Positions 1 through 64,000 of a stretch of DNA of 64,000 bases are shown here, one piece after another; the first letter of the stretch is position 1, and each line of letters starts with the position of its first letter. The stretch is from a virus. The stretch lies in IMG/VR virus record IMGVR_UViG_3300044971_004534; one strand, written 5' to 3'. Below the pieces are notes generated by a model, which saw nothing but the letters and a program-made list of their open reading frames with translations, did not search any database and was not told the DNA's origin. The position numbers were made by a program, and so were the translations under genes.

Positions 1-16
1 GGCGGTTACCGCTGTC

Positions 17-217
17 ATGGCTCTATCTGATGTCATCAGTAGGGCTTCAATGAAGTCCTTTGGTGATCTCCTTACGGCTCCCGAACTGAAGGCTGTTCAT
101 CAGTCGATGATGATGATTCGCACAAAGGAATCAGACGATGTATTCAAGAAGTCGCTCCACCATGCCGTGCAGCGTTTGCTTGAGAACTTCACGCAATCTT
201 TGACAGACGAGAAATAA
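17..217 (+). CDS. hypothetical protein (66 aa)
   Basis: ORF track; stop TAA 215-217 is followed 1 nt later by the next ATG (219); part of a co-directional small-gene run. Confidence 0.45.
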   Translation: MALSDVISRASMKSFGDLLTAPELKAVHQSMMMIRTKESDDVFKKSLHHAVQRLLENFTQSLTDEK

Positions 218-218
218 A

Positions 219-506
219 ATGCCACGATTTGAAAAGGTCGGATACATCGGTGTCGATAGCGGTCAAGTCATGCTCATCGACCCCTGCTACATCAAGAAGG
301 ACTTTGAGAGTGAGTTTGGGGCAAAGCCTGACCTGAACTATGCGGGTGCTTGTGAAGTCACGCTTTCGCAGGATGGTTGCGGCAACTTTGGTGGCGATGG
401 CATGGCTTTCGCAACGCGCACCGCTTTCGGAGATGGCACATATCCCGTCTATGTGAAGCGCGATTCACACGGCGCTATCATTGAAATGAAAATCAAGTTC
501 GTATGA
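219..506 (+). CDS. hypothetical protein, DUF4241-like (tentative)
   Basis: ORF track; C-terminal FGDGTYPVYV resembles the GDGxYPVY signature I associate with DUF4241. Confidence 0.5.
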   Translation: MPRFEKVGYIGVDSGQVMLIDPCYIKKDFESEFGAKPDLNYAGACEVTLSQDGCGNFGGDGMAFATRTAFGDGTYPVYVKRDSHGAIIEMKIKFV

Positions 507-805
507 AAGCAGACATTGACAGGATCGCTGTCATCTCAACGGCGCACATCACGCCTGATGACAACGTTCTTTTCAAGAAAGTAACCACTTATCCGCTGAC
601 CACCTTCCATTACGAAGGTGGGATTATCCTGCCACTTCTTGCTACCGAAGTGCTTACAGCAAGACAGCGGACTGAAGTGCTTGATTGGGGTTTCAGTCAG
701 AGCGTAGTTGAGATCATTATGTGGGCGCATCACAACCGTTTTGCGGGTGTGCGTCTTGATCGTGATGGTCCGATTGTTTCTGAACTTGCCTCATACGATT
801 GGTAA
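503..805 (+). CDS. hypothetical protein (100 aa)
   Basis: ORF track; ATGA start/stop overlap with 219..506. Confidence 0.55.
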   Translation: MKADIDRIAVISTAHITPDDNVLFKKVTTYPLTTFHYEGGIILPLLATEVLTARQRTEVLDWGFSQSVVEIIMWAHHNRFAGVRLDRDGPIVSELASYDW

Positions 806-806
806 A

Positions 807-821
807 GCCTCGTTTTCCCCC
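807..821 (+). promoter_or_regulatory. intergenic motif copy (function unknown)
   Basis: gcctcgttttccccc; C-run end to ATG 842 = 21 nt. Confidence 0.8.
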
Positions 822-841
822 ACCGCACCGGGGTTTGAGCC

Positions 842-1090
842 ATGTCGCGGCGAAAGCAAGAAAAGGAAGCACAATGGCGTCTGAGATATGGCGATGCAGT
901 TGATTCGGATGCAACCATTGAATGCTCAGAGTGCGGCGAGGTGTTACTTGGTGATGGACCGATCATCGAAGTGGTCTGCCTTACCTGTTGGATGAGGCAA
1001 GACCCGCTTGAAGAACTACTTGAGATTGCAGAGGATAAGGATGAGCAGCAGCGAAGAACTACTCAACAAGATGGCAACTGCCCATCTTGA
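842..1090 (+). CDS. hypothetical protein, CxxC..CxxC zinc-ribbon-like
   Basis: ATG lies exactly 21 nt after the C-run of motif copy 807-821; CSECGEV...CLTC. Confidence 0.55.
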   Translation: MSRRKQEKEAQWRLRYGDAVDSDATIECSECGEVLLGDGPIIEVVCLTCWMRQDPLEELLEIAEDKDEQQRRTTQQDGNCPS

Positions 1091-1337
1091 GCCTCACATC
1101 AAGTCCGAGGTTTACGACTTCCTCAAGCGTGAGGAGCGCGAACTTTGCATCGACATTGATGATGCTGTAGAGTCTGCTCGTCAGGCACTCATTCCCATTG
1201 TGCATGAGGCGAAGGTGTCTTTTGAGGACTGTCACCTGATGCGGCTGCTTATCAAACAGGCAGTTCAGGAAGTCGGCTACGATGCAAGTGAGCCGTTTTT
1301 TGAACGAGAAGAATCGGGGTACTACAACGATGAATAG
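1041..1337 (+). CDS. hypothetical protein
   Basis: In-frame ATG with AAGG 4 nt upstream. Start uncertain (1008, 1041 or 1071); it overlaps the tail of 842..1090. Confidence 0.45.
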   Translation: MSSSEELLNKMATAHLEPHIKSEVYDFLKREERELCIDIDDAVESARQALIPIVHEAKVSFEDCHLMRLLIKQAVQEVGYDASEPFFEREESGYYNDE

Positions 1338-1527
1338 CGAAATCAGGAACCGGTTGAAGGAACTGATCGAAGGCGAAAGCAACTCAGAGATCAAGGAACT
1401 GTCTGCCATGCTGTTCTTCTCCATGACTTGCATGGAGTATGTGGGGCAAGTCGATCCTGAACTGCACAAGCGAGCCACCGCATTCGCAGCAGAGACTCAC
1501 GGGCTTGAAGGAGTTGACTTCTCCTGA
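1330..1527 (+). CDS. hypothetical protein (65 aa)
   Basis: Internal ATG of track ORF 1282..1527; 8-nt overlap with the stop of the previous gene. Confidence 0.5.
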   Translation: MNSEIRNRLKELIEGESNSEIKELSAMLFFSMTCMEYVGQVDPELHKRATAFAAETHGLEGVDFS

Positions 1528-1538
1528 CTTTTTCCCCC
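1524..1538 (+). promoter_or_regulatory. intergenic motif copy
   Basis: ctgactttttccccc; 21 nt to ATG 1559. Confidence 0.8.
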
Positions 1539-1558
1539 TTGCCGGGGGAGGTTGTGGC

Positions 1559-2086
1559 ATGGCACGGTACGGCTATCAAACGCCCGCGCAAAAGAAAATC
1601 CGCGCAAAGGCAAGTCGCATCCTCAGGAACAAGGTTCCTGATGGGTGGCGTTTGCGCTTGTCCTTCAAGCGTGCAGCAAACCCACGAATGTTCCGCAAGG
1701 GCTTGCCCATTGTCATAGACAAGTACGACAAGTACTGGGTGACTGCGACAAAGTACCTTGGACCAACAAAGTCGCACAAGGGGTATCCATACCTCAAGTT
1801 GTTCCTGTACCCAAACGGTGACCGTGTGTGGAGCCTGAGCAACTGGGCTGACCAAGGCACCGCATCTCATGTCAGCACTCAACTGGCACTGCTTGCTGCC
1901 ACCGAAATGGATCGTGTGTTTCAATGCCTTGAAGCACTCTACGCCATGTGCGACACCGACAATGGTGGAATGAACTTCCTGATTGGAGTAAGCAAGGTCA
2001 AGACTCTCTCTGACTGGGCAGACTCTTTTTCCCCCGCCAAGGAAGATGTTGCATCATGGACGACAACACCATCATCTCCGTCTTGA
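1559..2086 (+). CDS. hypothetical protein; N-terminus resembles that of 3995..4465
   Basis: ATG 21 nt after motif 1524-1538, preceded by GGGGGAGG. The track start at 1439 lies upstream of the motif and was rejected. KKIRAKASRILRNKVPDGW vs KRKVAKKLKGRLPKGW in 3995..4465. Confidence 0.55.
   Translation: MARYGYQTPAQKKIRAKASRILRNKVPDGWRLRLSFKRAANPRMFRKGLPIVIDKYDKYWVTATKYLGPTKSHKGYPYLKLFLYPNGDRVWSLSNWADQGTASHVSTQLALLAATEMDRVFQCLEALYAMCDTDNGGMNFLIGVSKVKTLSDWADSFSPAKEDVASWTTTPSSPS
2021..2035 (+). promoter_or_regulatory. intergenic motif copy (inside the 3' end of 1559..2086)
   Basis: gactctttttccccc; 21 nt to ATG 2056. Confidence 0.75.
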
Positions 2087-2766
2087 ATCAGAACGGCAGC
2101 GACTTTGCCAAGTCTCTCGTTGCTTCTCACGGCAAGTGGGGGCGTTGGACTCCCAAGCAGAGAGCGTGTGCTGAGGAGATCGTTCGTGTCACTCAGGCAC
2201 CGAAGCAGGAGGTTGCTTCTGCGGCACTGAAGGGCATTGTTGATCTGTTTGCCCGTCCGATTTCTCGCGGTATGAAGCGACCGAAGTTGTCCTTCATCTT
2301 GGATACAAAGAAGTTGACCATCAGCATGGCTCCTGCCATGAAGGGCAGCAGTCCTCACCCCAACGCAGGGTGCTTCTACGTCAAGTACGAAGGCTTGTAT
2401 TGCGGCAAGATCACTCCAAGTGGACTCTTTCAGGGTCGCCACGGGTTCGTTCCTCAGAACGTCATGGACTTCATGGAAGTGTTTGCCAAGGACCCCCTGA
2501 CGGTTGGCTCTGAGTACGGCAGAAAGAGCGGCTGCTGCTGCTTCTGCGGGATGGGTCTGAGCGATGGCAGGTCGCTCATCAAGGGCTACGGACCCGTCTG
2601 CGCCAATCATTGGGAACTTCCTTGGGGCGATGAGAAGGAGGAGAACATGAAGCGGTCTGAGCAGTCAGACATCGCTCCCGATGTCCCGATTATTCAACTC
2701 AGACAGGCTGCTCATGGGATGTCTGAGGGCTGCCGTGAAGATGTCGTAGACATTCATCCTGATTGA
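2056..2766 (+). CDS. hypothetical protein with DUF6011-like C-terminal Cys motif
   Basis: ATG 21 nt after motif 2021-2035; CCCFCGMGLSDGRSLIKGYGPVC resembles the CxxC...GxGPxC signature of DUF6011. Confidence 0.6.
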   Translation: MDDNTIISVLNQNGSDFAKSLVASHGKWGRWTPKQRACAEEIVRVTQAPKQEVASAALKGIVDLFARPISRGMKRPKLSFILDTKKLTISMAPAMKGSSPHPNAGCFYVKYEGLYCGKITPSGLFQGRHGFVPQNVMDFMEVFAKDPLTVGSEYGRKSGCCCFCGMGLSDGRSLIKGYGPVCANHWELPWGDEKEENMKRSEQSDIAPDVPIIQLRQAAHGMSEGCREDVVDIHPD

Positions 2767-2820
2767 AAGAATCTGATATACTCTGTCTTGACAGTTTCGA
2801 GACAGGGGCTAAACTGCCTA

Positions 2821-2838
2821 GCCGCCTCGTTTTCCCCC
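2821..2838 (+). promoter_or_regulatory. intergenic motif copy
   Basis: gccgcctcgttttccccc; 70 nt to ATG 2908; the 33 nt from 2821 are identical to those from 9451. Confidence 0.8.
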
Positions 2839-2907
2839 TTCCCCGGTGGGGTTAGGGCAGACGGCTTGAATGGCAAGCCTGAACAAAAGTCATAACAAAG
2901 GACGAAT

Positions 2908-3927
2908 ATGGCACACAACATCGTGACTGACGGCGCTCTCCGCGACCGGATGCTGATTGAGGGCGACAAGGGTTGGCACGGGCTGGGCGAGGATCGCAAG
3001 TCGATCTCCGCGAAGGATGTCCGTGAGGCGTTCCCGTGGGATTGGCAGATGGACGATCTCCTGCTGCCCAACGGCAACAAGGTGGACGGCTTCAAGGCTG
3101 TGACGAGCGAGGGCAACGCCGTGGGCGTTGTCGGTGACTCCTACACCATGATCGGCATTGACGATGTGGTGTCTCTCGCGGAGGACATCATCCTTCAGCA
3201 CGGCACGGGTCGCATCGTGTCGGCAGGTACGCTTCACGGTCGGCAGGACTTCTTCCTTGACCTTGAGTTGGGCAAGGAGTTCCGCAACGGCGATGATGTG
3301 AACAAGCCGTACATCGGTCTGTCCAACAACGCGGTCGGGTCGCGTCACTTCATCGGTGGAGCGCATATGCACCGCATCGTCTGTGCGAACACGCTCAACC
3401 TGATGATCGGTGAGGCAAAGACTTCTCCGCGCTGCCTCAAGGTGCGCCACACGAAGTCCGCTTTCAACCGCCTGTCGGAAGCGAAGCGCATCCTTGGTAT
3501 CGCTTGTGCGGCGTTCGACAAGGCTGACGCAGAGATGCAGGCGATGATCGCCAAGTCTCTGACCGATGCAGAGGTCGAAGCGTACTACAACACGATCATG
3601 CCCGTGCAGGCAGTCCCCGGACTCTCTGCGGGCGAGAACGCGGAGCAGTACGAGGCGAAGGTCGAGAAGATCGAACGCGCTAACCGCAAGACGGAGCGTG
3701 TCCGCGATGTGTGGTGGGACACGCTGAACACGGAGCGTCAGATTCTCAAGTCTGCGTCGCCCAACCTGTGGCTCGCTATGAACAGCGTGACCAAGTGGGC
3801 GCAGCACGACCGCTCTGTGCGCGGCGAGTCCGATGATCCGATGATGCGCCTGTGGAGCAATCGGTTCAGCGATGGGTTCGACCGGACGAACGAGGCTCAC
3901 GATATCGCGGTGGCGATGCTCAAGTGA
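2908..3927 (+). CDS. DUF932 / TIGR03299-like phage-plasmid protein
   Basis: 339 aa; N-terminal GWHGLG, GDSYTMIG, HGRQDFFLDLELG and IVCANTL blocks are typical of DUF932 as I recall it. Confidence 0.7.
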   Translation: MAHNIVTDGALRDRMLIEGDKGWHGLGEDRKSISAKDVREAFPWDWQMDDLLLPNGNKVDGFKAVTSEGNAVGVVGDSYTMIGIDDVVSLAEDIILQHGTGRIVSAGTLHGRQDFFLDLELGKEFRNGDDVNKPYIGLSNNAVGSRHFIGGAHMHRIVCANTLNLMIGEAKTSPRCLKVRHTKSAFNRLSEAKRILGIACAAFDKADAEMQAMIAKSLTDAEVEAYYNTIMPVQAVPGLSAGENAEQYEAKVEKIERANRKTERVRDVWWDTLNTERQILKSASPNLWLAMNSVTKWAQHDRSVRGESDDPMMRLWSNRFSDGFDRTNEAHDIAVAMLK

Positions 3928-3934
3928 CCGGGAT

Positions 3935-3969
3935 GGGGAGGGGCGCAAGCCCCTCCCCTCTCTCGTTTT
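3935..3969 (+). terminator. intrinsic-terminator-like hairpin merging into a motif copy
   Basis: GGGGAGGGGC-gcaa-GCCCCTCCCC (10 bp), then tctctcgtttt. Confidence 0.65.
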
Positions 3970-3974
3970 CCCCC
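3961..3974 (+). promoter_or_regulatory. intergenic motif copy
   Basis: tctcgttttccccc; 21 nt to ATG 3995. Confidence 0.8.
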
Positions 3975-3994
3975 TCAACCGGAGTGTTTGAGAT

Positions 3995-4465
3995 ATGTCG
4001 CTAGTCAACTATCGAACGATGACCCCATACGAGTGGACCCCGGAGCAGGCGCGTAATGGGAAGTTTGAGACTGCCAAGCGCAAGGTCGCCAAGAAGTTGA
4101 AGGGCAGGCTTCCAAAGGGATGGTCTTACAAGATCATCGCTCCATACAACCACGGCAAGGTGCGGTGGGAGATCAAGATGGATTATGGTCCGCACCCGTG
4201 GATCACGATTCGTTGGCGTCCGTGCATGGCTGAAAAGGATTCCGTGCTTCACTATTGGATGGAAGTGAATGAGTCCAATCAAGGTTGTCCTGAGTTTGAC
4301 CCTTTGAGTGGTGCAAATGCGGTCATGCGTGATCTGCCGATCATCCTTGATGTGGTGCAGGACATCTTTGACGGACTGAATCCTGATCCGCTCATGCAAC
4401 TCCACGCGATGGCAAAGAAGGCAACTGCCTCGTTTTCCCCCTCATCCGTGCAGGTTGAGGCATGA
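3995..4465 (+). CDS. hypothetical protein
   Basis: ATG 21 nt after motif 3961-3974; the 3' end reads through motif copy 4427-4441. Confidence 0.55.
   Translation: MSLVNYRTMTPYEWTPEQARNGKFETAKRKVAKKLKGRLPKGWSYKIIAPYNHGKVRWEIKMDYGPHPWITIRWRPCMAEKDSVLHYWMEVNESNQGCPEFDPLSGANAVMRDLPIILDVVQDIFDGLNPDPLMQLHAMAKKATASFSPSSVQVEA
4427..4441 (+). promoter_or_regulatory. intergenic motif copy (inside the 3' end of 3995..4465)
   Basis: gcctcgttttccccc; 21 nt to ATG 4462, which opens only a 58-codon ORF. Confidence 0.75.
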
Positions 4466-4506
4466 GGAGCCTTTATTCCAAGTCGATAAAGACGAGCAGG
4501 CTGAAG

Positions 4507-4520
4507 TCTCTTTTTCCCCC
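4507..4520 (+). promoter_or_regulatory. intergenic motif copy
   Basis: tctctttttccccc; 69 nt to ATG 4589. Confidence 0.75.
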
Positions 4521-4588
4521 TCCAACGGTACACCTGGTAACACCAACGAGTCCGGTTTTTTCAACCACAACGCAGAAAGGCAAGAACA

Positions 4589-4981
4589 ATGGCGTACAAG
4601 TGCGTGGCTCATCTGGGCGGCAACGAGGGCGAAGGTAGTCACAGTTGGGAGTTCGACCTTCCCACCGTGGAGGAGTGTCTGGATCAGTTGTTCTACAACA
4701 TGAACCACGAGGAAACGACTCCTCTCAATGCTCGTTCCATGTCCGTTGGCGATTGCGCCAGCGTGTCAAACATGAGCAAGCATGTCTCTCTTACCCGTCA
4801 CTTCATCTGCCTTTCGGTGGGTTGGTGCGAGGTGACGGAGCATGTCCTGCACAAGTGGATGCGGCATGACTGGAACCGCAGGATGCTGCACCCGCTTGTT
4901 GGCGTGACCGATCCTCTACTGGCACTGCTTCATGTGCAGAAGATGGATGCGGGATTCATGCGGATGGGCGAGAAGGTTTAG
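4589..4981 (+). CDS. hypothetical protein
   Basis: ORF track; CAGAAAGG SD block 6 nt upstream. Confidence 0.55.
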   Translation: MAYKCVAHLGGNEGEGSHSWEFDLPTVEECLDQLFYNMNHEETTPLNARSMSVGDCASVSNMSKHVSLTRHFICLSVGWCEVTEHVLHKWMRHDWNRRMLHPLVGVTDPLLALLHVQKMDAGFMRMGEKV

Positions 4982-4987
4982 TCAGTC

Positions 4988-5002
4988 GCCTCGTTTTCCC
5001 CC
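4988..5002 (+). promoter_or_regulatory. intergenic motif copy
   Basis: gcctcgttttccccc; 21 nt to ATG 5023. Confidence 0.8.
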
Positions 5003-5022
5003 TTAGATGGGGAGGTTGCAGC

Positions 5023-5508
5023 ATGGCTACACGAAGCATGATCGGAATGACCCTGACCAACGGCGAGATCAAGGCGATCTATTGCCATTGGGACGGGTAC
5101 ATCAGCAACAACGGCATGATTCTTTACAACTGCTACAACACGGTTGAGCAAGTTGAAGCCCTCATGTCTCTTGGCGACCTGTCAAGCCTCCGCGAAAAGT
5201 TGGGCGAGAAGCATGACATGACCGATCCTCTCAATAAGGTCGGAAGCGACAATGGATGGTGTACGGCTTTCGGGCGTGACCGTGGCGACGAGGGTTGTGA
5301 AGCGCGAATCCTCAAGGACAACCGGAAACTCAAGTCACTTGCCCAAAGTGTTTGGGCTGAATGGATTTACCTGTACGACTGCCACAACAAGGAGTGGCTT
5401 GTAAAGCCCACATCAGAAGGTCGTTACAGGAAGTTGTACGATGTTCTTCTTGAGGATGGGTTGATTGATCCCATTGATGAACTTCTAAATACGGCAAAGC
5501 AGGACTAA
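5023..5508 (+). CDS. hypothetical protein
   Basis: ATG 21 nt after motif 4988-5002, with GGGGAGG SD. Confidence 0.6.
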   Translation: MATRSMIGMTLTNGEIKAIYCHWDGYISNNGMILYNCYNTVEQVEALMSLGDLSSLREKLGEKHDMTDPLNKVGSDNGWCTAFGRDRGDEGCEARILKDNRKLKSLAQSVWAEWIYLYDCHNKEWLVKPTSEGRYRKLYDVLLEDGLIDPIDELLNTAKQD

Positions 5509-5514
5509 GCAACT

Positions 5515-5529
5515 CCCTCGTTTTCCCCC
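5515..5529 (+). promoter_or_regulatory. intergenic motif copy
   Basis: ccctcgttttccccc; 52 nt to ATG 5581. Confidence 0.8.
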
Positions 5530-5580
5530 TCCCCTGCCGGGTTTGGGGCAGCACAGGTCATCAACACAAAGGAACTCACT

Positions 5581-5961
5581 ATGGGCGCATGGGGATACAA
5601 GGCATTCGACAACGATCACGCTCTTGATTGGGCTGGCATCGTGATCGACGACGCTTTTTGGGGCAAGGTCAAGAAGGGTCTTGAAGGCAATAATCACGAT
5701 GAGATTCGTGCTGCTGCCGGAATCACCATCGCGGTTCTCTCCGGTTGCCGTGGAGTTACTCCCTACGGCTTCAACATCCTGAAGATTGCATACGATGCGC
5801 TGAAGCGTGTCTTGAATGACAGCGAGTGGCTTGATTCGTGGGACAACCCCGAAGCGGTCAGAAAAGAAATCAAGCAGCAGATGAATGATCTAGCAAAGAT
5901 CAACCCTGCTACGACTCTTTCCGAAGTTCTTGCCGAATGTGACACGGAACTGTCACAGTAA
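5581..5961 (+). CDS. DUF4259-like protein
   Basis: N-terminus MGAWGYKAFDNDHALDW matches the MGxWGxxxFDND signature of DUF4259. Confidence 0.65.
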   Translation: MGAWGYKAFDNDHALDWAGIVIDDAFWGKVKKGLEGNNHDEIRAAAGITIAVLSGCRGVTPYGFNILKIAYDALKRVLNDSEWLDSWDNPEAVRKEIKQQMNDLAKINPATTLSEVLAECDTELSQ

Positions 5962-5975
5962 ACGAAAGGAAACAC

Positions 5976-6332
5976 ATGAAGCCCAATGTCCCTGAGCGTC
6001 TTGCCATCGCTACCGTCCTGATCGGATGCGGGAGCCTCCGTGCTGCCCTCATCAAGATGAACGAGAAGGATCGCAAGTGGTGCAACTCTATCCGTACTCA
6101 CTTTGACAACATTCAGCAGTCCCTCACGGGTTCAGACATCTCCATGCGCGCTGCCGTCAATGCGTGGGACGAAGTGAAGCAGATTCTTGACGATGGTTTC
6201 AACGGAACCCCCTACAGCGCGGACGAGATTGACGATGTGATGTACCTGTTCGGTGCCGTGGACGAGACTTTCTACGCCATGCTTGACAAGGCTGGCGTTC
6301 CGTTTGAACCCGAAATCAATATGCAGGACTAA
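5976..6332 (+). CDS. hypothetical protein
   Basis: ORF track; GAAAGGA SD 6 nt upstream. Confidence 0.55.
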   Translation: MKPNVPERLAIATVLIGCGSLRAALIKMNEKDRKWCNSIRTHFDNIQQSLTGSDISMRAAVNAWDEVKQILDDGFNGTPYSADEIDDVMYLFGAVDETFYAMLDKAGVPFEPEINMQD

Positions 6333-6334
6333 CC

Positions 6335-6499
6335 ATGAACGACCCCTATTCCAACTTCCCGCTTCAGCAGAAGCAGATCACCTACTGCATGGCTTGCCCC
6401 GAAGGTAGGTATGTCGCCCATTCGTGGATCAGTCTTGGATGGGCAATCCTGCGGCACCGCATTTGGCACCTGTTCAAGCATGGCAGGTGGATGGACTGA
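6335..6499 (+). CDS. small hypothetical protein (54 aa, below track cutoff)
   Basis: Hand translation MNDPYSNFPLQQKQITYCMACPEGRY...; fills the gap between 6332 and motif copy 6496-6510. Confidence 0.35.
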   Translation: MNDPYSNFPLQQKQITYCMACPEGRYVAHSWISLGWAILRHRIWHLFKHGRWMD

Positions 6500-6510
6500 C
6501 TTTTTCCCCC
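6496..6510 (+). promoter_or_regulatory. intergenic motif copy
   Basis: ctgactttttccccc; 21 nt to ATG 6531. Confidence 0.8.
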
Positions 6511-6530
6511 TGCCCGAAAGGACTTGAGGC

Positions 6531-7118
6531 ATGGCACACCGCACCCGAAGATTCGTCATTGATTGCGAAACTAACGCCATCAACTTTGATGCTTGGCACA
6601 AGGGTGACTTCAGTTCCCTGAAGTCCGTTCATTGTCTTGTCGCCATTGACGCAGACACGAACAAGGTGTATCGGTTCCGTGAGGAGCGAGTCCGTGACGG
6701 CATCATTTGGATCTTCAACCAAGCGAACGAAGTCATCGCTCATTACGCGAAGTTCGATGTGCAGGTGATTGAGTCCTACATTGGGGCAAAGTTCCCCAAA
6801 GAAGTTGTCATCACCTGTACGCAGAAGATGGCAAAGGAACTGTTCCCCAACGGGTACCGTGAGGATCGGGTTCCCGAAGGTCAGCGTGGTCGGCACAAGT
6901 TGGAGACTTGGGGATTCCGTTTGGGCATCCACAAGGGTTTGTTCAACAAGAAGACCAATCCGTTCTCGCAGTATTCCGATGAAATGATGGAGTATTGCGT
7001 CCGTGACTGCACCGTGACTCTTGCGCTGCACCGATTCTTGTCGCGCCGCAAGCGTTGGGGCAAGTTGGCTTCAATCTTTGACTACTTCTCTCCCATTGAG
7101 GAGCCGCAAGTGGCGTAA
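6531..7118 (+). CDS. DEDD-family 3'-5' exonuclease (DnaQ / Pol-A exonuclease-domain-like)
   Basis: VIDCET (ExoI), HYAKFDVQVI (ExoII-like) and YCVRDC (ExoIII Yx3D); ATG 21 nt after motif 6496-6510. Confidence 0.7.
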   Translation: MAHRTRRFVIDCETNAINFDAWHKGDFSSLKSVHCLVAIDADTNKVYRFREERVRDGIIWIFNQANEVIAHYAKFDVQVIESYIGAKFPKEVVITCTQKMAKELFPNGYREDRVPEGQRGRHKLETWGFRLGIHKGLFNKKTNPFSQYSDEMMEYCVRDCTVTLALHRFLSRRKRWGKLASIFDYFSPIEEPQVA

Positions 7119-7129
7119 AGAAGGCAACT

Positions 7130-7144
7130 GCCTCGTTTTCCCCC
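7130..7144 (+). promoter_or_regulatory. intergenic motif copy
   Basis: gcctcgttttccccc; 34 nt to ATG 7178. Confidence 0.8.
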
Positions 7145-7177
7145 ACCGCCCACCGCTTTGAGGCAGAAAGGAAACTC

Positions 7178-7723
7178 ATGCCAAACTGGTGTCTGAACAA
7201 GGTTCGTATCAAGGCAAAGCCCGCAACTCTCGCAGCGATCAAGGAAACGCTGAAGGGCAAGGAGTATGTTCGCCCCTTCAACTTTGAGAAGCGAGAGGAT
7301 GGCGAACTCACCTGTGTGGACAGCATCTTCTGCTTCCACAGCATCATTCCGCAGCCTGACGAGATTCTCGACCCGGAAGATCCGCGCCGCAAGGCAAAGA
7401 TGTCATCTGCGGAGATTCTTGAGCGTCTGTCCAAGAAGGAAGAGAAGGGTATGCCAGAGTGGTGGAACTGGCGTGTCAACAACTGGGGCACGAAGTGGTC
7501 GGTGAACGGAGAGGACATCGGATTTGAGGAGAAGAAGGGTTCAATGATCTACTCCTTTGATACCGCATGGGCACCTCCTGAACCCGTGATCCAAAAACTG
7601 TCGGAGATGTTCCCCGATGCGAACATCCTGCTCTCGTTTTACGAGCCGGGGTGTATCGGTCGCGGAAGCGTCACCTACAAGGATGGCGAAATCATCAAGA
7701 CAACCGGAGTGGGCGTTGACTGA
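7178..7723 (+). CDS. DUF1281 / Api92-like protein (tentative)
   Basis: N-terminus MPNWCLNKV is the hallmark I associate with this family. Confidence 0.5.
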   Translation: MPNWCLNKVRIKAKPATLAAIKETLKGKEYVRPFNFEKREDGELTCVDSIFCFHSIIPQPDEILDPEDPRRKAKMSSAEILERLSKKEEKGMPEWWNWRVNNWGTKWSVNGEDIGFEEKKGSMIYSFDTAWAPPEPVIQKLSEMFPDANILLSFYEPGCIGRGSVTYKDGEIIKTTGVGVD

Positions 7724-7737
7724 CGACGGAATGGGGT

Positions 7738-7769
7738 GGCGGGATGAAATACTCCCGCCGCCTCGTTTT
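7738..7769 (+). terminator. terminator-like hairpin
   Basis: GGCGGGA-tgaaatac-TCCCGCC, then gcctcgtttt. Confidence 0.55.
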
Positions 7770-7774
7770 CCCCC
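7760..7774 (+). promoter_or_regulatory. intergenic motif copy
   Basis: gcctcgttttccccc; 21 nt to ATG 7795. Confidence 0.8.
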
Positions 7775-7794
7775 TGCCCGAAAGGACTTGGAGC

Positions 7795-8229
7795 ATGAGC
7801 AACTCAACCTACGAGCGCGAAACGGACATCATCCTCAACGGTATCTCCCTGAAGTCCGCACCGGGCTGGAAGATCGACCTGACCCTGAAGGTCAAGTACG
7901 AGTGGGTGCGTGGCGGCATCGGAGCCTACGAGTTCTGGGGAGCGCGTGGTGTGGACATCGGTGGCGGATGGGAGTGGGTGGAGTACGGCGTTGAAGGCAT
8001 CAAGGCTTCCAACGACAGCGGAACCGTACTGACCGCTACCAACAGCCAACAGTTCAACCCGGATTTCGTCAGCGGTGTTCTCTCTGACTACGGGATCAAC
8101 CTGTACGAATGGCTGAACGAGATCAACGACAGCGAGATCATCCAAGACATGATTATCGACAAGTGTCCTGATTGGACTGACCCCCGCTATGACGGGATGC
8201 CCGATGACAACTCACCTGATGGAGACTGA
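7795..8229 (+). CDS. hypothetical protein
   Basis: In-frame ATG exactly 21 nt after motif 7760-7774 (track start 7744 rejected). Confidence 0.55.
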   Translation: MSNSTYERETDIILNGISLKSAPGWKIDLTLKVKYEWVRGGIGAYEFWGARGVDIGGGWEWVEYGVEGIKASNDSGTVLTATNSQQFNPDFVSGVLSDYGINLYEWLNEINDSEIIQDMIIDKCPDWTDPRYDGMPDDNSPDGD

Positions 8230-8230
8230 T

Positions 8231-8431
8231 ATGGAACCCAAGTACCCAAACATCACCGTGCAACTGGTTGGACAGGACGGCAACGCTTTCGCCATTCTTG
8301 GTCGCGTTCAGAGGGAAATGAAGCGTGGCGGCGTTCCTCGCAACGAGATCGACAACTTCATGTCAGAGGCAACGAAGGGCAACTACGATGAACTTCTTGT
8401 CACCGTTATGAAGTGGGTGGAAGTGGAGTAA
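8231..8431 (+). CDS. hypothetical protein (66 aa)
   Basis: In-frame ATG 1 nt after the previous stop, with GGAGA SD. Confidence 0.55.
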   Translation: MEPKYPNITVQLVGQDGNAFAILGRVQREMKRGGVPRNEIDNFMSEATKGNYDELLVTVMKWVEVE

Positions 8432-8438
8432 GGCAACT

Positions 8439-8453
8439 GCCTCGTTTTCCCCC
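8439..8453 (+). promoter_or_regulatory. intergenic motif copy
   Basis: gcctcgttttccccc; 21 nt to GTG 8474. Confidence 0.8.
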
Positions 8454-8473
8454 ACCGAAGGAGGTGTTGCATC

Positions 8474-8872
8474 GTGGACGCAAAGCACCCGATCAGAAAC
8501 TTGGTATACGAACGCATGACAACTCTCGCATCGTGCACCGTAGGAACGATTGATGTCCTCAACGAGATGCTCCCATCTCTTGAGAATGACGAGATCGACC
8601 CAAACGCGATTGCGTTTCAGACGGATGAGTTCCGTGCGATGATGAAGGAGACCTACAGCGGTCAGCACATTGCTATGGTTCTGTATCCGAACGGACAGAC
8701 CATGCACCGCAGGTTCTACTGTTGGTATGTCAGCACCGAACACAACAAGAGCGGAAATGCGTGGATGATCCTCACCCACCGACATCCCGACTTGTTCACG
8801 AAGGGCAAGATCATGCGACCTGATGACTTCACAAAGAGCATGGCACTGCTTCAGACGATGGAAACCAAGTGA
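8474..8872 (+). CDS. hypothetical protein
   Basis: GTG start exactly 21 nt after motif 8439-8453, with GGAGG SD. Confidence 0.5.
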   Translation: MDAKHPIRNLVYERMTTLASCTVGTIDVLNEMLPSLENDEIDPNAIAFQTDEFRAMMKETYSGQHIAMVLYPNGQTMHRRFYCWYVSTEHNKSGNAWMILTHRHPDLFTKGKIMRPDDFTKSMALLQTMETK

Positions 8873-8881
8873 GGCACCGCA

Positions 8882-9187
8882 ATGAAGATCAAGAAGGCAA
8901 TCGCTGAACTCAAGCGTTTGGAGAAGGAGTTTGGAGGAGATCAGCACATCTGCTGCTTCTATGTGTGTCCAAACTTTGTAATCGACTCTGCAAGTCATCA
9001 AGACAAGTCCATTACCGCAGAAATCGCGGGAAAGATTCTGAAGGAAGTGATGGCAGAGGAGGAGCGCGAAGGACATATGTTCCGCGTGTTCTCCGATCTT
9101 GTCGATGCCTACATCGCTGATTACGACCCTGACCCCCTTGACGATCTCGTAGACGCAGCAAAGTCCAAGAAGAAAGGCAAGAAATGA
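8882..9187 (+). CDS. hypothetical protein
   Basis: ORF track; C-terminal DPLDDLVDAAKSKKK resembles the tail of the next gene. Confidence 0.5.
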   Translation: MKIKKAIAELKRLEKEFGGDQHICCFYVCPNFVIDSASHQDKSITAEIAGKILKEVMAEEEREGHMFRVFSDLVDAYIADYDPDPLDDLVDAAKSKKKGKK

Positions 9188-9447
9188 CGCATCCTGCAAA
9201 CAAGCAAACCGCTGATTTCCTCCTCAAGCAGCAGCGGCGTGTGTTCACCATCGACCTAACTGCCCTTGATGTCGCTGACCATCTTGGTTGCAGCGAGGAG
9301 CGCGCAGAGCGTGTCATTGAAGATATGTCTCACAACTGCGATGCTCTGTTTGACTACATCTGGAACCTTGTTGACGAGTGTGCAACGGGGATTCCTGAAG
9401 ATCCAATCGCTGACCTGATGGATGCGGCGAAGAAGGACGAGAAGTAA
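9184..9447 (+). CDS. hypothetical protein
   Basis: ATGA overlap with the previous gene; C-terminal DPIADLMDAAKKDEK. Confidence 0.5.
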   Translation: MTHPANKQTADFLLKQQRRVFTIDLTALDVADHLGCSEERAERVIEDMSHNCDALFDYIWNLVDECATGIPEDPIADLMDAAKKDEK

Positions 9448-9450
9448 GCA

Positions 9451-9468
9451 GCCGCCTCGTTTTCCCCC
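9451..9468 (+). promoter_or_regulatory. intergenic motif copy
   Basis: gccgcctcgttttccccc; 64 nt to ATG 9532. Confidence 0.8.
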
Positions 9469-9531
9469 TTCCCCGGTGGGGTTGCGGTGTTGCCCGCCGT
9501 GGGCAGCAGACGCAACAAGAAAGGACGAACG

Positions 9532-9960
9532 ATGACGATGACGAAGATCAGCCTCGATGTGAAGTCGAAGGGTGCTGCGGAGATCGTGAAGGAACTCCTC
9601 AACCTCCCCGAAGGCTTCACCTCCGGTCGCGTGGAAGTGGCGTTCAACTTCACCGCCGACAAGGGTGCGGACGAGACTTACACCGCCGTGCAGGAACTCT
9701 GCCCGTGGACGCTCGTGGCGGTTCTCATGTCCAAGATCAACGGGGTTACGCAGGATGCCGTGATCGACTGCATCCCCACGATCATGGAGATGAACGACAA
9801 GCAGCGCAAGGTGCTGCGCGAGTCGCTGAAGGAGTCCACCACGAAGCGGCTTGAGGAGATGGGCGCATTCGTGCAGAAGGTGCGCTCCGGCAAGACGCGC
9901 ATCGAAGTGGCGGGCGATGCCACCGTGACGGGGGATAACCTCCCGGTCGCAACCGCCTAA
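9532..9960 (+). CDS. hypothetical protein
   Basis: In-frame ATG with AAAGGA 7 nt upstream (track start 9487 rejected). Confidence 0.55.
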   Translation: MTMTKISLDVKSKGAAEIVKELLNLPEGFTSGRVEVAFNFTADKGADETYTAVQELCPWTLVAVLMSKINGVTQDAVIDCIPTIMEMNDKQRKVLRESLKESTTKRLEEMGAFVQKVRSGKTRIEVAGDATVTGDNLPVATA

Positions 9961-9975
9961 CAGACCCCCGGAACG

Positions 9976-10009
9976 GAGGGGAGGCAAGTAGTGCGCCTCC
10001 CCTCTTTTT
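9976..10009 (+). terminator. terminator-like hairpin
   Basis: GAGGGGAGGC-9 nt loop-GCCTCCCCTC, then ttttt. Confidence 0.65.
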
Positions 10010-10014
10010 CCCCC
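10001..10014 (+). promoter_or_regulatory. intergenic motif copy
   Basis: cctctttttccccc; 21 nt to ATG 10035. Confidence 0.8.
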
Positions 10015-10034
10015 TCAACCGGAGTATTTGCGGC

Positions 10035-10148
10035 ATGGACACAATCATCCTCATGCTCATCGGATCGAACCTTGCCTTGATTGGCTACCTGTGCCACAAG
10101 GACATGAAGGGCAAGCGCAGCAAGTCGCGCAGGAAGGCAACGGCGTGA
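10035..10148 (+). CDS. small membrane protein (37 aa, below track cutoff)
   Basis: ATG 21 nt after motif 10001-10014; MDTIILMLIGSNLALIGYLC followed by a basic tail. Confidence 0.35.
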   Translation: MDTIILMLIGSNLALIGYLCHKDMKGKRSKSRRKATA

Positions 10149-10456
10149 AGTCGAACCCTTACATTCAGATGCTTGAACCTCTCATCGGTGGAACGATCAC
10201 GAAGATCATCTACGATGAAAGCGACCCGCATGGTGATCCGTTCTGCGGCTTCATCGTGACGCGACCCGAAGCCGTGTATCAGGTGATTGCCTTGCGTGAT
10301 CCCGAAGGCAACGGAGCCGGGTTCGTGGAAGTGACGAAGGTAAGAACTTGGCTGAAGGACACTTGCGACAAGTGTGGCGGACTGATCAACGGGATTGACA
10401 AGTTCCCCGCAGTTGGTACAATGGGCGTACCGATCTGCACAGATTGCGACAACTAA
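10145..10456 (+). CDS. hypothetical protein
   Basis: GTGA overlap with the 10035 ORF; an alternative ATG exists at 10168; C-terminal CDKCGG...CTDC. Confidence 0.45.
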   Translation: MKSNPYIQMLEPLIGGTITKIIYDESDPHGDPFCGFIVTRPEAVYQVIALRDPEGNGAGFVEVTKVRTWLKDTCDKCGGLINGIDKFPAVGTMGVPICTDCDN

Positions 10457-10466
10457 TCCTTTCTGC

Positions 10467-10510
10467 GAAGGGAGTGCGTTCCGAAGTGAATGCGCTCCCT
10501 TCCTCTTTTT
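10467..10510 (+). terminator. terminator-like hairpin
   Basis: GAAGGGAGTGC...GCGCTCCCTTC (one G.U pair), then ctcttttt. Confidence 0.55.
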
Positions 10511-10515
10511 CCCCC
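10501..10515 (+). promoter_or_regulatory. intergenic motif copy
   Basis: tcctctttttccccc; 39 nt to ATG 10554. Confidence 0.8.
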
Positions 10516-10553
10516 TGTTCCCCGCCTCTTGGGTTGTCGAAAGGAGACAACGA

Positions 10554-10805
10554 ATGGGTTACAAGCAGATTGGTCGCCTCATCGTTTCGCAAGATGAGAG
10601 CGAGTGGATTGACATCAAGCGTCCGTGTGTCGTGACGGGTGAACCGTACAGCGTCAGCGTTCGCCGCACCGATTGGGATGCGTGGAAGGGCGGCAAGTTG
10701 GCGCAACTTGCGTTCCCTTACCTCTCCCGCGAGGATCGTGAGTTCATCATCAGCGGAACCAGCCCGCAAGGTTGGGAGGAGTTGTTTGGAGGTAACGATG
10801 AGTGA
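10554..10805 (+). CDS. hypothetical protein
   Basis: In-frame ATG with GAAAGGAG SD, 39 nt after motif 10501-10515. Confidence 0.55.
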   Translation: MGYKQIGRLIVSQDESEWIDIKRPCVVTGEPYSVSVRRTDWDAWKGGKLAQLAFPYLSREDREFIISGTSPQGWEELFGGNDE

Positions 10806-10938
10806 TCCATCGCTAGACCCCTCTGACGAGGACAACTACGACGGCGGCGAGTTCTTCTACGAGGAGCCGTCTGACGAGCCAATGTGGGAGCCAAACGAGT
10901 TCTACACCGATCCCATGTACGGGTCGGAAACTTTCTAA
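10798..10938 (+). CDS. small acidic protein (46 aa)
   Basis: ATG overlaps the previous stop by 8 nt; the product is D/E/P/Y-rich. Confidence 0.4.
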   Translation: MSDPSLDPSDEDNYDGGEFFYEEPSDEPMWEPNEFYTDPMYGSETF

Positions 10939-10952
10939 TCTTCTTGCGTCCT

Positions 10953-10994
10953 GCGGGGCGGGGTACTTCCTTTCCCCCGCCCCGCTATCTTTTT
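10953..10994 (+). terminator. terminator-like hairpin
   Basis: GCGGGGCGGGG-loop-CCCCGCCCCGC, then tatctttt. Confidence 0.6.
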
Positions 10995-10999
10995 CCCCC
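10986..10999 (+). promoter_or_regulatory. intergenic motif copy
   Basis: tatctttttccccc; 21 nt to ATG 11020. Confidence 0.8.
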
Positions 11000-11019
11000 T
11001 TTGCCGACAAACTTCTAGC

Positions 11020-11244
11020 ATGGACAAGAGAACTTCCCCCATCAACGGTCTGTACCTCCACGATGTCTACACCGATGCTGCCCGCATCAAGTCGTGCTTC
11101 CCGTGGGCTGATGTGAAGCCCGGAATGGAGATGGAGTGCTGGTCTACTCCGTTCAACTTCCCGTCGCCCACCGATTTCAACATCCTCATGCTGCGAGACA
11201 TGAACGGCGAACTGATCGCCACGAAGCGCGAGGAGGGTTACTAA
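11020..11244 (+). CDS. hypothetical protein
   Basis: ATG 21 nt after motif 10986-10999. Confidence 0.5.
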   Translation: MDKRTSPINGLYLHDVYTDAARIKSCFPWADVKPGMEMECWSTPFNFPSPTDFNILMLRDMNGELIATKREEGY

Positions 11245-11255
11245 ACCCTCTTTTT
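11233..11255 (+). terminator. terminator-like hairpin spanning the stop codon
   Basis: GAGGGTT-acta-AACCCTC, then ttttt. Confidence 0.55.
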
Positions 11256-11260
11256 CCCCC
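11246..11260 (+). promoter_or_regulatory. intergenic motif copy
   Basis: ccctctttttccccc; 39 nt to ATG 11299. Confidence 0.8.
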
Positions 11261-11298
11261 ACCGTGGTAGACTTTTGGGCAGAAAGGAACTTCCCCCA

Positions 11299-11487
11299 AT
11301 GGCTGAACTGCGAGTCACGATCAACCTGAACAACGACGCCTTCCATGTGGACGAGTTCAACGAGGTGTCCCGCGTCTTTGAGAGTCTTGCGCGCAAGGTG
11401 GCGCGAGGCGACATGAGGAACCACGCCATCATGGACTCCAACGGCAACACGGTCGGTTCGTTCACCGTGATTGACGAGGATGCGTGA
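11299..11487 (+). CDS. hypothetical protein (62 aa)
   Basis: ATG with AGAAAGGA SD, 39 nt after motif 11246-11260. Confidence 0.5.
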   Translation: MAELRVTINLNNDAFHVDEFNEVSRVFESLARKVARGDMRNHAIMDSNGNTVGSFTVIDEDA

Positions 11488-11708
11488 TGGAGTATCCCAA
11501 CAAGTGCATCAAGTGCGGAGAGGTTCACCAAGACCCCAACGCAGGACGATGGACGGAATGCAGGGAGTGCGAGGCTCGTAGCCCAAGAGTCATCACCCCT
11601 TCCTACTTCCATTTCGTGACGGGAATGACAGACGAACAACTGGAGGCAACCTATGAAGCCCAACGACAACTCGTCCTCAACCACAAGCGGAACAAAGTGC
11701 GGATGTGA
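11484..11708 (+). CDS. hypothetical zinc-ribbon protein
   Basis: ATGA overlap with the previous gene; CIKCGEV...CRECE. Confidence 0.5.
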   Translation: MMEYPNKCIKCGEVHQDPNAGRWTECRECEARSPRVITPSYFHFVTGMTDEQLEATYEAQRQLVLNHKRNKVRM

Positions 11709-11826
11709 CGGGTGTGACGGGTCATTCGATCCCGATGCCCTCACGGAGTGCAGGTACGACTATCCCGATGAATCGTGGGAGTGGTTCAAGTTCTGCCCCG
11801 ATTGCCTCAAGGCTGACGCATTCTAG
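11653..11826 (+). CDS. possible small Cys-rich protein (57 aa), overlapping alternate frame
   Basis: Hand translation ...KCGCDGCDGSFDPDALTECRYDYPDESWEWFKFCPDCLKADAF; GGAGG 6 nt upstream of the ATG; 56-nt overlap with 11484..11708. Confidence 0.3.
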   Translation: MKPNDNSSSTTSGTKCGCDGCDGSFDPDALTECRYDYPDESWEWFKFCPDCLKADAF

Positions 11827-11832
11827 GCAGCC

Positions 11833-11847
11833 GCCTCGTTTTCCCCC
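11833..11847 (+). promoter_or_regulatory. intergenic motif copy
   Basis: gcctcgttttccccc; 34 nt to ATG 11881. Confidence 0.8.
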
Positions 11848-11880
11848 TGCCTCGCACCGCTTGGGGCAGAAAGGAAACTC

Positions 11881-12198
11881 ATGCAGCCCAAGTATGTGAA
11901 CCTCACCGACAAGCCCGCTGACTACTCCGACAACAACGGTCACGGTCAGCCCACCCACCTCCAGTCGCGTAGCACCGGAAGGTGGATCAAGACTCCCGAT
12001 GGCTACTGCCGTCGTGACGATGGCATCATCTCCCACAAGTACCTCAAGAACGAGGAAGGCGAGTGGGAGTGGTTCCCCGTCCCGTCTACGGAGGAACTCA
12101 ACTTCATGGCGTTCGACTCCGTGTGCCAAACGCCGTGGGGCGACGATGTGGAACCCGATCACCCCAAGTCGTGGCTCCGCATCTTGGGAATGATCTGA
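11881..12198 (+). CDS. hypothetical protein
   Basis: ATG 34 nt after motif 11833-11847, with GGGGCAGAAAGGA block. Confidence 0.55.
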   Translation: MQPKYVNLTDKPADYSDNNGHGQPTHLQSRSTGRWIKTPDGYCRRDDGIISHKYLKNEEGEWEWFPVPSTEELNFMAFDSVCQTPWGDDVEPDHPKSWLRILGMI

Positions 12199-12249
12199 AC
12201 CCCCGGAAGGGATGGGGGAGTTGATGGCAACATCCTCCCCTGTCCTTCC

Positions 12250-12263
12250 TCTCGTTTTCCCCC
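12250..12263 (+). promoter_or_regulatory. intergenic motif copy
   Basis: tctcgttttccccc; 39 nt to ATG 12302. Confidence 0.8.
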
Positions 12264-12301
12264 AGTCGGGTAGTTTTTCGGGCAACAAGAAAGGTACTTC
12301 A

Positions 12302-12523
12302 ATGAACGACACCCTCCTCAGCATCTTCATGGCTTGCGACACGATCAAGGCGACCATCCTTGAGAACGCTCAACTCAAGGAGGAGAATGCTCAACTCCGT
12401 GAGCGCATCAAGGCGGCTGACGCTGCGCGTGATGAGGGATTCCGTTCTGCGGAGCGGTATCACGAGGAGATGGTGAAGTCCCTGCTCAGCGGGGAACTCA
12501 TCGTCAACAGGGGAGGAAACTAG
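12302..12523 (+). CDS. hypothetical coiled-coil protein
   Basis: In-frame ATG with AGAAAGG SD, 39 nt after motif 12250-12263. Confidence 0.5.
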   Translation: MNDTLLSIFMACDTIKATILENAQLKEENAQLRERIKAADAARDEGFRSAERYHEEMVKSLLSGELIVNRGGN

Positions 12524-12529
12524 GCAACC

Positions 12530-12544
12530 GCCTCGTTTTCCCCC
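12530..12544 (+). promoter_or_regulatory. intergenic motif copy
   Basis: gcctcgttttccccc; 52 nt to ATG 12596. Confidence 0.8.
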
Positions 12545-12595
12545 TTCCCCGCTCCCGTTAGGACACAGCCCCAAAGGGGCAGAAAGGATCGCAAG

Positions 12596-12958
12596 ATGAA
12601 GAAGATGCTCGTTATCAAGATGAACGGTCAGGTGGAGGAGCGCGAGAACACGGGTCTGGAGTCCCTCCAGTCGGGTGTCGGTGGCTGGATCGAAGGCATC
12701 GACTTGGGCAACGGCGCGATGATGTACTGCAACGAGGAGGGCAAGTGCAACGGTCTGCCCGCTAACCTCGTCGCTACGCGCCTCTACGAGAACGCATTCG
12801 GCAAGGGCATCGACATCGTCGTGGGCGATGTGGTCATCGTCGGCTACATCTCCCCCTCCGGTGAGAACGACGGCGAGGACTACGACTACCCCGCGTGGGT
12901 GTCGGACGCAGCACGCAAGGAAGCGGAAGCGTTCGCACCGCGCTGCACGGTGTCGTGA
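12596..12958 (+). CDS. DUF3846-like protein
   Basis: LQSGVGGWIEGIDL...YCNEEGKCNGLPAN...GDVVIVG matches my recollection of DUF3846. Confidence 0.6.
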   Translation: MKKMLVIKMNGQVEERENTGLESLQSGVGGWIEGIDLGNGAMMYCNEEGKCNGLPANLVATRLYENAFGKGIDIVVGDVVIVGYISPSGENDGEDYDYPAWVSDAARKEAEAFAPRCTVS

Positions 12959-12968
12959 ACAAGAGAAG

Positions 12969-13003
12969 GGGAGGGAGTCGAAAGGCTCCCTCCCTCTCTT
13001 TTT
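12969..13003 (+). terminator. terminator-like hairpin
   Basis: GGGAGGGAG-tcgaaagg-CTCCCTCCC, then tctcttttt. Confidence 0.6.
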
Positions 13004-13007
13004 CCCC
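12994..13007 (+). promoter_or_regulatory. intergenic motif copy (4-C variant)
   Basis: ctctctttttcccc; 40 nt to ATG 13047. Confidence 0.7.
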
Positions 13008-13046
13008 TCGCACCGCACTGCTTGGGGCAGAAAGGAAAGCAACAGA

Positions 13047-13217
13047 ATGGGTAAGGGAATGATTCGAATCGCCGTAGTGATCTGTGTGGCGTTCACCGTG
13101 TCTGCCGCCATCATGTGGGCATTCATCAACTGGCTAGACGCCAATCCCGTAGTGGTGGCTGGGTTCCTTGGAATGGGCTACGCAAGCAACCATTTCTTCA
13201 ACCCACCGCGCCGCTAG
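13047..13217 (+). CDS. small membrane protein (56 aa)
   Basis: In-frame ATG after GGGGCAGAAAGGA; two hydrophobic segments. Confidence 0.45.
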   Translation: MGKGMIRIAVVICVAFTVSAAIMWAFINWLDANPVVVAGFLGMGYASNHFFNPPRR

Positions 13218-13285
13218 CACCGAAGCACCGCACCGCGCACCGCTTTTCGCGGGGAAGGGAATCTAGGGGAACAAATCCTCTTTTT

Positions 13286-13299
13286 CCCCTCCCCGCCAA
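13286..13299 (+). promoter_or_regulatory. intergenic motif copy (4-C variant)
   Basis: tcctctttttcccc; 26 nt to ATG 13325. Confidence 0.7.
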
Positions 13300-13324
13300 G
13301 CCGTTGGAACAGAAAGGAACCCCC

Positions 13325-13552
13325 ATGAACGAAGAATGGTGGAAGAACACCAAGCCAGACCCGGTCAGGAGTGGCTACAGCGTGGTCGATACGGTCACGC
13401 TGGAGGAACGCGAACTCTCCGTACATGACGCAAACCACCGCTTGCAGCAGGAATGCAACTCCCTGCGGGCGAAACTGCGAAACATGGAGGAGCAGATCAA
13501 GAAGTTGCAGATCGAACGCGACCTGCTCATGCAGATCGTTCTCAAGAAGTAA
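13325..13552 (+). CDS. hypothetical coiled-coil protein
   Basis: In-frame ATG after CAGAAAGGA. Confidence 0.5.
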   Translation: MNEEWWKNTKPDPVRSGYSVVDTVTLEERELSVHDANHRLQQECNSLRAKLRNMEEQIKKLQIERDLLMQIVLKK

Positions 13553-13578
13553 GCCACATACGGCTCACTTCCACCTGT

Positions 13579-13593
13579 GGCTCGTTTTCCCCC
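13579..13593 (+). promoter_or_regulatory. intergenic motif copy
   Basis: ggctcgttttccccc; 40 nt to ATG 13633. Confidence 0.8.
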
Positions 13594-13632
13594 TCTCCCT
13601 CCCCTCTTGGGGAGCAGAAAGGAAGAAACGCC

Positions 13633-13791
13633 ATGAAGTCAGTCGTAGACATCGCTCGCAAGATCGCGTGGGAGACTCGCAGGGACGAGATCGCTGCGGG
13701 TCGTCGCGTCCGCTCCAAGACTTGGGGCAAGAAGTCGCGTGATCCCCGCAAGGCACGACGCGAAAGCAGGCGCGAACTCTCGCGTATGTAG
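13633..13791 (+). CDS. small basic protein (52 aa)
   Basis: In-frame ATG after GCAGAAAGGA, 40 nt after motif 13579-13593. Confidence 0.4.
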   Translation: MKSVVDIARKIAWETRRDEIAAGRRVRSKTWGKKSRDPRKARRESRRELSRM

Positions 13792-13808
13792 AGCGCGCCC
13801 AAGCAGCC

Positions 13809-13823
13809 GCCTCGTTTTCCCCC
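13809..13823 (+). promoter_or_regulatory. intergenic motif copy
   Basis: gcctcgttttccccc; 52 nt to ATG 13875. Confidence 0.8.
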
Positions 13824-13874
13824 TGCCCCGCTCCCGTTGGGTCAGCCCCAAAGGGGCAGAAAGGACGCTGCAAC

Positions 13875-14078
13875 ATGAAGAAGCAGCACGACGCGGGTTT
13901 CGGGTGCATGGGGGACACGGTGGAGGTGGAGGCGCGTGTGACCGGCAAGGGCGGGCGGTCGTGGACGAGCCTCGACCGCAAGGTGGAGGCGGAGGGGCAG
14001 AGCCTCGCCTACATGGGTCGCCTGTGGTTCTGCGGCAAGGTCTGGGAATGCCCGACCCCTGAAACCGCCCTCGCCTGA
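13875..14078 (+). CDS. hypothetical protein (67 aa)
   Basis: ORF track; 52-nt leader class. Confidence 0.45.
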   Translation: MKKQHDAGFGCMGDTVEVEARVTGKGGRSWTSLDRKVEAEGQSLAYMGRLWFCGKVWECPTPETALA

Positions 14079-14099
14079 AGCGGCGGAACCGTCCCCGAA

Positions 14100-14121
14100 G
14101 GGGAGCCGAAAGCGGCTCCCC
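14100..14121 (+). terminator. GC hairpin (weak T tract)
   Basis: GGGGAGCCG-aaag-CGGCTCCCC. Confidence 0.4.
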
Positions 14122-14147
14122 TTCCTCATTTGGTGAACTAGGCAGCC

Positions 14148-14162
14148 GTATCGTTTTCCCCC
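14148..14162 (+). promoter_or_regulatory. intergenic motif copy
   Basis: gtatcgttttccccc; 54 nt to ATG 14216. Confidence 0.8.
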
Positions 14163-14215
14163 TGCCTCGCTCCCGTTGTGGTGTAGCCCCAACGGGGCAG
14201 AAAGGATACGCAAGA

Positions 14216-14698
14216 ATGGACAAGCAGCAGAAGATGTCGGCTCTCGCGCAGATCATCGGGAGCAACCCGCAGAAGGCGGAGTTCGCGGCGAGCCTCCTGG
14301 GTGCGCTGGCGAAGGGCAACCCGACCCCCAAGCAGGCGGAGTGGATCGACCGCCTCATCAACGAGGAAGCGAACCCCGTCCCGTCGCTCACGCTCGCCCC
14401 GCTCGTGGAGGCGTTCCGCGCAGCGGCGCAGGCGGTCAAGTTCCCGAAGGTCGTCGTGGAGGCTGACGGCGTGGAGTGGACGCTCTCGTACACTCGCCCC
14501 GACTCCGACAAGGCGAAGCCCGAGAACAAGGACACGGTGGGCATCGCATCGGGCAAGTGGGGCGACCCCGCCGCGAAGTGGGCAGGGCGCATCCTCGCGG
14601 ATGGCACGGTGAAGTGGGGCAAGGACGCGACCCCCGCTCTCGCGGACGCCATCGCCGCCATCCCGACCGCTCCGCTCCCCCTCAAGACGCGGAAGTGA
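14216..14698 (+). CDS. hypothetical protein
   Basis: ORF track; 54-nt leader class. Confidence 0.5.
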   Translation: MDKQQKMSALAQIIGSNPQKAEFAASLLGALAKGNPTPKQAEWIDRLINEEANPVPSLTLAPLVEAFRAAAQAVKFPKVVVEADGVEWTLSYTRPDSDKAKPENKDTVGIASGKWGDPAAKWAGRILADGTVKWGKDATPALADAIAAIPTAPLPLKTRK

Positions 14699-14706
14699 AC
14701 AGCGGA

Positions 14707-14741
14707 GGGGCGGGAGTCGAAAGGCTCCCGCCCCTCGTTTT
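14707..14741 (+). terminator. terminator-like hairpin
   Basis: GGGGCGGGAG-tcgaaagg-CTCCCGCCCC, then tcgtttt. Confidence 0.6.
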
Positions 14742-14746
14742 CCCCC
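14732..14746 (+). promoter_or_regulatory. intergenic motif copy
   Basis: ccctcgttttccccc; 52 nt to ATG 14798. Confidence 0.8.
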
Positions 14747-14797
14747 TGCACCGCACCCGTTGTGGTGTAGCCCCAACGGGGCAGAAAGGATCGAACG

Positions 14798-15061
14798 ATG
14801 CCCAAGTGGATCGTCGGAACGCAGTACATGGAGAACTACGGCGACAGCGAGAAGCCGTACTGGAAGGCGAAGGGCGGCAGCGACTACGCCGTGGAAGCCG
14901 CAACCGCCGCCGATGCGGAGCGCGTGGTGCAGGAGAAGAAGTGCCACAAGACCGACTACTCCGAGGAGTACATCATCGGCACCACGATCCCCTACGAGCA
15001 GTTCGTGCAGGAGTGCCGCGACCACCCGTGGATGATCGAAGGGGTCGAAACAGTCGCCTAA
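14798..15061 (+). CDS. hypothetical protein
   Basis: ORF track; 52-nt leader class; last gene of the GC-rich array. Confidence 0.5.
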   Translation: MPKWIVGTQYMENYGDSEKPYWKAKGGSDYAVEAATAADAERVVQEKKCHKTDYSEEYIIGTTIPYEQFVQECRDHPWMIEGVETVA

Positions 15062-15093
15062 TCAACGGGAGCCACACGGCTCCCCATCCTTTC

Positions 15094-15134
15094 CGCCCTG
15101 TCCCCCTAAAGGAGGACGGGGCGTGTTTCTTTGC
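15094..15134 (+). terminator. terminator closing the GC-rich array
   Basis: CGCCCTGTCC-loop-GGACGGGGCG (one G.U pair), then tgtttctttgc; preceded by a second hairpin at 15067-15084. Confidence 0.55.
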
Positions 15135-15144
15135 ATAGGCAGAA

Positions 15145-15222
15145 AGCCGGTATGGAAGAAAGCAGCGAACAGAGACAGCCGGTATCGAAAGAGTTTGCAG
15201 AATCGGACAGCCGGTATGGAAG
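15145..15222 (+). repeat. 3 direct repeats (iteron-like), 32-bp period
   Basis: agccggtatggaag at 15145, agccggtatcgaaa at 15177, agccggtatggaag at 15209. Confidence 0.8.
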
Positions 15223-15258
15223 CATCCAAACCAACGGTCTGAATCCATCCAAACCAAC
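15223..15258 (+). repeat. 2 direct repeats, 23-bp period
   Basis: catccaaaccaac at 15223 and 15246. Confidence 0.7.
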
Positions 15259-15339
15259 TGGGCAGCATGGCAGGTAGCCAAAGGGTCGTACACTATACCC
15301 CCCACCCGGGGGTGCTTATATAGGGGTGATTTGGCTGGA

Positions 15340-15354
15340 GGGGGATACCTTAGC
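15340..15354 (+). promoter_or_regulatory. GGGGGATACCTTAGC box, copy 1
   Basis: Identical 15-mer at 15433; shorter copy at 16228. Confidence 0.45.
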
Positions 15355-15432
15355 CCCTCTTCTCTTTTTTGTAATAAATCCTGGTTTAAAAAATAGGGGC
15401 ATAAAAATATAAGATTTATGATTTTGAAAAAA

Positions 15433-15447
15433 GGGGGATACCTTAGC
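15433..15447 (+). promoter_or_regulatory. GGGGGATACCTTAGC box, copy 2
   Basis: 46 nt upstream of ATG 15494; preceded by TTTTGAAAAAA. Confidence 0.45.
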
Positions 15448-15493
15448 GGGAGTGTATGAATGGTAATATTTTATTTTTACGGGGGGTGTGTAA

Positions 15494-15856
15494 ATGCAGG
15501 AACAGACTGATGTTATACACAAGCAGCTTGTGGGTTACGGGATAGAGATAGGGCTTCTTATTTCAGGTTTCTTTGGGGCTTTGCTCCTTGTTTCGAAGAA
15601 CGCATCGCAGCGCATGGGGGCAACGGTTGCGTCGCTTCTTGCGGGAACTGCGTGTGCAAACTACCTGACGCCTGTGGTCCTGAACTTTCTTCCTGAATCC
15701 ATCAGGGCTCAAGGAAAGTACGCTGCTGCCTTCATGATGGGATTCATGGGGTTAAAGGGCTTGGAGCTGATGATAGACAAATTTGTTAAAAAGGAAGAGG
15801 AGGGCGGGAAGAAGAATCGTTCCCGTTCATCCACTAAGAGAAAGGGCAAGTCATGA
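15494..15856 (+). CDS. membrane protein with charged C-terminal tail (holin-like architecture)
   Basis: About 3 hydrophobic segments, then KKEEEGGKKNRSRSSTKRKGKS. Confidence 0.45.
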   Translation: MQEQTDVIHKQLVGYGIEIGLLISGFFGALLLVSKNASQRMGATVASLLAGTACANYLTPVVLNFLPESIRAQGKYAAAFMMGFMGLKGLELMIDKFVKKEEEGGKKNRSRSSTKRKGKS

Positions 15857-16179
15857 ACGTGATTTCTGTGATAAACGCTGTTGTCAACGGGGTAATGGCG
15901 CTTGGTTTTAGTGCATTTCTGGTGTTCCTGTTTGGAAGAGAGAATTCCCTTATTCATAAATTGGGTAATATGAATGTTATTTTCGTGAAGATCATCCTGA
16001 GCATGTGTGCTTCTGGGGCTCTTTACAATGCGTGCATACTCCACGAGCCAGCGCCTTCGGAGCTGTTGCTTAATGCGGGTGTTGCCGCGCTGTTTTGCTG
16101 GGCTTCCGTATTCCATTACATGCGATTCGTGAAGCCAATTAAGAAAAAAGCGGCAAAGAAAAAAAGACGCACAAAGTGA
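15853..16179 (+). CDS. membrane protein with basic tail
   Basis: ATGA overlap with the previous gene; about 3 hydrophobic segments, then KKKAAKKKRRTK. Confidence 0.45.
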   Translation: MNVISVINAVVNGVMALGFSAFLVFLFGRENSLIHKLGNMNVIFVKIILSMCASGALYNACILHEPAPSELLLNAGVAALFCWASVFHYMRFVKPIKKKAAKKKRRTK

Positions 16180-16227
16180 TTACTTAAACAAGGAATGCTA
16201 GCGCAGACAGTTCACTTTTTTGTAAAA

Positions 16228-16240
16228 AGGGATACCTTAG
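16228..16240 (+). promoter_or_regulatory. AGGGATACCTTAG box, copy 3
   Basis: 40 nt upstream of ATG 16281; preceded by TTTTTTGTAAAA. Confidence 0.4.
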
Positions 16241-16280
16241 TGAATTGGGGCAATAGTAAGATTTGGAGGAAGTATTACGC

Positions 16281-17102
16281 ATGCATACGATTATCAATAC
16301 GCTAAGGGGTCGCTTCGTGCACGGGAAGGACGAGAGCGAGTACTACGAATCAATCATAAAAAACGTCCATACGGGAATGGATCACACGTTCTGCTTTTCC
16401 GTATGCAACACTGAATTGCCAGAGATTCCTCCGGGAACAATTGTATTTTCTACATCTGACGAACACCACAGGCAGCCCATACCGAACCACTTGCAGGAAA
16501 ACGTTGGGATACTTTTGAAGACTTTTTTCCCCAAGGAAGGGGTGACTGACCATCGTGTGCTGCCGTTTCCTCTGGGTTATTTCACGGATTTTGGGGGCCA
16601 TGCGCTTACTCCTATTGCGGAGAGAGGTCTTGACTACTCGTTCTACGGTGCTCACAACGACAATGGTCGTGACAAGCTGCACGGATGGCTAAGGAAGCGA
16701 AAGGGGGACGGATGCAAGAAGGAGTGGGGTTTTTACGAAGGTTGGGGCAAGGGAAAGGGGATGTGGGACTACGGTTCGCTGCTGACGAAGACAAAGATCG
16801 CTCTTTGTCCTCCTGGATACGTGAGTCCTGAATGCGCAAGGCTTCCAGAAGCTGCTCGCTGCGGTTGCGTCCTTCTAGTCCCGAATGACTTGCCCACGCA
16901 TCTATGGTATTTCCAGGGGTTTCCTGGGATAAAGATTGAAGACTGGTCGAACCTGAAGATTGTTGACGAACTGCTTGCAGATCCTAAAAGGATGCAGGAC
17001 ATCAGCGACGAAACAGTGAAATGGTACAACAGGTGCATTGATCCAAAAGCCGTGGGTGCATGGCTTACGGAAAGGATCAAGGAAAGAATCCAAAAGGCAT
17101 AA
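16281..17102 (+). CDS. exostosin (GT47)-like glycosyltransferase (tentative)
   Basis: ATG after GGAGGA; LPFPLGY...SFYG...KIALCPPGYVSPECARLPEAARCGCVLLV resembles the exostosin C-terminal pattern. Confidence 0.45.
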   Translation: MHTIINTLRGRFVHGKDESEYYESIIKNVHTGMDHTFCFSVCNTELPEIPPGTIVFSTSDEHHRQPIPNHLQENVGILLKTFFPKEGVTDHRVLPFPLGYFTDFGGHALTPIAERGLDYSFYGAHNDNGRDKLHGWLRKRKGDGCKKEWGFYEGWGKGKGMWDYGSLLTKTKIALCPPGYVSPECARLPEAARCGCVLLVPNDLPTHLWYFQGFPGIKIEDWSNLKIVDELLADPKRMQDISDETVKWYNRCIDPKAVGAWLTERIKERIQKA

Positions 17103-17105
17103 ACT

Positions 17106-17591
17106 ATGCAGTACAAATTATCTAAAAGCGAATGGCTCAAAATAGGCGAACAAGCTGGATGGCTGAGGATCAGCGGGGAACAGGCAGTCCTGACGAAGCA
17201 GGGGAAATCAAATGTTGCTGGTGCGGTCTTTCAGGTGATGCGTAAACCCGAGATAGCAAAGAGGATCATTGAACTTTCTAAAATCTGGAATTCCAATTCA
17301 AGCGAGTTTAGCAAGAAGCTTCAAGATCTGGAGCAAGAGATCGTTGTTGACTATCATAATTTTTTGGACACAGGAGCATCAGAAGATTTGTTCATTGACC
17401 GAATCGAGTTACGGAGTATCATTGAAAAAATCATCTATAAAATGCTTGAAGTTGGCGACTTGGGAGTTCGGGAAGCAGGCGAACAAGCTGGATGGCTGAA
17501 GGAAGCCAAGTGCTGGAAGGGCTACAAAGCCGTTGGCATGAAGAAGAAAAAGGGCAAGACCGTTCCCAATTGCGTCCGCAAGGAGAGCTGA
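17106..17591 (+). CDS. hypothetical protein with long N-terminal leader module
   Basis: MQYKLSKSEWLKIGEQAGWL at the N-terminus; the GEQAGWL core is repeated near the C-terminus before the CWKGYK...PNCV tail. Confidence 0.6.
   Translation: MQYKLSKSEWLKIGEQAGWLRISGEQAVLTKQGKSNVAGAVFQVMRKPEIAKRIIELSKIWNSNSSEFSKKLQDLEQEIVVDYHNFLDTGASEDLFIDRIELRSIIEKIIYKMLEVGDLGVREAGEQAGWLKEAKCWKGYKAVGMKKKKGKTVPNCVRKES
17145..17166 (+). repeat. 22-nt perfect intragenic direct repeat (copy 1)
   Basis: ggcgaacaagctggatggctga; copy 2 at 17478-17499; both encode GEQAGWL. Confidence 0.85.
17478..17499 (+). repeat. 22-nt perfect intragenic direct repeat (copy 2)
   Basis: Identical to 17145-17166. Confidence 0.85.
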
Positions 17592-18437
17592 ATGGGTTGG
17601 CTCAAGGCGGCGCAGACAAGTGCATGGGGCCAGAACACGAGCAGGGGTGCAAGGGAAATCTACACCGCATTGCGTGAACGTGCCAATCCCCACAGGAGCA
17701 GCGCTGAGCTGAATAAAAAATGGGGGGAGGAAATAGTGAAGATACCGGGTTACGTGTCCCGTTGGTCCGGTGGCAGCTGGGCATACGTGGACTACGACCC
17801 CCAGAAGCGAAAGAACACCGACAGGATGAATCCACTTGCCCACAAGGGAATGGAGTGGAAGCTGTACTTTACCGTCAATCCAAAGGACGGGGGCGCGGAG
17901 AGCATGGGAAACACCCTTGAGGCGTTGAAAGACCTTCCGAGACAGCTGGAGGCAAACCTTGGTCCTCATGGCGTCGCCCTTCTCTACAAGATCCCTGGAA
18001 CCTGGAGTGGATTTTTGCGGGAGAACGACACAGTCGTGATGTATCACCCGTTCGAGCCTCGCAGCAGGTGGACGGACTTCATCTCTTCCGTTGTTCGTGG
18101 CTGGATGGGCAAATGGGGACTGGAGGAAGGGAAGCGTTCGTACAACGAGGGCTTTGACTGGCACGAGCAGACGGAGTACAGGGACGGAACGCAGGTGGAG
18201 CACAAGGAGATGACGGACAGGCTGGGATGGCTGAAGCCAGAGGGATTCATTGCCATGGGGCTGGAAAGGGGTGGTGGATCATTTGGCACTACATTGGCCC
18301 GCTTCATGGAACTTGTTGGCAAGAACCCTGATGACCCGCGCTGGAAGGGCTTGGTGAAGGGGGGAGAGATCAGTATGAAGGAAGCAGCAGACTGGCTTAT
18401 TGGGCACGGCAAAGAGGTAGCACAGGAACTGATGTGA
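17592..18437 (+). CDS. hypothetical protein with short leader (MGWLKAAQ)
   Basis: ATG directly follows the previous TGA. Confidence 0.6.
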   Translation: MGWLKAAQTSAWGQNTSRGAREIYTALRERANPHRSSAELNKKWGEEIVKIPGYVSRWSGGSWAYVDYDPQKRKNTDRMNPLAHKGMEWKLYFTVNPKDGGAESMGNTLEALKDLPRQLEANLGPHGVALLYKIPGTWSGFLRENDTVVMYHPFEPRSRWTDFISSVVRGWMGKWGLEEGKRSYNEGFDWHEQTEYRDGTQVEHKEMTDRLGWLKPEGFIAMGLERGGGSFGTTLARFMELVGKNPDDPRWKGLVKGGEISMKEAADWLIGHGKEVAQELM

Positions 18438-18460
18438 CGAACACCTGTTTTGTTTTTTGT

Positions 18461-18494
18461 ATCCCCCGAAAAATTATGGAGGGGGATTTTTATT
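18461..18494 (+). terminator. terminator
   Basis: ATCCCCC-13 nt loop-GGGGGAT, then ttttatt. Confidence 0.5.
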
Positions 18495-18662
18495 ATATTG
18501 TTCTGGTTGAAAAAACATCGACCTGTTGAGATGCCCCTAAAAAAATTTTTGGCGCGTTAATACTGGGTTACTGATGGAGGGGGCGGAAATTTTTATAATC
18601 ATCATAAGACCAAAAGGGAAAGACTATTAATCAAAGCAATATAATAAATAGGGAGACTCAAT

Positions 18663-19181
18663 ATGCAATACAAACTATCTAAAGAACAGTGGTTGGAGAT
18701 CGGGCAAAAGGCTGGTTGGTTCAAAATTGCACAGCAAGAAGAGAAAGGACGTGCATTCTTCGTCACTGCTTCAGAAGAAGAAATAAAAAAATATATAGAC
18801 AGCATAGAAGAGTCGTCTGCGCAGGATCTTGCCGACAACCTTGCGGGCGAAAGAGACATGATGAGGGAGAGTGCAAATGGGGCTCGTAGGGCTGCGATGT
18901 CAGCTGATGCAGGCGGAGACGCTGATGACTACAGATTCCAGCTCAAGTTAGAAAAGCAAAAAATTGAAGTTGCAGACAAGTTTGCAAAAGCACTGGCAAT
19001 GCTTACGGTAAGATTTCCGAATGTAAAAACTCCAGAACCAGCCAAGCTCATGGACATGGCAGATTCAATGGAGACACTTTCTCAAAAAGAACATGAGCAA
19101 TCCCGAAGCCAAAGCACCTTACAGGGAGATGCAGAAAAAAGACTGAGACTACCTGGCCTGGGAGCAAACACCCCAAGATAA
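18663..19181 (+). CDS. hypothetical protein with long leader module
   Basis: MQYKLSKEQWLEIGQKAGWFKIAQ. Confidence 0.6.
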   Translation: MQYKLSKEQWLEIGQKAGWFKIAQQEEKGRAFFVTASEEEIKKYIDSIEESSAQDLADNLAGERDMMRESANGARRAAMSADAGGDADDYRFQLKLEKQKIEVADKFAKALAMLTVRFPNVKTPEPAKLMDMADSMETLSQKEHEQSRSQSTLQGDAEKRLRLPGLGANTPR

Positions 19182-19199
19182 AAATTATAAGGAAAACAC

Positions 19200-19514
19200 A
19201 TGAACTGGTACAAAAGCGCAAGAAAAAGATACGGATCATTCCATTATGACTTTGACGGAATAGAGCTTATTAATCCCATTTGCTTTTGCTCTGGAACTGC
19301 AAATGTGGAATTTTCAATAGAAAGAGATCCAGGTGACAGATATGAGCCTCCGACCACAGATGTTGATCTCAATGTGACAGTTGAGTCACTTTACTGCACA
19401 GACGCAGAGGGTGAAGAAATTCCAGTCACGAATGAAATGGTTAGGGAGGTTGAGGCCATACTCAGAGATGAAGAACATTTGCGAGAAAAAGCCTTTGACC
19501 ACGAATTTGATTAA
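19200..19514 (+). CDS. hypothetical protein with short leader (MNWYKSARK)
   Basis: ORF track. Confidence 0.6.
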   Translation: MNWYKSARKRYGSFHYDFDGIELINPICFCSGTANVEFSIERDPGDRYEPPTTDVDLNVTVESLYCTDAEGEEIPVTNEMVREVEAILRDEEHLREKAFDHEFD

Positions 19515-19601
19515 TTTGAAATAATTTTTAAAAATTACAGAACATTTTAAATTCATAATCGTACAAATGATGACATCATTTATCACAGGAGATTATGTCC
19601 A

Positions 19602-21059
19602 ATGAAAATACTACTCGCAATTTTAGTAAGTGCTCTTATCGTAAACGGTTCTGAATTTAAGAAAAATACAACAAACAAGAACGTCGTAACCGCCACGGAA
19701 ACCCAGGTGAATACGGCGTTTGTCGGTTTTAATGACGGCGTTTCTCTGGAGGACAAACAGAGGACTATTGCATCTCTTGGGAACATGATTGAGTCTGCAC
19801 ATTATTATGAAAATATCCCCAATTTGGCACTTGTCGTTGTTTCGAGTAACTTTATAACTAACATAGCAGACGTGTCAAGTGCACTTGAAGGAAATGAGAC
19901 TGTTTCATTCTTTGAAATGGACAGAAGATTTACCGCAACATACAGCGAAGTGATTCCAAACGATGCCGGATTCTCACAATGCTGGGGTCACAGAAATACC
20001 GGAGCTTCTGGTGGACTGGTAAACTTTGATATGAATACAACAAATGCATGGTCTATTACTCAAGGACAGCCAACGGTAAAAATACTTGTCTTTGAGACAG
20101 GAATACAGCAAGATCATCCAGATATAAATCAACTGCCAGGAAGAGACTTCACAACAGGTGCAGTGAACGGAGTAAGCGGCGGTGGACCAAGCAACTCTTG
20201 TGACAATCACGGGACTGCCGTTGCAGGATGCATTACAGGCATTATCAACAATTCAATAGGAACCGTGGGAACTGCACCAAATTGCAAAGTCATTTCCGCA
20301 AAAGTTGGCACAGCAATCACTCCATGCAATGGGTCGTGGCAGGGGCAAACATCATGGACTGTAAATGCTATTAACTGGGCAATCGGCAATGGAGTAAGGG
20401 TAACAAACAACAGCAATGATTACGGCACAGCTTCTACGGCAATGTCAAATGCATATTCTGCCGCAAAAAATGCTGGAATAGTTAATTTTGCAAGTTCTGG
20501 AAATTCTGGAAACACTTCTATTGGTTTCCCAGCAAGTGCTTCTGCGGTGAACGCAGTTGGTGCAAGCAGCAGAAACGGACAGAAAGCTTCTTTTTCGTCA
20601 TACGGCACAAAGCTCGCTTTTGTTGCTGCTGGCCAATCGGTTTACACCACAGACAGGACGGGATCAAATGGATACTCTTCAGGTGACTATTCACTTATTG
20701 ACGGAACTTCTTTTTCTTCCCCATATGCCGCTGGTGTCGCAGCACTTATCATTTCAGTGAACCCATCACTTTCTGCAGCACAGGTTGAGTCCATTATGCA
20801 AACAACATGCAAGGACATGGGAGCAGTAGGATTTGACACTCTTACTGGATGGGGAATGCTGAATGCAGAAGCTGCCGTGCTTCTTGCTCGCCCTGTTCCA
20901 TGCCCAGCAGATTTAAATGGAGACAGGTCTGTCAATGGAAGCGATCTTGGTCAATTGTTGTCTTCATGGGGTTCATCTGGATCTGACCTTACTGGAGATT
21001 CAGTCGTCAATGGCGAAGATTTAGGCGTTCTTCTTTCTGCATGGGGGCCTTGTCCGTAA
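19602..21059 (+). CDS. secreted S8 subtilisin-like protease with I9-like propeptide and C-terminal dockerin-like repeats
   Basis: Signal peptide; HGTAVAG (His), SSGNSG (Asn) and GTSFSSP (Ser) boxes. The Asp box reads VFETGI (Glu in place of Asp). 2x DLxGDxxVNGxDLGxLLSxWG. Confidence 0.85.
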   Translation: MKILLAILVSALIVNGSEFKKNTTNKNVVTATETQVNTAFVGFNDGVSLEDKQRTIASLGNMIESAHYYENIPNLALVVVSSNFITNIADVSSALEGNETVSFFEMDRRFTATYSEVIPNDAGFSQCWGHRNTGASGGLVNFDMNTTNAWSITQGQPTVKILVFETGIQQDHPDINQLPGRDFTTGAVNGVSGGGPSNSCDNHGTAVAGCITGIINNSIGTVGTAPNCKVISAKVGTAITPCNGSWQGQTSWTVNAINWAIGNGVRVTNNSNDYGTASTAMSNAYSAAKNAGIVNFASSGNSGNTSIGFPASASAVNAVGASSRNGQKASFSSYGTKLAFVAAGQSVYTTDRTGSNGYSSGDYSLIDGTSFSSPYAAGVAALIISVNPSLSAAQVESIMQTTCKDMGAVGFDTLTGWGMLNAEAAVLLARPVPCPADLNGDRSVNGSDLGQLLSSWGSSGSDLTGDSVVNGEDLGVLLSAWGPCP

Positions 21060-21068
21060 GGTTGCTGT

Positions 21069-21587
21069 ATGAAAGAACATCCGTATACTCCATTTGATGA
21101 TTTTTTTGCAGAGTTTAGATGGTATCAGAAAAGAGGGATAGCTCCTGATATATCAAAAAGTCAGCTTAAAAAAATATGGAATGAATCTCCTGTAGTATTG
21201 CTTGAACCAAAGAATTTTGATTCATTCAGAAACTTCTCTCCATATCGTGAAAAGCTGAATGGCACAATGGAGAACAGAATAAGAAAACTGCTTGAGATAT
21301 CTGCAACGGAAGATAGAGATGAAGTGTTTGACACCAAGTGGGAATTGAAAAGAAAAAAGAATCCACAAAAATACATTATCAATTTAGCTCAACTTGTGTG
21401 GAACAAAGATGGATACGATCCAGTAAATGTAGTGGACATAAATGGTAAAAGACAATTTATCACAGGTGGCAGAACTCGTGCAGCAATCGGAAAAGCACTG
21501 GGAGTTCCCGTGCTGACTCGCATTGTTTGCCTGGAACATAAGGGAAAATGGTCTAAGCGAGCTCGTGAGCTTATGAATGGAAAATGA
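21069..21587 (+). CDS. hypothetical protein (possible ParB/Srx-like fold)
   Basis: VVDINGKRQFITGGRTRAAIGKALGVPV weakly resembles the ParB N-terminal GxxRxxA box. Confidence 0.4.
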   Translation: MKEHPYTPFDDFFAEFRWYQKRGIAPDISKSQLKKIWNESPVVLLEPKNFDSFRNFSPYREKLNGTMENRIRKLLEISATEDRDEVFDTKWELKRKKNPQKYIINLAQLVWNKDGYDPVNVVDINGKRQFITGGRTRAAIGKALGVPVLTRIVCLEHKGKWSKRARELMNGK

Positions 21588-21640
21588 CGCGTTGCAGGTA
21601 ATCATCTGTTAGCGTTGAATATATTTCAATGGAGAATTAT

Positions 21641-22096
21641 ATGCAATATAAATTATCAAAGTCAGAGTGGGAATCTATAGGCGTCAATGCTGGGTGGATG
21701 AAAATTGCTGGACCTGGCGGAAGATTTCAGGCTTCCATGAGTGCAGCAGAGCAAAAGTTGTGGGCAAGCCTAAATCAGCAACAAAAAAATAATTATGCAA
21801 CATTGGATGCTGCCAATAGAGCAAGGGTTGCAGCACTGCCATTGCAGCAAGCACAACAATACCTGAACAGCATAATGCCACCAGCTGGAGGTAAAGTCCC
21901 AACAGCTTCATTTGATAATGAAATAAAGACGGCTCTTAAATTAAATGACAAAACTGATGAAAAAACACCAGAGCAGTATAAGGAAGAGTTTATAGAAAGA
22001 ATGAAGTCCATCGGGATGACAGATGAAGAAATCGAGCGTGCACTAAAATCTGGATATTTAGAAAGAATCATGAAAGGCAGAAAGAATAAAGAATGA
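21641..22096 (+). CDS. hypothetical protein with long leader module
   Basis: MQYKLSKSEWESIGVNAGWMKIAG (track start 21629 adds MENY). Confidence 0.6.
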   Translation: MQYKLSKSEWESIGVNAGWMKIAGPGGRFQASMSAAEQKLWASLNQQQKNNYATLDAANRARVAALPLQQAQQYLNSIMPPAGGKVPTASFDNEIKTALKLNDKTDEKTPEQYKEEFIERMKSIGMTDEEIERALKSGYLERIMKGRKNKE

Positions 22097-22860
22097 ACTG
22101 GTATAAGCTGGCTCAAAATAGGTCTTTTTCTTGGGCCAATGTAGAGGGTATTTTATACACACCAGAGGCCATGAGAGACTTGAAAGATTTTAAGAAGTCT
22201 CAGGAAGGAAGAAGTGCTAAGGAAATTAGCATGCTTATTAAAGACGTTATTGATAGAAGACAAATTAATTTACGGAATGTAGAATCCAGGTCTGCTGCAA
22301 ATCCTTACATTCCAAACGGACCAAAAGAAAAAATAAAGATTCACGTATTTGAGCCAAGAGGTGTTGGACTCGCTGAAGGTCCCGGAAAGGCTTACAGAAT
22401 AGGAGCACAACTATGTTCTTTAGGAGGAGAAACTTCAGAATCATCAGACAAATACATTCGAGAGCAAGAATTTGAAAGAACTGGACGTAAATTTTTAATT
22501 ATCAAGAGAGTATTTGAAAATCATGATGAAGATTATTTGCCATGGATTAGTCTATATAATTCTTCTCACGTAGATGATTGTCCAAAATACACATTTCAAA
22601 TTCAAAGAAAAGAAAACCAAGAAAAAATAGTAGATCTCAATCCTCAAAACCCTTTTGACTGGTTAGTAAATTCTGTAAAGATGATACGCGATAGAAATAT
22701 TGAAGGCATCAGCATTCATAAAAGAATGCTTGAAGGAAAATCAGAAGAAGAAATTTTTAGTATTTTAGAATTTATGACAAAAAATCAGGCTAGATTCCCA
22801 TCTAATATATTAAAAGATATAGGCAGGTGGATCGAGGAATACGTGGACAGAACAGGGTAA
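22093..22860 (+). CDS. hypothetical protein with short leader (MNWYKLAQN)
   Basis: ATGA overlap with the previous gene. Confidence 0.6.
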   Translation: MNWYKLAQNRSFSWANVEGILYTPEAMRDLKDFKKSQEGRSAKEISMLIKDVIDRRQINLRNVESRSAANPYIPNGPKEKIKIHVFEPRGVGLAEGPGKAYRIGAQLCSLGGETSESSDKYIREQEFERTGRKFLIIKRVFENHDEDYLPWISLYNSSHVDDCPKYTFQIQRKENQEKIVDLNPQNPFDWLVNSVKMIRDRNIEGISIHKRMLEGKSEEEIFSILEFMTKNQARFPSNILKDIGRWIEEYVDRTG

Positions 22861-22880
22861 TACATCTTTGGAAAACACAC

Positions 22881-23336
22881 ATGAACTATTCTGAATTTTA
22901 TGGAACTGGAGATGACGCAAAAAGGCTTAAGCTTATTCTTATGTCTTACGATGAAGAGTATGCACGTCAAATGAAAACATATCCAGAGCAAAAAAATGCT
23001 TTAACAACTCAGTTTAAGTCATATTCAAATCTAGTTATTAATCAACTTAATAGCTACACAGAATCAGGAGAAAGCGCTCCAAGTGGAGTCAGAATGCTTG
23101 GAATTGTTTTCAAAAAGAATTTAAATGTTGCCGCTAAGTACGAGCTTATTAATCCTGTAGAATTTTCTACATATACTGACGCAGCAAAATCTTTCTATGT
23201 CAGTCAAAACTTAGACGTAAGTGAATACTTTGATAATTCAGAAAATTCAACAGAACTGTTTAATAGAATTAATACTAGTCAGGATAATCCTACAGGTATA
23301 ACATACTTAGATTCATCAGGTTCATTAGTGAGGTAA
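22881..23336 (+). CDS. hypothetical protein
   Basis: First in-frame ATG after the upstream stop (track start 22827 overlaps the previous gene). Confidence 0.5.
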   Translation: MNYSEFYGTGDDAKRLKLILMSYDEEYARQMKTYPEQKNALTTQFKSYSNLVINQLNSYTESGESAPSGVRMLGIVFKKNLNVAAKYELINPVEFSTYTDAAKSFYVSQNLDVSEYFDNSENSTELFNRINTSQDNPTGITYLDSSGSLVR

Positions 23337-23341
23337 TAAAG

Positions 23342-23620
23342 ATGTCTTTTAGAGAAAAAATCGGATTTGAAAAACAAGGCGACCAATGGGTTCGCACCCA
23401 GGCAGCGCTAAACGCTGCTGCTCCTAAAGCTATAAGTAGAATTGAAAAACTTATATATTCTGCTGATACTGCTGCAGGTATTGGAGACATGAACGGAGCT
23501 GCGTTTCATGCGAATTGGGCCAGAATTGTCATACAGAGTGCACTAGACAATGGTTTTATTACTCAAAATCAGCACTCAACATACATGTCTCAAATTAACG
23601 CTATTTCTCCGCCAGAATAA
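23342..23620 (+). CDS. hypothetical protein
   Basis: ORF track; followed by a 16-bp perfect hairpin. Confidence 0.55.
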   Translation: MSFREKIGFEKQGDQWVRTQAALNAAAPKAISRIEKLIYSADTAAGIGDMNGAAFHANWARIVIQSALDNGFITQNQHSTYMSQINAISPPE

Positions 23621-23633
23621 TAGAGATATTAGA

Positions 23634-23670
23634 TACAACAAAGGGGAGCTTTTGGCTCCCCTTTGTTGTA
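23634..23670. terminator. bidirectional terminator between convergent genes
   Basis: 16-bp perfect stem TACAACAAAGGGGAGC / GCTCCCCTTTGTTGTA. Confidence 0.75.
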
Positions 23671-23689
23671 TTATAAAATGTAAAAATAA

Positions 23690-24328
23690 TTATTTACGCT
23701 TACGTTGACTAAAGCTGCAAAGACCTGCAATACCAATAAGAGATACTGCTCCTGGTGCAGGAATTGCGTTTACTCCAAAGCCACAGTAGTCAATAAAGTT
23801 TCCCTGAGTAGATCCGCCTGTGGCGCTAACTGCCTGAAATGCGAATCTTGTCAGATTTCCTATACTAACTATAGATCCTGAATGAAATTGCCAAGCAGTT
23901 TCATCTGCAGTAAAGTTGCCCTGATACAGAACAGTGTCATCTCCGTTGCCATACAGCTGATCTGCGCCAAGATCAATTATTGAAAGCTGCATGACATCAA
24001 CTCCGTATCTGCCTCTGTGAGCAAAATGCCAATTAATTGTATTGAAATCTCCTAAGCCATTGACGTGCTGATACAAAGTAGAATCGTAGTTTGCATTGAG
24101 TTCAGCGAATGAACTTCCCTCATATGCAGGCACTCCAAGAAATCCATCTGACCAAATCTCCAAATTGTTGTCTGGTGCTGTGGTTGCCCAGTTCAAAGTT
24201 GGGTCAGAACCAGAAAAGAAACCATAACCCCAGGTCTGAAAATCTTCAAAACCACCGTTTACAAGATCTGCCATACAACTTGTAGAAATAACTAAAGTAG
24301 ACAAAAATGCACAAGCGTATTTAACCAT
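23690..24328 (-). CDS. secreted PEP-CTERM-anchored protein
   Basis: Signal peptide; NGGFE start of the mature domain; C-terminal IPAPGAVSLIGIAGLCSFSQRKRK (Pxx-P / TM / basic). Confidence 0.7.
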   Translation of the reverse strand: MVKYACAFLSTLVISTSCMADLVNGGFEDFQTWGYGFFSGSDPTLNWATTAPDNNLEIWSDGFLGVPAYEGSSFAELNANYDSTLYQHVNGLGDFNTINWHFAHRGRYGVDVMQLSIIDLGADQLYGNGDDTVLYQGNFTADETAWQFHSGSIVSIGNLTRFAFQAVSATGGSTQGNFIDYCGFGVNAIPAPGAVSLIGIAGLCSFSQRKRK

Positions 24329-24369
24329 TTAATAAACCCTCCTTATTAAAATTGGTAATGGTGTAAAAA

Positions 24370-25164
24370 TTATATTCTTTTACGATTATGAAAAAATTGA
24401 CTAAAAGCAACTACAGTAAAAGCTCCAGGTGATGGAACGGACGGTGGCACATAGTATCCACCAGTGTCTATACCATAGTACTCTCCAAATCCATAGTTAG
24501 TTCCAAGAGCAAGTGTAGTGCTATAGACATCAAATGGCAGCAAACTAGGAGTAAAAAAGGCTGCGTATGGATCTGCAAATCCTGTTTGAGCTGCCAAAGA
24601 GGTAACCGGGGCTAAATTAATATCTGTCGCCAAAGCTGCCTGCACAATTTGCTTTGTCAATTTATTTTGCTCATTAGTAACAACAAGTGGAGCTTCAACT
24701 GGCTTATCTCCACCAATTTTATTTTCTTTGGGAAATCTAGCAAGTTCATCTGAGATCTGATAGCCACGAGTCTGTTCTTTGTTGTCAATTTTGAATGGTT
24801 TCTGCCAGTGCCCTTGATAAGGTTGGCCAAACAAAGCGGAATTTGACTGCTTATTACTATTATTGTCTTTTTGTTCTTGATTTTTTGGAGCGTCTGCTTT
24901 CCCAATATCAGAAGCTGCAGTTATGGCAGAATTCATGCCATTAATCGCTGACATAAGAGACTGTACTCCACGTTCACCAAGCAATGTGATTGCAGAAGTA
25001 CATACGATGGTCATAACGTAAACTTTTTTCTCTAAGCTTTTAACCTTAGATTTTGCTTCTTCACACATTCTGGCACATGAAGAGCATCCCCCAGAAATGC
25101 TCTCAACATGCGAGTGTGAAACTGGCGTAGGCGCAGGCTGCTGAATGTCTTTTTTAATCCCCAT
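24370..25164 (-). CDS. PEP-CTERM-like protein
   Basis: C-terminal VPSPGAFTVVAFSQFFHNRKRI; internal hydrophobic segment VYVMTIVCTSAITLL. Confidence 0.55.
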   Translation of the reverse strand: MGIKKDIQQPAPTPVSHSHVESISGGCSSCARMCEEAKSKVKSLEKKVYVMTIVCTSAITLLGERGVQSLMSAINGMNSAITAASDIGKADAPKNQEQKDNNSNKQSNSALFGQPYQGHWQKPFKIDNKEQTRGYQISDELARFPKENKIGGDKPVEAPLVVTNEQNKLTKQIVQAALATDINLAPVTSLAAQTGFADPYAAFFTPSLLPFDVYSTTLALGTNYGFGEYYGIDTGGYYVPPSVPSPGAFTVVAFSQFFHNRKRI

Positions 25165-25322
25165 TTGTACCCCCCGATACTTTGAAGTTGCGAATATACT
25201 TAATTTAAAAATACGATATATTATTTCATTTTCCTTTTGTAATAAGCACTCATCTTATTTGATAATAGTCAGAAAGGTAATGGATTTATTTTTAGTAATA
25301 TTTTATGTATTTAAAGTATTTT

Positions 25323-28004
25323 ATGAATATAGAAAAAACTGCACAACTTAATTGGTTTCGAGGAATAAGGGATCGCATTCGTGGCAACAAGCCAGATGAA
25401 AGCGGTCAAGAATTGTCATTTAATGAACAAGAACTGCGTGGGCTTGAAGAAATAGAAAGAAGAAAGACTGAAGAAGAAAGAAAAAGAGTTGATAAGCTGG
25501 TCCAAGAATCAAAAGAAAGAGCTGAAAGCTTTGGTAGACCTGACAATATTCCCGGAAAATTTGAATTAAGTAGATCTAGTATTCAAAATATATTGTCTAT
25601 GGACAGAGATACTTTATGGCATAAGCTTTGTGCATCTTTTGAGAATTGTTCTCCTTATGTTTCTGAAACTACGGCACAAAGGGGAAGAATAATAAGATAT
25701 CTTGTAGACACTAGGCAAGGCGATTATCGAGGTGGCTGGGGAAGTGTGCTTAGGAGCATAGATTTTCTACTGCAAGGATTAGAATTAGATATACGTAATG
25801 CAGGCAATAATAGTAAAGCGGCAATATCTCATAATAATATGCAAGAAATTTTTACCAATAGAGATTGGCTCATGGCAAATAAAGATGGAATTCAACGAGC
25901 CTATGCACAAGCATCTCCAGACTCTATTAATAAAGAAGTTTTAAATAAATTTTTAACAAATAAACAATCGTATTATGCTCGACGTGATGCAGCTATAGAA
26001 GTATGGGCATCATTTTTAAAAAATAAATATCAATATTACTATGGAAATACATTAAGTGATCAGTATTTTTATAATATTCATCTGTATGCGGATAGGTTAT
26101 GGGAAGATTTTAAATTATATTTTCGATTGATGTCAGGTAATCTATTCCACAACATAGGCATTCAATTAGGTAAAAAATACTTACCAGAAGATATGCAATC
26201 AATTTCTGATGGTGTTCATGCAATAGATGTAAGTATGTTCGACATAGCAAAGCCAGCTAATTTAATGCAATCACGCAGTAATGCAAGGGGTGAAAATGAT
26301 ATCTTTTATAATTGGACCGTGAATAAATGGAAAGAATTTGTAGAAGATACACATTTAATGCTAAGCGTCTTTGGATTTAATTTAAAAGGTGTGTCAAATA
26401 TTAATAATATAAATGGAGAAAATTTATATTACAATATGATGCAAAAAATAATTATGATAGAAAATATTGTTAATAGAGATCCTTTTATAAGTCATATTTT
26501 TAATAACAGTAGATTAGATTTAGGAGATAGCTATTATATATATGCACAAATTAAAGACAAAATGAGTGCTGATCATAATCCAAATAGAGAAGAATATTTA
26601 GTTTCTATATTAAATCAAATTTATGTTAATCAGCATGGAGGGTACTCAAGAGCAATATCTGAAGCTTCAGATGAAAGTTTGAGATCGGCGGCAGATAGGG
26701 TGCCATTTGCAGTAGAACATATTTTATTGCATTTAGAATTTGGTGAAAATATGTATAATGTTATTAATAATTTTGACCAATATCAATCTGCTCTAAATTC
26801 ATACAGAGAAAAACAGCATTCAGCATTAAAAAAAGTAAGAAACGTTCTAGCCAATCCTGATTTAACACAGATGTCTCCCGAAGAGGCAAGACAGTATTTT
26901 GTAGAAAAACTTAATAGACTAGCGAATAGGGAGTTTGAAGGTAGCAATATCGAAAAGGCAAAGCAAGAGCAAATTCTTGATTCTCCATTTGAGCACACAT
27001 CAGTGATAAGACCGTCTACCTTTCCTGGTCAAGCAGCATTTAATAGCAACTCCTTGCCTGAATTGCAAGGAACTCCAATTTCTTTTAATATAGCAATTTA
27101 TCCAAAAAAGAAAGAAAATGACCCGGAAAACTTTGCACAAGTTCTTGCTCCAGGTGGGCACGCACAAGATGGACTAAACTTTCATCATCAGAATATTCCG
27201 TCATTAGAAAATAAGAAATATTATAGTCATATACTTGGCTGGATAGGTGGATGGGTTGACGTAGTAGGCTCGAACATGTATATAGCAGAAATTCAAAGCG
27301 ACGTTATGCAACATACGTCTTACATGAAAGATCCAGAAAAGTCAAAAACAAAATTGAACGAAGAACTTAAAAAGCAAATGCAAGAATTGCAAAAAGAAAA
27401 AGACAATCTTGCTAAACAATCTACAGAAGGTATAGAAAAATTCTATGATAAAAGAATTGAAGAGTTAGAAAAAAAGAGAGATAGCGCAAATAATGAGGCA
27501 ATGAAGCAGCAAATGGATACTGCAATAAAAAAATTAACAGAACAAAAAAACGCTAAAGAAGATCCGTGGGTTAAACTAAGAAAAAAAATAAAAGACATAG
27601 AAAATGTTATTGTTGAAATTAAAAATCAAATTCAAGAGCTTATTGATTATGAAAGAAACACTAACGATCAATGGAGAAAAAGGCCGCAGTTTGCTGATGT
27701 AAAGTCAAAAATAGAAAATAGATTTTCTGAATATGTCGATGTTTTTTATAATGAAGCAATTTACTATTGTGCTCAACTCAAAATTAAAGGTTTATGGATA
27801 GTGCATTCAGATCTTTTAGCTGCAGTCTGGCGACATTTTGCAACGGCTGATACCGTAGAAATGTATAAGAAAATATACGACAAACGAGCGATGGAGATGG
27901 GAGCAGAAAAGAAGGGCAACTGGTGGCACTTAGATCTTACCAAGAAAATGCCTAAGTATGCAAGCACAAATTGGTATCAAAGGACTAAAAATGGGATGGT
28001 ATAA
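25323..28004 (+). CDS. giant hypothetical protein A (paralogue of B)
   Basis: About 890 aa; N-terminus MNIEKTAQLNWFRG; C-terminal ~340 aa align block by block with 27991..31086. Confidence 0.7.
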   Translation: MNIEKTAQLNWFRGIRDRIRGNKPDESGQELSFNEQELRGLEEIERRKTEEERKRVDKLVQESKERAESFGRPDNIPGKFELSRSSIQNILSMDRDTLWHKLCASFENCSPYVSETTAQRGRIIRYLVDTRQGDYRGGWGSVLRSIDFLLQGLELDIRNAGNNSKAAISHNNMQEIFTNRDWLMANKDGIQRAYAQASPDSINKEVLNKFLTNKQSYYARRDAAIEVWASFLKNKYQYYYGNTLSDQYFYNIHLYADRLWEDFKLYFRLMSGNLFHNIGIQLGKKYLPEDMQSISDGVHAIDVSMFDIAKPANLMQSRSNARGENDIFYNWTVNKWKEFVEDTHLMLSVFGFNLKGVSNINNINGENLYYNMMQKIIMIENIVNRDPFISHIFNNSRLDLGDSYYIYAQIKDKMSADHNPNREEYLVSILNQIYVNQHGGYSRAISEASDESLRSAADRVPFAVEHILLHLEFGENMYNVINNFDQYQSALNSYREKQHSALKKVRNVLANPDLTQMSPEEARQYFVEKLNRLANREFEGSNIEKAKQEQILDSPFEHTSVIRPSTFPGQAAFNSNSLPELQGTPISFNIAIYPKKKENDPENFAQVLAPGGHAQDGLNFHHQNIPSLENKKYYSHILGWIGGWVDVVGSNMYIAEIQSDVMQHTSYMKDPEKSKTKLNEELKKQMQELQKEKDNLAKQSTEGIEKFYDKRIEELEKKRDSANNEAMKQQMDTAIKKLTEQKNAKEDPWVKLRKKIKDIENVIVEIKNQIQELIDYERNTNDQWRKRPQFADVKSKIENRFSEYVDVFYNEAIYYCAQLKIKGLWIVHSDLLAAVWRHFATADTVEMYKKIYDKRAMEMGAEKKGNWWHLDLTKKMPKYASTNWYQRTKNGMV

Positions 28005-31000
28005 GTTTGCACAACTTCATGCAATGAAGTGCTCTCCAGTAAACTTGAAAAAGTTACTGCAATTTGCACACACTCCAGGACAGGCTTATTTGTTCGAGAT
28101 GGGCGAAGAACATTCTGCTATGCAAAAACACATAGAAAGACTTGGCGGAAAAAGATATAAAATTCAATTTTTACTCAACACGTTTGATGCAATGCTTACC
28201 GATCTAGATAACACAAAATTAGATTTTGAAGTAGATCAAGATAGGATTGCAAATCGCATAGATTCCGACTATGTAGAAGAATCATATGGTTATATTTTTG
28301 ATGAAGATGACACTAAGTTTTGGGAAAACATAGATGGCATAAATGATCAAGTTTTAGAATTTATTGAAGAATCTTGGGATGTTTCTGAAGATGACTTTGA
28401 GAGTCGCTTATTTCATTATCCAGTAAGTAGTCGTGAACCAAATAATTCAAAAGAACTCGTTAGTCTCAAAGACATTTCAGAAGAACTGTCTAGTTTTGCG
28501 TATTTTGGAGATATGATTTCTTGCATAGGCAATTTGAAACATGATAAATATGTAGCTCGTGATATCATGAGAGAAATAGCGGATATAGATATTGATTTAA
28601 GGTCAATGGGAGAATCAGCAACCGGCATTCATGTTCATACGTGGGCTAAAAATAAAGGCATTGATCTGACGCTTGCTGTGGTTCAAAAAGCAGCAGGTGG
28701 AGAACAAAATGTTGAGATCGCAAAATACGATCCAGATTCAGCAAAACAAATAGCACAAAAAGCTTACTCTAATGTTGCAAATTCTTGGGTTGACAGTATA
28801 GAAAAATTACCACATTCTAAAACAGATTTAGAAGAAGCAATTGAAGAAGCATTCAGAGATCAGGTAAAAGAATCATGGTGGGAGTCTAACAAACAACGCT
28901 TTATGGAAGATGCAGTTGATAATGAAATTGAAAGTACTGCGGATTCATTTAATTATGATGATAGAAGATGGGCTAAAAACACATTGCCCGCAGAATCAGT
29001 AGACCCAAACGTCAGACATCATGTAAGTAAAACTTTTACGGAAGCATTAAAGGAGCACAGCTGGCTAGATAGAGACGAAGATTCTGGTCATGTACAGGTT
29101 GAAGCTAGTAGCTATTTTGCAAACTTAGGAGTTAAAGATTGGAGTAAAATAGCGGATGATATACAGGAAATGGCGGATGACCACGCAATGACTGGTTACG
29201 AAGATTATGTAAAAGAAATAAGATCATATACATCTATGATTAATTGGATTGTAGCAAGTGATCCAGACTTGTCTGCAATCTTTTCTGATGAAGACGCAGA
29301 CCCGACAACACTTACGCAGACTGCTACGGATTTGGGGCAAATAGTTAAAACTTCATATGAGGTTATATCTCTTATGCCTCAGGACGATGCAAGACGCATG
29401 GAGCAAAGCATAACTGCAGAAAATCCAGAGATTGAAGACTGGATTAAAGCCTTAAGAGAAAGAGAAGAAGTAGAAAGACAGGCGAGAGAAACTCAAGCTG
29501 CCATGCTTGCGGAAGAAGAGGCAAGAAAAGCTATACAAAGATCAAATAGAGAAAGAATTGAAAAAGAAGTTTCTGAAGAGTCTAAAAAAATTAATGATCC
29601 AAATATCGGCTCAAGGTCTTTCACAGAAGAGCAAAAGCAGCAGGCAAAAACTCAAAACATTATTGGTAAACCATTTGAGCACATGTCAACATTGCGGGTT
29701 GATCAAAAATACCCTGGAGTGAGCGCCTTTGTGTTAAAGCCAGTACCTATGGAAAGTGAAGTTCCTTATAAGACTTTCCATATTGCTATATATCCAAAAA
29801 AGGAGCAAAGCGATCCGACAAGACTGCATGATGTCTTTGATAGAAGTGCGGGTTTAAATTTTCATGGATTTAGTTTTCCTGAACATGTGAATGAAAATTA
29901 TTACGATCTTATTGGATGGGTTGGCGGCACTATTGACCTTTATAATAAGATAATGTACGTCACAGAAATACAAAGTGATGTAATGCAAAATACCCCTCGC
30001 ATGAAAGATGTTTCCAAGAGCATTGTTGCTTTGAACGAGGGAAAAAATAGCTTATTAGCTGAAGCTGAAAAAATAAAAACATATATTACCACAAATGATA
30101 TCAATGCATATTATGACAAGAGAATACAAGATTTAAAATTAAAAATTCAATCCATGAGTGACAGTCCTGCTGCAATGCAAATGCAGCAAGCTGTTTTAAA
30201 ATTAGAAGAGTTAAAGAATAAGGGTGTAGACCCTTTTGAAAAAGAAAGACAAAAACTACACGATATTGACAATAAACTTAAAGAGATTAATAGGCAAATA
30301 AATGATATAGAAGAATTTGATAAGAAACCTTCTGCCAAACTAAATAAACCTCATCTTTCAGAATTAAGATCTCGAATAGAAAATAGATTTACTGATTGGG
30401 TAGATACCTTCTATAATGAAATATTTATGTATTGTTCTCGCTTAGGAATAAAACATTTATATATAGCAGCTTCTTCTTATTTGTATCTAACATGGAGACA
30501 GTATGCCAAGGCATCTACACTAGAATTGTATAAAAAGATATATGATACAAAGGCTGAGAAGTACGGAATGCGTAAAGTACATTATAAGGGTGTCACGTAT
30601 TGGCATTTAGATCTATCAGAAAACATGCCAAAGTTTGCGAGCAAAGAAAGGTTACAAATGTCTAAAAATAATTGGTATAGGCAAATTAAAACTGCAATGG
30701 ATTTTAGCAGTATTTACATTGATGATATAAAAAGAAAATTTTCTAATGGAGAGATTACGGAAGAGCAAATGCAAGCGCAGATACGTGAAAGATATATGGA
30801 ACACACACAAGATCCAACTACTCGTGACCCAAAACTGTTTATTATAGAAGCAAAAACTTTCTTTGATACGATTAAGCATATTGAAGGCAGAGAAAGGGGT
30901 GGAGAAGATTCTGAGTTTTCAAAAGCTCAATTTATGAGGGAAGCATTGGGTCAGTTTTTAGAATTTAATGGTAAGAAATATACAGACAGAGACGGCAAGC

Positions 31001-31086
31001 TAGAAGAGCCATTTAAATCAATACTTCAAAGATTGCTTATACAGAAATTTAATTACGACATGGATTTAGATGAAATGGTAGAGTGA
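27991..31086 (+). CDS. giant hypothetical protein B (paralogue of A plus ~140-aa extension)
   Basis: In-frame MGWYKFAQL start overlapping the stop of A by 14 nt; contains an internal NNWYRQIK. Confidence 0.7.
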   Translation: MGWYKFAQLHAMKCSPVNLKKLLQFAHTPGQAYLFEMGEEHSAMQKHIERLGGKRYKIQFLLNTFDAMLTDLDNTKLDFEVDQDRIANRIDSDYVEESYGYIFDEDDTKFWENIDGINDQVLEFIEESWDVSEDDFESRLFHYPVSSREPNNSKELVSLKDISEELSSFAYFGDMISCIGNLKHDKYVARDIMREIADIDIDLRSMGESATGIHVHTWAKNKGIDLTLAVVQKAAGGEQNVEIAKYDPDSAKQIAQKAYSNVANSWVDSIEKLPHSKTDLEEAIEEAFRDQVKESWWESNKQRFMEDAVDNEIESTADSFNYDDRRWAKNTLPAESVDPNVRHHVSKTFTEALKEHSWLDRDEDSGHVQVEASSYFANLGVKDWSKIADDIQEMADDHAMTGYEDYVKEIRSYTSMINWIVASDPDLSAIFSDEDADPTTLTQTATDLGQIVKTSYEVISLMPQDDARRMEQSITAENPEIEDWIKALREREEVERQARETQAAMLAEEEARKAIQRSNRERIEKEVSEESKKINDPNIGSRSFTEEQKQQAKTQNIIGKPFEHMSTLRVDQKYPGVSAFVLKPVPMESEVPYKTFHIAIYPKKEQSDPTRLHDVFDRSAGLNFHGFSFPEHVNENYYDLIGWVGGTIDLYNKIMYVTEIQSDVMQNTPRMKDVSKSIVALNEGKNSLLAEAEKIKTYITTNDINAYYDKRIQDLKLKIQSMSDSPAAMQMQQAVLKLEELKNKGVDPFEKERQKLHDIDNKLKEINRQINDIEEFDKKPSAKLNKPHLSELRSRIENRFTDWVDTFYNEIFMYCSRLGIKHLYIAASSYLYLTWRQYAKASTLELYKKIYDTKAEKYGMRKVHYKGVTYWHLDLSENMPKFASKERLQMSKNNWYRQIKTAMDFSSIYIDDIKRKFSNGEITEEQMQAQIRERYMEHTQDPTTRDPKLFIIEAKTFFDTIKHIEGRERGGEDSEFSKAQFMREALGQFLEFNGKKYTDRDGKLEEPFKSILQRLLIQKFNYDMDLDEMVE

Positions 31087-31130
31087 TTTCTACGACAAAT
31101 AAGTAAAAGCTCTATCATAGGAGAACTTAC

Positions 31131-31274
31131 ATGGGAAAAAATGTTAGAAATAATTACAGCGACAATGGCATGACTAGAAGAAACTGGAAGGCAAAAATGA
31201 TGAAGAAAAAGCATGACCGAATAAGAAATCTTGAAGGCTGCAATGCAAGAAAGCAAGCCGAAAACCCTCAGTAA
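31131..31274 (+). CDS. small basic protein (47 aa, below track cutoff)
   Basis: AGGAGA SD; hand translation MGKNVRNNYSDNGMTRRNWKAKMMKKK...; followed by a terminator. Confidence 0.4.
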   Translation: MGKNVRNNYSDNGMTRRNWKAKMMKKKHDRIRNLEGCNARKQAENPQ

Positions 31275-31286
31275 TGAGGGTTTTTT
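31261..31286 (+). terminator. terminator
   Basis: AAAACCCTCA-gtaa-TGAGGGTTTT, then tt. Confidence 0.7.
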
Positions 31287-31309
31287 AATTAAAGCTTGTA
31301 ATATATTAC

Positions 31310-31762
31310 ATGTTTAAAGTAAATGATATTAAAATATCAAAATATGACTGGATCAATATCGGCATACATGCTGGTTGGATCAAGACATCTCATATGGGGC
31401 ACGCTCCAAATGTCTACGATATGACTGCGCATATGTTGCATTACAGAAGCTTGTACGAAGAACACATCAGTCCTGTTATAAAAAAATTGGCAGTTCATTT
31501 GCAAAAAGGTCTTTTTAATAAAGAAATGGCTTTGGCTTCTTTTGAAAGAATTGCTCATAAAGGAATAGAAATGTATATTAAGGAGCATGGTGAAATAGAC
31601 GTGACTCCAATGATTGTAAGATCTATAGCTGAAAACTTATTAGACAACTACATGGAAGAGATAACAGATGAGCTTTTGACTATAAGTGACGAAAATATTG
31701 TGTCGAAAAATAAGGATGAGAAGAAAAAAGCTCCCAATAAACGCAGAGACCGTAATCCATAG
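31310..31762 (+). CDS. hypothetical protein with leader variant
   Basis: MFKVNDIKISKYDWINIGIHAGWIKTS. Confidence 0.6.
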   Translation: MFKVNDIKISKYDWINIGIHAGWIKTSHMGHAPNVYDMTAHMLHYRSLYEEHISPVIKKLAVHLQKGLFNKEMALASFERIAHKGIEMYIKEHGEIDVTPMIVRSIAENLLDNYMEEITDELLTISDENIVSKNKDEKKKAPNKRRDRNP

Positions 31763-32030
31763 CAGATACGGTCAACCTAGATACATAACAAGAGTTTCTA
31801 AAAAAGAATACCTCATACGTGGGGTGTCTAGTTTTATTAGAATGGGATACTCTGATGACTTAAAAGCTGAGTATGAATTTGTGGACTTTGACGGCGGACC
31901 TTTCCTTCAGGTTGGCGACATACTGCTTATGAATGTGCAGTATCAAGAAAATAAAAAAATAGTATCGCTTAAGCCAAGTGATAGCCCTCAAGAAGGCGAT
32001 ATGACTGCTGTACTTGTGGAGGTAGAATGA
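31686..32030 (+). CDS. hypothetical protein (start uncertain)
   Basis: ORF track; overlaps the previous gene by up to 77 nt, and no clean start lies downstream of 31762. Confidence 0.35.
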   Translation: MTKILCRKIRMRRKKLPINAETVIHSRYGQPRYITRVSKKEYLIRGVSSFIRMGYSDDLKAEYEFVDFDGGPFLQVGDILLMNVQYQENKKIVSLKPSDSPQEGDMTAVLVEVE

Positions 32031-32329
32031 AAAATTACAATTTTTTTGATCAGTTTACTGATGAAGAAGTGACTGATTGGCTAAAAGATCAATTCTATCG
32101 TATCTCTGAAGATGTTTGGATGGCTAGCTGGATAGTTGGACTAGAGCGTAAGTTATGGGACTTAGTCCACAGTTCAGATGATCACTTAGGTCACATAGAC
32201 AGGGCGCTGATACTTCAGGCAAGTGAGAAAATTGGGGGGTGGATAAAATGGGACAACTTAAACCAGGGTCCAGTCTTCATTACAAAAGAAAAATGGCTGC
32301 TTGAGTGTATGTCTCACGATAAGGATTAA
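32027..32329 (+). CDS. hypothetical protein
   Basis: ATGA overlap with the previous gene. Confidence 0.55.
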   Translation: MKNYNFFDQFTDEEVTDWLKDQFYRISEDVWMASWIVGLERKLWDLVHSSDDHLGHIDRALILQASEKIGGWIKWDNLNQGPVFITKEKWLLECMSHDKD

Positions 32330-32332
32330 AAA

Positions 32333-32734
32333 ATGGACATTAGCATAGAAAAAGAGATTGTGCTGCGATCTTGGTCATTATTTTATGAAAAAGAACCAGA
32401 GACTACAGATGTAGGTTTTGAAATGTCATGTGATAATGGATGGAAAGATATTATTATGACAGCATGTATAGAAATGCATCACTATAATATTAGAAAACAA
32501 GCACATGATCTTGCTTATACCCCAGTTAGAATTGAACAGATTAAAGAAAAGTTTGGATCATTAAGGATATACACTACTGGTGGAGACAATTGGACAAACG
32601 GAGTTATAGACATGGCTGAATCAATGTCTAAACTAGTTTGTGAAGTTAGTGGAGATAGGGGGCATCACTGTAGAAAAGGTTCTAATTTAAAAACTTTAAG
32701 TAAAAAAATTGCTGACCAACACGGCTATACTTAA
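32333..32734 (+). CDS. hypothetical protein (IKEKFGSLRIY-type phage family)
   Basis: EQIKEKFGSLRIY...CEVSGDRGH block recurs in phage proteins as I recall; function unknown. Confidence 0.55.
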   Translation: MDISIEKEIVLRSWSLFYEKEPETTDVGFEMSCDNGWKDIIMTACIEMHHYNIRKQAHDLAYTPVRIEQIKEKFGSLRIYTTGGDNWTNGVIDMAESMSKLVCEVSGDRGHHCRKGSNLKTLSKKIADQHGYT

Positions 32735-32804
32735 TGTTAACAGAAGGATGTGGAATAGCATTTTAGTATAAAAATATACAGCTATTTACATTAAAGGATA
32801 AAAT

Positions 32805-33341
32805 ATGAACAAATTTTCATGGACATTAAATGACACCGGATGGAGTATACAAAAGGTGGCTCAAGCTCCAACTGCAGAGCAAATGCAAGAAGTGGTAAGA
32901 AAGGCTAAGGATCAGAAAGAACAAGAAGCAAGCAAGGCTATGCAGGCAGTAACAGGAAAACCCCTAGCTTCAACGCTAGAGGGTCAGCGGCAACAAATGG
33001 CCAACATTGGCCAGGATGCAGCAATCAACATGGCAAATAAAGCCGGTTTAAAGGGCTCAAATGTAAAAGATATGATTGGCAACACTATATCTAGCCATCC
33101 TGGGTTCAGTGCTGTGATGAGTGCATTGAGTCCAAGCAGAGAACAAGCTATAAGTCAATTGTCAGATCCAGCTTGGCGTAAAAGCACTTTGCAAAATCTA
33201 CAAGCCAAGTTGGACAAGAGGATGGGTAATCCAAAAGCAGATCAACAAGTTATATCAATTTTGAAGTCACATATTGACCTAATTAATGCTGTTGAATCTG
33301 GAAAAATGACACCTGAACAGGCTTACGCTCAAGGTAAATAA
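32805..33341 (+). CDS. hypothetical protein
   Basis: ORF track; N-terminus MNKFSWTLNDTGWSIQKVAQ is weakly leader-like. Confidence 0.55.
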   Translation: MNKFSWTLNDTGWSIQKVAQAPTAEQMQEVVRKAKDQKEQEASKAMQAVTGKPLASTLEGQRQQMANIGQDAAINMANKAGLKGSNVKDMIGNTISSHPGFSAVMSALSPSREQAISQLSDPAWRKSTLQNLQAKLDKRMGNPKADQQVISILKSHIDLINAVESGKMTPEQAYAQGK

Positions 33342-33369
33342 ATCAAAACTGCACGCAAAGTACATTAAA

Positions 33370-33486
33370 ATGATTTATATTAAAACAGCTAAATGGTCTG
33401 AAAAGTACAAAAGATCTATCAATTGTTCAAGGCCAAAAGGCTTTAGTCAAAAAGCTCATTGTGCTGGAAGAAAAAAGAAAAAGTAG
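33370..33486 (+). CDS. small basic Cys protein (38 aa, below track cutoff)
   Basis: Hand translation MIYIKTAKWSEKYKRSINCSRPKGFSQKAHCAGRKKKK; followed by a 17-bp hairpin. Confidence 0.45.
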   Translation: MIYIKTAKWSEKYKRSINCSRPKGFSQKAHCAGRKKKK

Positions 33487-33488
33487 CA

Positions 33489-33527
33489 AATAGATAAGGG
33501 GCAGGTAAGACCTGCCCCTTATCTATT
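33489..33527. terminator. bidirectional terminator between convergent genes
   Basis: 17-bp stem AATAGATAAGGGGCAGG / CCTGCCCCTTATCTATT. Confidence 0.75.
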
Positions 33528-33542
33528 TATGTAATATAAAAA

Positions 33543-33710
33543 TTAGTTGCCAGCAACGGTGTTGACTAACTTGCCAACCCATGTGCCAATAAGACCAACA
33601 CCCTTGACGGTGAATGGAAGTACGGCGAGGAAAAGTACCCAGTGAACTGGGCTCTTCCAGCAGAAACCGCCCATGATTGGGCACTTTGAGCACTGATTAG
33701 ATGAATCCAT
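33543..33710 (-). CDS. small membrane protein (55 aa, below track cutoff)
   Basis: Hand translation MDSSNQCSKCPIMGGFCWKSPVHWVLFLAVLPFTVKG...; lies directly downstream of the OMP gene. Confidence 0.4.
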   Translation of the reverse strand: MDSSNQCSKCPIMGGFCWKSPVHWVLFLAVLPFTVKGVGLIGTWVGKLVNTVAGN

Positions 33711-33729
33711 AATATTGTTCTCCTTTCAA

Positions 33730-34497
33730 TTAGAACTTGACTGAACCACCAAAGCGAACGATAAGATCAAGCGGCGAACCCGTGTATTGAGCGAATGGGA
33801 CATCAACTCCGAAGTTGAGGTCTGCATTGGGGCAAACGCTCCAGTTGAGTGCTGGACCGATTGTGCTCAAGCTGTCTCCGCTATCAAGATACCAGAAATT
33901 ATAATTAACTGCCAAATCAAGCTTATCAACAAGCTCATAAGCAAGATCTGCATTAACATTCATGATGTCTTCTGTAGTAAAGCCGCCAAAAACTGGGATA
34001 TAGTCACCATTAGTGTTAAATTCCCAATTCATGCCAGCACCCCAGGTCAACTTGTCAACAAAGGTAGTTCCCTCTGTGGCAAGGCCAAGGACTACGTTTA
34101 CGCTGTTACCACCGTAGCCAGCAGAGCTGGTTGGGAGCTTAACATCAACCGACAGGTCAGCCTTATCCATAAAGCTCAGGGGCTTGTGGACGAACGTCCA
34201 ATCTGCGCCCAAGTCAAGCATGCCTGCACCGGTGACTCCGTCAGTATAAACTGGCAAGGTCAGGTGGGTAGTAAGATCCTTAATTGGGGTCTGCCAGTTA
34301 AGCTGCTGAACAAACTGGGTAACGTTGCCAGTGTCCAGGTTGTAGAAATTGATCTTTTCATCAAAGCTAAAGTCGTTTAGCTTGAAGAAAGATGCAAATC
34401 CACTGTCGTTTGTCGCAACAGCAGGCTGAGCTGTCTGAGCCAAGGCTGAGACACTAAGTACTGATGCTCCGACGATTCCAATGATCGTTTCCTTCAT
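33730..34497 (-). CDS. secreted outer-membrane beta-barrel (porin-like) protein
   Basis: Signal peptide ...SALAQTAQ; alternating-hydrophobicity strands; C-terminal ...GGSVKF with terminal Phe. Confidence 0.6.
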   Translation of the reverse strand: MKETIIGIVGASVLSVSALAQTAQPAVATNDSGFASFFKLNDFSFDEKINFYNLDTGNVTQFVQQLNWQTPIKDLTTHLTLPVYTDGVTGAGMLDLGADWTFVHKPLSFMDKADLSVDVKLPTSSAGYGGNSVNVVLGLATEGTTFVDKLTWGAGMNWEFNTNGDYIPVFGGFTTEDIMNVNADLAYELVDKLDLAVNYNFWYLDSGDSLSTIGPALNWSVCPNADLNFGVDVPFAQYTGSPLDLIVRFGGSVKF

Positions 34498-34694
34498 AAA
34501 GTCTCCTTTTTCAAAAGGTGTGAACTATTCTTTTCGGCAAAAACGAGGAACTTCCTCTGCCTACCCCTATCTATATCCTTGCAGAGGGACGGGACTGTAA
34601 GAAATTAAAATTAAAAAATTGTATAACCATATTGTTACTCATTAAAAAGGTAAAGAGTATTTTTTAAGTAAATATATGTTATATAGGGATATTT

Positions 34695-35312
34695 ATGGCT
34701 AATTCAAAAACACTTTATATCATGAGAGGACTGCCTGGCAGTGGCAAAAGTGCCGTTGCAGAAGTTTTAGCTCCAGGAAACGTATATGCTGCTGACGACT
34801 TTCCTGGTTTGTATGGAAAAGATATGAGCTTTAATCCATCTCTGCTAGGAAAGGCGCATGCAGCAACGCAAAGCAAAGTAATTGAGGCTATGGATCGCGG
34901 TGAGCCCAAGATAGCATTGGCCAATACCAACACCCAACACTGGGAGATGGCTCCTTATGTGAAAGCAGCACAAGAAAAAGGCTATTATGTAACTTTTGTG
35001 CATGTTGAGGGAACGGTTGCACCTACTGGAAGTAGTACAAAAAACATTCATGGAGTACCAGATGAAGCTCTTTCAAGAATGAAGGCTCGTTTTGAGCCAT
35101 TTGACCCAGCTAGGCGTCTTGAAGAAAGATCTCCGATGCCACCCAAGAAAGAAAGTCAGGAACATATGAGTTGGTACAAAGAAGCTAAGAAGAAAAAAGA
35201 ATATAATCCTAACCCATGGGCTGTTTGCACAGAATCTGTTGGTAGAGAAGATAAGAAGAAGTATGAAAGTTGCGTAATGCAGGTAAAAAAGAAACAGGGT
35301 AAAAAGAAATGA
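34695..35312 (+). CDS. P-loop kinase (AAA_33 / polynucleotide-kinase-like) fused to a basic Cys tail
   Basis: GLPGSGKS Walker A; the C-terminal part starts with an internal MSWYKEAKKKK, then NPWAVCTESVG...CVMQVKKK. Confidence 0.6.
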   Translation: MANSKTLYIMRGLPGSGKSAVAEVLAPGNVYAADDFPGLYGKDMSFNPSLLGKAHAATQSKVIEAMDRGEPKIALANTNTQHWEMAPYVKAAQEKGYYVTFVHVEGTVAPTGSSTKNIHGVPDEALSRMKARFEPFDPARRLEERSPMPPKKESQEHMSWYKEAKKKKEYNPNPWAVCTESVGREDKKKYESCVMQVKKKQGKKK

Positions 35313-35524
35313 AAAAGAACTTATTTAAGTTAGCTTCAGAGCAAGCGCATGGCATGACAAAAGAAAAAATAAAGCAAATTGTTCTTTTAGCACACGTTTT
35401 AGACAAACATATAGATGATGTTCCAGTTGAAGGATGGGTTCTTGAACACATCACAACGGCCCATGATGACCTGCTGGAAGTTGCTAGCTATTTTAGACAA
35501 CTAGCTGATTCTAAAAAGTCCTAA
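35309..35524 (+). CDS. hypothetical protein
   Basis: ATGA overlap with the previous gene. Confidence 0.5.
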   Translation: MKKNLFKLASEQAHGMTKEKIKQIVLLAHVLDKHIDDVPVEGWVLEHITTAHDDLLEVASYFRQLADSKKS

Positions 35525-35534
35525 TAAAAAAAGT

Positions 35535-35600
35535 CCCACCCTCAAGGGGTGAGGGTGGGGGCTCTGGGAACTTGCGCTCAACCTTACGGGAGCGCGCAAG
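35535..35600 (+). terminator. two tandem GC-rich hairpins (terminator or small structured RNA)
   Basis: CCCACCCTCA-agggg-TGAGGGTGGG and CTTGCGC...GCGCAAG, followed by a T-rich tract. Confidence 0.45.
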
Positions 35601-35699
35601 TGATGTGTTGTTTATATTTTTACTAATACTTTTTACATAATACCTTTGAGGTTTTTTGTATATTTGTTTGTAATCAATATTGTTATTTAGGAGAAAACT

Positions 35700-36689
35700 A
35701 TGGCAAAAAATATACCGTCCTTAATTAGCTGGAACAAGCTTGCAGAGAACATTGTAAAAAGAGAAGATTTAATCAAAACAGCTGCAAAAAAAGAAAAAGA
35801 TTCAGACTACGACGATAAGGGCAACAAAAAAATTGTTACAGACTCTGGCGGAAGAGAATTTGGGCCCAGAAAAGGACTTGAAGGACCATTTAAAGCCACA
35901 AGTGGACATAAAGGCGTATATTACTATGATCCAAAAGAAGGCAAGTACTATTGTCCATATACGGACATGTATCTTGAAGAGAAGCCAGGATCAGAGACTG
36001 TCAAGGAATCATCAGCAATATACGACGTAATCTGCAGAGATGGATCGATCAATAAAACCGTGTCAGTCATAGCAGAATCTGCATCTGAAGCTTTTAGCAA
36101 GGCTGCATCTATGTCAGATAAATACAACATTAATTGGAATAATTCAAATGTCGAAGTTGAAGCATCGTTCGAACCTTGGACAGAGATATTAAAAATTGCT
36201 AGGCACAGACATGAAAAAATGTCACTAGAAGCAGCTGTTGAAAAACTAGTGGATTCACATCTTTCGAAAGAAAACTCAGATCTACCAGAAGATGAAGATT
36301 CTAATAAGCTTTCGGTATACCTTGGCCAAGTCCACGTTATGCTCGATGTTATGGAGCGAGTCACTGGGCATGAGGTTGAAAGAGAGCAGTTGCTTAATGC
36401 AATTGCTAAAGAAGCTGCAAAGCGCAACGTGGATTTAGAGATTGGAGGACATCCAGAGGAAGCTTATCTTTTGCTTGACAAGCCAGTGATGGAGGAAATG
36501 AAGACTGCCGCAAAAAAGAAAAAATCTAAAGCAGGCAAAAATAAGCCGACCAATCCATCTTTGTGGGCAAGAGCTAAAGCAGCTGCAAAGGCAAAGTTTG
36601 ACGTATATCCTAGTGCATATGCAAACGGCTGGGCTGTTCAGTGGTATAAAAAGCGCGGTGGAGGATGGCGAAAGGGTAAAAAGAAGTAA
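35700..36689 (+). CDS. hypothetical protein with PSAYANGWAVQWYKKRGG basic tail
   Basis: AGGAGA SD; N-terminus ...LISWNKLAEN is leader-like. Confidence 0.6.
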   Translation: MAKNIPSLISWNKLAENIVKREDLIKTAAKKEKDSDYDDKGNKKIVTDSGGREFGPRKGLEGPFKATSGHKGVYYYDPKEGKYYCPYTDMYLEEKPGSETVKESSAIYDVICRDGSINKTVSVIAESASEAFSKAASMSDKYNINWNNSNVEVEASFEPWTEILKIARHRHEKMSLEAAVEKLVDSHLSKENSDLPEDEDSNKLSVYLGQVHVMLDVMERVTGHEVEREQLLNAIAKEAAKRNVDLEIGGHPEEAYLLLDKPVMEEMKTAAKKKKSKAGKNKPTNPSLWARAKAAAKAKFDVYPSAYANGWAVQWYKKRGGGWRKGKKK

Positions 36690-37462
36690 TGTCTAGAGAT
36701 AGACAAATATTTTCGCTAGCACAGTTGTTGACAGAATCAAATGGAGGTTTTGTTAGTCAATTTGACCGCACAATATCTTATTTGCAAAATAAAAATAAGA
36801 TACTTTTTGTTACCACCTCTAATAGATTTCAGATGAAAAAAGTGCCAATTGACATTCCTAAATCAACAAAAATAGCTTTAGCTATGGCTTCTAAATTGGA
36901 TGAAAAAGTTACGATTGTTGATGCCGCAAAATTGAAAATTGACATATGCGAAGGAAATGTATCGAGAATGGACGGCAACAGCTGTGGTACAAAAGAAAGT
37001 TTACTAAAAGACAAAGAAAAAAATCCATCAGGCTATCATAGATGCTGGGCGTCTTTAAATAACCCAAATGATGAACTTTGGAAAATAACAAAACCACTTT
37101 TTGAAAGTGATGCTGTTGTTTTTTTTGGATCTATAAGATGGGGTCAGGCTAATAGTATATATCAGAAGGTAATTGAAAGATTATCTTGGATTGAAAACAG
37201 ACATTCAAACTTGGGTGAAGAAAATGTTGTTGCAAAAATAGATGCTGGATGTATATTTACTGGTCATAATTTTAATGGCAATAATGCAATTGAATTACAA
37301 AAGAAAAATATGGAGTTTTTTGGATTTAATACGCCAGATGACTTGTTTTGGAACTGGCAATGGACTGAAGATGAGACAGATGAAAGTCAAAAAGGATATA
37401 AAGAAGATGCAAAAGATTTCAACAGAATTATAAAACTTACCATTAAGGGCAAAGAAACATGA
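36689..37462 (+). CDS. flavodoxin-like fold / NADPH-dependent FMN reductase-like protein (tentative)
   Basis: KILFVTTSNR...CEGN...C...DAVVFFGSIRWGQ pattern. Confidence 0.45.
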   Translation: MSRDRQIFSLAQLLTESNGGFVSQFDRTISYLQNKNKILFVTTSNRFQMKKVPIDIPKSTKIALAMASKLDEKVTIVDAAKLKIDICEGNVSRMDGNSCGTKESLLKDKEKNPSGYHRCWASLNNPNDELWKITKPLFESDAVVFFGSIRWGQANSIYQKVIERLSWIENRHSNLGEENVVAKIDAGCIFTGHNFNGNNAIELQKKNMEFFGFNTPDDLFWNWQWTEDETDESQKGYKEDAKDFNRIIKLTIKGKET

Positions 37463-37737
37463 ATGGATGGACTCATAAAAATAACAAAATAAGCAAGGTT
37501 TATCACACGAGGAACTGGGGCTCTAGCTCTAGTTTTTTTTATTTTATATCTAAATTGTCAGAACTTTGCAATCACCATCCTTCTATTGAGATAAAATATG
37601 ATTCTGTAAAAATAGAACTTGGCAGTCACGAATTAGGTAAGGTGACAAAAATTGATACAGAAATGGCAAAATACATTGATCAGTATTTTGAAAAGCATAA
37701 AGAAAGTTTGGGCAAAAATGAAAAAGAGAAAGAATAA
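37459..37737 (+). CDS. pterin-4a-carbinolamine dehydratase-like protein
   Basis: W...F...F...LSELCNHHPSIEIKYDSVKIELGSHE matches the PCD/DCoH core HHPxxxxxYxxVxxxLxTH-like. Confidence 0.6.
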   Translation: MNGWTHKNNKISKVYHTRNWGSSSSFFYFISKLSELCNHHPSIEIKYDSVKIELGSHELGKVTKIDTEMAKYIDQYFEKHKESLGKNEKEKE

Positions 37738-37981
37738 AAACAAAAAAGGAAGACAGGCAGAAAACTATATTTACATACCTGCGCTAGACGATAATGGATG
37801 CGTTATTAAGTTGTTATTAACAGAAAGAGAGTATGCAGCAGCAGTAAAGCGTGCTTCTTCCAATCCTGAAGATACTTTTGGAGATGTTATAGCTTTTCAA
37901 GTTATAAACAACCAGATAAGTCAATTAATTGGTACAGTTGAACAGAATAATTTTAATCAATCTGGACAGTCAATAGGATAG
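37718..37981 (+). CDS. hypothetical protein
   Basis: In-frame ATG (MKKRKNKNKKG); 20-nt overlap with the previous gene. Confidence 0.45.
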   Translation: MKKRKNKNKKGRQAENYIYIPALDDNGCVIKLLLTEREYAAAVKRASSNPEDTFGDVIAFQVINNQISQLIGTVEQNNFNQSGQSIG

Positions 37982-38169
37982 TCTTCTACGTAAGGATCTG
38001 GTGGCATGTCGTCGTAACCTAAAAGATCATCAGCAGTTTCAAAGTATCGCATTTGCTTAATATAAAAAAAGCTTCTTTTTGCAGAATTAAAATCAGCCCA
38101 ACAACCAGATGGTATTGAGCTGATTTTTTGATTAAAACAATAAGACCTAAAACCGTTAGACCATATCAT
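37957..38169 (-). CDS. hypothetical protein
   Basis: ORF track; its 3' end overlaps the convergent gene by 25 nt. Confidence 0.45.
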   Translation of the reverse strand: MIWSNGFRSYCFNQKISSIPSGCWADFNSAKRSFFYIKQMRYFETADDLLGYDDMPPDPYVEDYPIDCPD

Positions 38170-38489
38170 TAGTTTTGTGTGGTGCCTGTTCCACTTGGCT
38201 TGTCTGCAATCCCATCTCCATCTCTATCTTTTTCGTCTTTGATTAAACCGTCGTCACATATCATGGGCTTTCTGATAAACTCACGATATGCCCACATGAA
38301 GGCAATAATGACAACAGGAAAGTACCAAAGAGTCCAGCCATAAGATGGCTTCGCAGAACCCTCCTGAGCAATCTGGTCTTTCAACTGCATCATCACAACA
38401 TTGTCACTAGTGTTGTCAGGAACAATAGTGGGTGTAGTATCACACGCTGTCAAGACGAGAATGATTATGCATAAATATATGTATTTCAT
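38169..38489 (-). CDS. lipoprotein with additional TM segment (u-spanin-like architecture)
   Basis: AAGGAG SD; MKYIYLCIIILVLTAC lipobox; later WTLWYFPVVIIAFMWAY. Confidence 0.5.
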   Translation of the reverse strand: MKYIYLCIIILVLTACDTTPTIVPDNTSDNVVMMQLKDQIAQEGSAKPSYGWTLWYFPVVIIAFMWAYREFIRKPMICDDGLIKDEKDRDGDGIADKPSGTGTTQN

Positions 38490-38499
38490 GTGATACTCC

Positions 38500-38949
38500 T
38501 TATGATTTATTATTAGCTGCTGCAGATCCAAAGTAGAATCCGACTATGCTTAAGAGAACTTCTCTGTTTTCTGATGTCCAAAAGAATCCATTAATTTCTA
38601 CGAATGCTTTCCTTCCAGTTGCTGGAATTAATCCAAATAATCCCTCTGGGTTTTTAACGTCTACTTCAACAAATGTTGGTACTCCAAAGAAAGGAAGTAT
38701 GAACGGAGCAGCGAATGCTCCAAACAGTACGGTGAGAACTATGACTTGACGCACAGCTCTTCCGGCGTCTATGGATACTCTTTGAGCAGCCTTGTCTTGA
38801 TTTTCTGTAGTTTGTTTATTTGCAGTGATCAAACGTTCGAACATTTCTTTTTGATCTTGGCTTTTTTGTGCCATGAATCGGAAAAGAAACCCGGTCGCTC
38901 CGCCACCGATCATACTAATTAATTCTGGTGAAATCATATTGTACCTCAA
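38500..38949 (-). CDS. membrane protein
   Basis: ORF track; 2-3 hydrophobic segments. Confidence 0.5.
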   Translation of the reverse strand: MRYNMISPELISMIGGGATGFLFRFMAQKSQDQKEMFERLITANKQTTENQDKAAQRVSIDAGRAVRQVIVLTVLFGAFAAPFILPFFGVPTFVEVDVKNPEGLFGLIPATGRKAFVEINGFFWTSENREVLLSIVGFYFGSAAANNKS

Positions 38950-39063
38950 TTCTTTCTGACATTCATGTTGTGATCACAAACATCAATTTTTGCTATCCAT
39001 ATATTATTTTGCCACAAAAGAAGTTTATCCTGCTAGGAGATAGGATGACATATTTTGATTAAA

Positions 39064-42000
39064 TTAAATGTTTTTAACAAAATTATACCATCTATTGTAG
39101 CTTGCTCTCTTTCTTCGTGGGCTAAGTCCTCCAATAAGCTTCTTTCCAAACTCTATTTCTGTTTTTGATTGTTCTGCATCAAGGGCCTTAAGCCTTATTT
39201 CTCTTTCTCTTATTTCATTCAATATTTTAATTCTAAGTTCGGATCTAGAATGACCATCCAAAACGTATTGATTTTCAATATCTCTAAGTTTTGATATTTC
39301 CTCAGCAATAGCTAGTTTTTGCTGCAATATGTCATAAAGTCTTTCATCTTCTTCCGTGTCAAGAAGCATATAGTTTACATGATTGTCAGTTAAACTGTTA
39401 ATCCTATAAAATCTACCTTTTGCCTGAGTATCGGAAACTGGAGTCTGAGGCAAATCATTAAAGATTACAAAATCTGCAGTATTTTCTAAACTTAAGCCTG
39501 TACCTCCAGCACTGAAAGAAATGATTATGGCCGCATATTGAGATTGGTCGTAATTTTTCATAAACTCGTCAACATGCATCATTCTATGAGATGGGTTTTC
39601 TTCACCATGCAAAAAGTATACATACTTATTTTTAAATGGCGAATTTTCCGGGAATTGCTTTAATGCATTTTCAATCATTTGCTTCATTGCCTGTCCAGCT
39701 TCGATATTGTCTGTAAAAATACCAACTCTTTTACCACTCATTAACTTTTCTATGGCCTGCCTTGCGCTCAATGGAGCTTTTGCTCTTGCAAGAGATCTTC
39801 TGATAATGCCATAGGCAACAAGTGGATGCTCTAAAGTTCCTCGCATCATTGCTGATTCAAATTCTGCATTTCTAATTTCCATAAAAGAAGAAAGAACATT
39901 TGGGTCATTACTGACAGAATCTTTCACAATTTGTTTTGGAAGCGCTGGCCTAGACGGATCAGAGTCGCGCATGTCTTCTACAATGTCATGCTTAGATCTT
40001 TGCATGTATATCTTAGACTGAACAATAGCGTCACGAATAGCTGTTCCGGTAGATGCTGAGCCTCCACTTGATACAGCAGATGCGAGCTGTGTTACGAAAG
40101 AACCATAATCCAGATCTCCAAGTGGACTATTTATTGCGCGCAATTGATTATATAAATCTTGCTCTTTATTGGCAACGATAGTAGCAGAAGCACCCCAAAC
40201 ATTGCTTGCACCATTTGTGACTATTTGTGTATTAAATGTAGTGAAGTTTGCTTCGTGTTCATCATCCAGCGTTTCGGCTTTATCATCTGGGTCTCCATTT
40301 TTTACAGTGTGTACTTCGTCAAGTATAACTACATCTAACACACCCAGTTTAGAAAGTGCATTGAAATATGCTGTGAGTATGTTTCTTTTTCCCTCTTCTC
40401 CGTACTGTAGTGCTCCAGACCTACCGCCCTTAGTCCCTTCAAGTTCTAATTTTTTTGATTCAAGATTTGATTTTTCTTCAACTGAAATATTCGGGTCTTG
40501 CAATTTATACATAATTTCATCAAGAGTGCTTGTTTTTTGTAGTCTCTCTTCCTGCCTTGCTATAAAGGACTGGTAAAAATTAACTTTGGAATCAACAGCA
40601 TCTCTTATCAAGGAACGAACTTTTTGCATTGCATCTGCCACATTTGTCAAATTCTTGGGATTTTCAAATGCAACCTTAACAACCTCAACCGCTGTTGATT
40701 TTGCTAAGCTTTCTGCATCTTTATCAATTTCTTTTTCTTTGAACCAAGACGAATCTCGGCTATTAAGGTACAAGCTTGGGTGTTTAGAGCTAATCTTAAC
40801 ATTGGTGTTTAAATAAGCTTGAACTGCATCCTTAATAGCTTTATTTTTATCCAGTCCCATATTATTAGCATTAATTACATTACTAATAGAAGCAAACATA
40901 TCTTGTACAATTTGTTCAGCATAGGAAAGAGATCTATTCATAATCATTTGATAAGCTGAAGATATGCTTTGTCTTCTTGCAATCAAGCTTCTTAGAATTT
41001 GCGGTCTTGGAGGTATGGCAAATTTTTCGTAGTTCAAAACACACCACTTCCAGTTGGGAACTGGTATTTTAGCATTTTGATTTTCATCAAATATTTTTGT
41101 GGGATGATCAAACTGCTTTAAATATTCAAATAACTCATCACCAGTCCATATCTGTTCTGGAGAAACTCCAGTATAATATTCTATTTCTTTTTTAAACTGC
41201 GGAACAACAGCAGACTTTGTTAAAACAACTGCCTTCATGTCTTTGTTCAACTTCTTTGCATCTGTTTTAAGTCTTAGGTGACCCGCAACAATAGCTTGAA
41301 GAGTTTTGCCAACTCCCGTTTCATCCCCAAGTATCGCATGAGTTCTTGAATATAAAAACTTTATGCCTTCAATTTGTTTTGGATATATTTGCACATTGTC
41401 TATATTAGCTTGCGGATTACGAGAAAGAGCCTTTTTCTGCAACCCACTGTTGGCTACTGCTTTTACTGCTTGTTCAAAATCCCCTTCAGATTTATAGCCA
41501 TCGCCATCAATAATGCCTTCAAATCTTGCAGTTTTTGGATCAACGTAAGACTTTTTGCGAGGATCGTAAAAAAGTCCACTATTGAAGTCTTTGAATACAA
41601 GAGCAACAAGTTTGTCAACTTTAACACCTCTAGTTCCGCAAATAGTAATGAATCTTTGGAAATCGCTTGGATCTCCTCTTACATACCAACCTTTCGCCGT
41701 AGCCTGTATGTCTGTTGTTTTATGTATGCGGCACAATCTTTTTCTTGGGATAGACCTGCCTCCTTCATCAAAAAGCTCTCTTGAGTAATTGGGATCGTCT
41801 GTAACTCCTGTAAATGCAAATGTTAAGCACTCAACGATATCTAACTGCCTTGGATACGGCACATTGACAATATTTGGGATGCTAATTCTGTACATCCAAT
41901 TTTTATTGGTTTCTTCAAAAATAGATTTAGCTTCTACCTCTGCAAAATTTCTTATGTCTGTAGACTCTTTAATATTTAAAAGATGGGAATCTGCATTGTC

Positions 42001-42669
42001 AACAGTGTCTATATCCCATCCATTTTCTACTAATTCTTGCAAAAGATGACTGTACTGCTCCGAAGTAATTACCTCAACAACATTAGTTGGCTTAGTAAGT
42101 CTGTCTCTCACTGTAGAAACAATTCCTACTTCCGTAAAAATTCTTAATAAGTCCATATTGTCAGTTGCAATTTTGGGTGCAATTATAAGATTTTTCCAGT
42201 TTTTGTCATCGTTTTTATTTAAAAATTCAAATTTATCAAATTTTTTAGATTTAGGAGCTGCTTTCTTTTTTCCAGGTTTCTTTGTTTTTTGCACCGAAGG
42301 TGACAGATTTGCTGGAGTAATTGTGGAAGATGGCTCAACTGCAGTAGCCTCTGAAACTGGCTGTGAAACAGCTGATATAAACTCGTCTTGAATTTCACCT
42401 TTTCCAAACTTACTAGCATGTTCTATTAATAACTGCATGTCTCCAGGCCGAGCAGCTGGAGGTAAACCTAAAAATAAAGACAGGTCAAGGGCGTTGATGG
42501 TCCTAAGTGATTTATTTGATATGTCTTTTAATCTCTTAATTTTTTTGTCATCTAGACCCATGTTTTTAAGGTCAGATTCAGGTCTACTCAACAAATCTTT
42601 AGTAAATGTTATGATGTTTCTTCCAGACTGAAGTGTCTGAGAGGTTTTAATAATATCAAAAAGTCTCAA
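39064..42669 (-). CDS. SNF2-family helicase / ATPase (1201 aa)
   Basis: GDETGVGKT (motif I), VILDEVHTVKN (II), GGTGLSLENTADFVIFNDLP...QAKGRFYRI (V/VI). Confidence 0.85.
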   Translation of the reverse strand: MRLFDIIKTSQTLQSGRNIITFTKDLLSRPESDLKNMGLDDKKIKRLKDISNKSLRTINALDLSLFLGLPPAARPGDMQLLIEHASKFGKGEIQDEFISAVSQPVSEATAVEPSSTITPANLSPSVQKTKKPGKKKAAPKSKKFDKFEFLNKNDDKNWKNLIIAPKIATDNMDLLRIFTEVGIVSTVRDRLTKPTNVVEVITSEQYSHLLQELVENGWDIDTVDNADSHLLNIKESTDIRNFAEVEAKSIFEETNKNWMYRISIPNIVNVPYPRQLDIVECLTFAFTGVTDDPNYSRELFDEGGRSIPRKRLCRIHKTTDIQATAKGWYVRGDPSDFQRFITICGTRGVKVDKLVALVFKDFNSGLFYDPRKKSYVDPKTARFEGIIDGDGYKSEGDFEQAVKAVANSGLQKKALSRNPQANIDNVQIYPKQIEGIKFLYSRTHAILGDETGVGKTLQAIVAGHLRLKTDAKKLNKDMKAVVLTKSAVVPQFKKEIEYYTGVSPEQIWTGDELFEYLKQFDHPTKIFDENQNAKIPVPNWKWCVLNYEKFAIPPRPQILRSLIARRQSISSAYQMIMNRSLSYAEQIVQDMFASISNVINANNMGLDKNKAIKDAVQAYLNTNVKISSKHPSLYLNSRDSSWFKEKEIDKDAESLAKSTAVEVVKVAFENPKNLTNVADAMQKVRSLIRDAVDSKVNFYQSFIARQEERLQKTSTLDEIMYKLQDPNISVEEKSNLESKKLELEGTKGGRSGALQYGEEGKRNILTAYFNALSKLGVLDVVILDEVHTVKNGDPDDKAETLDDEHEANFTTFNTQIVTNGASNVWGASATIVANKEQDLYNQLRAINSPLGDLDYGSFVTQLASAVSSGGSASTGTAIRDAIVQSKIYMQRSKHDIVEDMRDSDPSRPALPKQIVKDSVSNDPNVLSSFMEIRNAEFESAMMRGTLEHPLVAYGIIRRSLARAKAPLSARQAIEKLMSGKRVGIFTDNIEAGQAMKQMIENALKQFPENSPFKNKYVYFLHGEENPSHRMMHVDEFMKNYDQSQYAAIIISFSAGGTGLSLENTADFVIFNDLPQTPVSDTQAKGRFYRINSLTDNHVNYMLLDTEEDERLYDILQQKLAIAEEISKLRDIENQYVLDGHSRSELRIKILNEIREREIRLKALDAEQSKTEIEFGKKLIGGLSPRRKRASYNRWYNFVKNI

Positions 42670-42738
42670 AGGGATCTCCTTGCTAGCATAGTATAAATTA
42701 CTACTTATTTTTTTTGTTTCTACCTTGGAGTCTTACTC

Positions 42739-43920
42739 ATGGCAATTATAAAAACAAGTTCTACAACTGGTAAAAAAACCGTCATACTAAACGACCAAGA
42801 ATGGGTCGCTCAAGGGATTATTAACGGATGGTTCACTAATGATGAATTAAAAGAAATCACATCATTTGCATCCTCATTAGCAACTGATGCAAGAATCAAA
42901 GATCAACTATTGACAAAAATAGCATATATAGATGACTACACTCAGGCAGAACAAATGCGTAGATCAGAAGCTGCTCGCAAAGGAGCAGAAACAAGGCGCA
43001 GGAATAGAGCTGCCCAGCAAGCTCCAGCAGCAGCTCCAGCAGTAGCTCCAGTAGCAGCTCCAGTAGTAGCCCCAGCGGTAGCAGCGCAAATAAGAGATCC
43101 ACGCACTGGAATGATAGTGAGACAGACTCCAGAACAGATGATTGGAAGTATGCAAAGAAACAGGTTTGGAGATGCTGCCAGAGCAAACTATCAAAGATTG
43201 CAAAGCATGCCACCAGCTCAAAGAGAAGCTTTTATGAGTCAATTGCAGCAAACTCCACAAGGTAGACAGGCATTGACTCAAATAGCTCAATTTGAAAAAA
43301 ATGTTGCACCAGGAATGTCTGGATTTGTTCAGAGAATTGACCCAAAAACAGGAAAACCTATATCTCAATTAGCAGGCTTAGGACAGGATGTAGCTGCAAA
43401 AACAAGAGCTATTGGACAAGCAGTAAAGGGTACGCCGGGGCAAATTGCCAGAGTTGCTCCTCAGACGGCGCAAAACCTGAGCACGTTGGGAAGAGGGGTA
43501 CAGACTGTTGGTTCAGGAGCTGCAAATGTTGGAAGAATGGGGCTTCAGGGACTTGGGGCTGGTCCTCAAATAATGGGGGGTGTTGGCATTGGTGGTTTGC
43601 TAATGGGTGCGGGCGGCGCATATTTAGGAGCAAAAGGATACCAATATCTAAGAGACAGATCTATAAATAATCAAGTTATTAATAAGGAATTTTTAACTAA
43701 CCCACAAAAAGTTAATTCAGCTCTTGTAGCTAGCTCTCAGCTTAAATCTTTACAGGGAGCGAAGGGTGCTACAAATGCTATAGATGACGCCATTGAAAGA
43801 TTAAATGCAACAGTACTTGCAGCAATCAATAAAATGAATGAGCAGTCACCGCTTGCTCAACAAGTGGTTCAACAAACGCTGCAAGGCATGCAGCAACAAA
43901 GACCTCAACAACAGGCTTAA
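42739..43920 (+). CDS. hypothetical protein with (A-P-x-x)n linker and Gly-rich TM
   Basis: ORF track; ILNDQEWVAQGIINGWF is a leader variant. Confidence 0.6.
   Translation: MAIIKTSSTTGKKTVILNDQEWVAQGIINGWFTNDELKEITSFASSLATDARIKDQLLTKIAYIDDYTQAEQMRRSEAARKGAETRRRNRAAQQAPAAAPAVAPVAAPVVAPAVAAQIRDPRTGMIVRQTPEQMIGSMQRNRFGDAARANYQRLQSMPPAQREAFMSQLQQTPQGRQALTQIAQFEKNVAPGMSGFVQRIDPKTGKPISQLAGLGQDVAAKTRAIGQAVKGTPGQIARVAPQTAQNLSTLGRGVQTVGSGAANVGRMGLQGLGAGPQIMGGVGIGGLLMGAGGAYLGAKGYQYLRDRSINNQVINKEFLTNPQKVNSALVASSQLKSLQGAKGATNAIDDAIERLNATVLAAINKMNEQSPLAQQVVQQTLQGMQQQRPQQQA
43021..43080 (+). repeat. in-frame 12-nt tandem repeat x5 (A-P-x-x)
   Basis: gctccagcagca gctccagcagta gctccagtagca gctccagtagta gccccagcggta. 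Confidence 0.85.
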
Positions 43921-43938
43921 TATTTTACAGGCATAAAT

Positions 43939-44502
43939 ATGGAAAACAAAAAATTTAAACTTACAAAAGAAGCTTGGCAAAATGCCGGTGTTAAAAAGGG
44001 CTATTTTAAAAGTGCAGAAGAAAAAGATAGACTGCAAAAAGAAGCATTTGCTCCGTTAGTGACAGGGCTACTGGGGGGAGTTGCTGGTATGGCTGGCAAT
44101 TATCTTTATGATAAATATAAGTCTGGAGACTGGAAAGAAAGACTTTTTGGCTACGGAATACCTCAAGAAAAGATTAATCAAATAAAGCAAGTTTTACAGC
44201 AGTCTGAGGCTACGTTTGCAAATATAGCTGGAATGTCTCCACAGGTTGATGAGGCAATCAAGAATTTTAAAGAGCAGACCCAAGCTTCTTTGCAAAGAGC
44301 AGAAGCTGAAAATGCAGCTGCAGGAAAGGGCAATGCTCAATTGGCCGCAGATCAACTCGCCAAGCAGCAACAGCAAGGCCAAGCTCAGTCAGGACAAACT
44401 CCACAGCAGGGAGCACAGCCTGGTCAAGCTCAGCAGGGGGCTCAATCTGAGCAGGGGCAGCAGACAGGAAAGCCGCCTGAACTATTGGAAAAACCAGAAT
44501 AA
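43939..44502 (+). CDS. hypothetical membrane protein, Q-rich C-terminus
   Basis: FKLTKEAWQNAGVKKGYFKSA is a leader variant. Confidence 0.6.
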   Translation: MENKKFKLTKEAWQNAGVKKGYFKSAEEKDRLQKEAFAPLVTGLLGGVAGMAGNYLYDKYKSGDWKERLFGYGIPQEKINQIKQVLQQSEATFANIAGMSPQVDEAIKNFKEQTQASLQRAEAENAAAGKGNAQLAADQLAKQQQQGQAQSGQTPQQGAQPGQAQQGAQSEQGQQTGKPPELLEKPE

Positions 44503-44523
44503 ATAATTATTAAATTAAAAGCT

Positions 44524-44555
44524 AAAGACTACTTCCATCCAGTGGAGTAGTCTTT
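44524..44555. terminator. hairpin between convergent genes
   Basis: AAAGACTACT-12 nt loop-AGTAGTCTTT; overlaps the last codons of 44529..44927. Confidence 0.45.
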
Positions 44556-44927
44556 TTCTTCTACAATCAAACTGCCTAGTTCTTTGTTTATGAGTTTCTT
44601 TTTTTCAGATCTTTCAGCGTTGTAAAAATACACATTTCTTGCAAGAGAAATAAACTCTTCATCAAACTGTTTGTTAAATTCTTTTTTCCTAATTGCCTCT
44701 TCTATGTCCCACAATGTTTGATTGACTTCCATCATAGACAGTATGCATTGCTCTATGATTGCTTGATCAAATCTAGTAGAAGCCACAGACATTAATTTTT
44801 CAAACTCTTTGTTTACATTTAATAGCTTAACTGGATCTGAGAATTTAATAGACTTAATTTTTAATATTGATATTTTATCAAAAAGTTCACCGAATGAAAC
44901 TGGTATCATTAAAGCATTGTCTTCCAT
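44529..44927 (-). CDS. DUF6165-like protein (tentative)
   Basis: SFGELFDKISILKIK N-terminal block; lies next to a glycosyltransferase-like gene. Confidence 0.45.
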   Translation of the reverse strand: MEDNALMIPVSFGELFDKISILKIKSIKFSDPVKLLNVNKEFEKLMSVASTRFDQAIIEQCILSMMEVNQTLWDIEEAIRKKEFNKQFDEEFISLARNVYFYNAERSEKKKLINKELGSLIVEEKDYSTGWK

Positions 44928-45628
44928 GGCAGTCTTTCCTTTGAAATCTTATATCCAATATATCCACATTTTTTTCTTACTTCATCATATCGAAAAAGTT
45001 TGTCTGATTTTAAATTAAGATGTTCACATAAGTTTTTTATACTACTTTCCATCAGGTGTATCTCTTCAGCATTTTCTAATGCAGAACAAAGATGAAATAA
45101 ATTTATCGACTTATCATTCCTAATTTGTTTTAAAGATGTTTTTGGCTCAAGAACAAATCCTTTATCTGGATCATCATGAATAAATGCATATGCTCCATAT
45201 GCTCCAAGTTTTTCTAGCACTTTTTTTTCTTCTTCAAGATCTCTTTGTATGTAAAAACTTTTATAACGATTTTCATAAGGGACTTTTGCAATTTCATAGA
45301 TCACTTCATCAAATTTTTTATATTTTTTAAATATTTTATTATAATTATTTATAGCGGTACTACCGGCAAAAATAACTCGTGAATGTAGATTTGCTGCTAC
45401 TTTGGTGCAATAATCATATGCACCTACCCGTGATGCATTTATTGGAATAACTGTAATCGCAGGGTTATCCCGATACATCCATTTAACAAGATTGGTATAT
45501 ATTTTTGGGATATAAACATAAACTTTATCTACTGCATGCTGATTAGCATAATATCTACAAAGCCCATTACATATGATAGCGTCTCCTAAACCTTGAGGAT
45601 GCAGAATGCTTATACGTTCTTTTTTCAT
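44909..45628 (-). CDS. GT9 (heptosyltransferase)-like glycosyltransferase (tentative)
   Basis: ILHPQGLGDAIIC N-terminal block and C-terminal ...IHLMESS pattern. Confidence 0.4.
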   Translation of the reverse strand: MKKERISILHPQGLGDAIICNGLCRYYANQHAVDKVYVYIPKIYTNLVKWMYRDNPAITVIPINASRVGAYDYCTKVAANLHSRVIFAGSTAINNYNKIFKKYKKFDEVIYEIAKVPYENRYKSFYIQRDLEEEKKVLEKLGAYGAYAFIHDDPDKGFVLEPKTSLKQIRNDKSINLFHLCSALENAEEIHLMESSIKNLCEHLNLKSDKLFRYDEVRKKCGYIGYKISKERLPWKTML

Positions 45629-45689
45629 AGGTATTTTAGTAATTGAATTGTATAAAAGTACTACTGTTATTTACAAAATGGAACAAAAT

Positions 45690-46454
45690 ATGACCTGGTA
45701 TAAATTATCACAGCAATTCTCTGGCAGTACGTATACGGTTGTAGAAGGGGATAGTCTATCTGGCATAGCAAAAAAAATGCTGCATGATATTAATCGATGG
45801 CCAGAAATACAAAAACTTAATAATATTGATGACCCAAATAAGATACAGCCTGGTCAAGTTATAAAATTACCAGAAAAAAAAATACAGACAGATCAAGATA
45901 ATAAAAAAACAAAAATTCAGAATACAGCAAATAATGTTGACGTTTTTGAAGAGCTAAAAAAAGAAATCTCAAGTGGAGAGGGCAACTACTACTCATACAA
46001 TAGGGGGGTAGCTGGCGATACTCCAAAACCAAAAATAGATATTACCAAATTAACAGTGGGACAGATTATTAAAATGCAAAATACTAGTGGTTCAGACAAA
46101 AAAAAGCTTCTTTTTGCTGTTGGAAAATATCAAATGACACCAGCTACACTTGCAGAATCAATAAGGCATCCTAAAGTTGGAGTAAGCTTAAATGATTTAT
46201 TTACTCCAGATGTACAAGAAAAACTATTTATGTATTTACTATATAAAAGAGCCAACTTAATGGCCTATATAGAAGGTAGAAGTGACAACATAGATGCTGC
46301 CGTCAATGACTTGGCCGCTGAATTTGCGTCTTTACCAACAACTTCCGGCAAAGGCAGATACGATAAAGACAAGGCAGGAAATATGGCAAGTGGTGGACTT
46401 GCTAGAGTAGAAAGAATAAAGTCAATACTTTTAAATATAAAAAATAATCGTTAA
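45690..46454 (+). CDS. LysM-domain peptidoglycan hydrolase-like protein
   Basis: MTWYKLSQQ leader; LysM YTVVEGDSLSGIAKK...IQPGQVIKLP; GKYQMTPATL resembles the G(R/A)YQ box of lytic transglycosylases/lysozymes. Confidence 0.6.
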   Translation: MTWYKLSQQFSGSTYTVVEGDSLSGIAKKMLHDINRWPEIQKLNNIDDPNKIQPGQVIKLPEKKIQTDQDNKKTKIQNTANNVDVFEELKKEISSGEGNYYSYNRGVAGDTPKPKIDITKLTVGQIIKMQNTSGSDKKKLLFAVGKYQMTPATLAESIRHPKVGVSLNDLFTPDVQEKLFMYLLYKRANLMAYIEGRSDNIDAAVNDLAAEFASLPTTSGKGRYDKDKAGNMASGGLARVERIKSILLNIKNNR

Positions 46455-46458
46455 TTAT

Positions 46459-47640
46459 ATGAGTAACAATATACAAAGAAGCGATTATTCGTTATATGAT
46501 TTTACCATTTGCACTCTTGCTTGCACAAAACAAAAAAAATATGCTGATCGCCTAAAAGACTATATAGATTTTTATGGTTTTAGATTCAATAATAAATCTT
46601 TAAAAATAAAATTTGTTTTTTTAGTGGAAGATGAAATCAGACCAGATTTTCTTCATAAAGAACATATTTGGTATAACTGCCCTGGACTTCCAATGTCTAT
46701 GAGATGGGCAAAGTACTTGAAAGATGAACATGTTGATTCTAAATGGATTATGCAAGTAGATGATGATTCAAGCACAGATATAGATAAAACAGTAGAAATT
46801 CTAAATCAGTACTATGATCATCAAGATAGCATGCTGTTAATGGGTGGGAGAAATACCGACTTAGAGCTTGGTCAACAAAACATATTAAAATCAATGAAAA
46901 TTGAAAATATATTTTTTGAATCAAACGATATCAGTAAATTTGAAGGCATTCCCTATTTTGTTCACGCATGGGAGCCTTCAATAATCTCTTACAGTGGTAT
47001 GCACAAAATGAAAAAATGGGATCGCTTGAATGAGTATTTTTCTTTATGCAAAAACATAAGACCTACATTTGGAGATCAAACTCCTTACGTAATTGCAAAG
47101 CTGTCAAAGATTCCCATAGTAGAAGCTTCTTTTTTATGCCCTTTTAATTGGGCTAATATGTATAGTGCAATAAATAAACAAGGTAGATATTCTCACATAC
47201 ATTATGTTACAGACAAGTGGAATTTTTTTACTAACTTTAAAATAGCTATGAAAAATAATTTGACTTTTGAAAATGAAAAAGAAACAAAAAAATATTTATC
47301 AAATCACATAAAAAGTAATGCTATTTTAGACAAAAACATAAGGTCAATACGTGATGAGCAAAAACATATTTTAGACAAAGACGTAAAATTAAAGCTAACA
47401 AACAAGATAAATAGCAAAAATGTTATGATAGTAAATATCATGAGAAATGGATCTATTGTTGTGGACAATAAGGACATGATTTGGCAACATAATGGAAAAG
47501 ATAGGTTGTCTATATTTAATAAAAAAACTAAGATAAAAGTTGGAGAGATTTTAAAAAACGCACATACAAAAGAATATTTTGCGACTCTTGACATGAACGG
47601 AAAAACTAGCGCTACAGCATGGGTAGGCAAAGAAGTTTGA
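46459..47640 (+). CDS. hypothetical protein, possible GT-A glycosyltransferase
   Basis: WIMQVDDDSS is a DxD-like box; sits in the glycan gene neighbourhood. Confidence 0.4.
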   Translation: MSNNIQRSDYSLYDFTICTLACTKQKKYADRLKDYIDFYGFRFNNKSLKIKFVFLVEDEIRPDFLHKEHIWYNCPGLPMSMRWAKYLKDEHVDSKWIMQVDDDSSTDIDKTVEILNQYYDHQDSMLLMGGRNTDLELGQQNILKSMKIENIFFESNDISKFEGIPYFVHAWEPSIISYSGMHKMKKWDRLNEYFSLCKNIRPTFGDQTPYVIAKLSKIPIVEASFLCPFNWANMYSAINKQGRYSHIHYVTDKWNFFTNFKIAMKNNLTFENEKETKKYLSNHIKSNAILDKNIRSIRDEQKHILDKDVKLKLTNKINSKNVMIVNIMRNGSIVVDNKDMIWQHNGKDRLSIFNKKTKIKVGEILKNAHTKEYFATLDMNGKTSATAWVGKEV

Positions 47641-47653
47641 AAGGAAATTATAC

Positions 47654-48748
47654 GTGTATGATTATGTAATCGTTGGATCTGGAATATTCGGAGCTGTTTG
47701 TGCAAGAGAGCTAACAGATAGTGGTAAAAAATGTCTTGTAATAGACAAGAGGAATCATATTGGCGGAAACTGTTATACTGAAAATTATAATGGCATAAAT
47801 GTTCACAAATATGGTCCACATATTTTTCATACCAATAGTGATTATGTTTGGAATTATGTAGGCAAATATTGTGCATTTCATAAATACTCTCATCGTGTCA
47901 AGGTTATTTACAAAGATAATATTTATTCTTTTCCAATAAATCTAATGACTCTTTATCAAGTGTGGGGGGTCAAAAGTCCACATGAAGCAGAAGAAAAATT
48001 AAAGTCTATTAGAAAAAATATAAAAAACCCAAAAAACATGGAAGAATGGGCTGTTTCTCAAATAGGAGAAGAACTTTATACTATATTTATACGTGATTAT
48101 ACAAAAAAACAGTGGGGAAAAGATCCTTCAGAATTACCAGCTGGCATCTTAAAAAGATTGCCAATTAGAATGAATTTTAATGATGATTATTTTGAAGACA
48201 AATATTGCGGTATACCTGTTGGGGGATACACTGGTATATTTGAAAAAATGCTTGACGGTATAGAAGTGCATTTGTCAACTGATTATTTTTCAGATAAAAA
48301 TACATTTGCAAGACTAGGTTCAAAAATAATATATACAGGGGGATTAGATGAATTTTTTGATTATGATCTTGGGAAACTTGAATGGAGAAGTTTAAAATTT
48401 GATCATTTACATCTAAATGTCAAAGACTTTCAAGGATGCTCAATTGTAAATTATCCAGAAATAAACATTCCGTATACACGTATTTGTGAGCACAAACATT
48501 TTGAAAATGGCAATCAAAGCCATACTGTAATAACAAAAGAATATCCAGACGCATGGGAAGTGGGAAAAGAAAAATACTATCCAGTAAATGATGAAAAAAA
48601 TAATATACTTTCAAAAAAGTACAAAAACAGAATAGACAACAGTAAATACATATTAGGTGGAAGGCTTGCAGACTATATGTATTATGATATGCATCAAGTT
48701 TTTGCATCAGCACTTGCTGCAGTAAAATCGGAGTTAAACAATGCATAA
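47654..48748 (+). CDS. glf: UDP-galactopyranose mutase
   Basis: GTG start; MYDYVIVGSGIFGAVCA...IDKRNHIGGNCYT...GPHIFHT is near-identical in pattern to Glf. Confidence 0.85.
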   Translation: MYDYVIVGSGIFGAVCARELTDSGKKCLVIDKRNHIGGNCYTENYNGINVHKYGPHIFHTNSDYVWNYVGKYCAFHKYSHRVKVIYKDNIYSFPINLMTLYQVWGVKSPHEAEEKLKSIRKNIKNPKNMEEWAVSQIGEELYTIFIRDYTKKQWGKDPSELPAGILKRLPIRMNFNDDYFEDKYCGIPVGGYTGIFEKMLDGIEVHLSTDYFSDKNTFARLGSKIIYTGGLDEFFDYDLGKLEWRSLKFDHLHLNVKDFQGCSIVNYPEINIPYTRICEHKHFENGNQSHTVITKEYPDAWEVGKEKYYPVNDEKNNILSKKYKNRIDNSKYILGGRLADYMYYDMHQVFASALAAVKSELNNA

Positions 48749-49436
48749 GCCACTTTTTTTGTTTATGTATCACAAAAATGATGTTGTCACAAGAAGTACT
48801 TACAATCAATTAGAAAAAACTGAAAGTAGACATAGCATAGTTCCTATCTGTGAATACAATTCTTATTTGCCAAATACATATAATTGTTCCACAGAGCCAT
48901 GGCAATTTCATCATCATGAAACATGGGTGCGCGCTGATAGTCTAATATATAAATATGTGCTTGAAAAAGCAAGATACGTAAGAAAGCATAGTGCTGTAGT
49001 TATATTAGAATGGGACGTTTGGTGGAATCCGGTCTCCACAGAATGGATTAATAGGACGCTTGCAGACGCTGATATGGCAGGTCCTGAAATAATGACCCAG
49101 CAGAGAGATCCAGGATGGGGATGGTTTAACGAGTCTTGTAATAATATGATAAAAAAGTATATGTTAGGTATAAGGCCATTTTCAGTCATTATTTGTAGAC
49201 CAGAAATATTAGTAAAAGCATCAAAATTTATTAGAGATAATAAATTTATGCATAATGTAAAAAATTGCGAAGTAAGATTTGCTACCGCTTTTAATGCTGT
49301 ACAGGGCAAAATAGGATTGCTGCCAGATAAATACGCAAAAACAATAAAATGGCATGAGTGGGATTTGAATTGTGGCAAGCAAGATGTTATTATACATCCA
49401 GTAAAAACAGAATCGCAACTATTGCGCGTAAGATAA
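48741..49436 (+). CDS. hypothetical protein
   Basis: 8-nt overlap with glf. Confidence 0.5.
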   Translation: MHKPLFLFMYHKNDVVTRSTYNQLEKTESRHSIVPICEYNSYLPNTYNCSTEPWQFHHHETWVRADSLIYKYVLEKARYVRKHSAVVILEWDVWWNPVSTEWINRTLADADMAGPEIMTQQRDPGWGWFNESCNNMIKKYMLGIRPFSVIICRPEILVKASKFIRDNKFMHNVKNCEVRFATAFNAVQGKIGLLPDKYAKTIKWHEWDLNCGKQDVIIHPVKTESQLLRVR

Positions 49437-49501
49437 TATTTATATTAAAAGAAAAAACTAAAAATTGTAGAAATAATAAAAATGCTAACAGGTACATAAT
49501 T

Positions 49502-49792
49502 ATGATAAAAATAGAGTCTAATTATTTCAAAAAACAAGCAAATGTCCAGATGTCTATTGTTCACTTTGAGCAAGATGCAGACGGGTGGCACTATGTTGAT
49601 GAGTCTTATGTTGATCCAAGTAGAAATGAAGAGGATCAGATAAATTCTTTTATAGAAAATAGTATTAGCAAAAGCATGAACCTTAAAGAAGCTGGACAAA
49701 ATATTTTTGTTTCAGATCAAGATATGTTCAAATTAAAAAATAGTAATAAAAAATTCACAATTAAAAATGGAAAGGTAACCGTACATGTCTAG
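49502..49792 (+). CDS. hypothetical protein
   Basis: In-frame ATG after the end of 48741..49436 (track start 49358 overlaps that gene). Confidence 0.45.
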   Translation: MIKIESNYFKKQANVQMSIVHFEQDADGWHYVDESYVDPSRNEEDQINSFIENSISKSMNLKEAGQNIFVSDQDMFKLKNSNKKFTIKNGKVTVHV

Positions 49793-50720
49793 CTCAAATA
49801 TTCCAGTTGAAGTGATTGAAGATGCAAGATCGTTGGCAGAACGCAACGGCACGACTATTGGTATTTGGGAAGCACAGCCAAATAAGGGAAACAGAGGCTT
49901 TGTTGTGATGCCTACAGAAAACATGCATAAGTTTACTGAAAGAATAGAGATAAAAGGTTTTACTACAAATCCCACCGGTGAAGAGATTATTCCTAATCCT
50001 ATAACAACTATTGATCCACCCGTCAAATACAGAAGAGGTACTGATCTTTATAGAAGGCAAAGATCTGGGTGGAGAAAGCAACCAAAAACTGAACAAGAAA
50101 TTGGAGTAAGAAATATTGAATTAACAGCTCCAGATTTGAGGCTTGTGGCTAAAGTAAAAATGAATAAAAACGAGTGGGTTAAAATTGGAGAGTCTCAAGG
50201 TTGGATTAAGTCTAAAGATGATCCGGCAAATATGAAAGTGGCTCTCCCTGTTCTTCCCTTGCTAGGAGTTGCTGCTAATTTAGCTTCTCCTTTTATTATA
50301 AATTGGATGATGAGCTCTGGAGAGCAACCATCGCAAGATCCACAGCAGTTTCAGGGACAGATGCAACAAATGAGTCAAGAAGTGAAACAGCAAGCAGATC
50401 AAGTGTTAAAGCCGACGATACAGGCGATACAGCAGCAGGCTGCTAGATTAAATGCATACTGTGCTAATGATACTCAGTCTCCACCATGCCCACCAGATGG
50501 AGAAGTAAAAGATATAAATAAATTCAAACAAAAATTAACTCAAATACAGCAAAAAATGAAAAGCACACAATTTAGCAACGATCCAATGTATGTGTGTCAG
50601 CTATATAGAGAAGCACTTGAATTAAATTCTTGTGCTGCATCTGTTATTGGCATGATTAATGAAGTTAAAAATAATATGCAGAATATGGAATTTAATCCTG
50701 CAGCGAATTTAAGACTGTGA
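49785..50720 (+). CDS. hypothetical protein with internal Met + leader module at codon 126
   Basis: Internal ATG at 50160 opens MNKNEWVKIGESQGWIKSKDD. Confidence 0.55.
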   Translation: MSSSNIPVEVIEDARSLAERNGTTIGIWEAQPNKGNRGFVVMPTENMHKFTERIEIKGFTTNPTGEEIIPNPITTIDPPVKYRRGTDLYRRQRSGWRKQPKTEQEIGVRNIELTAPDLRLVAKVKMNKNEWVKIGESQGWIKSKDDPANMKVALPVLPLLGVAANLASPFIINWMMSSGEQPSQDPQQFQGQMQQMSQEVKQQADQVLKPTIQAIQQQAARLNAYCANDTQSPPCPPDGEVKDINKFKQKLTQIQQKMKSTQFSNDPMYVCQLYREALELNSCAASVIGMINEVKNNMQNMEFNPAANLRL

Positions 50721-50729
50721 AATTATCTC

Positions 50730-52214
50730 ATGATTAAGAAGAGCATATCTGAAGAATTTTTGAGAAGCCAAGATCCAAGGCTACTTTCTCCTCTTATGTC
50801 TGGAGACAGCAAGTCTTATGCTACTGTAATGATGTATAAATCTTTAGATCAAATGGACGCAAGCGCAGAGATGAAACAAGCTTTAAGTAAGATTGTAGAA
50901 GATGCAAAAGTTAAATTTCCTGATTTTTCCTTTAATCAAGTCCCTTATTATTGGCTCATCAAAGCTTCTAAAGCAAAATATGCTGCTATTAATATACGCA
51001 GCTTTGATGGTAAAACAATTCCAATATTAATAATTCGCCAACATAAAGATAAGGGAGTTGTAATTGGTTATGATTATGTCAACTTAAATAGTGGTCAATT
51101 AGTGTATGCAAGATCTGCTGAATTAATCCAGCCAGTTACCGAAGCATTGCATGGCATGAAGTCGGAAAGTTTAAGTACACTAATTAAGCTCAATAGGGCT
51201 ACTCAGTTTCTTATTAGAGACAAAGAGTCTTGGGCTAGGAATGAAAGGCTTGCTGCTTATGAAAGGGGAGATGTTTCCAATCTTATCCCAGCCATATCTA
51301 TGTTGCAAAAGTGTGAAGAGATATTGACACTACGCATAGAGAGATTGAAAAACATAGTCATTTATTATCAAAATCAAAGTAACACAATTACCTCAGAAGG
51401 ACCACCATCTGTTTTTGAAGATGTGGCTAAGCTTATTGATGAAGAAATTCAGACAAAAGGCTCAAAGTTTATTAAAACAGAACAAGACGCAATACATGCA
51501 TTAGTCATGAGATACTTAGGTAAGTCTGGTGAATTTGAACAAAAAATAAAGTCTGGATCACTTTCAAATATCTTGCCAGATCCATCTGGAAAGCAAAGAC
51601 ACAATGTTAAAGATATACTAGAAGTTGCTTTTAAAATTGTTAAAGAAATTGATGCAGAGGCTGCAAGAAAAAGAGAATCTAGAAAAACATACACTAAAGA
51701 AAGAACTGAAGCTATAGAAAAACCTCAAGAGTTACCAGATACAGAATCTCACCCAATTTTTAAACAGATTACTGCTCCAATAACTGAGGAAAGTTTTAAA
51801 GATATTCTACCTGGAAACATCAAAGGATTTCAACATGCAGGCATGTGGATAGGTGAAAAATATGCAGTAGAGATTAATGAAACAAACTTAAAATTAAATG
51901 CCATGAATAAGATGCTATCAGCTGTTCAGTCAATAATAAAAGTTTTACAGTTAAAGAGAGATACGAAAAAACTTTCAGTAAGTAATTTTAGCAAACAAGA
52001 TCTTAGTGAACTAAGAGACGCTCTCGCTGCATGCATGACTCTTGTAAATTCTTATAAGCAAAGTGTGGTAACAAAAGAAAACAAACTTAATAAGAATATA
52101 GTTCATTCCATATTTGGAGATGCTGCAATGGACTTTTTTGTAGCAAGGTATATTGCAGTAATGATCAAATATATAGAGATGGTGTTCGTTAAATCATATA
52201 AAGAGGCAACATGA
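50730..52214 (+). CDS. hypothetical protein (494 aa)
   Basis: ORF track. Confidence 0.55.
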   Translation: MIKKSISEEFLRSQDPRLLSPLMSGDSKSYATVMMYKSLDQMDASAEMKQALSKIVEDAKVKFPDFSFNQVPYYWLIKASKAKYAAINIRSFDGKTIPILIIRQHKDKGVVIGYDYVNLNSGQLVYARSAELIQPVTEALHGMKSESLSTLIKLNRATQFLIRDKESWARNERLAAYERGDVSNLIPAISMLQKCEEILTLRIERLKNIVIYYQNQSNTITSEGPPSVFEDVAKLIDEEIQTKGSKFIKTEQDAIHALVMRYLGKSGEFEQKIKSGSLSNILPDPSGKQRHNVKDILEVAFKIVKEIDAEAARKRESRKTYTKERTEAIEKPQELPDTESHPIFKQITAPITEESFKDILPGNIKGFQHAGMWIGEKYAVEINETNLKLNAMNKMLSAVQSIIKVLQLKRDTKKLSVSNFSKQDLSELRDALAACMTLVNSYKQSVVTKENKLNKNIVHSIFGDAAMDFFVARYIAVMIKYIEMVFVKSYKEAT

Positions 52215-52675
52215 ATAATTGGTATAAAATTTCGCAAGCAAAAGGAGCTCCTCCCCCGCCGCCACCACCCCCGCCACCGCCGCCCGGAGTACCTCCGCCA
52301 CCTCCTGGAGGTGCTGCTCCTGCCGGTCCTTCTGAGCAGCGCGTAGGAACAGTTTCAGGAGTAGACGCAGAAGAAGTTAATGAGATTAAAAAAGATGATA
52401 AAAAATTGCTTAAAAAATTAAATAAGCATTTTAAAAACGCTATCGATTCTGGTCACGATATTGAATTGTCTGCAATTATGGCAATTATGGCAAATGGATC
52501 TACGTTAAGTCCTGGGCAGCTAGATATAGCAGAAACATTTGACCCTGATTTCCCCGAACAAGATCCTCCCTTCATAAGGTCAATCATAGGAATTCATTTG
52601 GGGACTAAGGCGCCAGGTCAGGCTACTCCTGATGGAGCCACAGGAGCTCCACCACCGCCTCCTCCAGGTCTATAA
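52211..52675 (+). CDS. poly-proline protein with short leader (MNNWYKISQ)
   Basis: 12 consecutive Pro codons at 52250-52285, then GVPPPPPGG; C-terminal GAPPPPPPGL. Confidence 0.55.
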   Translation: MNNWYKISQAKGAPPPPPPPPPPPPGVPPPPPGGAAPAGPSEQRVGTVSGVDAEEVNEIKKDDKKLLKKLNKHFKNAIDSGHDIELSAIMAIMANGSTLSPGQLDIAETFDPDFPEQDPPFIRSIIGIHLGTKAPGQATPDGATGAPPPPPPGL

Positions 52676-52676
52676 A

Positions 52677-53309
52677 ATGGAAAAGTATCCATTTAGTTTA
52701 CCAGAACTTAAGTATGAATACAGTTTTCTCGAGCCGGAAATATCTCGAGAGACTATGAAGTTGCACCATAGTAAGCATCACAAGTCTTATGTTGAAAAAC
52801 TTAATGAATTTGTTAATGGTAACGATTTTTTAATGGAATTACCCATAGACCAATTAATAAGTAAAAAAACTTTAGATGAACTTGATGATGATTTAGCTCA
52901 AAAGATTAGAGACTTTGGTGGTGGTCACATGAACCATATCATGTACTTTAATATGTTTGAAGGCGGTCATAAAAAAGTAGGAAAAATGCTAGAATCTCTT
53001 ATTAAGAGAGACTTTGGAGATTTTAAAACTTTTGAAAAAGAGTTTAAGCAAAAATCTCAAGACCACTTTGGATCTGGATGGTGCTGGCTTATTTTAAACA
53101 AACATGGTCTTAAAATAAAGACAACAACCAATCAAGACAGTCCATTAAATACAGAAGTATGCAAAGTCATCATGGGTGTAGATCTGTGGGAGCACAGTTA
53201 CTATGTTGATTTTAGAAATAGAAAAAAGGAATATATAGACAAAATTTGGGAAAAGATAAATTGGAGAGACCTAGATAACATAATTTTGGAGGCAGAATAT
53301 GTCAAATGA
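52677..53309 (+). CDS. sodA/B-like: Fe/Mn superoxide dismutase
   Basis: PFSLPELKYEYSFLEP, HHSKHHKSYV and DLWEHSYYVDFRNRKKEYIDKIWEKINW. Confidence 0.85.
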   Translation: MEKYPFSLPELKYEYSFLEPEISRETMKLHHSKHHKSYVEKLNEFVNGNDFLMELPIDQLISKKTLDELDDDLAQKIRDFGGGHMNHIMYFNMFEGGHKKVGKMLESLIKRDFGDFKTFEKEFKQKSQDHFGSGWCWLILNKHGLKIKTTTNQDSPLNTEVCKVIMGVDLWEHSYYVDFRNRKKEYIDKIWEKINWRDLDNIILEAEYVK

Positions 53310-53592
53310 AGATGATGCACAAAACTGGTACTTAAGATCTTTGCAGAATATTGCTGACAGCATAGGTCAAGCAAGAATGACAAAATCTGCTTCTCTCAAA
53401 AAAGCTATATCTGAATCATTTGATGTTTCTATATCAACTGATCAAGCAAAAGATATGATGAAACTTATGTCTGAAAATTACAAATCAAAAGACAGAGTAA
53501 GTTACATGTCTTCTAAGCTTGTAGAAATTCTTAAGATAGAAGAATCAGATTGCAAAAAAATTGCATCGTTTTTATCTAACTTCAAGAAGTAA
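53299..53592 (+). CDS. hypothetical protein (QNWYLRSLQ near N-terminus)
   Basis: ORF track. Confidence 0.5.
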   Translation: MSNEDDAQNWYLRSLQNIADSIGQARMTKSASLKKAISESFDVSISTDQAKDMMKLMSENYKSKDRVSYMSSKLVEILKIEESDCKKIASFLSNFKK

Positions 53593-54580
53593 GTTTAGTC
53601 ACAAAAAAATAGGGAAATTGAATTAGACTTAACAACCTTAGGTCAACATTTGGCAATATTTCTTTGCCACAGTTAAAACATGGATCATCGCTATCATTAA
53701 AGGGGTGTCCAGGATACCCACCCTCTCCACCTACAGCATATAATATTGGATTGTATGTTTTAAATTCATATACAGTAGGTGTCGTAGTAATGTCTAATCT
53801 ATCAAAATTTGTAAAGTACATAGGATAATTGCTTATGTCAGTTGGCAATATATTAGCCACTGAAGAGTATCCGCTGTCTGATCCCTCAAACTCTCTAACT
53901 TTTCTGATGCTACCATCTATATTGGCGTTTATTCCCTCTTTGCAAGAAATGATAAGAATAAAAGAAAGAGACGACCATGGATGTTTCATTCCCTCAAATG
54001 TATTTTGTTGAGTAAGTATTAATCCACTATTGTAGCGTATTCTTCCGTCGCTTCCTACTTCATTTGGGTCGGGGGATAGCGAATAAACATTTTCGTCAAG
54101 ATATGTTATTGGGTTTACTTTACTTCCATCAACCAAGTAATACTTAACTCCTCCATATCTACGAAGCCAATATCCTTTAAGCTTTGAAGTACCGTCTAAA
54201 TTGTCATTAAAATACTTACTGTTAACTGCTAATTTAAGGCTAAAGCTGTCATCTACCAAATGTATTCTAGCACCACTGTAATAGTCTAAATCAATCGTAA
54301 ACTGCCAGTCTGCAATATTTATAAGATTGGGACTAGTACTATTTGGAAAACTTAAATCTCTTTTTATCAGAGATGATGAGCATCCATTGTGTATAAAGTT
54401 ATCTAAATAGCCTCTTCTAGAATTAATGCTTACTTTTGAATTAGATAGAGATATTCCAGTATCATAACCGTTTCCGTCACATATATTTCTTTCTGCTGAA
54501 GTTATACCACTGTTAGAGCCAGCTATATTCAGCACGGACTTATGTATTTCTGAAACTTTTTTGTTAGTTAAATTTGGCAT
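53582..54580 (-). CDS. putative tail-fibre / structural protein
   Basis: N-terminal module shared with 54584..55849 (…DGxGxxxxISLSNSxVSI…). Confidence 0.45.
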   Translation of the reverse strand: MPNLTNKKVSEIHKSVLNIAGSNSGITSAERNICDGNGYDTGISLSNSKVSINSRRGYLDNFIHNGCSSSLIKRDLSFPNSTSPNLINIADWQFTIDLDYYSGARIHLVDDSFSLKLAVNSKYFNDNLDGTSKLKGYWLRRYGGVKYYLVDGSKVNPITYLDENVYSLSPDPNEVGSDGRIRYNSGLILTQQNTFEGMKHPWSSLSFILIISCKEGINANIDGSIRKVREFEGSDSGYSSVANILPTDISNYPMYFTNFDRLDITTTPTVYEFKTYNPILYAVGGEGGYPGHPFNDSDDPCFNCGKEILPNVDLRLLSLIQFPYFFVTKLTS

Positions 54581-54583
54581 ATG

Positions 54584-55849
54584 TTAATAGGCAAAAACTT
54601 CTTCTATAGATGTGTTATACAAAACAATATAATTGTTTATTGAATTAAATGTAGATAGTCCTGCAGTTATGATTTTTTCATTATAAATACTTTGACTATT
54701 TGTATTGATAAATCTAACGTTTAATTTAAAGTTACTTACAGTATCGTGTACTGTGCTAATTTTACAATTAAATACATTTGTTTCTAAAGAATTAGAGGCT
54801 TCTTGATAAGGAACATTTGATATATCAATATTGATATAAAAAGTTTTTACTTCAGCTGAAGAGGATGTATATTTTATTATGATGTGATCTTTAATGTTTT
54901 CTTTAATCGTATATGTATCATTAGAGTCGTTAATTGAAAGCAAAAAAGGAGATATAGATGAAGAACCAAAAATTCCATCATTTATGAATCCTCCATTTGA
55001 GCTTATACTCACTTCACTGTTGGAAAGACTTATAAGAGAATTATTACCAGCCCCATCTTGCAATTGTTCAAGTGCGGTATCAAGTCCCGAACCATTATTG
55101 TTCAAGTATAATAAGTCTCTGTACGACCCCCCAGGAGATGCTTTAGACAAGGGAACTGCAGACTTAGAAGATTTTCCCAGCCTTACGTAGTCTCCGTACA
55201 AGTTAGTTGAGTCCTCACATAAAGATTTTAGTCTTGTAAGGTCTGGTTGTCCACCAGATTTAAAAAAGTCTTCGCTTTCTAATGAAACAAAAAACTCTCC
55301 ACCTAGTCCTATATTTTCACTAAAAAACTCTACCTTAATAACAGAAACACTTTTATTTGTTTGTTTAAAATAAGAGGTCAGGCCATTAATCACATATCCA
55401 TCTGAAGATGTAAAAACAACATTAGAGTCTACTCCTGCGTTGCTATATAGTATTTTGGTTACTGCATAAATTGGTGATGAAGAGAATTTATCAACAAAAG
55501 AAGGGGGCAACAAGTTTACGGTTAACTCGTAATCTTCAGATACATATGGATCAGAATAATATGTAATTAAAGCAACTTCAGCTGGATTGCCAATACGAAT
55601 TGTATGATAGCCAGACCATGAAGATCTAATAAGATCAAATTTATAACATGCAGAATTAAACCTGTACGATGTAAGTTCTCCTCCGTTAAAATTTATATCA
55701 ATACTGTGTTTGGAACACTTGATATTCGTATTATTGCCAAGTCCATCAGTAACAAACTCCATAGTGGCTGAAAGGCCATTATAGAGATCTCCTATTACTA
55801 GGATATCACCATATGATTCTGATGGAGTTTTACCTTTTAATCCGCTCAT
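54584..55849 (-). CDS. putative tail-fibre / structural protein with internally duplicated module
   Basis: SYGDILV...DGLGNNTNI at the N-terminus and SYRDLLY...DGAGNNSLISLSNSEVSI mid-protein. Confidence 0.45.
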   Translation of the reverse strand: MSGLKGKTPSESYGDILVIGDLYNGLSATMEFVTDGLGNNTNIKCSKHSIDINFNGGELTSYRFNSACYKFDLIRSSWSGYHTIRIGNPAEVALITYYSDPYVSEDYELTVNLLPPSFVDKFSSSPIYAVTKILYSNAGVDSNVVFTSSDGYVINGLTSYFKQTNKSVSVIKVEFFSENIGLGGEFFVSLESEDFFKSGGQPDLTRLKSLCEDSTNLYGDYVRLGKSSKSAVPLSKASPGGSYRDLLYLNNNGSGLDTALEQLQDGAGNNSLISLSNSEVSISSNGGFINDGIFGSSSISPFLLSINDSNDTYTIKENIKDHIIIKYTSSSAEVKTFYINIDISNVPYQEASNSLETNVFNCKISTVHDTVSNFKLNVRFINTNSQSIYNEKIITAGLSTFNSINNYIVLYNTSIEEVFAY

Positions 55850-56283
55850 ACATTCATTTCTGAACCAACAAACGATATGTTGCTGATGTCATTGACTCTG
55901 ATAAAATCTTCTGCCGGATTAAAAACTCCAGAAAAACCTAAATACAAGATTGTTTTCCATTCATGATTGATTAAAGAATCATCTGGACTAGAAGTAAGCA
56001 CCTGTTTTAAAAGAGCAAAGTGTTTAGGTATAGATGTGCAAGCTATTTTGGCTTTAGGCTTTATTCTAACTTTCACTGTATATTTAGACTTTGGATTTTC
56101 TTTGTATAGCTTAATAAAACCTGTTTTTTTAATTTGGTCTTCTGCTTGTTTAAAAAACTTATTTACGTTTCCAGATTCGGCATCAAAAGAGACGAAATAG
56201 ACCTTGTCCTGGTCTCTAGAAATGGTTCTACCAAGAGCATCTTTCACTATTTGCTTTGTTTGCTTATCATTTTGAGGTTCCAT
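55846..56283 (-). CDS. hypothetical protein
   Basis: ATGA-type overlap with the downstream gene. Confidence 0.5.
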   Translation of the reverse strand: MEPQNDKQTKQIVKDALGRTISRDQDKVYFVSFDAESGNVNKFFKQAEDQIKKTGFIKLYKENPKSKYTVKVRIKPKAKIACTSIPKHFALLKQVLTSSPDDSLINHEWKTILYLGFSGVFNPAEDFIRVNDISNISFVGSEMNV

Positions 56284-56328
56284 ATGGATATTTACCCAAT
56301 ACGTACTCTGTAACCTTTTGGAGGCATT

Positions 56329-57174
56329 ATGAATTCATCGACTAATAAATATGAAAGAAAAGTACTAGATCATGGTCTAGTTAGACTGGTAGATACCATG
56401 CCAAACGCAAGCGGAGACAGTCCGTTTGAGACTGCTGTTGTACAGATGGCTAGAGTAAGTTATGGAAGCGGCACAAAGTCTTTTAGAGAAGATCTTGGCC
56501 TGGTCAAGTATTTATTAGAAAACGACCATACCAGTCCTTTTGAGGGAGTAACACTTAAATTTCACATTAAGATGCCAATATTTGTTGCAAGACAGTGGAT
56601 TAGGCATCGAACTGCAAGTGTAAATGAGTATTCGGCTAGATATTCTGTTGTTGAAGATGTTTTTTACATTCCAGATCCAACCAGATTGACCACTCAAAGC
56701 TTATCCAATAAGCAAAGTTCTTCTGACACCATGATTGAAAATGCGGAGCAGGTATCTGCAAAAATTGCCGCACATTCAAAAGAATGCTATGAGCTTTACG
56801 AAAGTTTACTTTCTCAAGGACTATCAAGAGAACTTGCAAGAATGGTTATACCTGTAAACGTGTATACAGAAATGTATTGGGTAATGAATTTGCACAATTT
56901 GCTTAAGTTTTTGAGACTAAGAATGGATCATCACGCTCAGTATGAAATTCGTGTATTTGCAGACGCAATTTTTGATATTGTAAATGAAATAGCGCCCAAC
57001 ATTATGGAAGTATGGAAGTCTTCTCAACTAGAATCTGTAAGATTTACTGGGGAAGAACTAGAGGTTATTAAAAGCATAATTTCTGTTGGGTGTGAACCAG
57101 CGATTCCAGAATCATGGAGCAAAAGAAGAAAAGACGCTTTTACTGAAAAACTAAGCGTTTTTAGTCAAGAGTAG
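56329..57174 (+). CDS. thyX: flavin-dependent thymidylate synthase
   Basis: RHRTASVNEYSARY is the ThyX signature RHRxxSxxxxSxR. Confidence 0.9.
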   Translation: MNSSTNKYERKVLDHGLVRLVDTMPNASGDSPFETAVVQMARVSYGSGTKSFREDLGLVKYLLENDHTSPFEGVTLKFHIKMPIFVARQWIRHRTASVNEYSARYSVVEDVFYIPDPTRLTTQSLSNKQSSSDTMIENAEQVSAKIAAHSKECYELYESLLSQGLSRELARMVIPVNVYTEMYWVMNLHNLLKFLRLRMDHHAQYEIRVFADAIFDIVNEIAPNIMEVWKSSQLESVRFTGEELEVIKSIISVGCEPAIPESWSKRRKDAFTEKLSVFSQE

Positions 57175-57217
57175 GATTTTTCTACAACTTGGCATAATAT
57201 ACCGGGAGAGGTATACT

Positions 57218-57553
57218 ATGTTCAATATAAATTCAGATGACAAAATGGACTTGCTACAAGAATCTGAAAAGATAGTTGATCAAATTACTGCAGCATGGCT
57301 TAATCCTAAAAAATCTATATCAGGAGATGCTGCTAGAATATGGGACGCCATGCAATCTTGGAATATAGACCAAGACGGCAAACTGATGAAAAAAGAAAAC
57401 AGAGGATACTTTATATCTTTGGTTGCCATGTTTTTGAATGTTGAAAAAGAAACTATAAAAATGTGCTTGAGCACCATTTCCAAAACAAACCGTAAAGGGT
57501 CTAAGTGGGAAAAAGTTGTCTCAAAGTTTTCGAAACCATCTTCCCAAATATAG
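57218..57553 (+). CDS. hypothetical protein
   Basis: ORF track. Confidence 0.5.
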   Translation: MFNINSDDKMDLLQESEKIVDQITAAWLNPKKSISGDAARIWDAMQSWNIDQDGKLMKKENRGYFISLVAMFLNVEKETIKMCLSTISKTNRKGSKWEKVVSKFSKPSSQI

Positions 57554-57762
57554 TTCAAAAGAGGGAAGTAATCTTTTACGGTGGCCTAGATAAAAAAGGC
57601 TATAATGTAAGCCACAAGCTTTACACACTAAAGATTAATCATCAATTCGTTCTTGATGAAGAACTAATTTACCTTCAAATAGTTGACTTAAAAACAATAA
57701 AAGGTTTTGATCCTATCGTTGACTATTTGGATAACTACCGATACTTTCTGGATATATATTAG
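57505..57762 (+). CDS. hypothetical protein (weak)
   Basis: ORF track; 49-nt overlap with the previous gene and no better start. Confidence 0.3.
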   Translation: MGKSCLKVFETIFPNIVQKREVIFYGGLDKKGYNVSHKLYTLKINHQFVLDEELIYLQIVDLKTIKGFDPIVDYLDNYRYFLDIY

Positions 57763-57763
57763 T

Positions 57764-58078
57764 ATGTTAGAACAATTTATTCTCTCCACTATAGGTGGTA
57801 TTGGAATGGCTACTCTAATTGTAGAAAAGGGCGATGACTTTCCAATTAAACCTTTTAAAAACATCGCTCACACAATAGTTAAAAAGTTGCTAGGCGACTC
57901 ATGGGCAAAGGTATTTGAATGCACTGTATGCATGTCTTTTTGGACGGCATTGCTATGTGAAGCTTTTTTGTTTATGTTTTCAAAGACTTTCACATGGCCA
58001 GTAAGCGGGTTTGCTGCTGCAGGTATTTCATTTTATCTAATTGATTTTTTGAACACCATAGACAATAGAAAAGGATGA
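57764..58078 (+). CDS. DUF1360-like membrane protein (tentative)
   Basis: In-frame ATG; ...CTVCMSFWTALL... between hydrophobic segments. Confidence 0.45.
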   Translation: MLEQFILSTIGGIGMATLIVEKGDDFPIKPFKNIAHTIVKKLLGDSWAKVFECTVCMSFWTALLCEAFLFMFSKTFTWPVSGFAAAGISFYLIDFLNTIDNRKG

Positions 58079-58908
58079 ACAACATGAAGAAAATTAAGAA
58101 AGAAAAAGTAAAAAAGCACAAGATAAAGCAAGATCCCGAGCTGTGGAAAAAACTTGATGATCTAAGAAATGCTGTTAAAGATTTTCACAACAGTGAGCCA
58201 TATAAGAGAGTAAGAGCTCAGCTAGCAGAGCTCAATTACCCAATAGTTATTAAGTTAGCTGATTTACTTCATCATAAGTATCCAGAAACTGATAGAGATG
58301 ATCTTCAGGGCTTTGGAAGCATAGGTCTTCTAGATGCCATAGATAAATTTGATCCATACAAAGATATTCAATTTGAAACATTTGCAACTTATCGCATATT
58401 TGGATCTATGTACGATGAAATGAGAAAACTTGATTGGGTTCCCAGATTAACTCGCCAGCGGCATTCTAAGGTTGAAAAAATACGTGACAAATTTATTGCA
58501 GAAAATGGAAGAGTGCCAACTAATGAGGAAATGATGGACATGGTTTCAGGAAGTTCTGTAACAGAAAAACAAAAAACTATAGACGACAGTATAATCAAGA
58601 TGTCCTACTCTATTAATAAGTTGCCGTTTGAAGATGAAGAAGATGATTTTTCTAGCATGCATGTTGATAAAAAACCTTGTCAAATAAAAGAGCTAGAAAG
58701 AAAAGAATTTTTTGCTAATAAAATTGCACCAGGATTAAACGATCTTGAAACAAGATTTGTGTACTTAGTGTATTACGAAGGAAGATCTTTAAAAGAGGCT
58801 GCACAAATACTACAAATTAAAGAAAGTAGAAGTTCTTCTGTTCACGAAGCTGCTCTGAAAAAGCTAAAGGAAATTTTTAAGGAAAAAGATGAATTGATTG
58901 TGAGATAA
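58075..58908 (+). CDS. sigma-70 family sigma factor (group 3/FliA-like size)
   Basis: Region 2 DLQGFGSIGLLDAIDKFDPYKDIQFETFATYRIFGSMYDEMR; region 4 HTH SLKEAAQILQIKESRSSSVHEAALKKL. Confidence 0.8.
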   Translation: MNNMKKIKKEKVKKHKIKQDPELWKKLDDLRNAVKDFHNSEPYKRVRAQLAELNYPIVIKLADLLHHKYPETDRDDLQGFGSIGLLDAIDKFDPYKDIQFETFATYRIFGSMYDEMRKLDWVPRLTRQRHSKVEKIRDKFIAENGRVPTNEEMMDMVSGSSVTEKQKTIDDSIIKMSYSINKLPFEDEEDDFSSMHVDKKPCQIKELERKEFFANKIAPGLNDLETRFVYLVYYEGRSLKEAAQILQIKESRSSSVHEAALKKLKEIFKEKDELIVR

Positions 58909-58910
58909 GT

Positions 58911-59486
58911 ATGGATTCTAGAATTTGCCTAGTTCTTAATAAACACTGGAAGCCTGTCAGCTTTTGTTCTGCATATCATGGAATTTCCAAGATGATGAAT
59001 GAAAGAGCTCTGATGATTGCCATGCCAGATTTCAGGCTTATAGACGGAAAAGAATGGATGGATATGGCAACTGATGACAGCAATGATGGCATTCTCACAA
59101 CAAGAGGATATCTTCCTGCTCCAGAAGTGATAGTCGCTAAATTTTTTGAAAAAGTGTTTTATAGACATCCATCATGTAATAGGAAGAACTTACTAAAAAG
59201 AGATGGGCTACGCTGTCAATACACGGGAAGACTACTTGAAAGACATGATGCTACCATAGATCATTTGCTGCCACGATCTCGTGGAGGAAAAACAGAATGG
59301 AATAATTGTGTTGTGACCAGTTTTAATTTTAATAATAAAAAAGGAGCTAGAACTCCAGAAGAAATTAATCACAAGCCAATATGCAATCCTTCAAAGCCAG
59401 TATGGGGACTTATTGATTATCTTCCAGAAAACATAGTCATTCCAGAGTCTTGGAAGCACTTTATAAAATTAAGAAATCATGAATAA
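58911..59486 (+). CDS. HNH endonuclease
   Basis: C..Y.G...DHLLPRSRGGKTEWNNCVVTSFNFNNKK. Confidence 0.75.
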   Translation: MDSRICLVLNKHWKPVSFCSAYHGISKMMNERALMIAMPDFRLIDGKEWMDMATDDSNDGILTTRGYLPAPEVIVAKFFEKVFYRHPSCNRKNLLKRDGLRCQYTGRLLERHDATIDHLLPRSRGGKTEWNNCVVTSFNFNNKKGARTPEEINHKPICNPSKPVWGLIDYLPENIVIPESWKHFIKLRNHE

Positions 59487-60117
59487 TAACTTGATTTCAA
59501 GATGGAAAGATAGACTTCAAGGTCATCCATGTTTTGTTGTTGGGAATAGTCCAACACTAAATCATGTAGATATAAACTCTATTAAGAATTTTTTCTCCAT
59601 AGGAATTAATAGAGCTTTTTTTAAATTTGATCCAACTATACTTTTTTGGCAAGACAAAGAATTATGGATGTCTGAAAAAAATAAATTGCTTTCGTCAAAA
59701 AGTATTAGAGTTTGTCATCCTAAGGGTGATCCCTTAAAAAGATTTCATCATTTTGATATAAAAGGTTCAGGATTTAAAAGAGCTGAAAAACCATCTGTTT
59801 TGCATGGAAGAGGAAGTTCTGGACCTCTTGCGGTTCAATTTGCTCATGCGCTAGGGTGCGCCCCTATATTTTTACTAGGCATGGATTGTAAAACCGATGG
59901 TATAAATACAGATTTTTTTGGAGTAAATAAAACTTGGAAACCTCATACTATTTCTTTATGTCAACATGGCTTAGATTGGATACTGTCAGAATATGGAAGA
60001 GAAGAAGTAATAAATATAAGTGGCTCACCTCAAGAAGTAAGTACTATTGCCGACAAATTTAGAATACAAGCAAAAGGTTTAGAATTTTATAAAAAGCTTC
60101 TTTTAGGTCAGAATTGA
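59479..60117 (+). CDS. DUF115 / MptE-like (glycosyltransferase-associated) protein (tentative)
   Basis: CFVVGNSPTL...IGINRA...PIFLLGMDCK pattern. Confidence 0.4.
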   Translation: MNNNLISRWKDRLQGHPCFVVGNSPTLNHVDINSIKNFFSIGINRAFFKFDPTILFWQDKELWMSEKNKLLSSKSIRVCHPKGDPLKRFHHFDIKGSGFKRAEKPSVLHGRGSSGPLAVQFAHALGCAPIFLLGMDCKTDGINTDFFGVNKTWKPHTISLCQHGLDWILSEYGREEVINISGSPQEVSTIADKFRIQAKGLEFYKKLLLGQN

Positions 60118-60179
60118 CGTAGTAGGAAGTATCAAGTGTTCGTTGTAATTGTTAGAACAAATATCACAAGGAGAAGTAT

Positions 60180-62729
60180 ATGACCAAAATTGCACCAACT
60201 GTCTCAGAGACAGACATTGTAAGCGTTGTTAGTGAAATTAAGCAGGTAGTTTATACCTATGATGAGGCTATAGAAGCTAGCTCTAAATATTTTAATGGAG
60301 ATGAGCTTGCTGCTAAAGTGTTTGTAGACAAGTATGCCTTAAGAAATCAGAATCAGCAGATCGTTGAAAAAGATCCTGATGACATGCACAGAAGAATTGC
60401 AAGAGAATTCGCAAGAATAGAAAAAAGCAAATTCAAGAATCCGCTAACTGAAGATTTTATATATGAAACTTTAAAGAACTTTAGTAGAATTGTTGCTCAG
60501 GGGTCTCCAATGTATGGCATTGGCAATAAGCATCAATTTATATCTTTGAGCAACTGCTATGTTGTTGCCTCTCCCTTGGATGCTTACGGTTCAATCATGG
60601 AGGCTGATGAAAACTTAGTCCAAATTAGTAAGCGTCGCGGTGGTGTAGGAATTGACATATCTCATCTAAGACCTGCTGGAGCTCCAACAAAGAATGCAGC
60701 AAGAACAAGCACTGGCGTTGTCTCATTTGCAGAGCGTTATTCTAACTCTATTAGAGAAGTTGGGCAAGCAGGCCGTCGTGGTGCTCTCATGATTACTCTT
60801 GACGTGCACCATCCAGACATCTTAGAGTTCGCAAAGGTTAAAAGAGATTTATCAAAAGTAACTGGAGCAAATATATCTATTCGTCTCACAGATGAGTTTT
60901 TAAAGGCTGTTGACGCAGATCAAGATTATGAACAGCGTTGGCCAGTTGATTCAAAAAATCCATCTATTTCAAAGAAAATTAATGCAAGATCTGTTTGGCA
61001 GGTAATTGTTGAAAATGCCCATCACATGGCTGAGCCTGGACTGCTTTTTTGGGACAACATAATTAATGAAAGTCCAGCAGACTGCTATGCGGAGCTTGGG
61101 TTTAAGACTATAAGTACAAATCCATGTTCTGAGATTCCACTATCGGCTTTTGATAGTTGCAGACTTATGTTATTAAATGCATTTGGCTATGTTGAGAAGC
61201 CATTTACAAAACAAGCTACATTTAACTTTGATAAATTCAATGCTGATGCCGAAGTTTGTCAAAGACTAATGGATGATTTGGTAGACTTAGAAGTCGAGTG
61301 CATTGAAAGAATTCTTTCTAAGATCACAAGTGATCCCGAGAATAGCGAAGTTAAGGCAAGAGAAGTTAAGCTGTGGAATAATATTAAAATTGCTGCTATT
61401 AATGGTCGCAGAACCGGTACAGGAGCGACTGCTATTGGAGATGCTCTAGCAGCACTGGGGCTTGCTTACACAAGTGAAAAAGGCATAGAAATGACAGAAA
61501 AGATTTACAAAAATCTTAAGCTTTCTGCCTATAGAAGCAGTGTAAATATGGCAAAAGAAATTGGAGCATTCCCAATATGGAATCCTGATCTTGAAAAGAA
61601 CAATCCATTCTTGAATAGAATTAAAGATGAAGATCCAAAGCTTTATCAAGATATGCAAAAGTATGGTCGTAGAAATATTGCGTTACTAACTACTGCGCCA
61701 GCAGGATCAGTTTCCATACTAACCCAAACATCAAGCGGGATAGAGCCTCAATTTATGATTGAACCCTATGTCCGTCGCAAGAAGGGCAATCCTGGAGATA
61801 GTGGTTTTAGAAGTGACTTTGTAGATCAAAATGGTGATCACTGGATGGAATTTAAAGTTTATCCACCAAAGGTTAAAATGTGGATGGAAGTCACTGGAGA
61901 AAGCGATCTAAACAAGAGTCCATGGAAGGGCTCAACTGCTCCTGAACTTGACTGGAGAAAGCGCGTATATCTCCAATCTGCAGCGCAGAAGCATCTTGAC
62001 CACGCCATATCAAGTACACTGAACCTTCCAAATGATGTGTCTGTAGAGTCAGTGGATGAAATCTACAGAACTGCATGGAAGAGCGGATGTAAGGGCATTA
62101 CAATCTATCGTGACGGTTGCAGAACGGGTGTTCTTGTGGCAGAAACAAAGAAGAAAGACAATAATGATGAGATCGTTATCACAAAAGCACCAAAGCGACC
62201 AGAAACACTGGAGTGTGATGTTCATCACTGCTCTGTCAAGAATAGTCCATATTTCGTGATCGTAGGTAAACTAAAAGGGAAACCATATGAAGTTTTTGCA
62301 AGTATGAATCATATTTCTGAAAATGAAGATGATATGCTTATTACCAAGAATTTCAATGATGGAACTTTGACAAAAGAAGCCAGAGGGCACTATCGTGCAG
62401 ATCTACAGGATAAGCACGGCAATAAGATGACAATAAAGAAAATTGGAGATAAGCTCTCTGAAGAAGAAGCTGGTCTTACCAGAATGATATCAACTGCGCT
62501 AAGGCATGGAGCTGATGTTCAATTTATTGTTCATCAATTAGAAAAGGTTGAGGGATCTATGCATGGGTTTTCAAAGAGTGTATCTCGTGCTTTGAAAAAA
62601 TATATTGCAGATGGTACAGAAGTTTCTGGTGAAACATGTGGAAATTGCAAGACTCAGGAAAAAGCAGCGCTCGTAAGGCAAGAAGGCTGCATAACCTGCA
62701 AGTCTTGTGGATGGTCAAAGTGCGGATAA
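60180..62729 (+). CDS. nrdJ: class II (adenosylcobalamin-dependent) ribonucleotide reductase
   Basis: AAGGAGA SD; ...TNPCSEIPL... active-site loop; C-terminal CGNCK...CITCKSCGWSKCG. Confidence 0.9.
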   Translation: MTKIAPTVSETDIVSVVSEIKQVVYTYDEAIEASSKYFNGDELAAKVFVDKYALRNQNQQIVEKDPDDMHRRIAREFARIEKSKFKNPLTEDFIYETLKNFSRIVAQGSPMYGIGNKHQFISLSNCYVVASPLDAYGSIMEADENLVQISKRRGGVGIDISHLRPAGAPTKNAARTSTGVVSFAERYSNSIREVGQAGRRGALMITLDVHHPDILEFAKVKRDLSKVTGANISIRLTDEFLKAVDADQDYEQRWPVDSKNPSISKKINARSVWQVIVENAHHMAEPGLLFWDNIINESPADCYAELGFKTISTNPCSEIPLSAFDSCRLMLLNAFGYVEKPFTKQATFNFDKFNADAEVCQRLMDDLVDLEVECIERILSKITSDPENSEVKAREVKLWNNIKIAAINGRRTGTGATAIGDALAALGLAYTSEKGIEMTEKIYKNLKLSAYRSSVNMAKEIGAFPIWNPDLEKNNPFLNRIKDEDPKLYQDMQKYGRRNIALLTTAPAGSVSILTQTSSGIEPQFMIEPYVRRKKGNPGDSGFRSDFVDQNGDHWMEFKVYPPKVKMWMEVTGESDLNKSPWKGSTAPELDWRKRVYLQSAAQKHLDHAISSTLNLPNDVSVESVDEIYRTAWKSGCKGITIYRDGCRTGVLVAETKKKDNNDEIVITKAPKRPETLECDVHHCSVKNSPYFVIVGKLKGKPYEVFASMNHISENEDDMLITKNFNDGTLTKEARGHYRADLQDKHGNKMTIKKIGDKLSEEEAGLTRMISTALRHGADVQFIVHQLEKVEGSMHGFSKSVSRALKKYIADGTEVSGETCGNCKTQEKAALVRQEGCITCKSCGWSKCG

Positions 62730-62741
62730 GAAAGGAACAAT

Positions 62742-63215
62742 ATGGAAATAAAGTTTCAAACACTTAATAGCGATGCTAGGTCATTAAAAAAAGCAAACCA
62801 CAATGATTCTGGATGGGATCTTACTGCATCTTCTGAGCCTGTATTTGAAATTAGGACAATAGCAGGCAAGGACTATGTTGTAAATGTTATATACGATACT
62901 GGTGTAAGAGTGGAGTTTCCAGAAGGATACTGCGGCTTTGTATATCCAAGATCTAGCATTAAAAAATATGACTTATTTTTATCAAATTCAGTCGGTGTTA
63001 TAGATGAGGGATATAGAGGTTCAATTCAGGTTGCATTTAGACCTGTTGTAACAACTGAGGCAAAAGACGTAAACTCATTGAATCTTTATAAGAAAGGTGA
63101 TAGAATCGCTCAGCTCGTAATTACTAGAAGAGAAGATGTCCAAATGGTAGATGGTATTGTGGATACAAATACCGTCAGATCTACAGGAGGATTTGGATCT
63201 TCTGGAATTACATGA
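62742..63215 (+). CDS. dut: dUTP diphosphatase
   Basis: NDSGWDL, GVIDEGYRGSIQV and C-terminal RSTGGFGSSG. Confidence 0.9.
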   Translation: MEIKFQTLNSDARSLKKANHNDSGWDLTASSEPVFEIRTIAGKDYVVNVIYDTGVRVEFPEGYCGFVYPRSSIKKYDLFLSNSVGVIDEGYRGSIQVAFRPVVTTEAKDVNSLNLYKKGDRIAQLVITRREDVQMVDGIVDTNTVRSTGGFGSSGIT

Positions 63216-64000
63216 GTTTAAAATCCAACAACATAATTTATGTGTACAATTCTGGCGATGAAGACAGTGTAAAACTGGCTGAAGAGTTTGCCTATATGAG
63301 ACAAGTACCGACCTCCAACATGTTGGGGGTCGATACTTTTACTACAAGTATACTTGAAAGTAGAGCGCAATTTGTAGATCAAATATTAAATCCACTTAAA
63401 GAAAAAATCGAATCACTTGGTGGCTTTGGCGAATTGGTTCAAGGCTGTGTTTTAGGGTATAGAATACCTGCGGGTTATAATTCAGAATATGGAGTTATAT
63501 CATCATGTTCTGCAGTATCTGCGATGTTTTTGTCTGATGGTGTTCCAATTTATAATCCAGCTTATAGACAGAACACAAAAACATCTAAAATGTATGATTT
63601 TAAAGTATTTCCAACTTGTCAGCAAGATATGCCAAACTTCAATCTAATGAAGAAAAAAATATCAGATTTTGCTCTTTTCAGAAATGGCATTACAGTAGAT
63701 GGGTCTTTCTATTTTGACAGATGGAGTTTAAAGGAAGATTTTGCATATGATGTATATGCTGCTGAATTACAAGATTTTGAAGAAAAGTTTATATCTAAAT
63801 ATGTTTCAAAATACTTTGTTACTTCAGAGCCAATAGATGACTTGAGGAGTGATTTTGGATTTGCCAATAATGATTCTTTCTTTTGGTCTGCAGGTTTGCA
63901 AAATTTAACGCAAAGCTATTTTAGAAACAACAACAGAGCAAATAGAGTTTTCTTTTTTAATGCAGATGAAGATTCTTTTGTAAGTTTTAGATCTAATAAT
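63212..64000 (+). CDS. hypothetical protein, 3'-truncated by the window edge
   Basis: ATGA overlap with dut; I read frame 2 open to position 64000 by hand (not in the track because it has no stop). Confidence 0.5.
   Translation, partial: MSLKSNNIIYVYNSGDEDSVKLAEEFAYMRQVPTSNMLGVDTFTTSILESRAQFVDQILNPLKEKIESLGGFGELVQGCVLGYRIPAGYNSEYGVISSCSAVSAMFLSDGVPIYNPAYRQNTKTSKMYDFKVFPTCQQDMPNFNLMKKKISDFALFRNGITVDGSFYFDRWSLKEDFAYDVYAAELQDFEEKFISKYVSKYFVTSEPIDDLRSDFGFANNDSFFWSAGLQNLTQSYFRNNNRANRVFFFNADEDSFVSFRSNN

Follow-up and report, generated by a model that had tools for sequence, protein, structure and literature searches.

An unannotated module with a predicted GNAT-like fold in two tandem paralogues of an uncultivated large phage

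GNAT enzymes have their catalytic base and general-acid tyrosine, together with the cofactor, at the junction of strands β4 and β5; in many of them the general base lies on β4 and the general acid in α4. FemABX and MurM proteins have a GNAT-like fold without classical use of CoA, and a coiled-coil arm is found in only some of their members. The GNAT fold and the PD-(D/E)xK nuclease fold have in common a β-hairpin, after which come a crossover helix and a parallel strand. RimI-like GNAT domains also occur within very large polyvalent proteins of phages and plasmids, next to variable partner domains, and Iyer et al. (2017, PMC5512222) predict that these proteins are packaged and then delivered along with the DNA. 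In this study, we analysed two neighbouring genes, A and B, of an uncultivated large phage, which lie in a window of 64,000 nt (the whole stretch of DNA that was analysed). The genes encode full-length tandem paralogues with a common C-terminal module that we call, on the basis of predicted structures, a divergent GNAT-like fold and not a member of the GNAT family. We propose with moderate confidence that this unannotated module probably carries out acyl-transferase-like group transfer, B being the ancestral gene and A a rapidly diversifying tandem paralogue.

Two tandem paralogues with a common C-terminal module

A first-pass annotation of this DNA had described duplicated large proteins of about 890 aa (A) and 1030 aa (B) with a common tail, and these sizes agree with the probable start codons at 25323 and 27991 (893 and 1031 aa). 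The N-terminus MNIEKTAQ resembles the MDTEKTAQ start of the orthologue in contig L007, which makes ATG 25323 the likely start of A. Translated from ATG 27991, B overlaps the end of A by 14 nt. The genes are laid out as follows.

25305 to 28004, plus strand: gene A, open reading frame of 899 aa from its first ATG
25323, plus strand: probable ATG of gene A, giving about 893 aa
25323 to 26918, plus strand: A head, about 530 aa, with no match in Pfam, PHROG or PDB
26919 to 28001, plus strand: A module, aa 539-899, a predicted GNAT-like core split by a coiled-coil arm (BLASTP against B, AlphaFold2, family profile search)
27958 to 31086, plus strand: gene B, open reading frame of 1042 aa from its first ATG
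27991, plus strand: probable ATG of gene B, giving 1031 aa that begin MGWYKFAQ; the homologue P0008 starts there
27991 to 29604, plus strand: B head, about 540 aa, strongly acidic, with no match in Pfam or PDB, kept in B-type relatives
29605 to 30699, plus strand: B module, aa 550-914 in the 1042-aa numbering (BLASTP against A, family profile)
30700 to 31083, plus strand: B C-terminal domain, about 128 aa, without counterpart in A, kept in P0005, P0008 and P0011-15

BLASTP aligned A 539-898 with B 550-914 at 40% identity and 59% positives (E 1e-76), so the duplication and the common tail are real, and the module, put at about 340 aa before, measures about 360 aa. All the sequence blocks listed for it at first pass were found (PFEH, F(N/H)IAIYPKK, GLNFH, GW(I/V)GG, Y(I/V)(A/T)EIQSDVMQ, YDKRI, IENRF..(Y/W)VD.FYNE, YKKIYD, WHLDL and MPK(Y/F)AS), and the module starts given there, 26985 in A and 29671 in B, are the positions of the PFEH block. 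The N-terminal halves had been called unrelated. At the level of BLASTP this holds, since the remaining segment pairs all have E >= 0.2, but a profile-profile comparison of A-type and B-type heads with hhalign matched A 275-397 to B 320-435 over about 105 columns (probability 95.6%, E 1.3e-8), which indicates that the heads are remotely homologous. The B head has a net charge of -52 and a pI of 4.56. No second recognisable effector domain was found beside the module in either protein with Pfam, or in the heads with PHROG and PDB; phmmer and hmmsearch of both heads and of the B C-terminal domain against PDB sequences gave only coiled-coil matches. Promoter and terminator signals were no commoner than chance.

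A peptide of the form N-W-Y-K-x-A-Q recurs in this phage, at the N-termini of at least six proteins and at domain boundaries of A and B. Two copies lie within the pair.

27969 to 28001, plus strand: C-terminal peptide of A, N-W-Y-Q-R-T-K-N-G-M-V, a low-confidence terminal helix in the model
30667 to 30699, plus strand: internal tag of B, NNWYRQIKTAM, just before the B C-terminal domain

The codons differ between copies, which led us to reject an origin of the tag from a repeat at the DNA level. In the literature, we found nothing relevant to the MNWYK tag.

The module family and the divergence of A

An exhaustive profile search of 1.84 billion proteins recovered 100 representatives with E<=1e-3, of which 69 reached <=1e-10 and 30 reached <=1e-30, and the family comprises about 100 clusters at 50% identity. 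A word-indexed protein search had given only 6-7 relatives, all "hypothetical" save one fragment auto-labelled "nuclease with TOPRIM domain", a label that we gave no weight. Scanning IMG/VR with a narrower alignment identified 5 loci. All contigs examined that carry the module are phage-like; tblastn with three family members against 50,697 INPHARED phages returned no match, and two pattern scans of 185,579 GTDB genomes returned no relative. The module could not be assigned to any family at first pass, and our searches concur: scans of A, B and relatives with Pfam, PHROGs and NCBIfam gave nothing beyond coiled-coil noise, and phmmer and hmmsearch of the module and two family profiles against PDB sequences gave coiled-coil matches only. 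Judged by these comparisons, the module is a hitherto unannotated domain family, so far seen only on uncultivated phage-like contigs. One subfamily (P0069/71/72/73/75/78/82/86/90/91) lacks the coiled coil, which identifies the coiled coil as an insertion. In this subfamily, the module occurs in fusions with HDAC, 2H phosphoesterase and HAD phosphatase domains and with LRV/HEAT or pentapeptide repeats, in the multi-effector manner of polyvalent proteins; examples are HDAC, module and HAD in P0082 and 2H, LRV and module in P0086.

The tandem arrangement of A and B is kept in two other contigs, L005 and L007, which encode the A orthologues (P0007 in L005 and orf1 of L007). Against the near-identical relative L005, B is 98.8% identical and A 53.9%, and most syntenic neighbours are 90-100% identical, with one minor ORF at 52%. 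Within A, the first 50 residues share 96% identity with P0007, and residues 150-550, the hypervariable centre of the head, share 22-48%. The picture of variable heads and a constant tail drawn at first pass was thus borne out, and it is sharpened by the strong divergence of A between near-identical genomes. By these sequence comparisons, A is a fast-evolving paralogue and a divergence hot spot, and B a conserved paralogue with a widespread architecture that recurs in P0008, P0011-15, P0024, P0031 and P0041. A chimeric assembly, suspected from a jump in GC content, was rejected because an independent assembly has the same gradient at 94-99% identity.

In the window, A and B are surrounded by nucleotide-metabolism, replication and unknown genes, and head genes are not adjacent. 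Some relatives lie near packaging genes, with portal three genes upstream in L001 and TerL three genes downstream in L012 or about 7 kb upstream in L013; the homologues in L002 and L014 lack such proximity to portal or TerL. In L001, the third gene upstream of the homologue encodes an acyl-carrier protein.

Predicted fold, conserved residues and the nuclease reading

AlphaFold2 modelled the A module with a pLDDT of 92.5 and a pTM of 0.82. In this model, the K/E/Q-rich coiled-coil-like insert noticed before is a real four-helix arm, with helices at module residues 139-168, 171-189, 193-211 and 218-247. Coiled-coil proteins dominated the Foldseek matches of the complete A module, with GNATs behind this noise, and we modelled a natural insert-less homologue instead (pLDDT 89.3). 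Its best 50 PDB matches were all GNAT acetyltransferases, led by tGcn5 (1m1d, E 3.7e-3, probability 0.99) and including Nat (5c82), OrfE (7ypu), AAC(6') (7bxz, 5e96) and the Eis-type 4oll (TM 0.47). No PDB match reached E<=1e-3, and TM values ranged from 0.27 to 0.47 with large rmsd. Among the best 50 BFVD matches (best E 2.1e-4), the named ones were nearly all GNATs or acyltransferases, and the rest were mostly unnamed viral proteins, several of them 800-1400 aa long. Structure prediction and fold search, which the first-pass annotation had suggested for the module, thus yielded confident models that match GNATs with modest scores. The strand and helix order of the models is compatible with the GNAT core β1-α1-α2-β2-β3-β4-α3-β5-α4-β6, in which β4 and β5 are parallel and splayed.

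The residues conserved across the family fall into two halves, separated in A and B by the arm.

27288 to 27311, plus strand: invariant motif of A, E662-I-Q664-S665-D666-V-M-Q669, predicted where β4 ends and the next helix begins
27333 to 27659, plus strand: coiled-coil insert of A, about aa 677-785, four long helices in the model (module residues 139-247)
27714 to 27878, plus strand: second conserved half of A, with E804-N805 (IENRF), N816 (FYNE) and Y858-D859 (IYDK), from conservation counts
29965 to 29988, plus strand: invariant motif of B, E670-I-Q-S-D-V-M-Q677, from the family alignment
30010 to 30327, plus strand: coiled-coil insert of B, about aa 685-790, which aligns with that of A

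In the family alignment of E-x-Q-S-D-x-x-Q, the E, both Q and the D are each present in 79/79 members and the S in 76/79. The second half is nearly as constant (E804 83/92, N805 76/92, N816 78/91, Y858 90/90, D859 81/90). On the models, G-W-x-G-G maps to β3 and E-x-Q-S-D-x-x-Q ends β4, E-N lies just ahead of the α3-equivalent helix and N inside it, and Y-D lies in the α4-equivalent helix. By this topology, the conserved polar residues would cluster round the β4/β5 junction.

The first-pass annotation had read D652...E662-x-Q664 as the signature of a PD-(D/E)xK-fold nuclease with Gln for Lys, as in BglII. The linear pattern G-x-h-D-x9-h-h-E-h-Q is indeed present, with D-x9-E-x-Q on a β-hairpin, and given the likeness of the two folds its placement is not topologically absurd. 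However, the top 50 matches listed in PDB and the top 50 listed in BFVD include no nuclease for either model, and the nuclease motif has nothing that corresponds to S-D-x-x-Q, E-N, N and Y-D. The GGxxD Asp occurs in 57/72 aligned members (79%), with N, T, S or a displaced residue elsewhere, whereas E, Q, D and Q of the neighbouring motif are invariant. In the A-module model, strands 107-114 and 119-126 form a hairpin that is followed by helix 128-131; the Asp ends the first strand near the turn, and E124 and Q126 end the second, about five strand residues away. Judged from this strand register, the hairpin has the Asp at one end and E/Q at the other, so that they are not co-located, unlike in PD-(D/E)xK enzymes, where the Asp starts the first strand and faces (D/E)xK. 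The models thus place the module in a non-nuclease fold, the outcome that the first-pass annotation had itself named as refuting, and largely refute the nuclease reading, which we regard as very improbable.

The resemblance to GNATs also has limits. Motif A, Q/R-x-x-G-x-G/A, was not found between β4 and α3 in the family alignment; β4 is followed by the invariant Q-S-D-x-x-Q-(R/N)-T without Gly, and K-S-K-x-E-N-x-F precedes the α3-equivalent helix. Even at E<=10, Acetyltransf/GNAT Pfam models matched neither A nor B nor any of 28 members, and hhalign against an alignment of 40 streptothricin/nourseothricin acetyltransferase homologues was not significant (probability 3.7%). On the models, an Asp lies in the loop where GNATs bind pyrophosphate, which argues against classical CoA binding. 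As the canonical CoA pyrophosphate loop is absent, the donor may not be acetyl-CoA.

Possible functions and comparison with known systems

In the reading we favour, a module core of about 200 aa would have a highly derived α/β fold of the acyl-CoA N-acyltransferase type, with the arm of about 110 aa inserted between β4 and the helix preceding β5 in A and B. The module would be an acyl-transferase-like group-transfer enzyme with a macromolecule of the host or the phage as its target, the heads may direct it there, and the arm may mediate oligomerisation or bind a partner or nucleic acid. B would retain the ancestral, conserved architecture, and A would be a derived copy subject to rapid diversification or allele exchange, as expected if the gene engages a variable host factor.

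A less probable but serious alternative is that the module is non-catalytic, a GNAT-like scaffold with an arm for assembly, oligomerisation or binding in virion-internal or structural proteins. In that case, the invariant residues would serve in helix capping and hairpin packing or form a binding site: S-D at a helix start is a typical N-cap, and GWxGG is a typical sequence of tightly packed strands. The missing cofactor loop, the location of some relatives beside portal or terminase genes, the long coiled coils and the very acidic heads fit this as well. However, five polar side chains (E, Q, D, Q and Y) are absolutely invariant over about 80-90 sequences whose identity is otherwise as low as 15-30%, a pattern more typical of active sites or ligand sites. 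In addition, a whole subfamily does without the coiled coil, and the fusion partners are enzymes.

The first-pass annotation had suggested that A and B could be ejected effector or anti-defence proteins. In this vein it is possible, though rather unlikely, that they are injected effector enzymes packaged in the capsid, of a new GNAT-fold class with a non-CoA donor, with N-W-Y-K-x-A-Q as a capsid-targeting or processing signal (compare the capsid-targeting sequence of T4), the hypervariable A head as a specificity determinant that diversifies in an arms race against a host defence or target, and B as the copy with the conserved function.

We consider it unlikely that the module is a GNAT-fold transferase with a macromolecular donor, either aminoacyl-tRNA, as in FemABX/MurM or L/F-transferase, or acyl-ACP, the arm binding the tRNA or carrier. 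Such a donor would suit a core without CoA pyrophosphate loop, and staphylococcal FemA/FemX compared with Weissella FemX offer a parallel for a coiled-coil arm in a GNAT-like core that is present in only part of a family. The acyl-carrier-protein gene near the L001 homologue points the same way, but it was seen at one locus only. Moreover, the matches to FemX (6snr, E 0.049) and to seryl-tRNA synthetase arms reflect coiled-coil composition, and Fem or L/F-transferase structures were not among the Foldseek matches listed for PDB and BFVD.

Our analysis removes a false nuclease lead and defines a sizeable protein family, so far seen only in uncultivated large phages and without annotation in any database, which comes with a confident fold prediction and a sharp invariant set (GWxGG, ExQSDxxQ, EN, N and YD). 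A catalytic module would amount to a GNAT-fold enzyme with its CoA-binding loop replaced, implying new chemistry or a new donor. The conserved and the hypervariable copy in near-identical genomes provide a natural experiment for the host factor that may be engaged.

Among known systems, polyvalent proteins embed a GNAT-fold domain in a very large protein with variable partners, and distant relatives of A and B likewise have the module in one protein with HDAC, 2H phosphoesterase, HAD or LRV/HEAT domains. The GNAT domains of polyvalent proteins are recognisably RimI-like, whereas the module matches no Pfam model, LPD families included, and A and B themselves consist of only the module plus unassignable heads. 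FemABX/MurM proteins share with the module a GNAT-like fold without classical CoA use and an arm that is present in some members and absent from others, but they have two GNAT-like lobes instead of one core, and the match to them is one of coiled-coil composition only. Compared with the GNAT superfamily, the module has E-x-Q-S-D-x-x-Q and E-N-x-F in place of Q/R-x-x-G-x-G/A, two extra helices or the four-helix arm between β4 and α3 and an additional N-terminal β/α region (PF.H...PG), and it lacks detectable sequence-profile similarity, with low TM values. Yet GNATs (1m1d, 5c82, 7ypu and the AAC(6') enzymes 7bxz and 5e96) are the only named structures that the models match. Like them, the module is predicted to have an antiparallel β-meander up to β4, then a crossover helix and a parallel β5, followed by one more helix and a hairpin at the C-terminus. 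Its invariant Glu, on β4, and its invariant Tyr, in the helix equivalent to α4, would lie where many GNATs have a general base and a general acid.

Tandem genes A and B

Two giant genes lie next to each other in the window:

25305..28004, co-directional with B: gene A, open reading frame of 899 aa
27958..31086, co-directional with A: gene B, open reading frame of 1042 aa

When comparing the two proteins by BLASTP, residues 539-898 of A aligned with 550-914 of B (40% identity, 59% positives, E 1e-76), and the remaining segments gave nothing below E 0.2. This confirms the C-terminal module that the first-pass annotation had recognized in both proteins; all of its quoted sequence blocks were found, and its module starts at 26985 and 29671 are the PFEH blocks. 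It had also considered the N-terminal heads unrelated, which did not hold in a profile comparison. A-type heads (A, P0007, P0009, P0010, and L007 orf1) and B-type heads (B, P0008, P0011-15, P0024, P0041, L007 orf2, and L009) are remotely homologous, with an hhalign probability of 95.6% (E 1.3e-8) over ~105 columns, for example IENIVNRDPFISHIF in A-type versus INWIVASDPDLSAIF in B-type heads; P numbers denote protein relatives of the module and L numbers contigs carrying them. Hence, A is a full-length duplicate of B.

A probably starts at ATG 25323 (MNIEKTAQ..., ~893 aa) and B at ATG 27991 (MGWYKFAQ..., ~1031 aa). The A orthologue in the more distant contig L007 opens with MDTEKTAQ, and the N-terminus of the homologue P0008 coincides with the B start. 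Given these probable starts, the genes overlap by 14 nt. At the junction (27958-28004), the C-terminal NWYQRTKNGMV of A and the MGWYKFAQ of B are separated by 8 codons and read in different frames, and a single-base frameshift would join A and B into one protein.

The layout of B, a head followed by the module and a tail of ~130 aa, is a widespread architecture, and its head is strongly acidic (net charge -52, pI 4.56). Both genes also stand in tandem in L005, a near-identical relative of the window (886 and 1042 aa), and in L007 (920 and 904 aa), which is more distant; the more distant phages L002 and L009 have a single B-type gene. In a neighbour-joining tree of the module, the A clade is distinct from the B clade. 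A and B are ancient tandem duplicates, of which one copy is conserved and the other hypervariable.

The hypervariable copy is A, which is 53.9% identical to its L005 counterpart at the protein level, while B is 98.8% identical. Of 17 other ORFs aligning at full length, 16 are 90.6-100% identical; ORF 17106-17591 matches partially, at 52% over its C-terminal part. Within A, identity is 96% over residues 1-50, 22-48% over residues 150-550, and 48-73% in the module. The flanking DNA is 95-99% identical up to 25793; from there to 26853, the sequence either cannot be aligned or reaches no more than 64% identity. Further A alleles occur at 68-74% (P0001-P0004) and ~50% identity (P0009 and P0010). 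This pattern would indicate allele exchange or strong diversifying selection on A, with synonymous sites expected to be saturated. Recombination breakpoints, if present, would lie at about 25.8 kb and about 28.0 kb. Such divergence would be expected for a gene in contact with a variable host factor. Elsewhere, ~220 bp at 21709-21932, at the start of ORF 21629-22096, have no counterpart in L005.

The window comes from a large phage genome. Its first 8 kb encode a DNA polymerase exonuclease-like protein and members of PHROG families, and it also encodes a subtilase, SNF2 helicase, UDP-galactopyranose mutase, ribonucleotide reductase, polynucleotide-kinase-like ATPase, LysM/peptidase endolysin-like protein, thymidylate synthase, sigma factor, and HNH endonuclease; it contains no tRNA, and no head gene was recognized within it. 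The GC content is 55-60% over 1-16 kb and 32-39% over 22-64 kb, with the drop around 16-22 kb, and we considered a chimeric contig. L005 (Logan SRR28680805, positions 1-7000), an independent assembly, is 94-99% identical across the GC junction and shows the same gradient; therefore, the shift is native and the contig is not a chimera. Three phage-encoded proteins look secreted, two combining a signal peptide with a PEP-CTERM-like tail (PAPGA, a hydrophobic stretch, and RKRK) and one combining a signal peptide with an outer-membrane-barrel-like sequence that has Phe as last residue:

23690-24328 (-), secreted-looking protein, divergent, just upstream of gene A, conserved in L005 and L007
24370-25164 (-), secreted-looking protein, divergent, just upstream of gene A, conserved in L005 and L007
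33730-34497 (-), secreted-looking protein

Fold of the shared module

We modelled the A module with AlphaFold2 from a 32-sequence alignment (pLDDT 92.5, pTM 0.82).

Predicted secondary structure of the A module (module numbering)
3-6, 26-31, 54-63: strands
107-114 and 119-126: strands forming a hairpin
within 139-247: four long helices
256-268 and 272-286: helices
291-295: strand
297-303 and 310-326: helices
330-332 and 335-339: strands forming a hairpin

Foldseek matched this model mostly to coiled-coil proteins, with the GNATs 5c82, 7ypu, 6cw2, and 4bhw behind them. Because coiled-coil proteins dominated, we modelled residues 366-594 of P0078, a natural homologue without the K/E/Q-rich coiled-coil insert (pLDDT 89.3, pTM 0.84). 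All 50 of its top 50 PDB matches were GNAT acetyltransferases (best E 3.7e-3, probability up to 0.99, TM 0.27-0.47), including Tetrahymena and human Gcn5/PCAF, nourseothricin and streptothricin acetyltransferases, AAC(6'), and a mycobacterial cAMP-regulated acyltransferase. In BFVD (best E 2.1e-4), the named matches were almost all GNATs or acyltransferases, alongside several unnamed viral proteins of 800-1400 aa.

The K/E/Q-rich segment is an insertion. In a subfamily comprising P0069, P0071, P0072, P0073, P0075, P0078, P0082, P0086, P0090, and P0091, TE(L/M)QSDLLQRT is followed by KSKLENRF within ~20 residues. As the arm is missing from this whole subfamily, the module core is ~200 aa.

Conservation of module residues (family-wide alignment, A numbering)
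G645: 77/78
W646: 78/78
G648: 75/78
G649: 78/78
D652: 57/72
E662, Q664, D666, Q669: 79/79 each
S665: 76/79
T671: 73/79
E804: 83/92
N805: 76/92
N816: 78/91
Y858: 90/90
D859: 81/90

The first-pass annotation had read the module as a possible BglII-like PD-ExQ nuclease, for which D652, E662, and Q664 would be the triad. The aspartate is the least conserved of the three (57/72 versus 79/79 for the other two); in other members it gives way to N, T, or S, or is shifted by insertions. In PD-(D/E)xK enzymes, the Asp opens the first strand and thereby faces (D/E)xK. In the A module model, D114 closes the first hairpin strand beside the turn, and E124 and Q126 close the second. Since the hairpin is antiparallel, the DSSP register of the model places D114 at the opposite end from E124/Q126, which are faced by G107-W108. 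No nuclease was among the structural matches listed for either model in the PDB or for the P0078 model in BFVD. GNAT-only matches, weak Asp conservation, and the predicted hairpin geometry together lead us to reject the nuclease reading on the basis of the models, in line with the grounds for refutation that the first-pass annotation itself had named.

The module lacks motif A (Q/R-x-x-G-x-G/A), which defines GNATs, no GNAT profile recognizes it, and hhalign against 40 streptothricin-acetyltransferase homologues gave a probability of 3.7%. For these reasons we do not class it within the GNAT family. The weak alignment is topologically sensible, with GWIGG as β3, hhVxE as β4, KSKxENxF at the motif-A position, and FxNxAxxxAxxxGxxxhxI as α3-β5. 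GNATs have sites for a catalytic base, the cofactor, and a general-acid Tyr in α4, and the invariant residues appear to encircle the equivalents of these sites. We read the module most readily as a GNAT-like domain, strongly derived and remodelled at its donor site, that would act as a transferase; chief among the alternatives are a scaffold without catalytic activity and a Fem-like enzyme with a macromolecular donor.

A phage-restricted family and its associations

A word-indexed protein search found only six relatives of the module. With an exhaustive profile search of 1.84 billion representatives, the number rose to 100 at E<=1e-3, of which 69 reached <=1e-10 and 30 reached <=1e-30; many are 900-1000 aa long with the module near residues 450-850. 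The contigs examined were all phage-like:

L001: portal, Acb2/Tad1
L002: sugar-nucleotide genes
L012: ribonucleotide reductase, terminase
L013: terminase, giant proteins
L014: ligase, DnaB, primase, queuosine-type genes

There were no relatives in 50,697 deposited phage genomes or 185,579 GTDB species genomes, and the module goes unrecognized by the sequence models of Pfam, PHROG, NCBIfam, and PDB. The domain family is new, GNAT-like, and restricted to phages, and its coiled-coil arm is optional.

The peptide M-(N/G/T)-W-(Y/L)-K-x-(A/S)-(Q/R) opens at least six ORFs of the window and marks the module end in both A and B:

17592, 19200, 22093, 27991, 45690, 52211: tag at N-termini
27969-28001, 30667-30699, 35172: tag internal or C-terminal

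Four first-ATG ORFs with the tag were observed versus 0.5 expected, and it is also present in L005, L007, and L002/3/8/9. The tag-bearing proteins are otherwise unrelated, one being the LysM/peptidase endolysin-like protein. Because codons vary among copies, the tag is a peptide-level signal, possibly for targeting or processing. ORF 52211-52675 begins with the tag, followed by a 12-proline run (MNNWYKISQAKGAPPPPPPPPPPPPGVP). The small ORFs 18663-19181, 21629-22096, and 31310-31762 share an extended motif at their N-termini, (Q)YKLSKxEWxxIGxxAGW(F/M/I)K, with the W-x-K element of the tag as its end.

The case for A and B as packaged or effector proteins is circumstantial, drawing on the gene neighbourhoods of relatives, the domain fusions of the insert-less subfamily, and the peptide tag. 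Portal (L001) and large terminase genes (L012 and L013) lie near module relatives, but the neighbours of A and B in the window are metabolic and unknown genes. In L001 (7008-11113), the gene for the short homologue P0006 is downstream of a T4-type portal gene, with an acyl-carrier-protein (PP-binding) gene between them; L001 also encodes an Acb2/Tad1-like anti-CBASS/Thoeris sponge. The insert-less relatives P0082, P0086, P0072, and P0075 are proteins of 1266-1651 aa, in which the module is fused to a histone-deacetylase-type domain and a HAD phosphatase, to a 2H phosphoesterase, or to LRV/HEAT or pentapeptide repeats. These fusions are built in like manner to the polyvalent proteins, which are predicted to be packaged (Iyer et al., PMC5512222).
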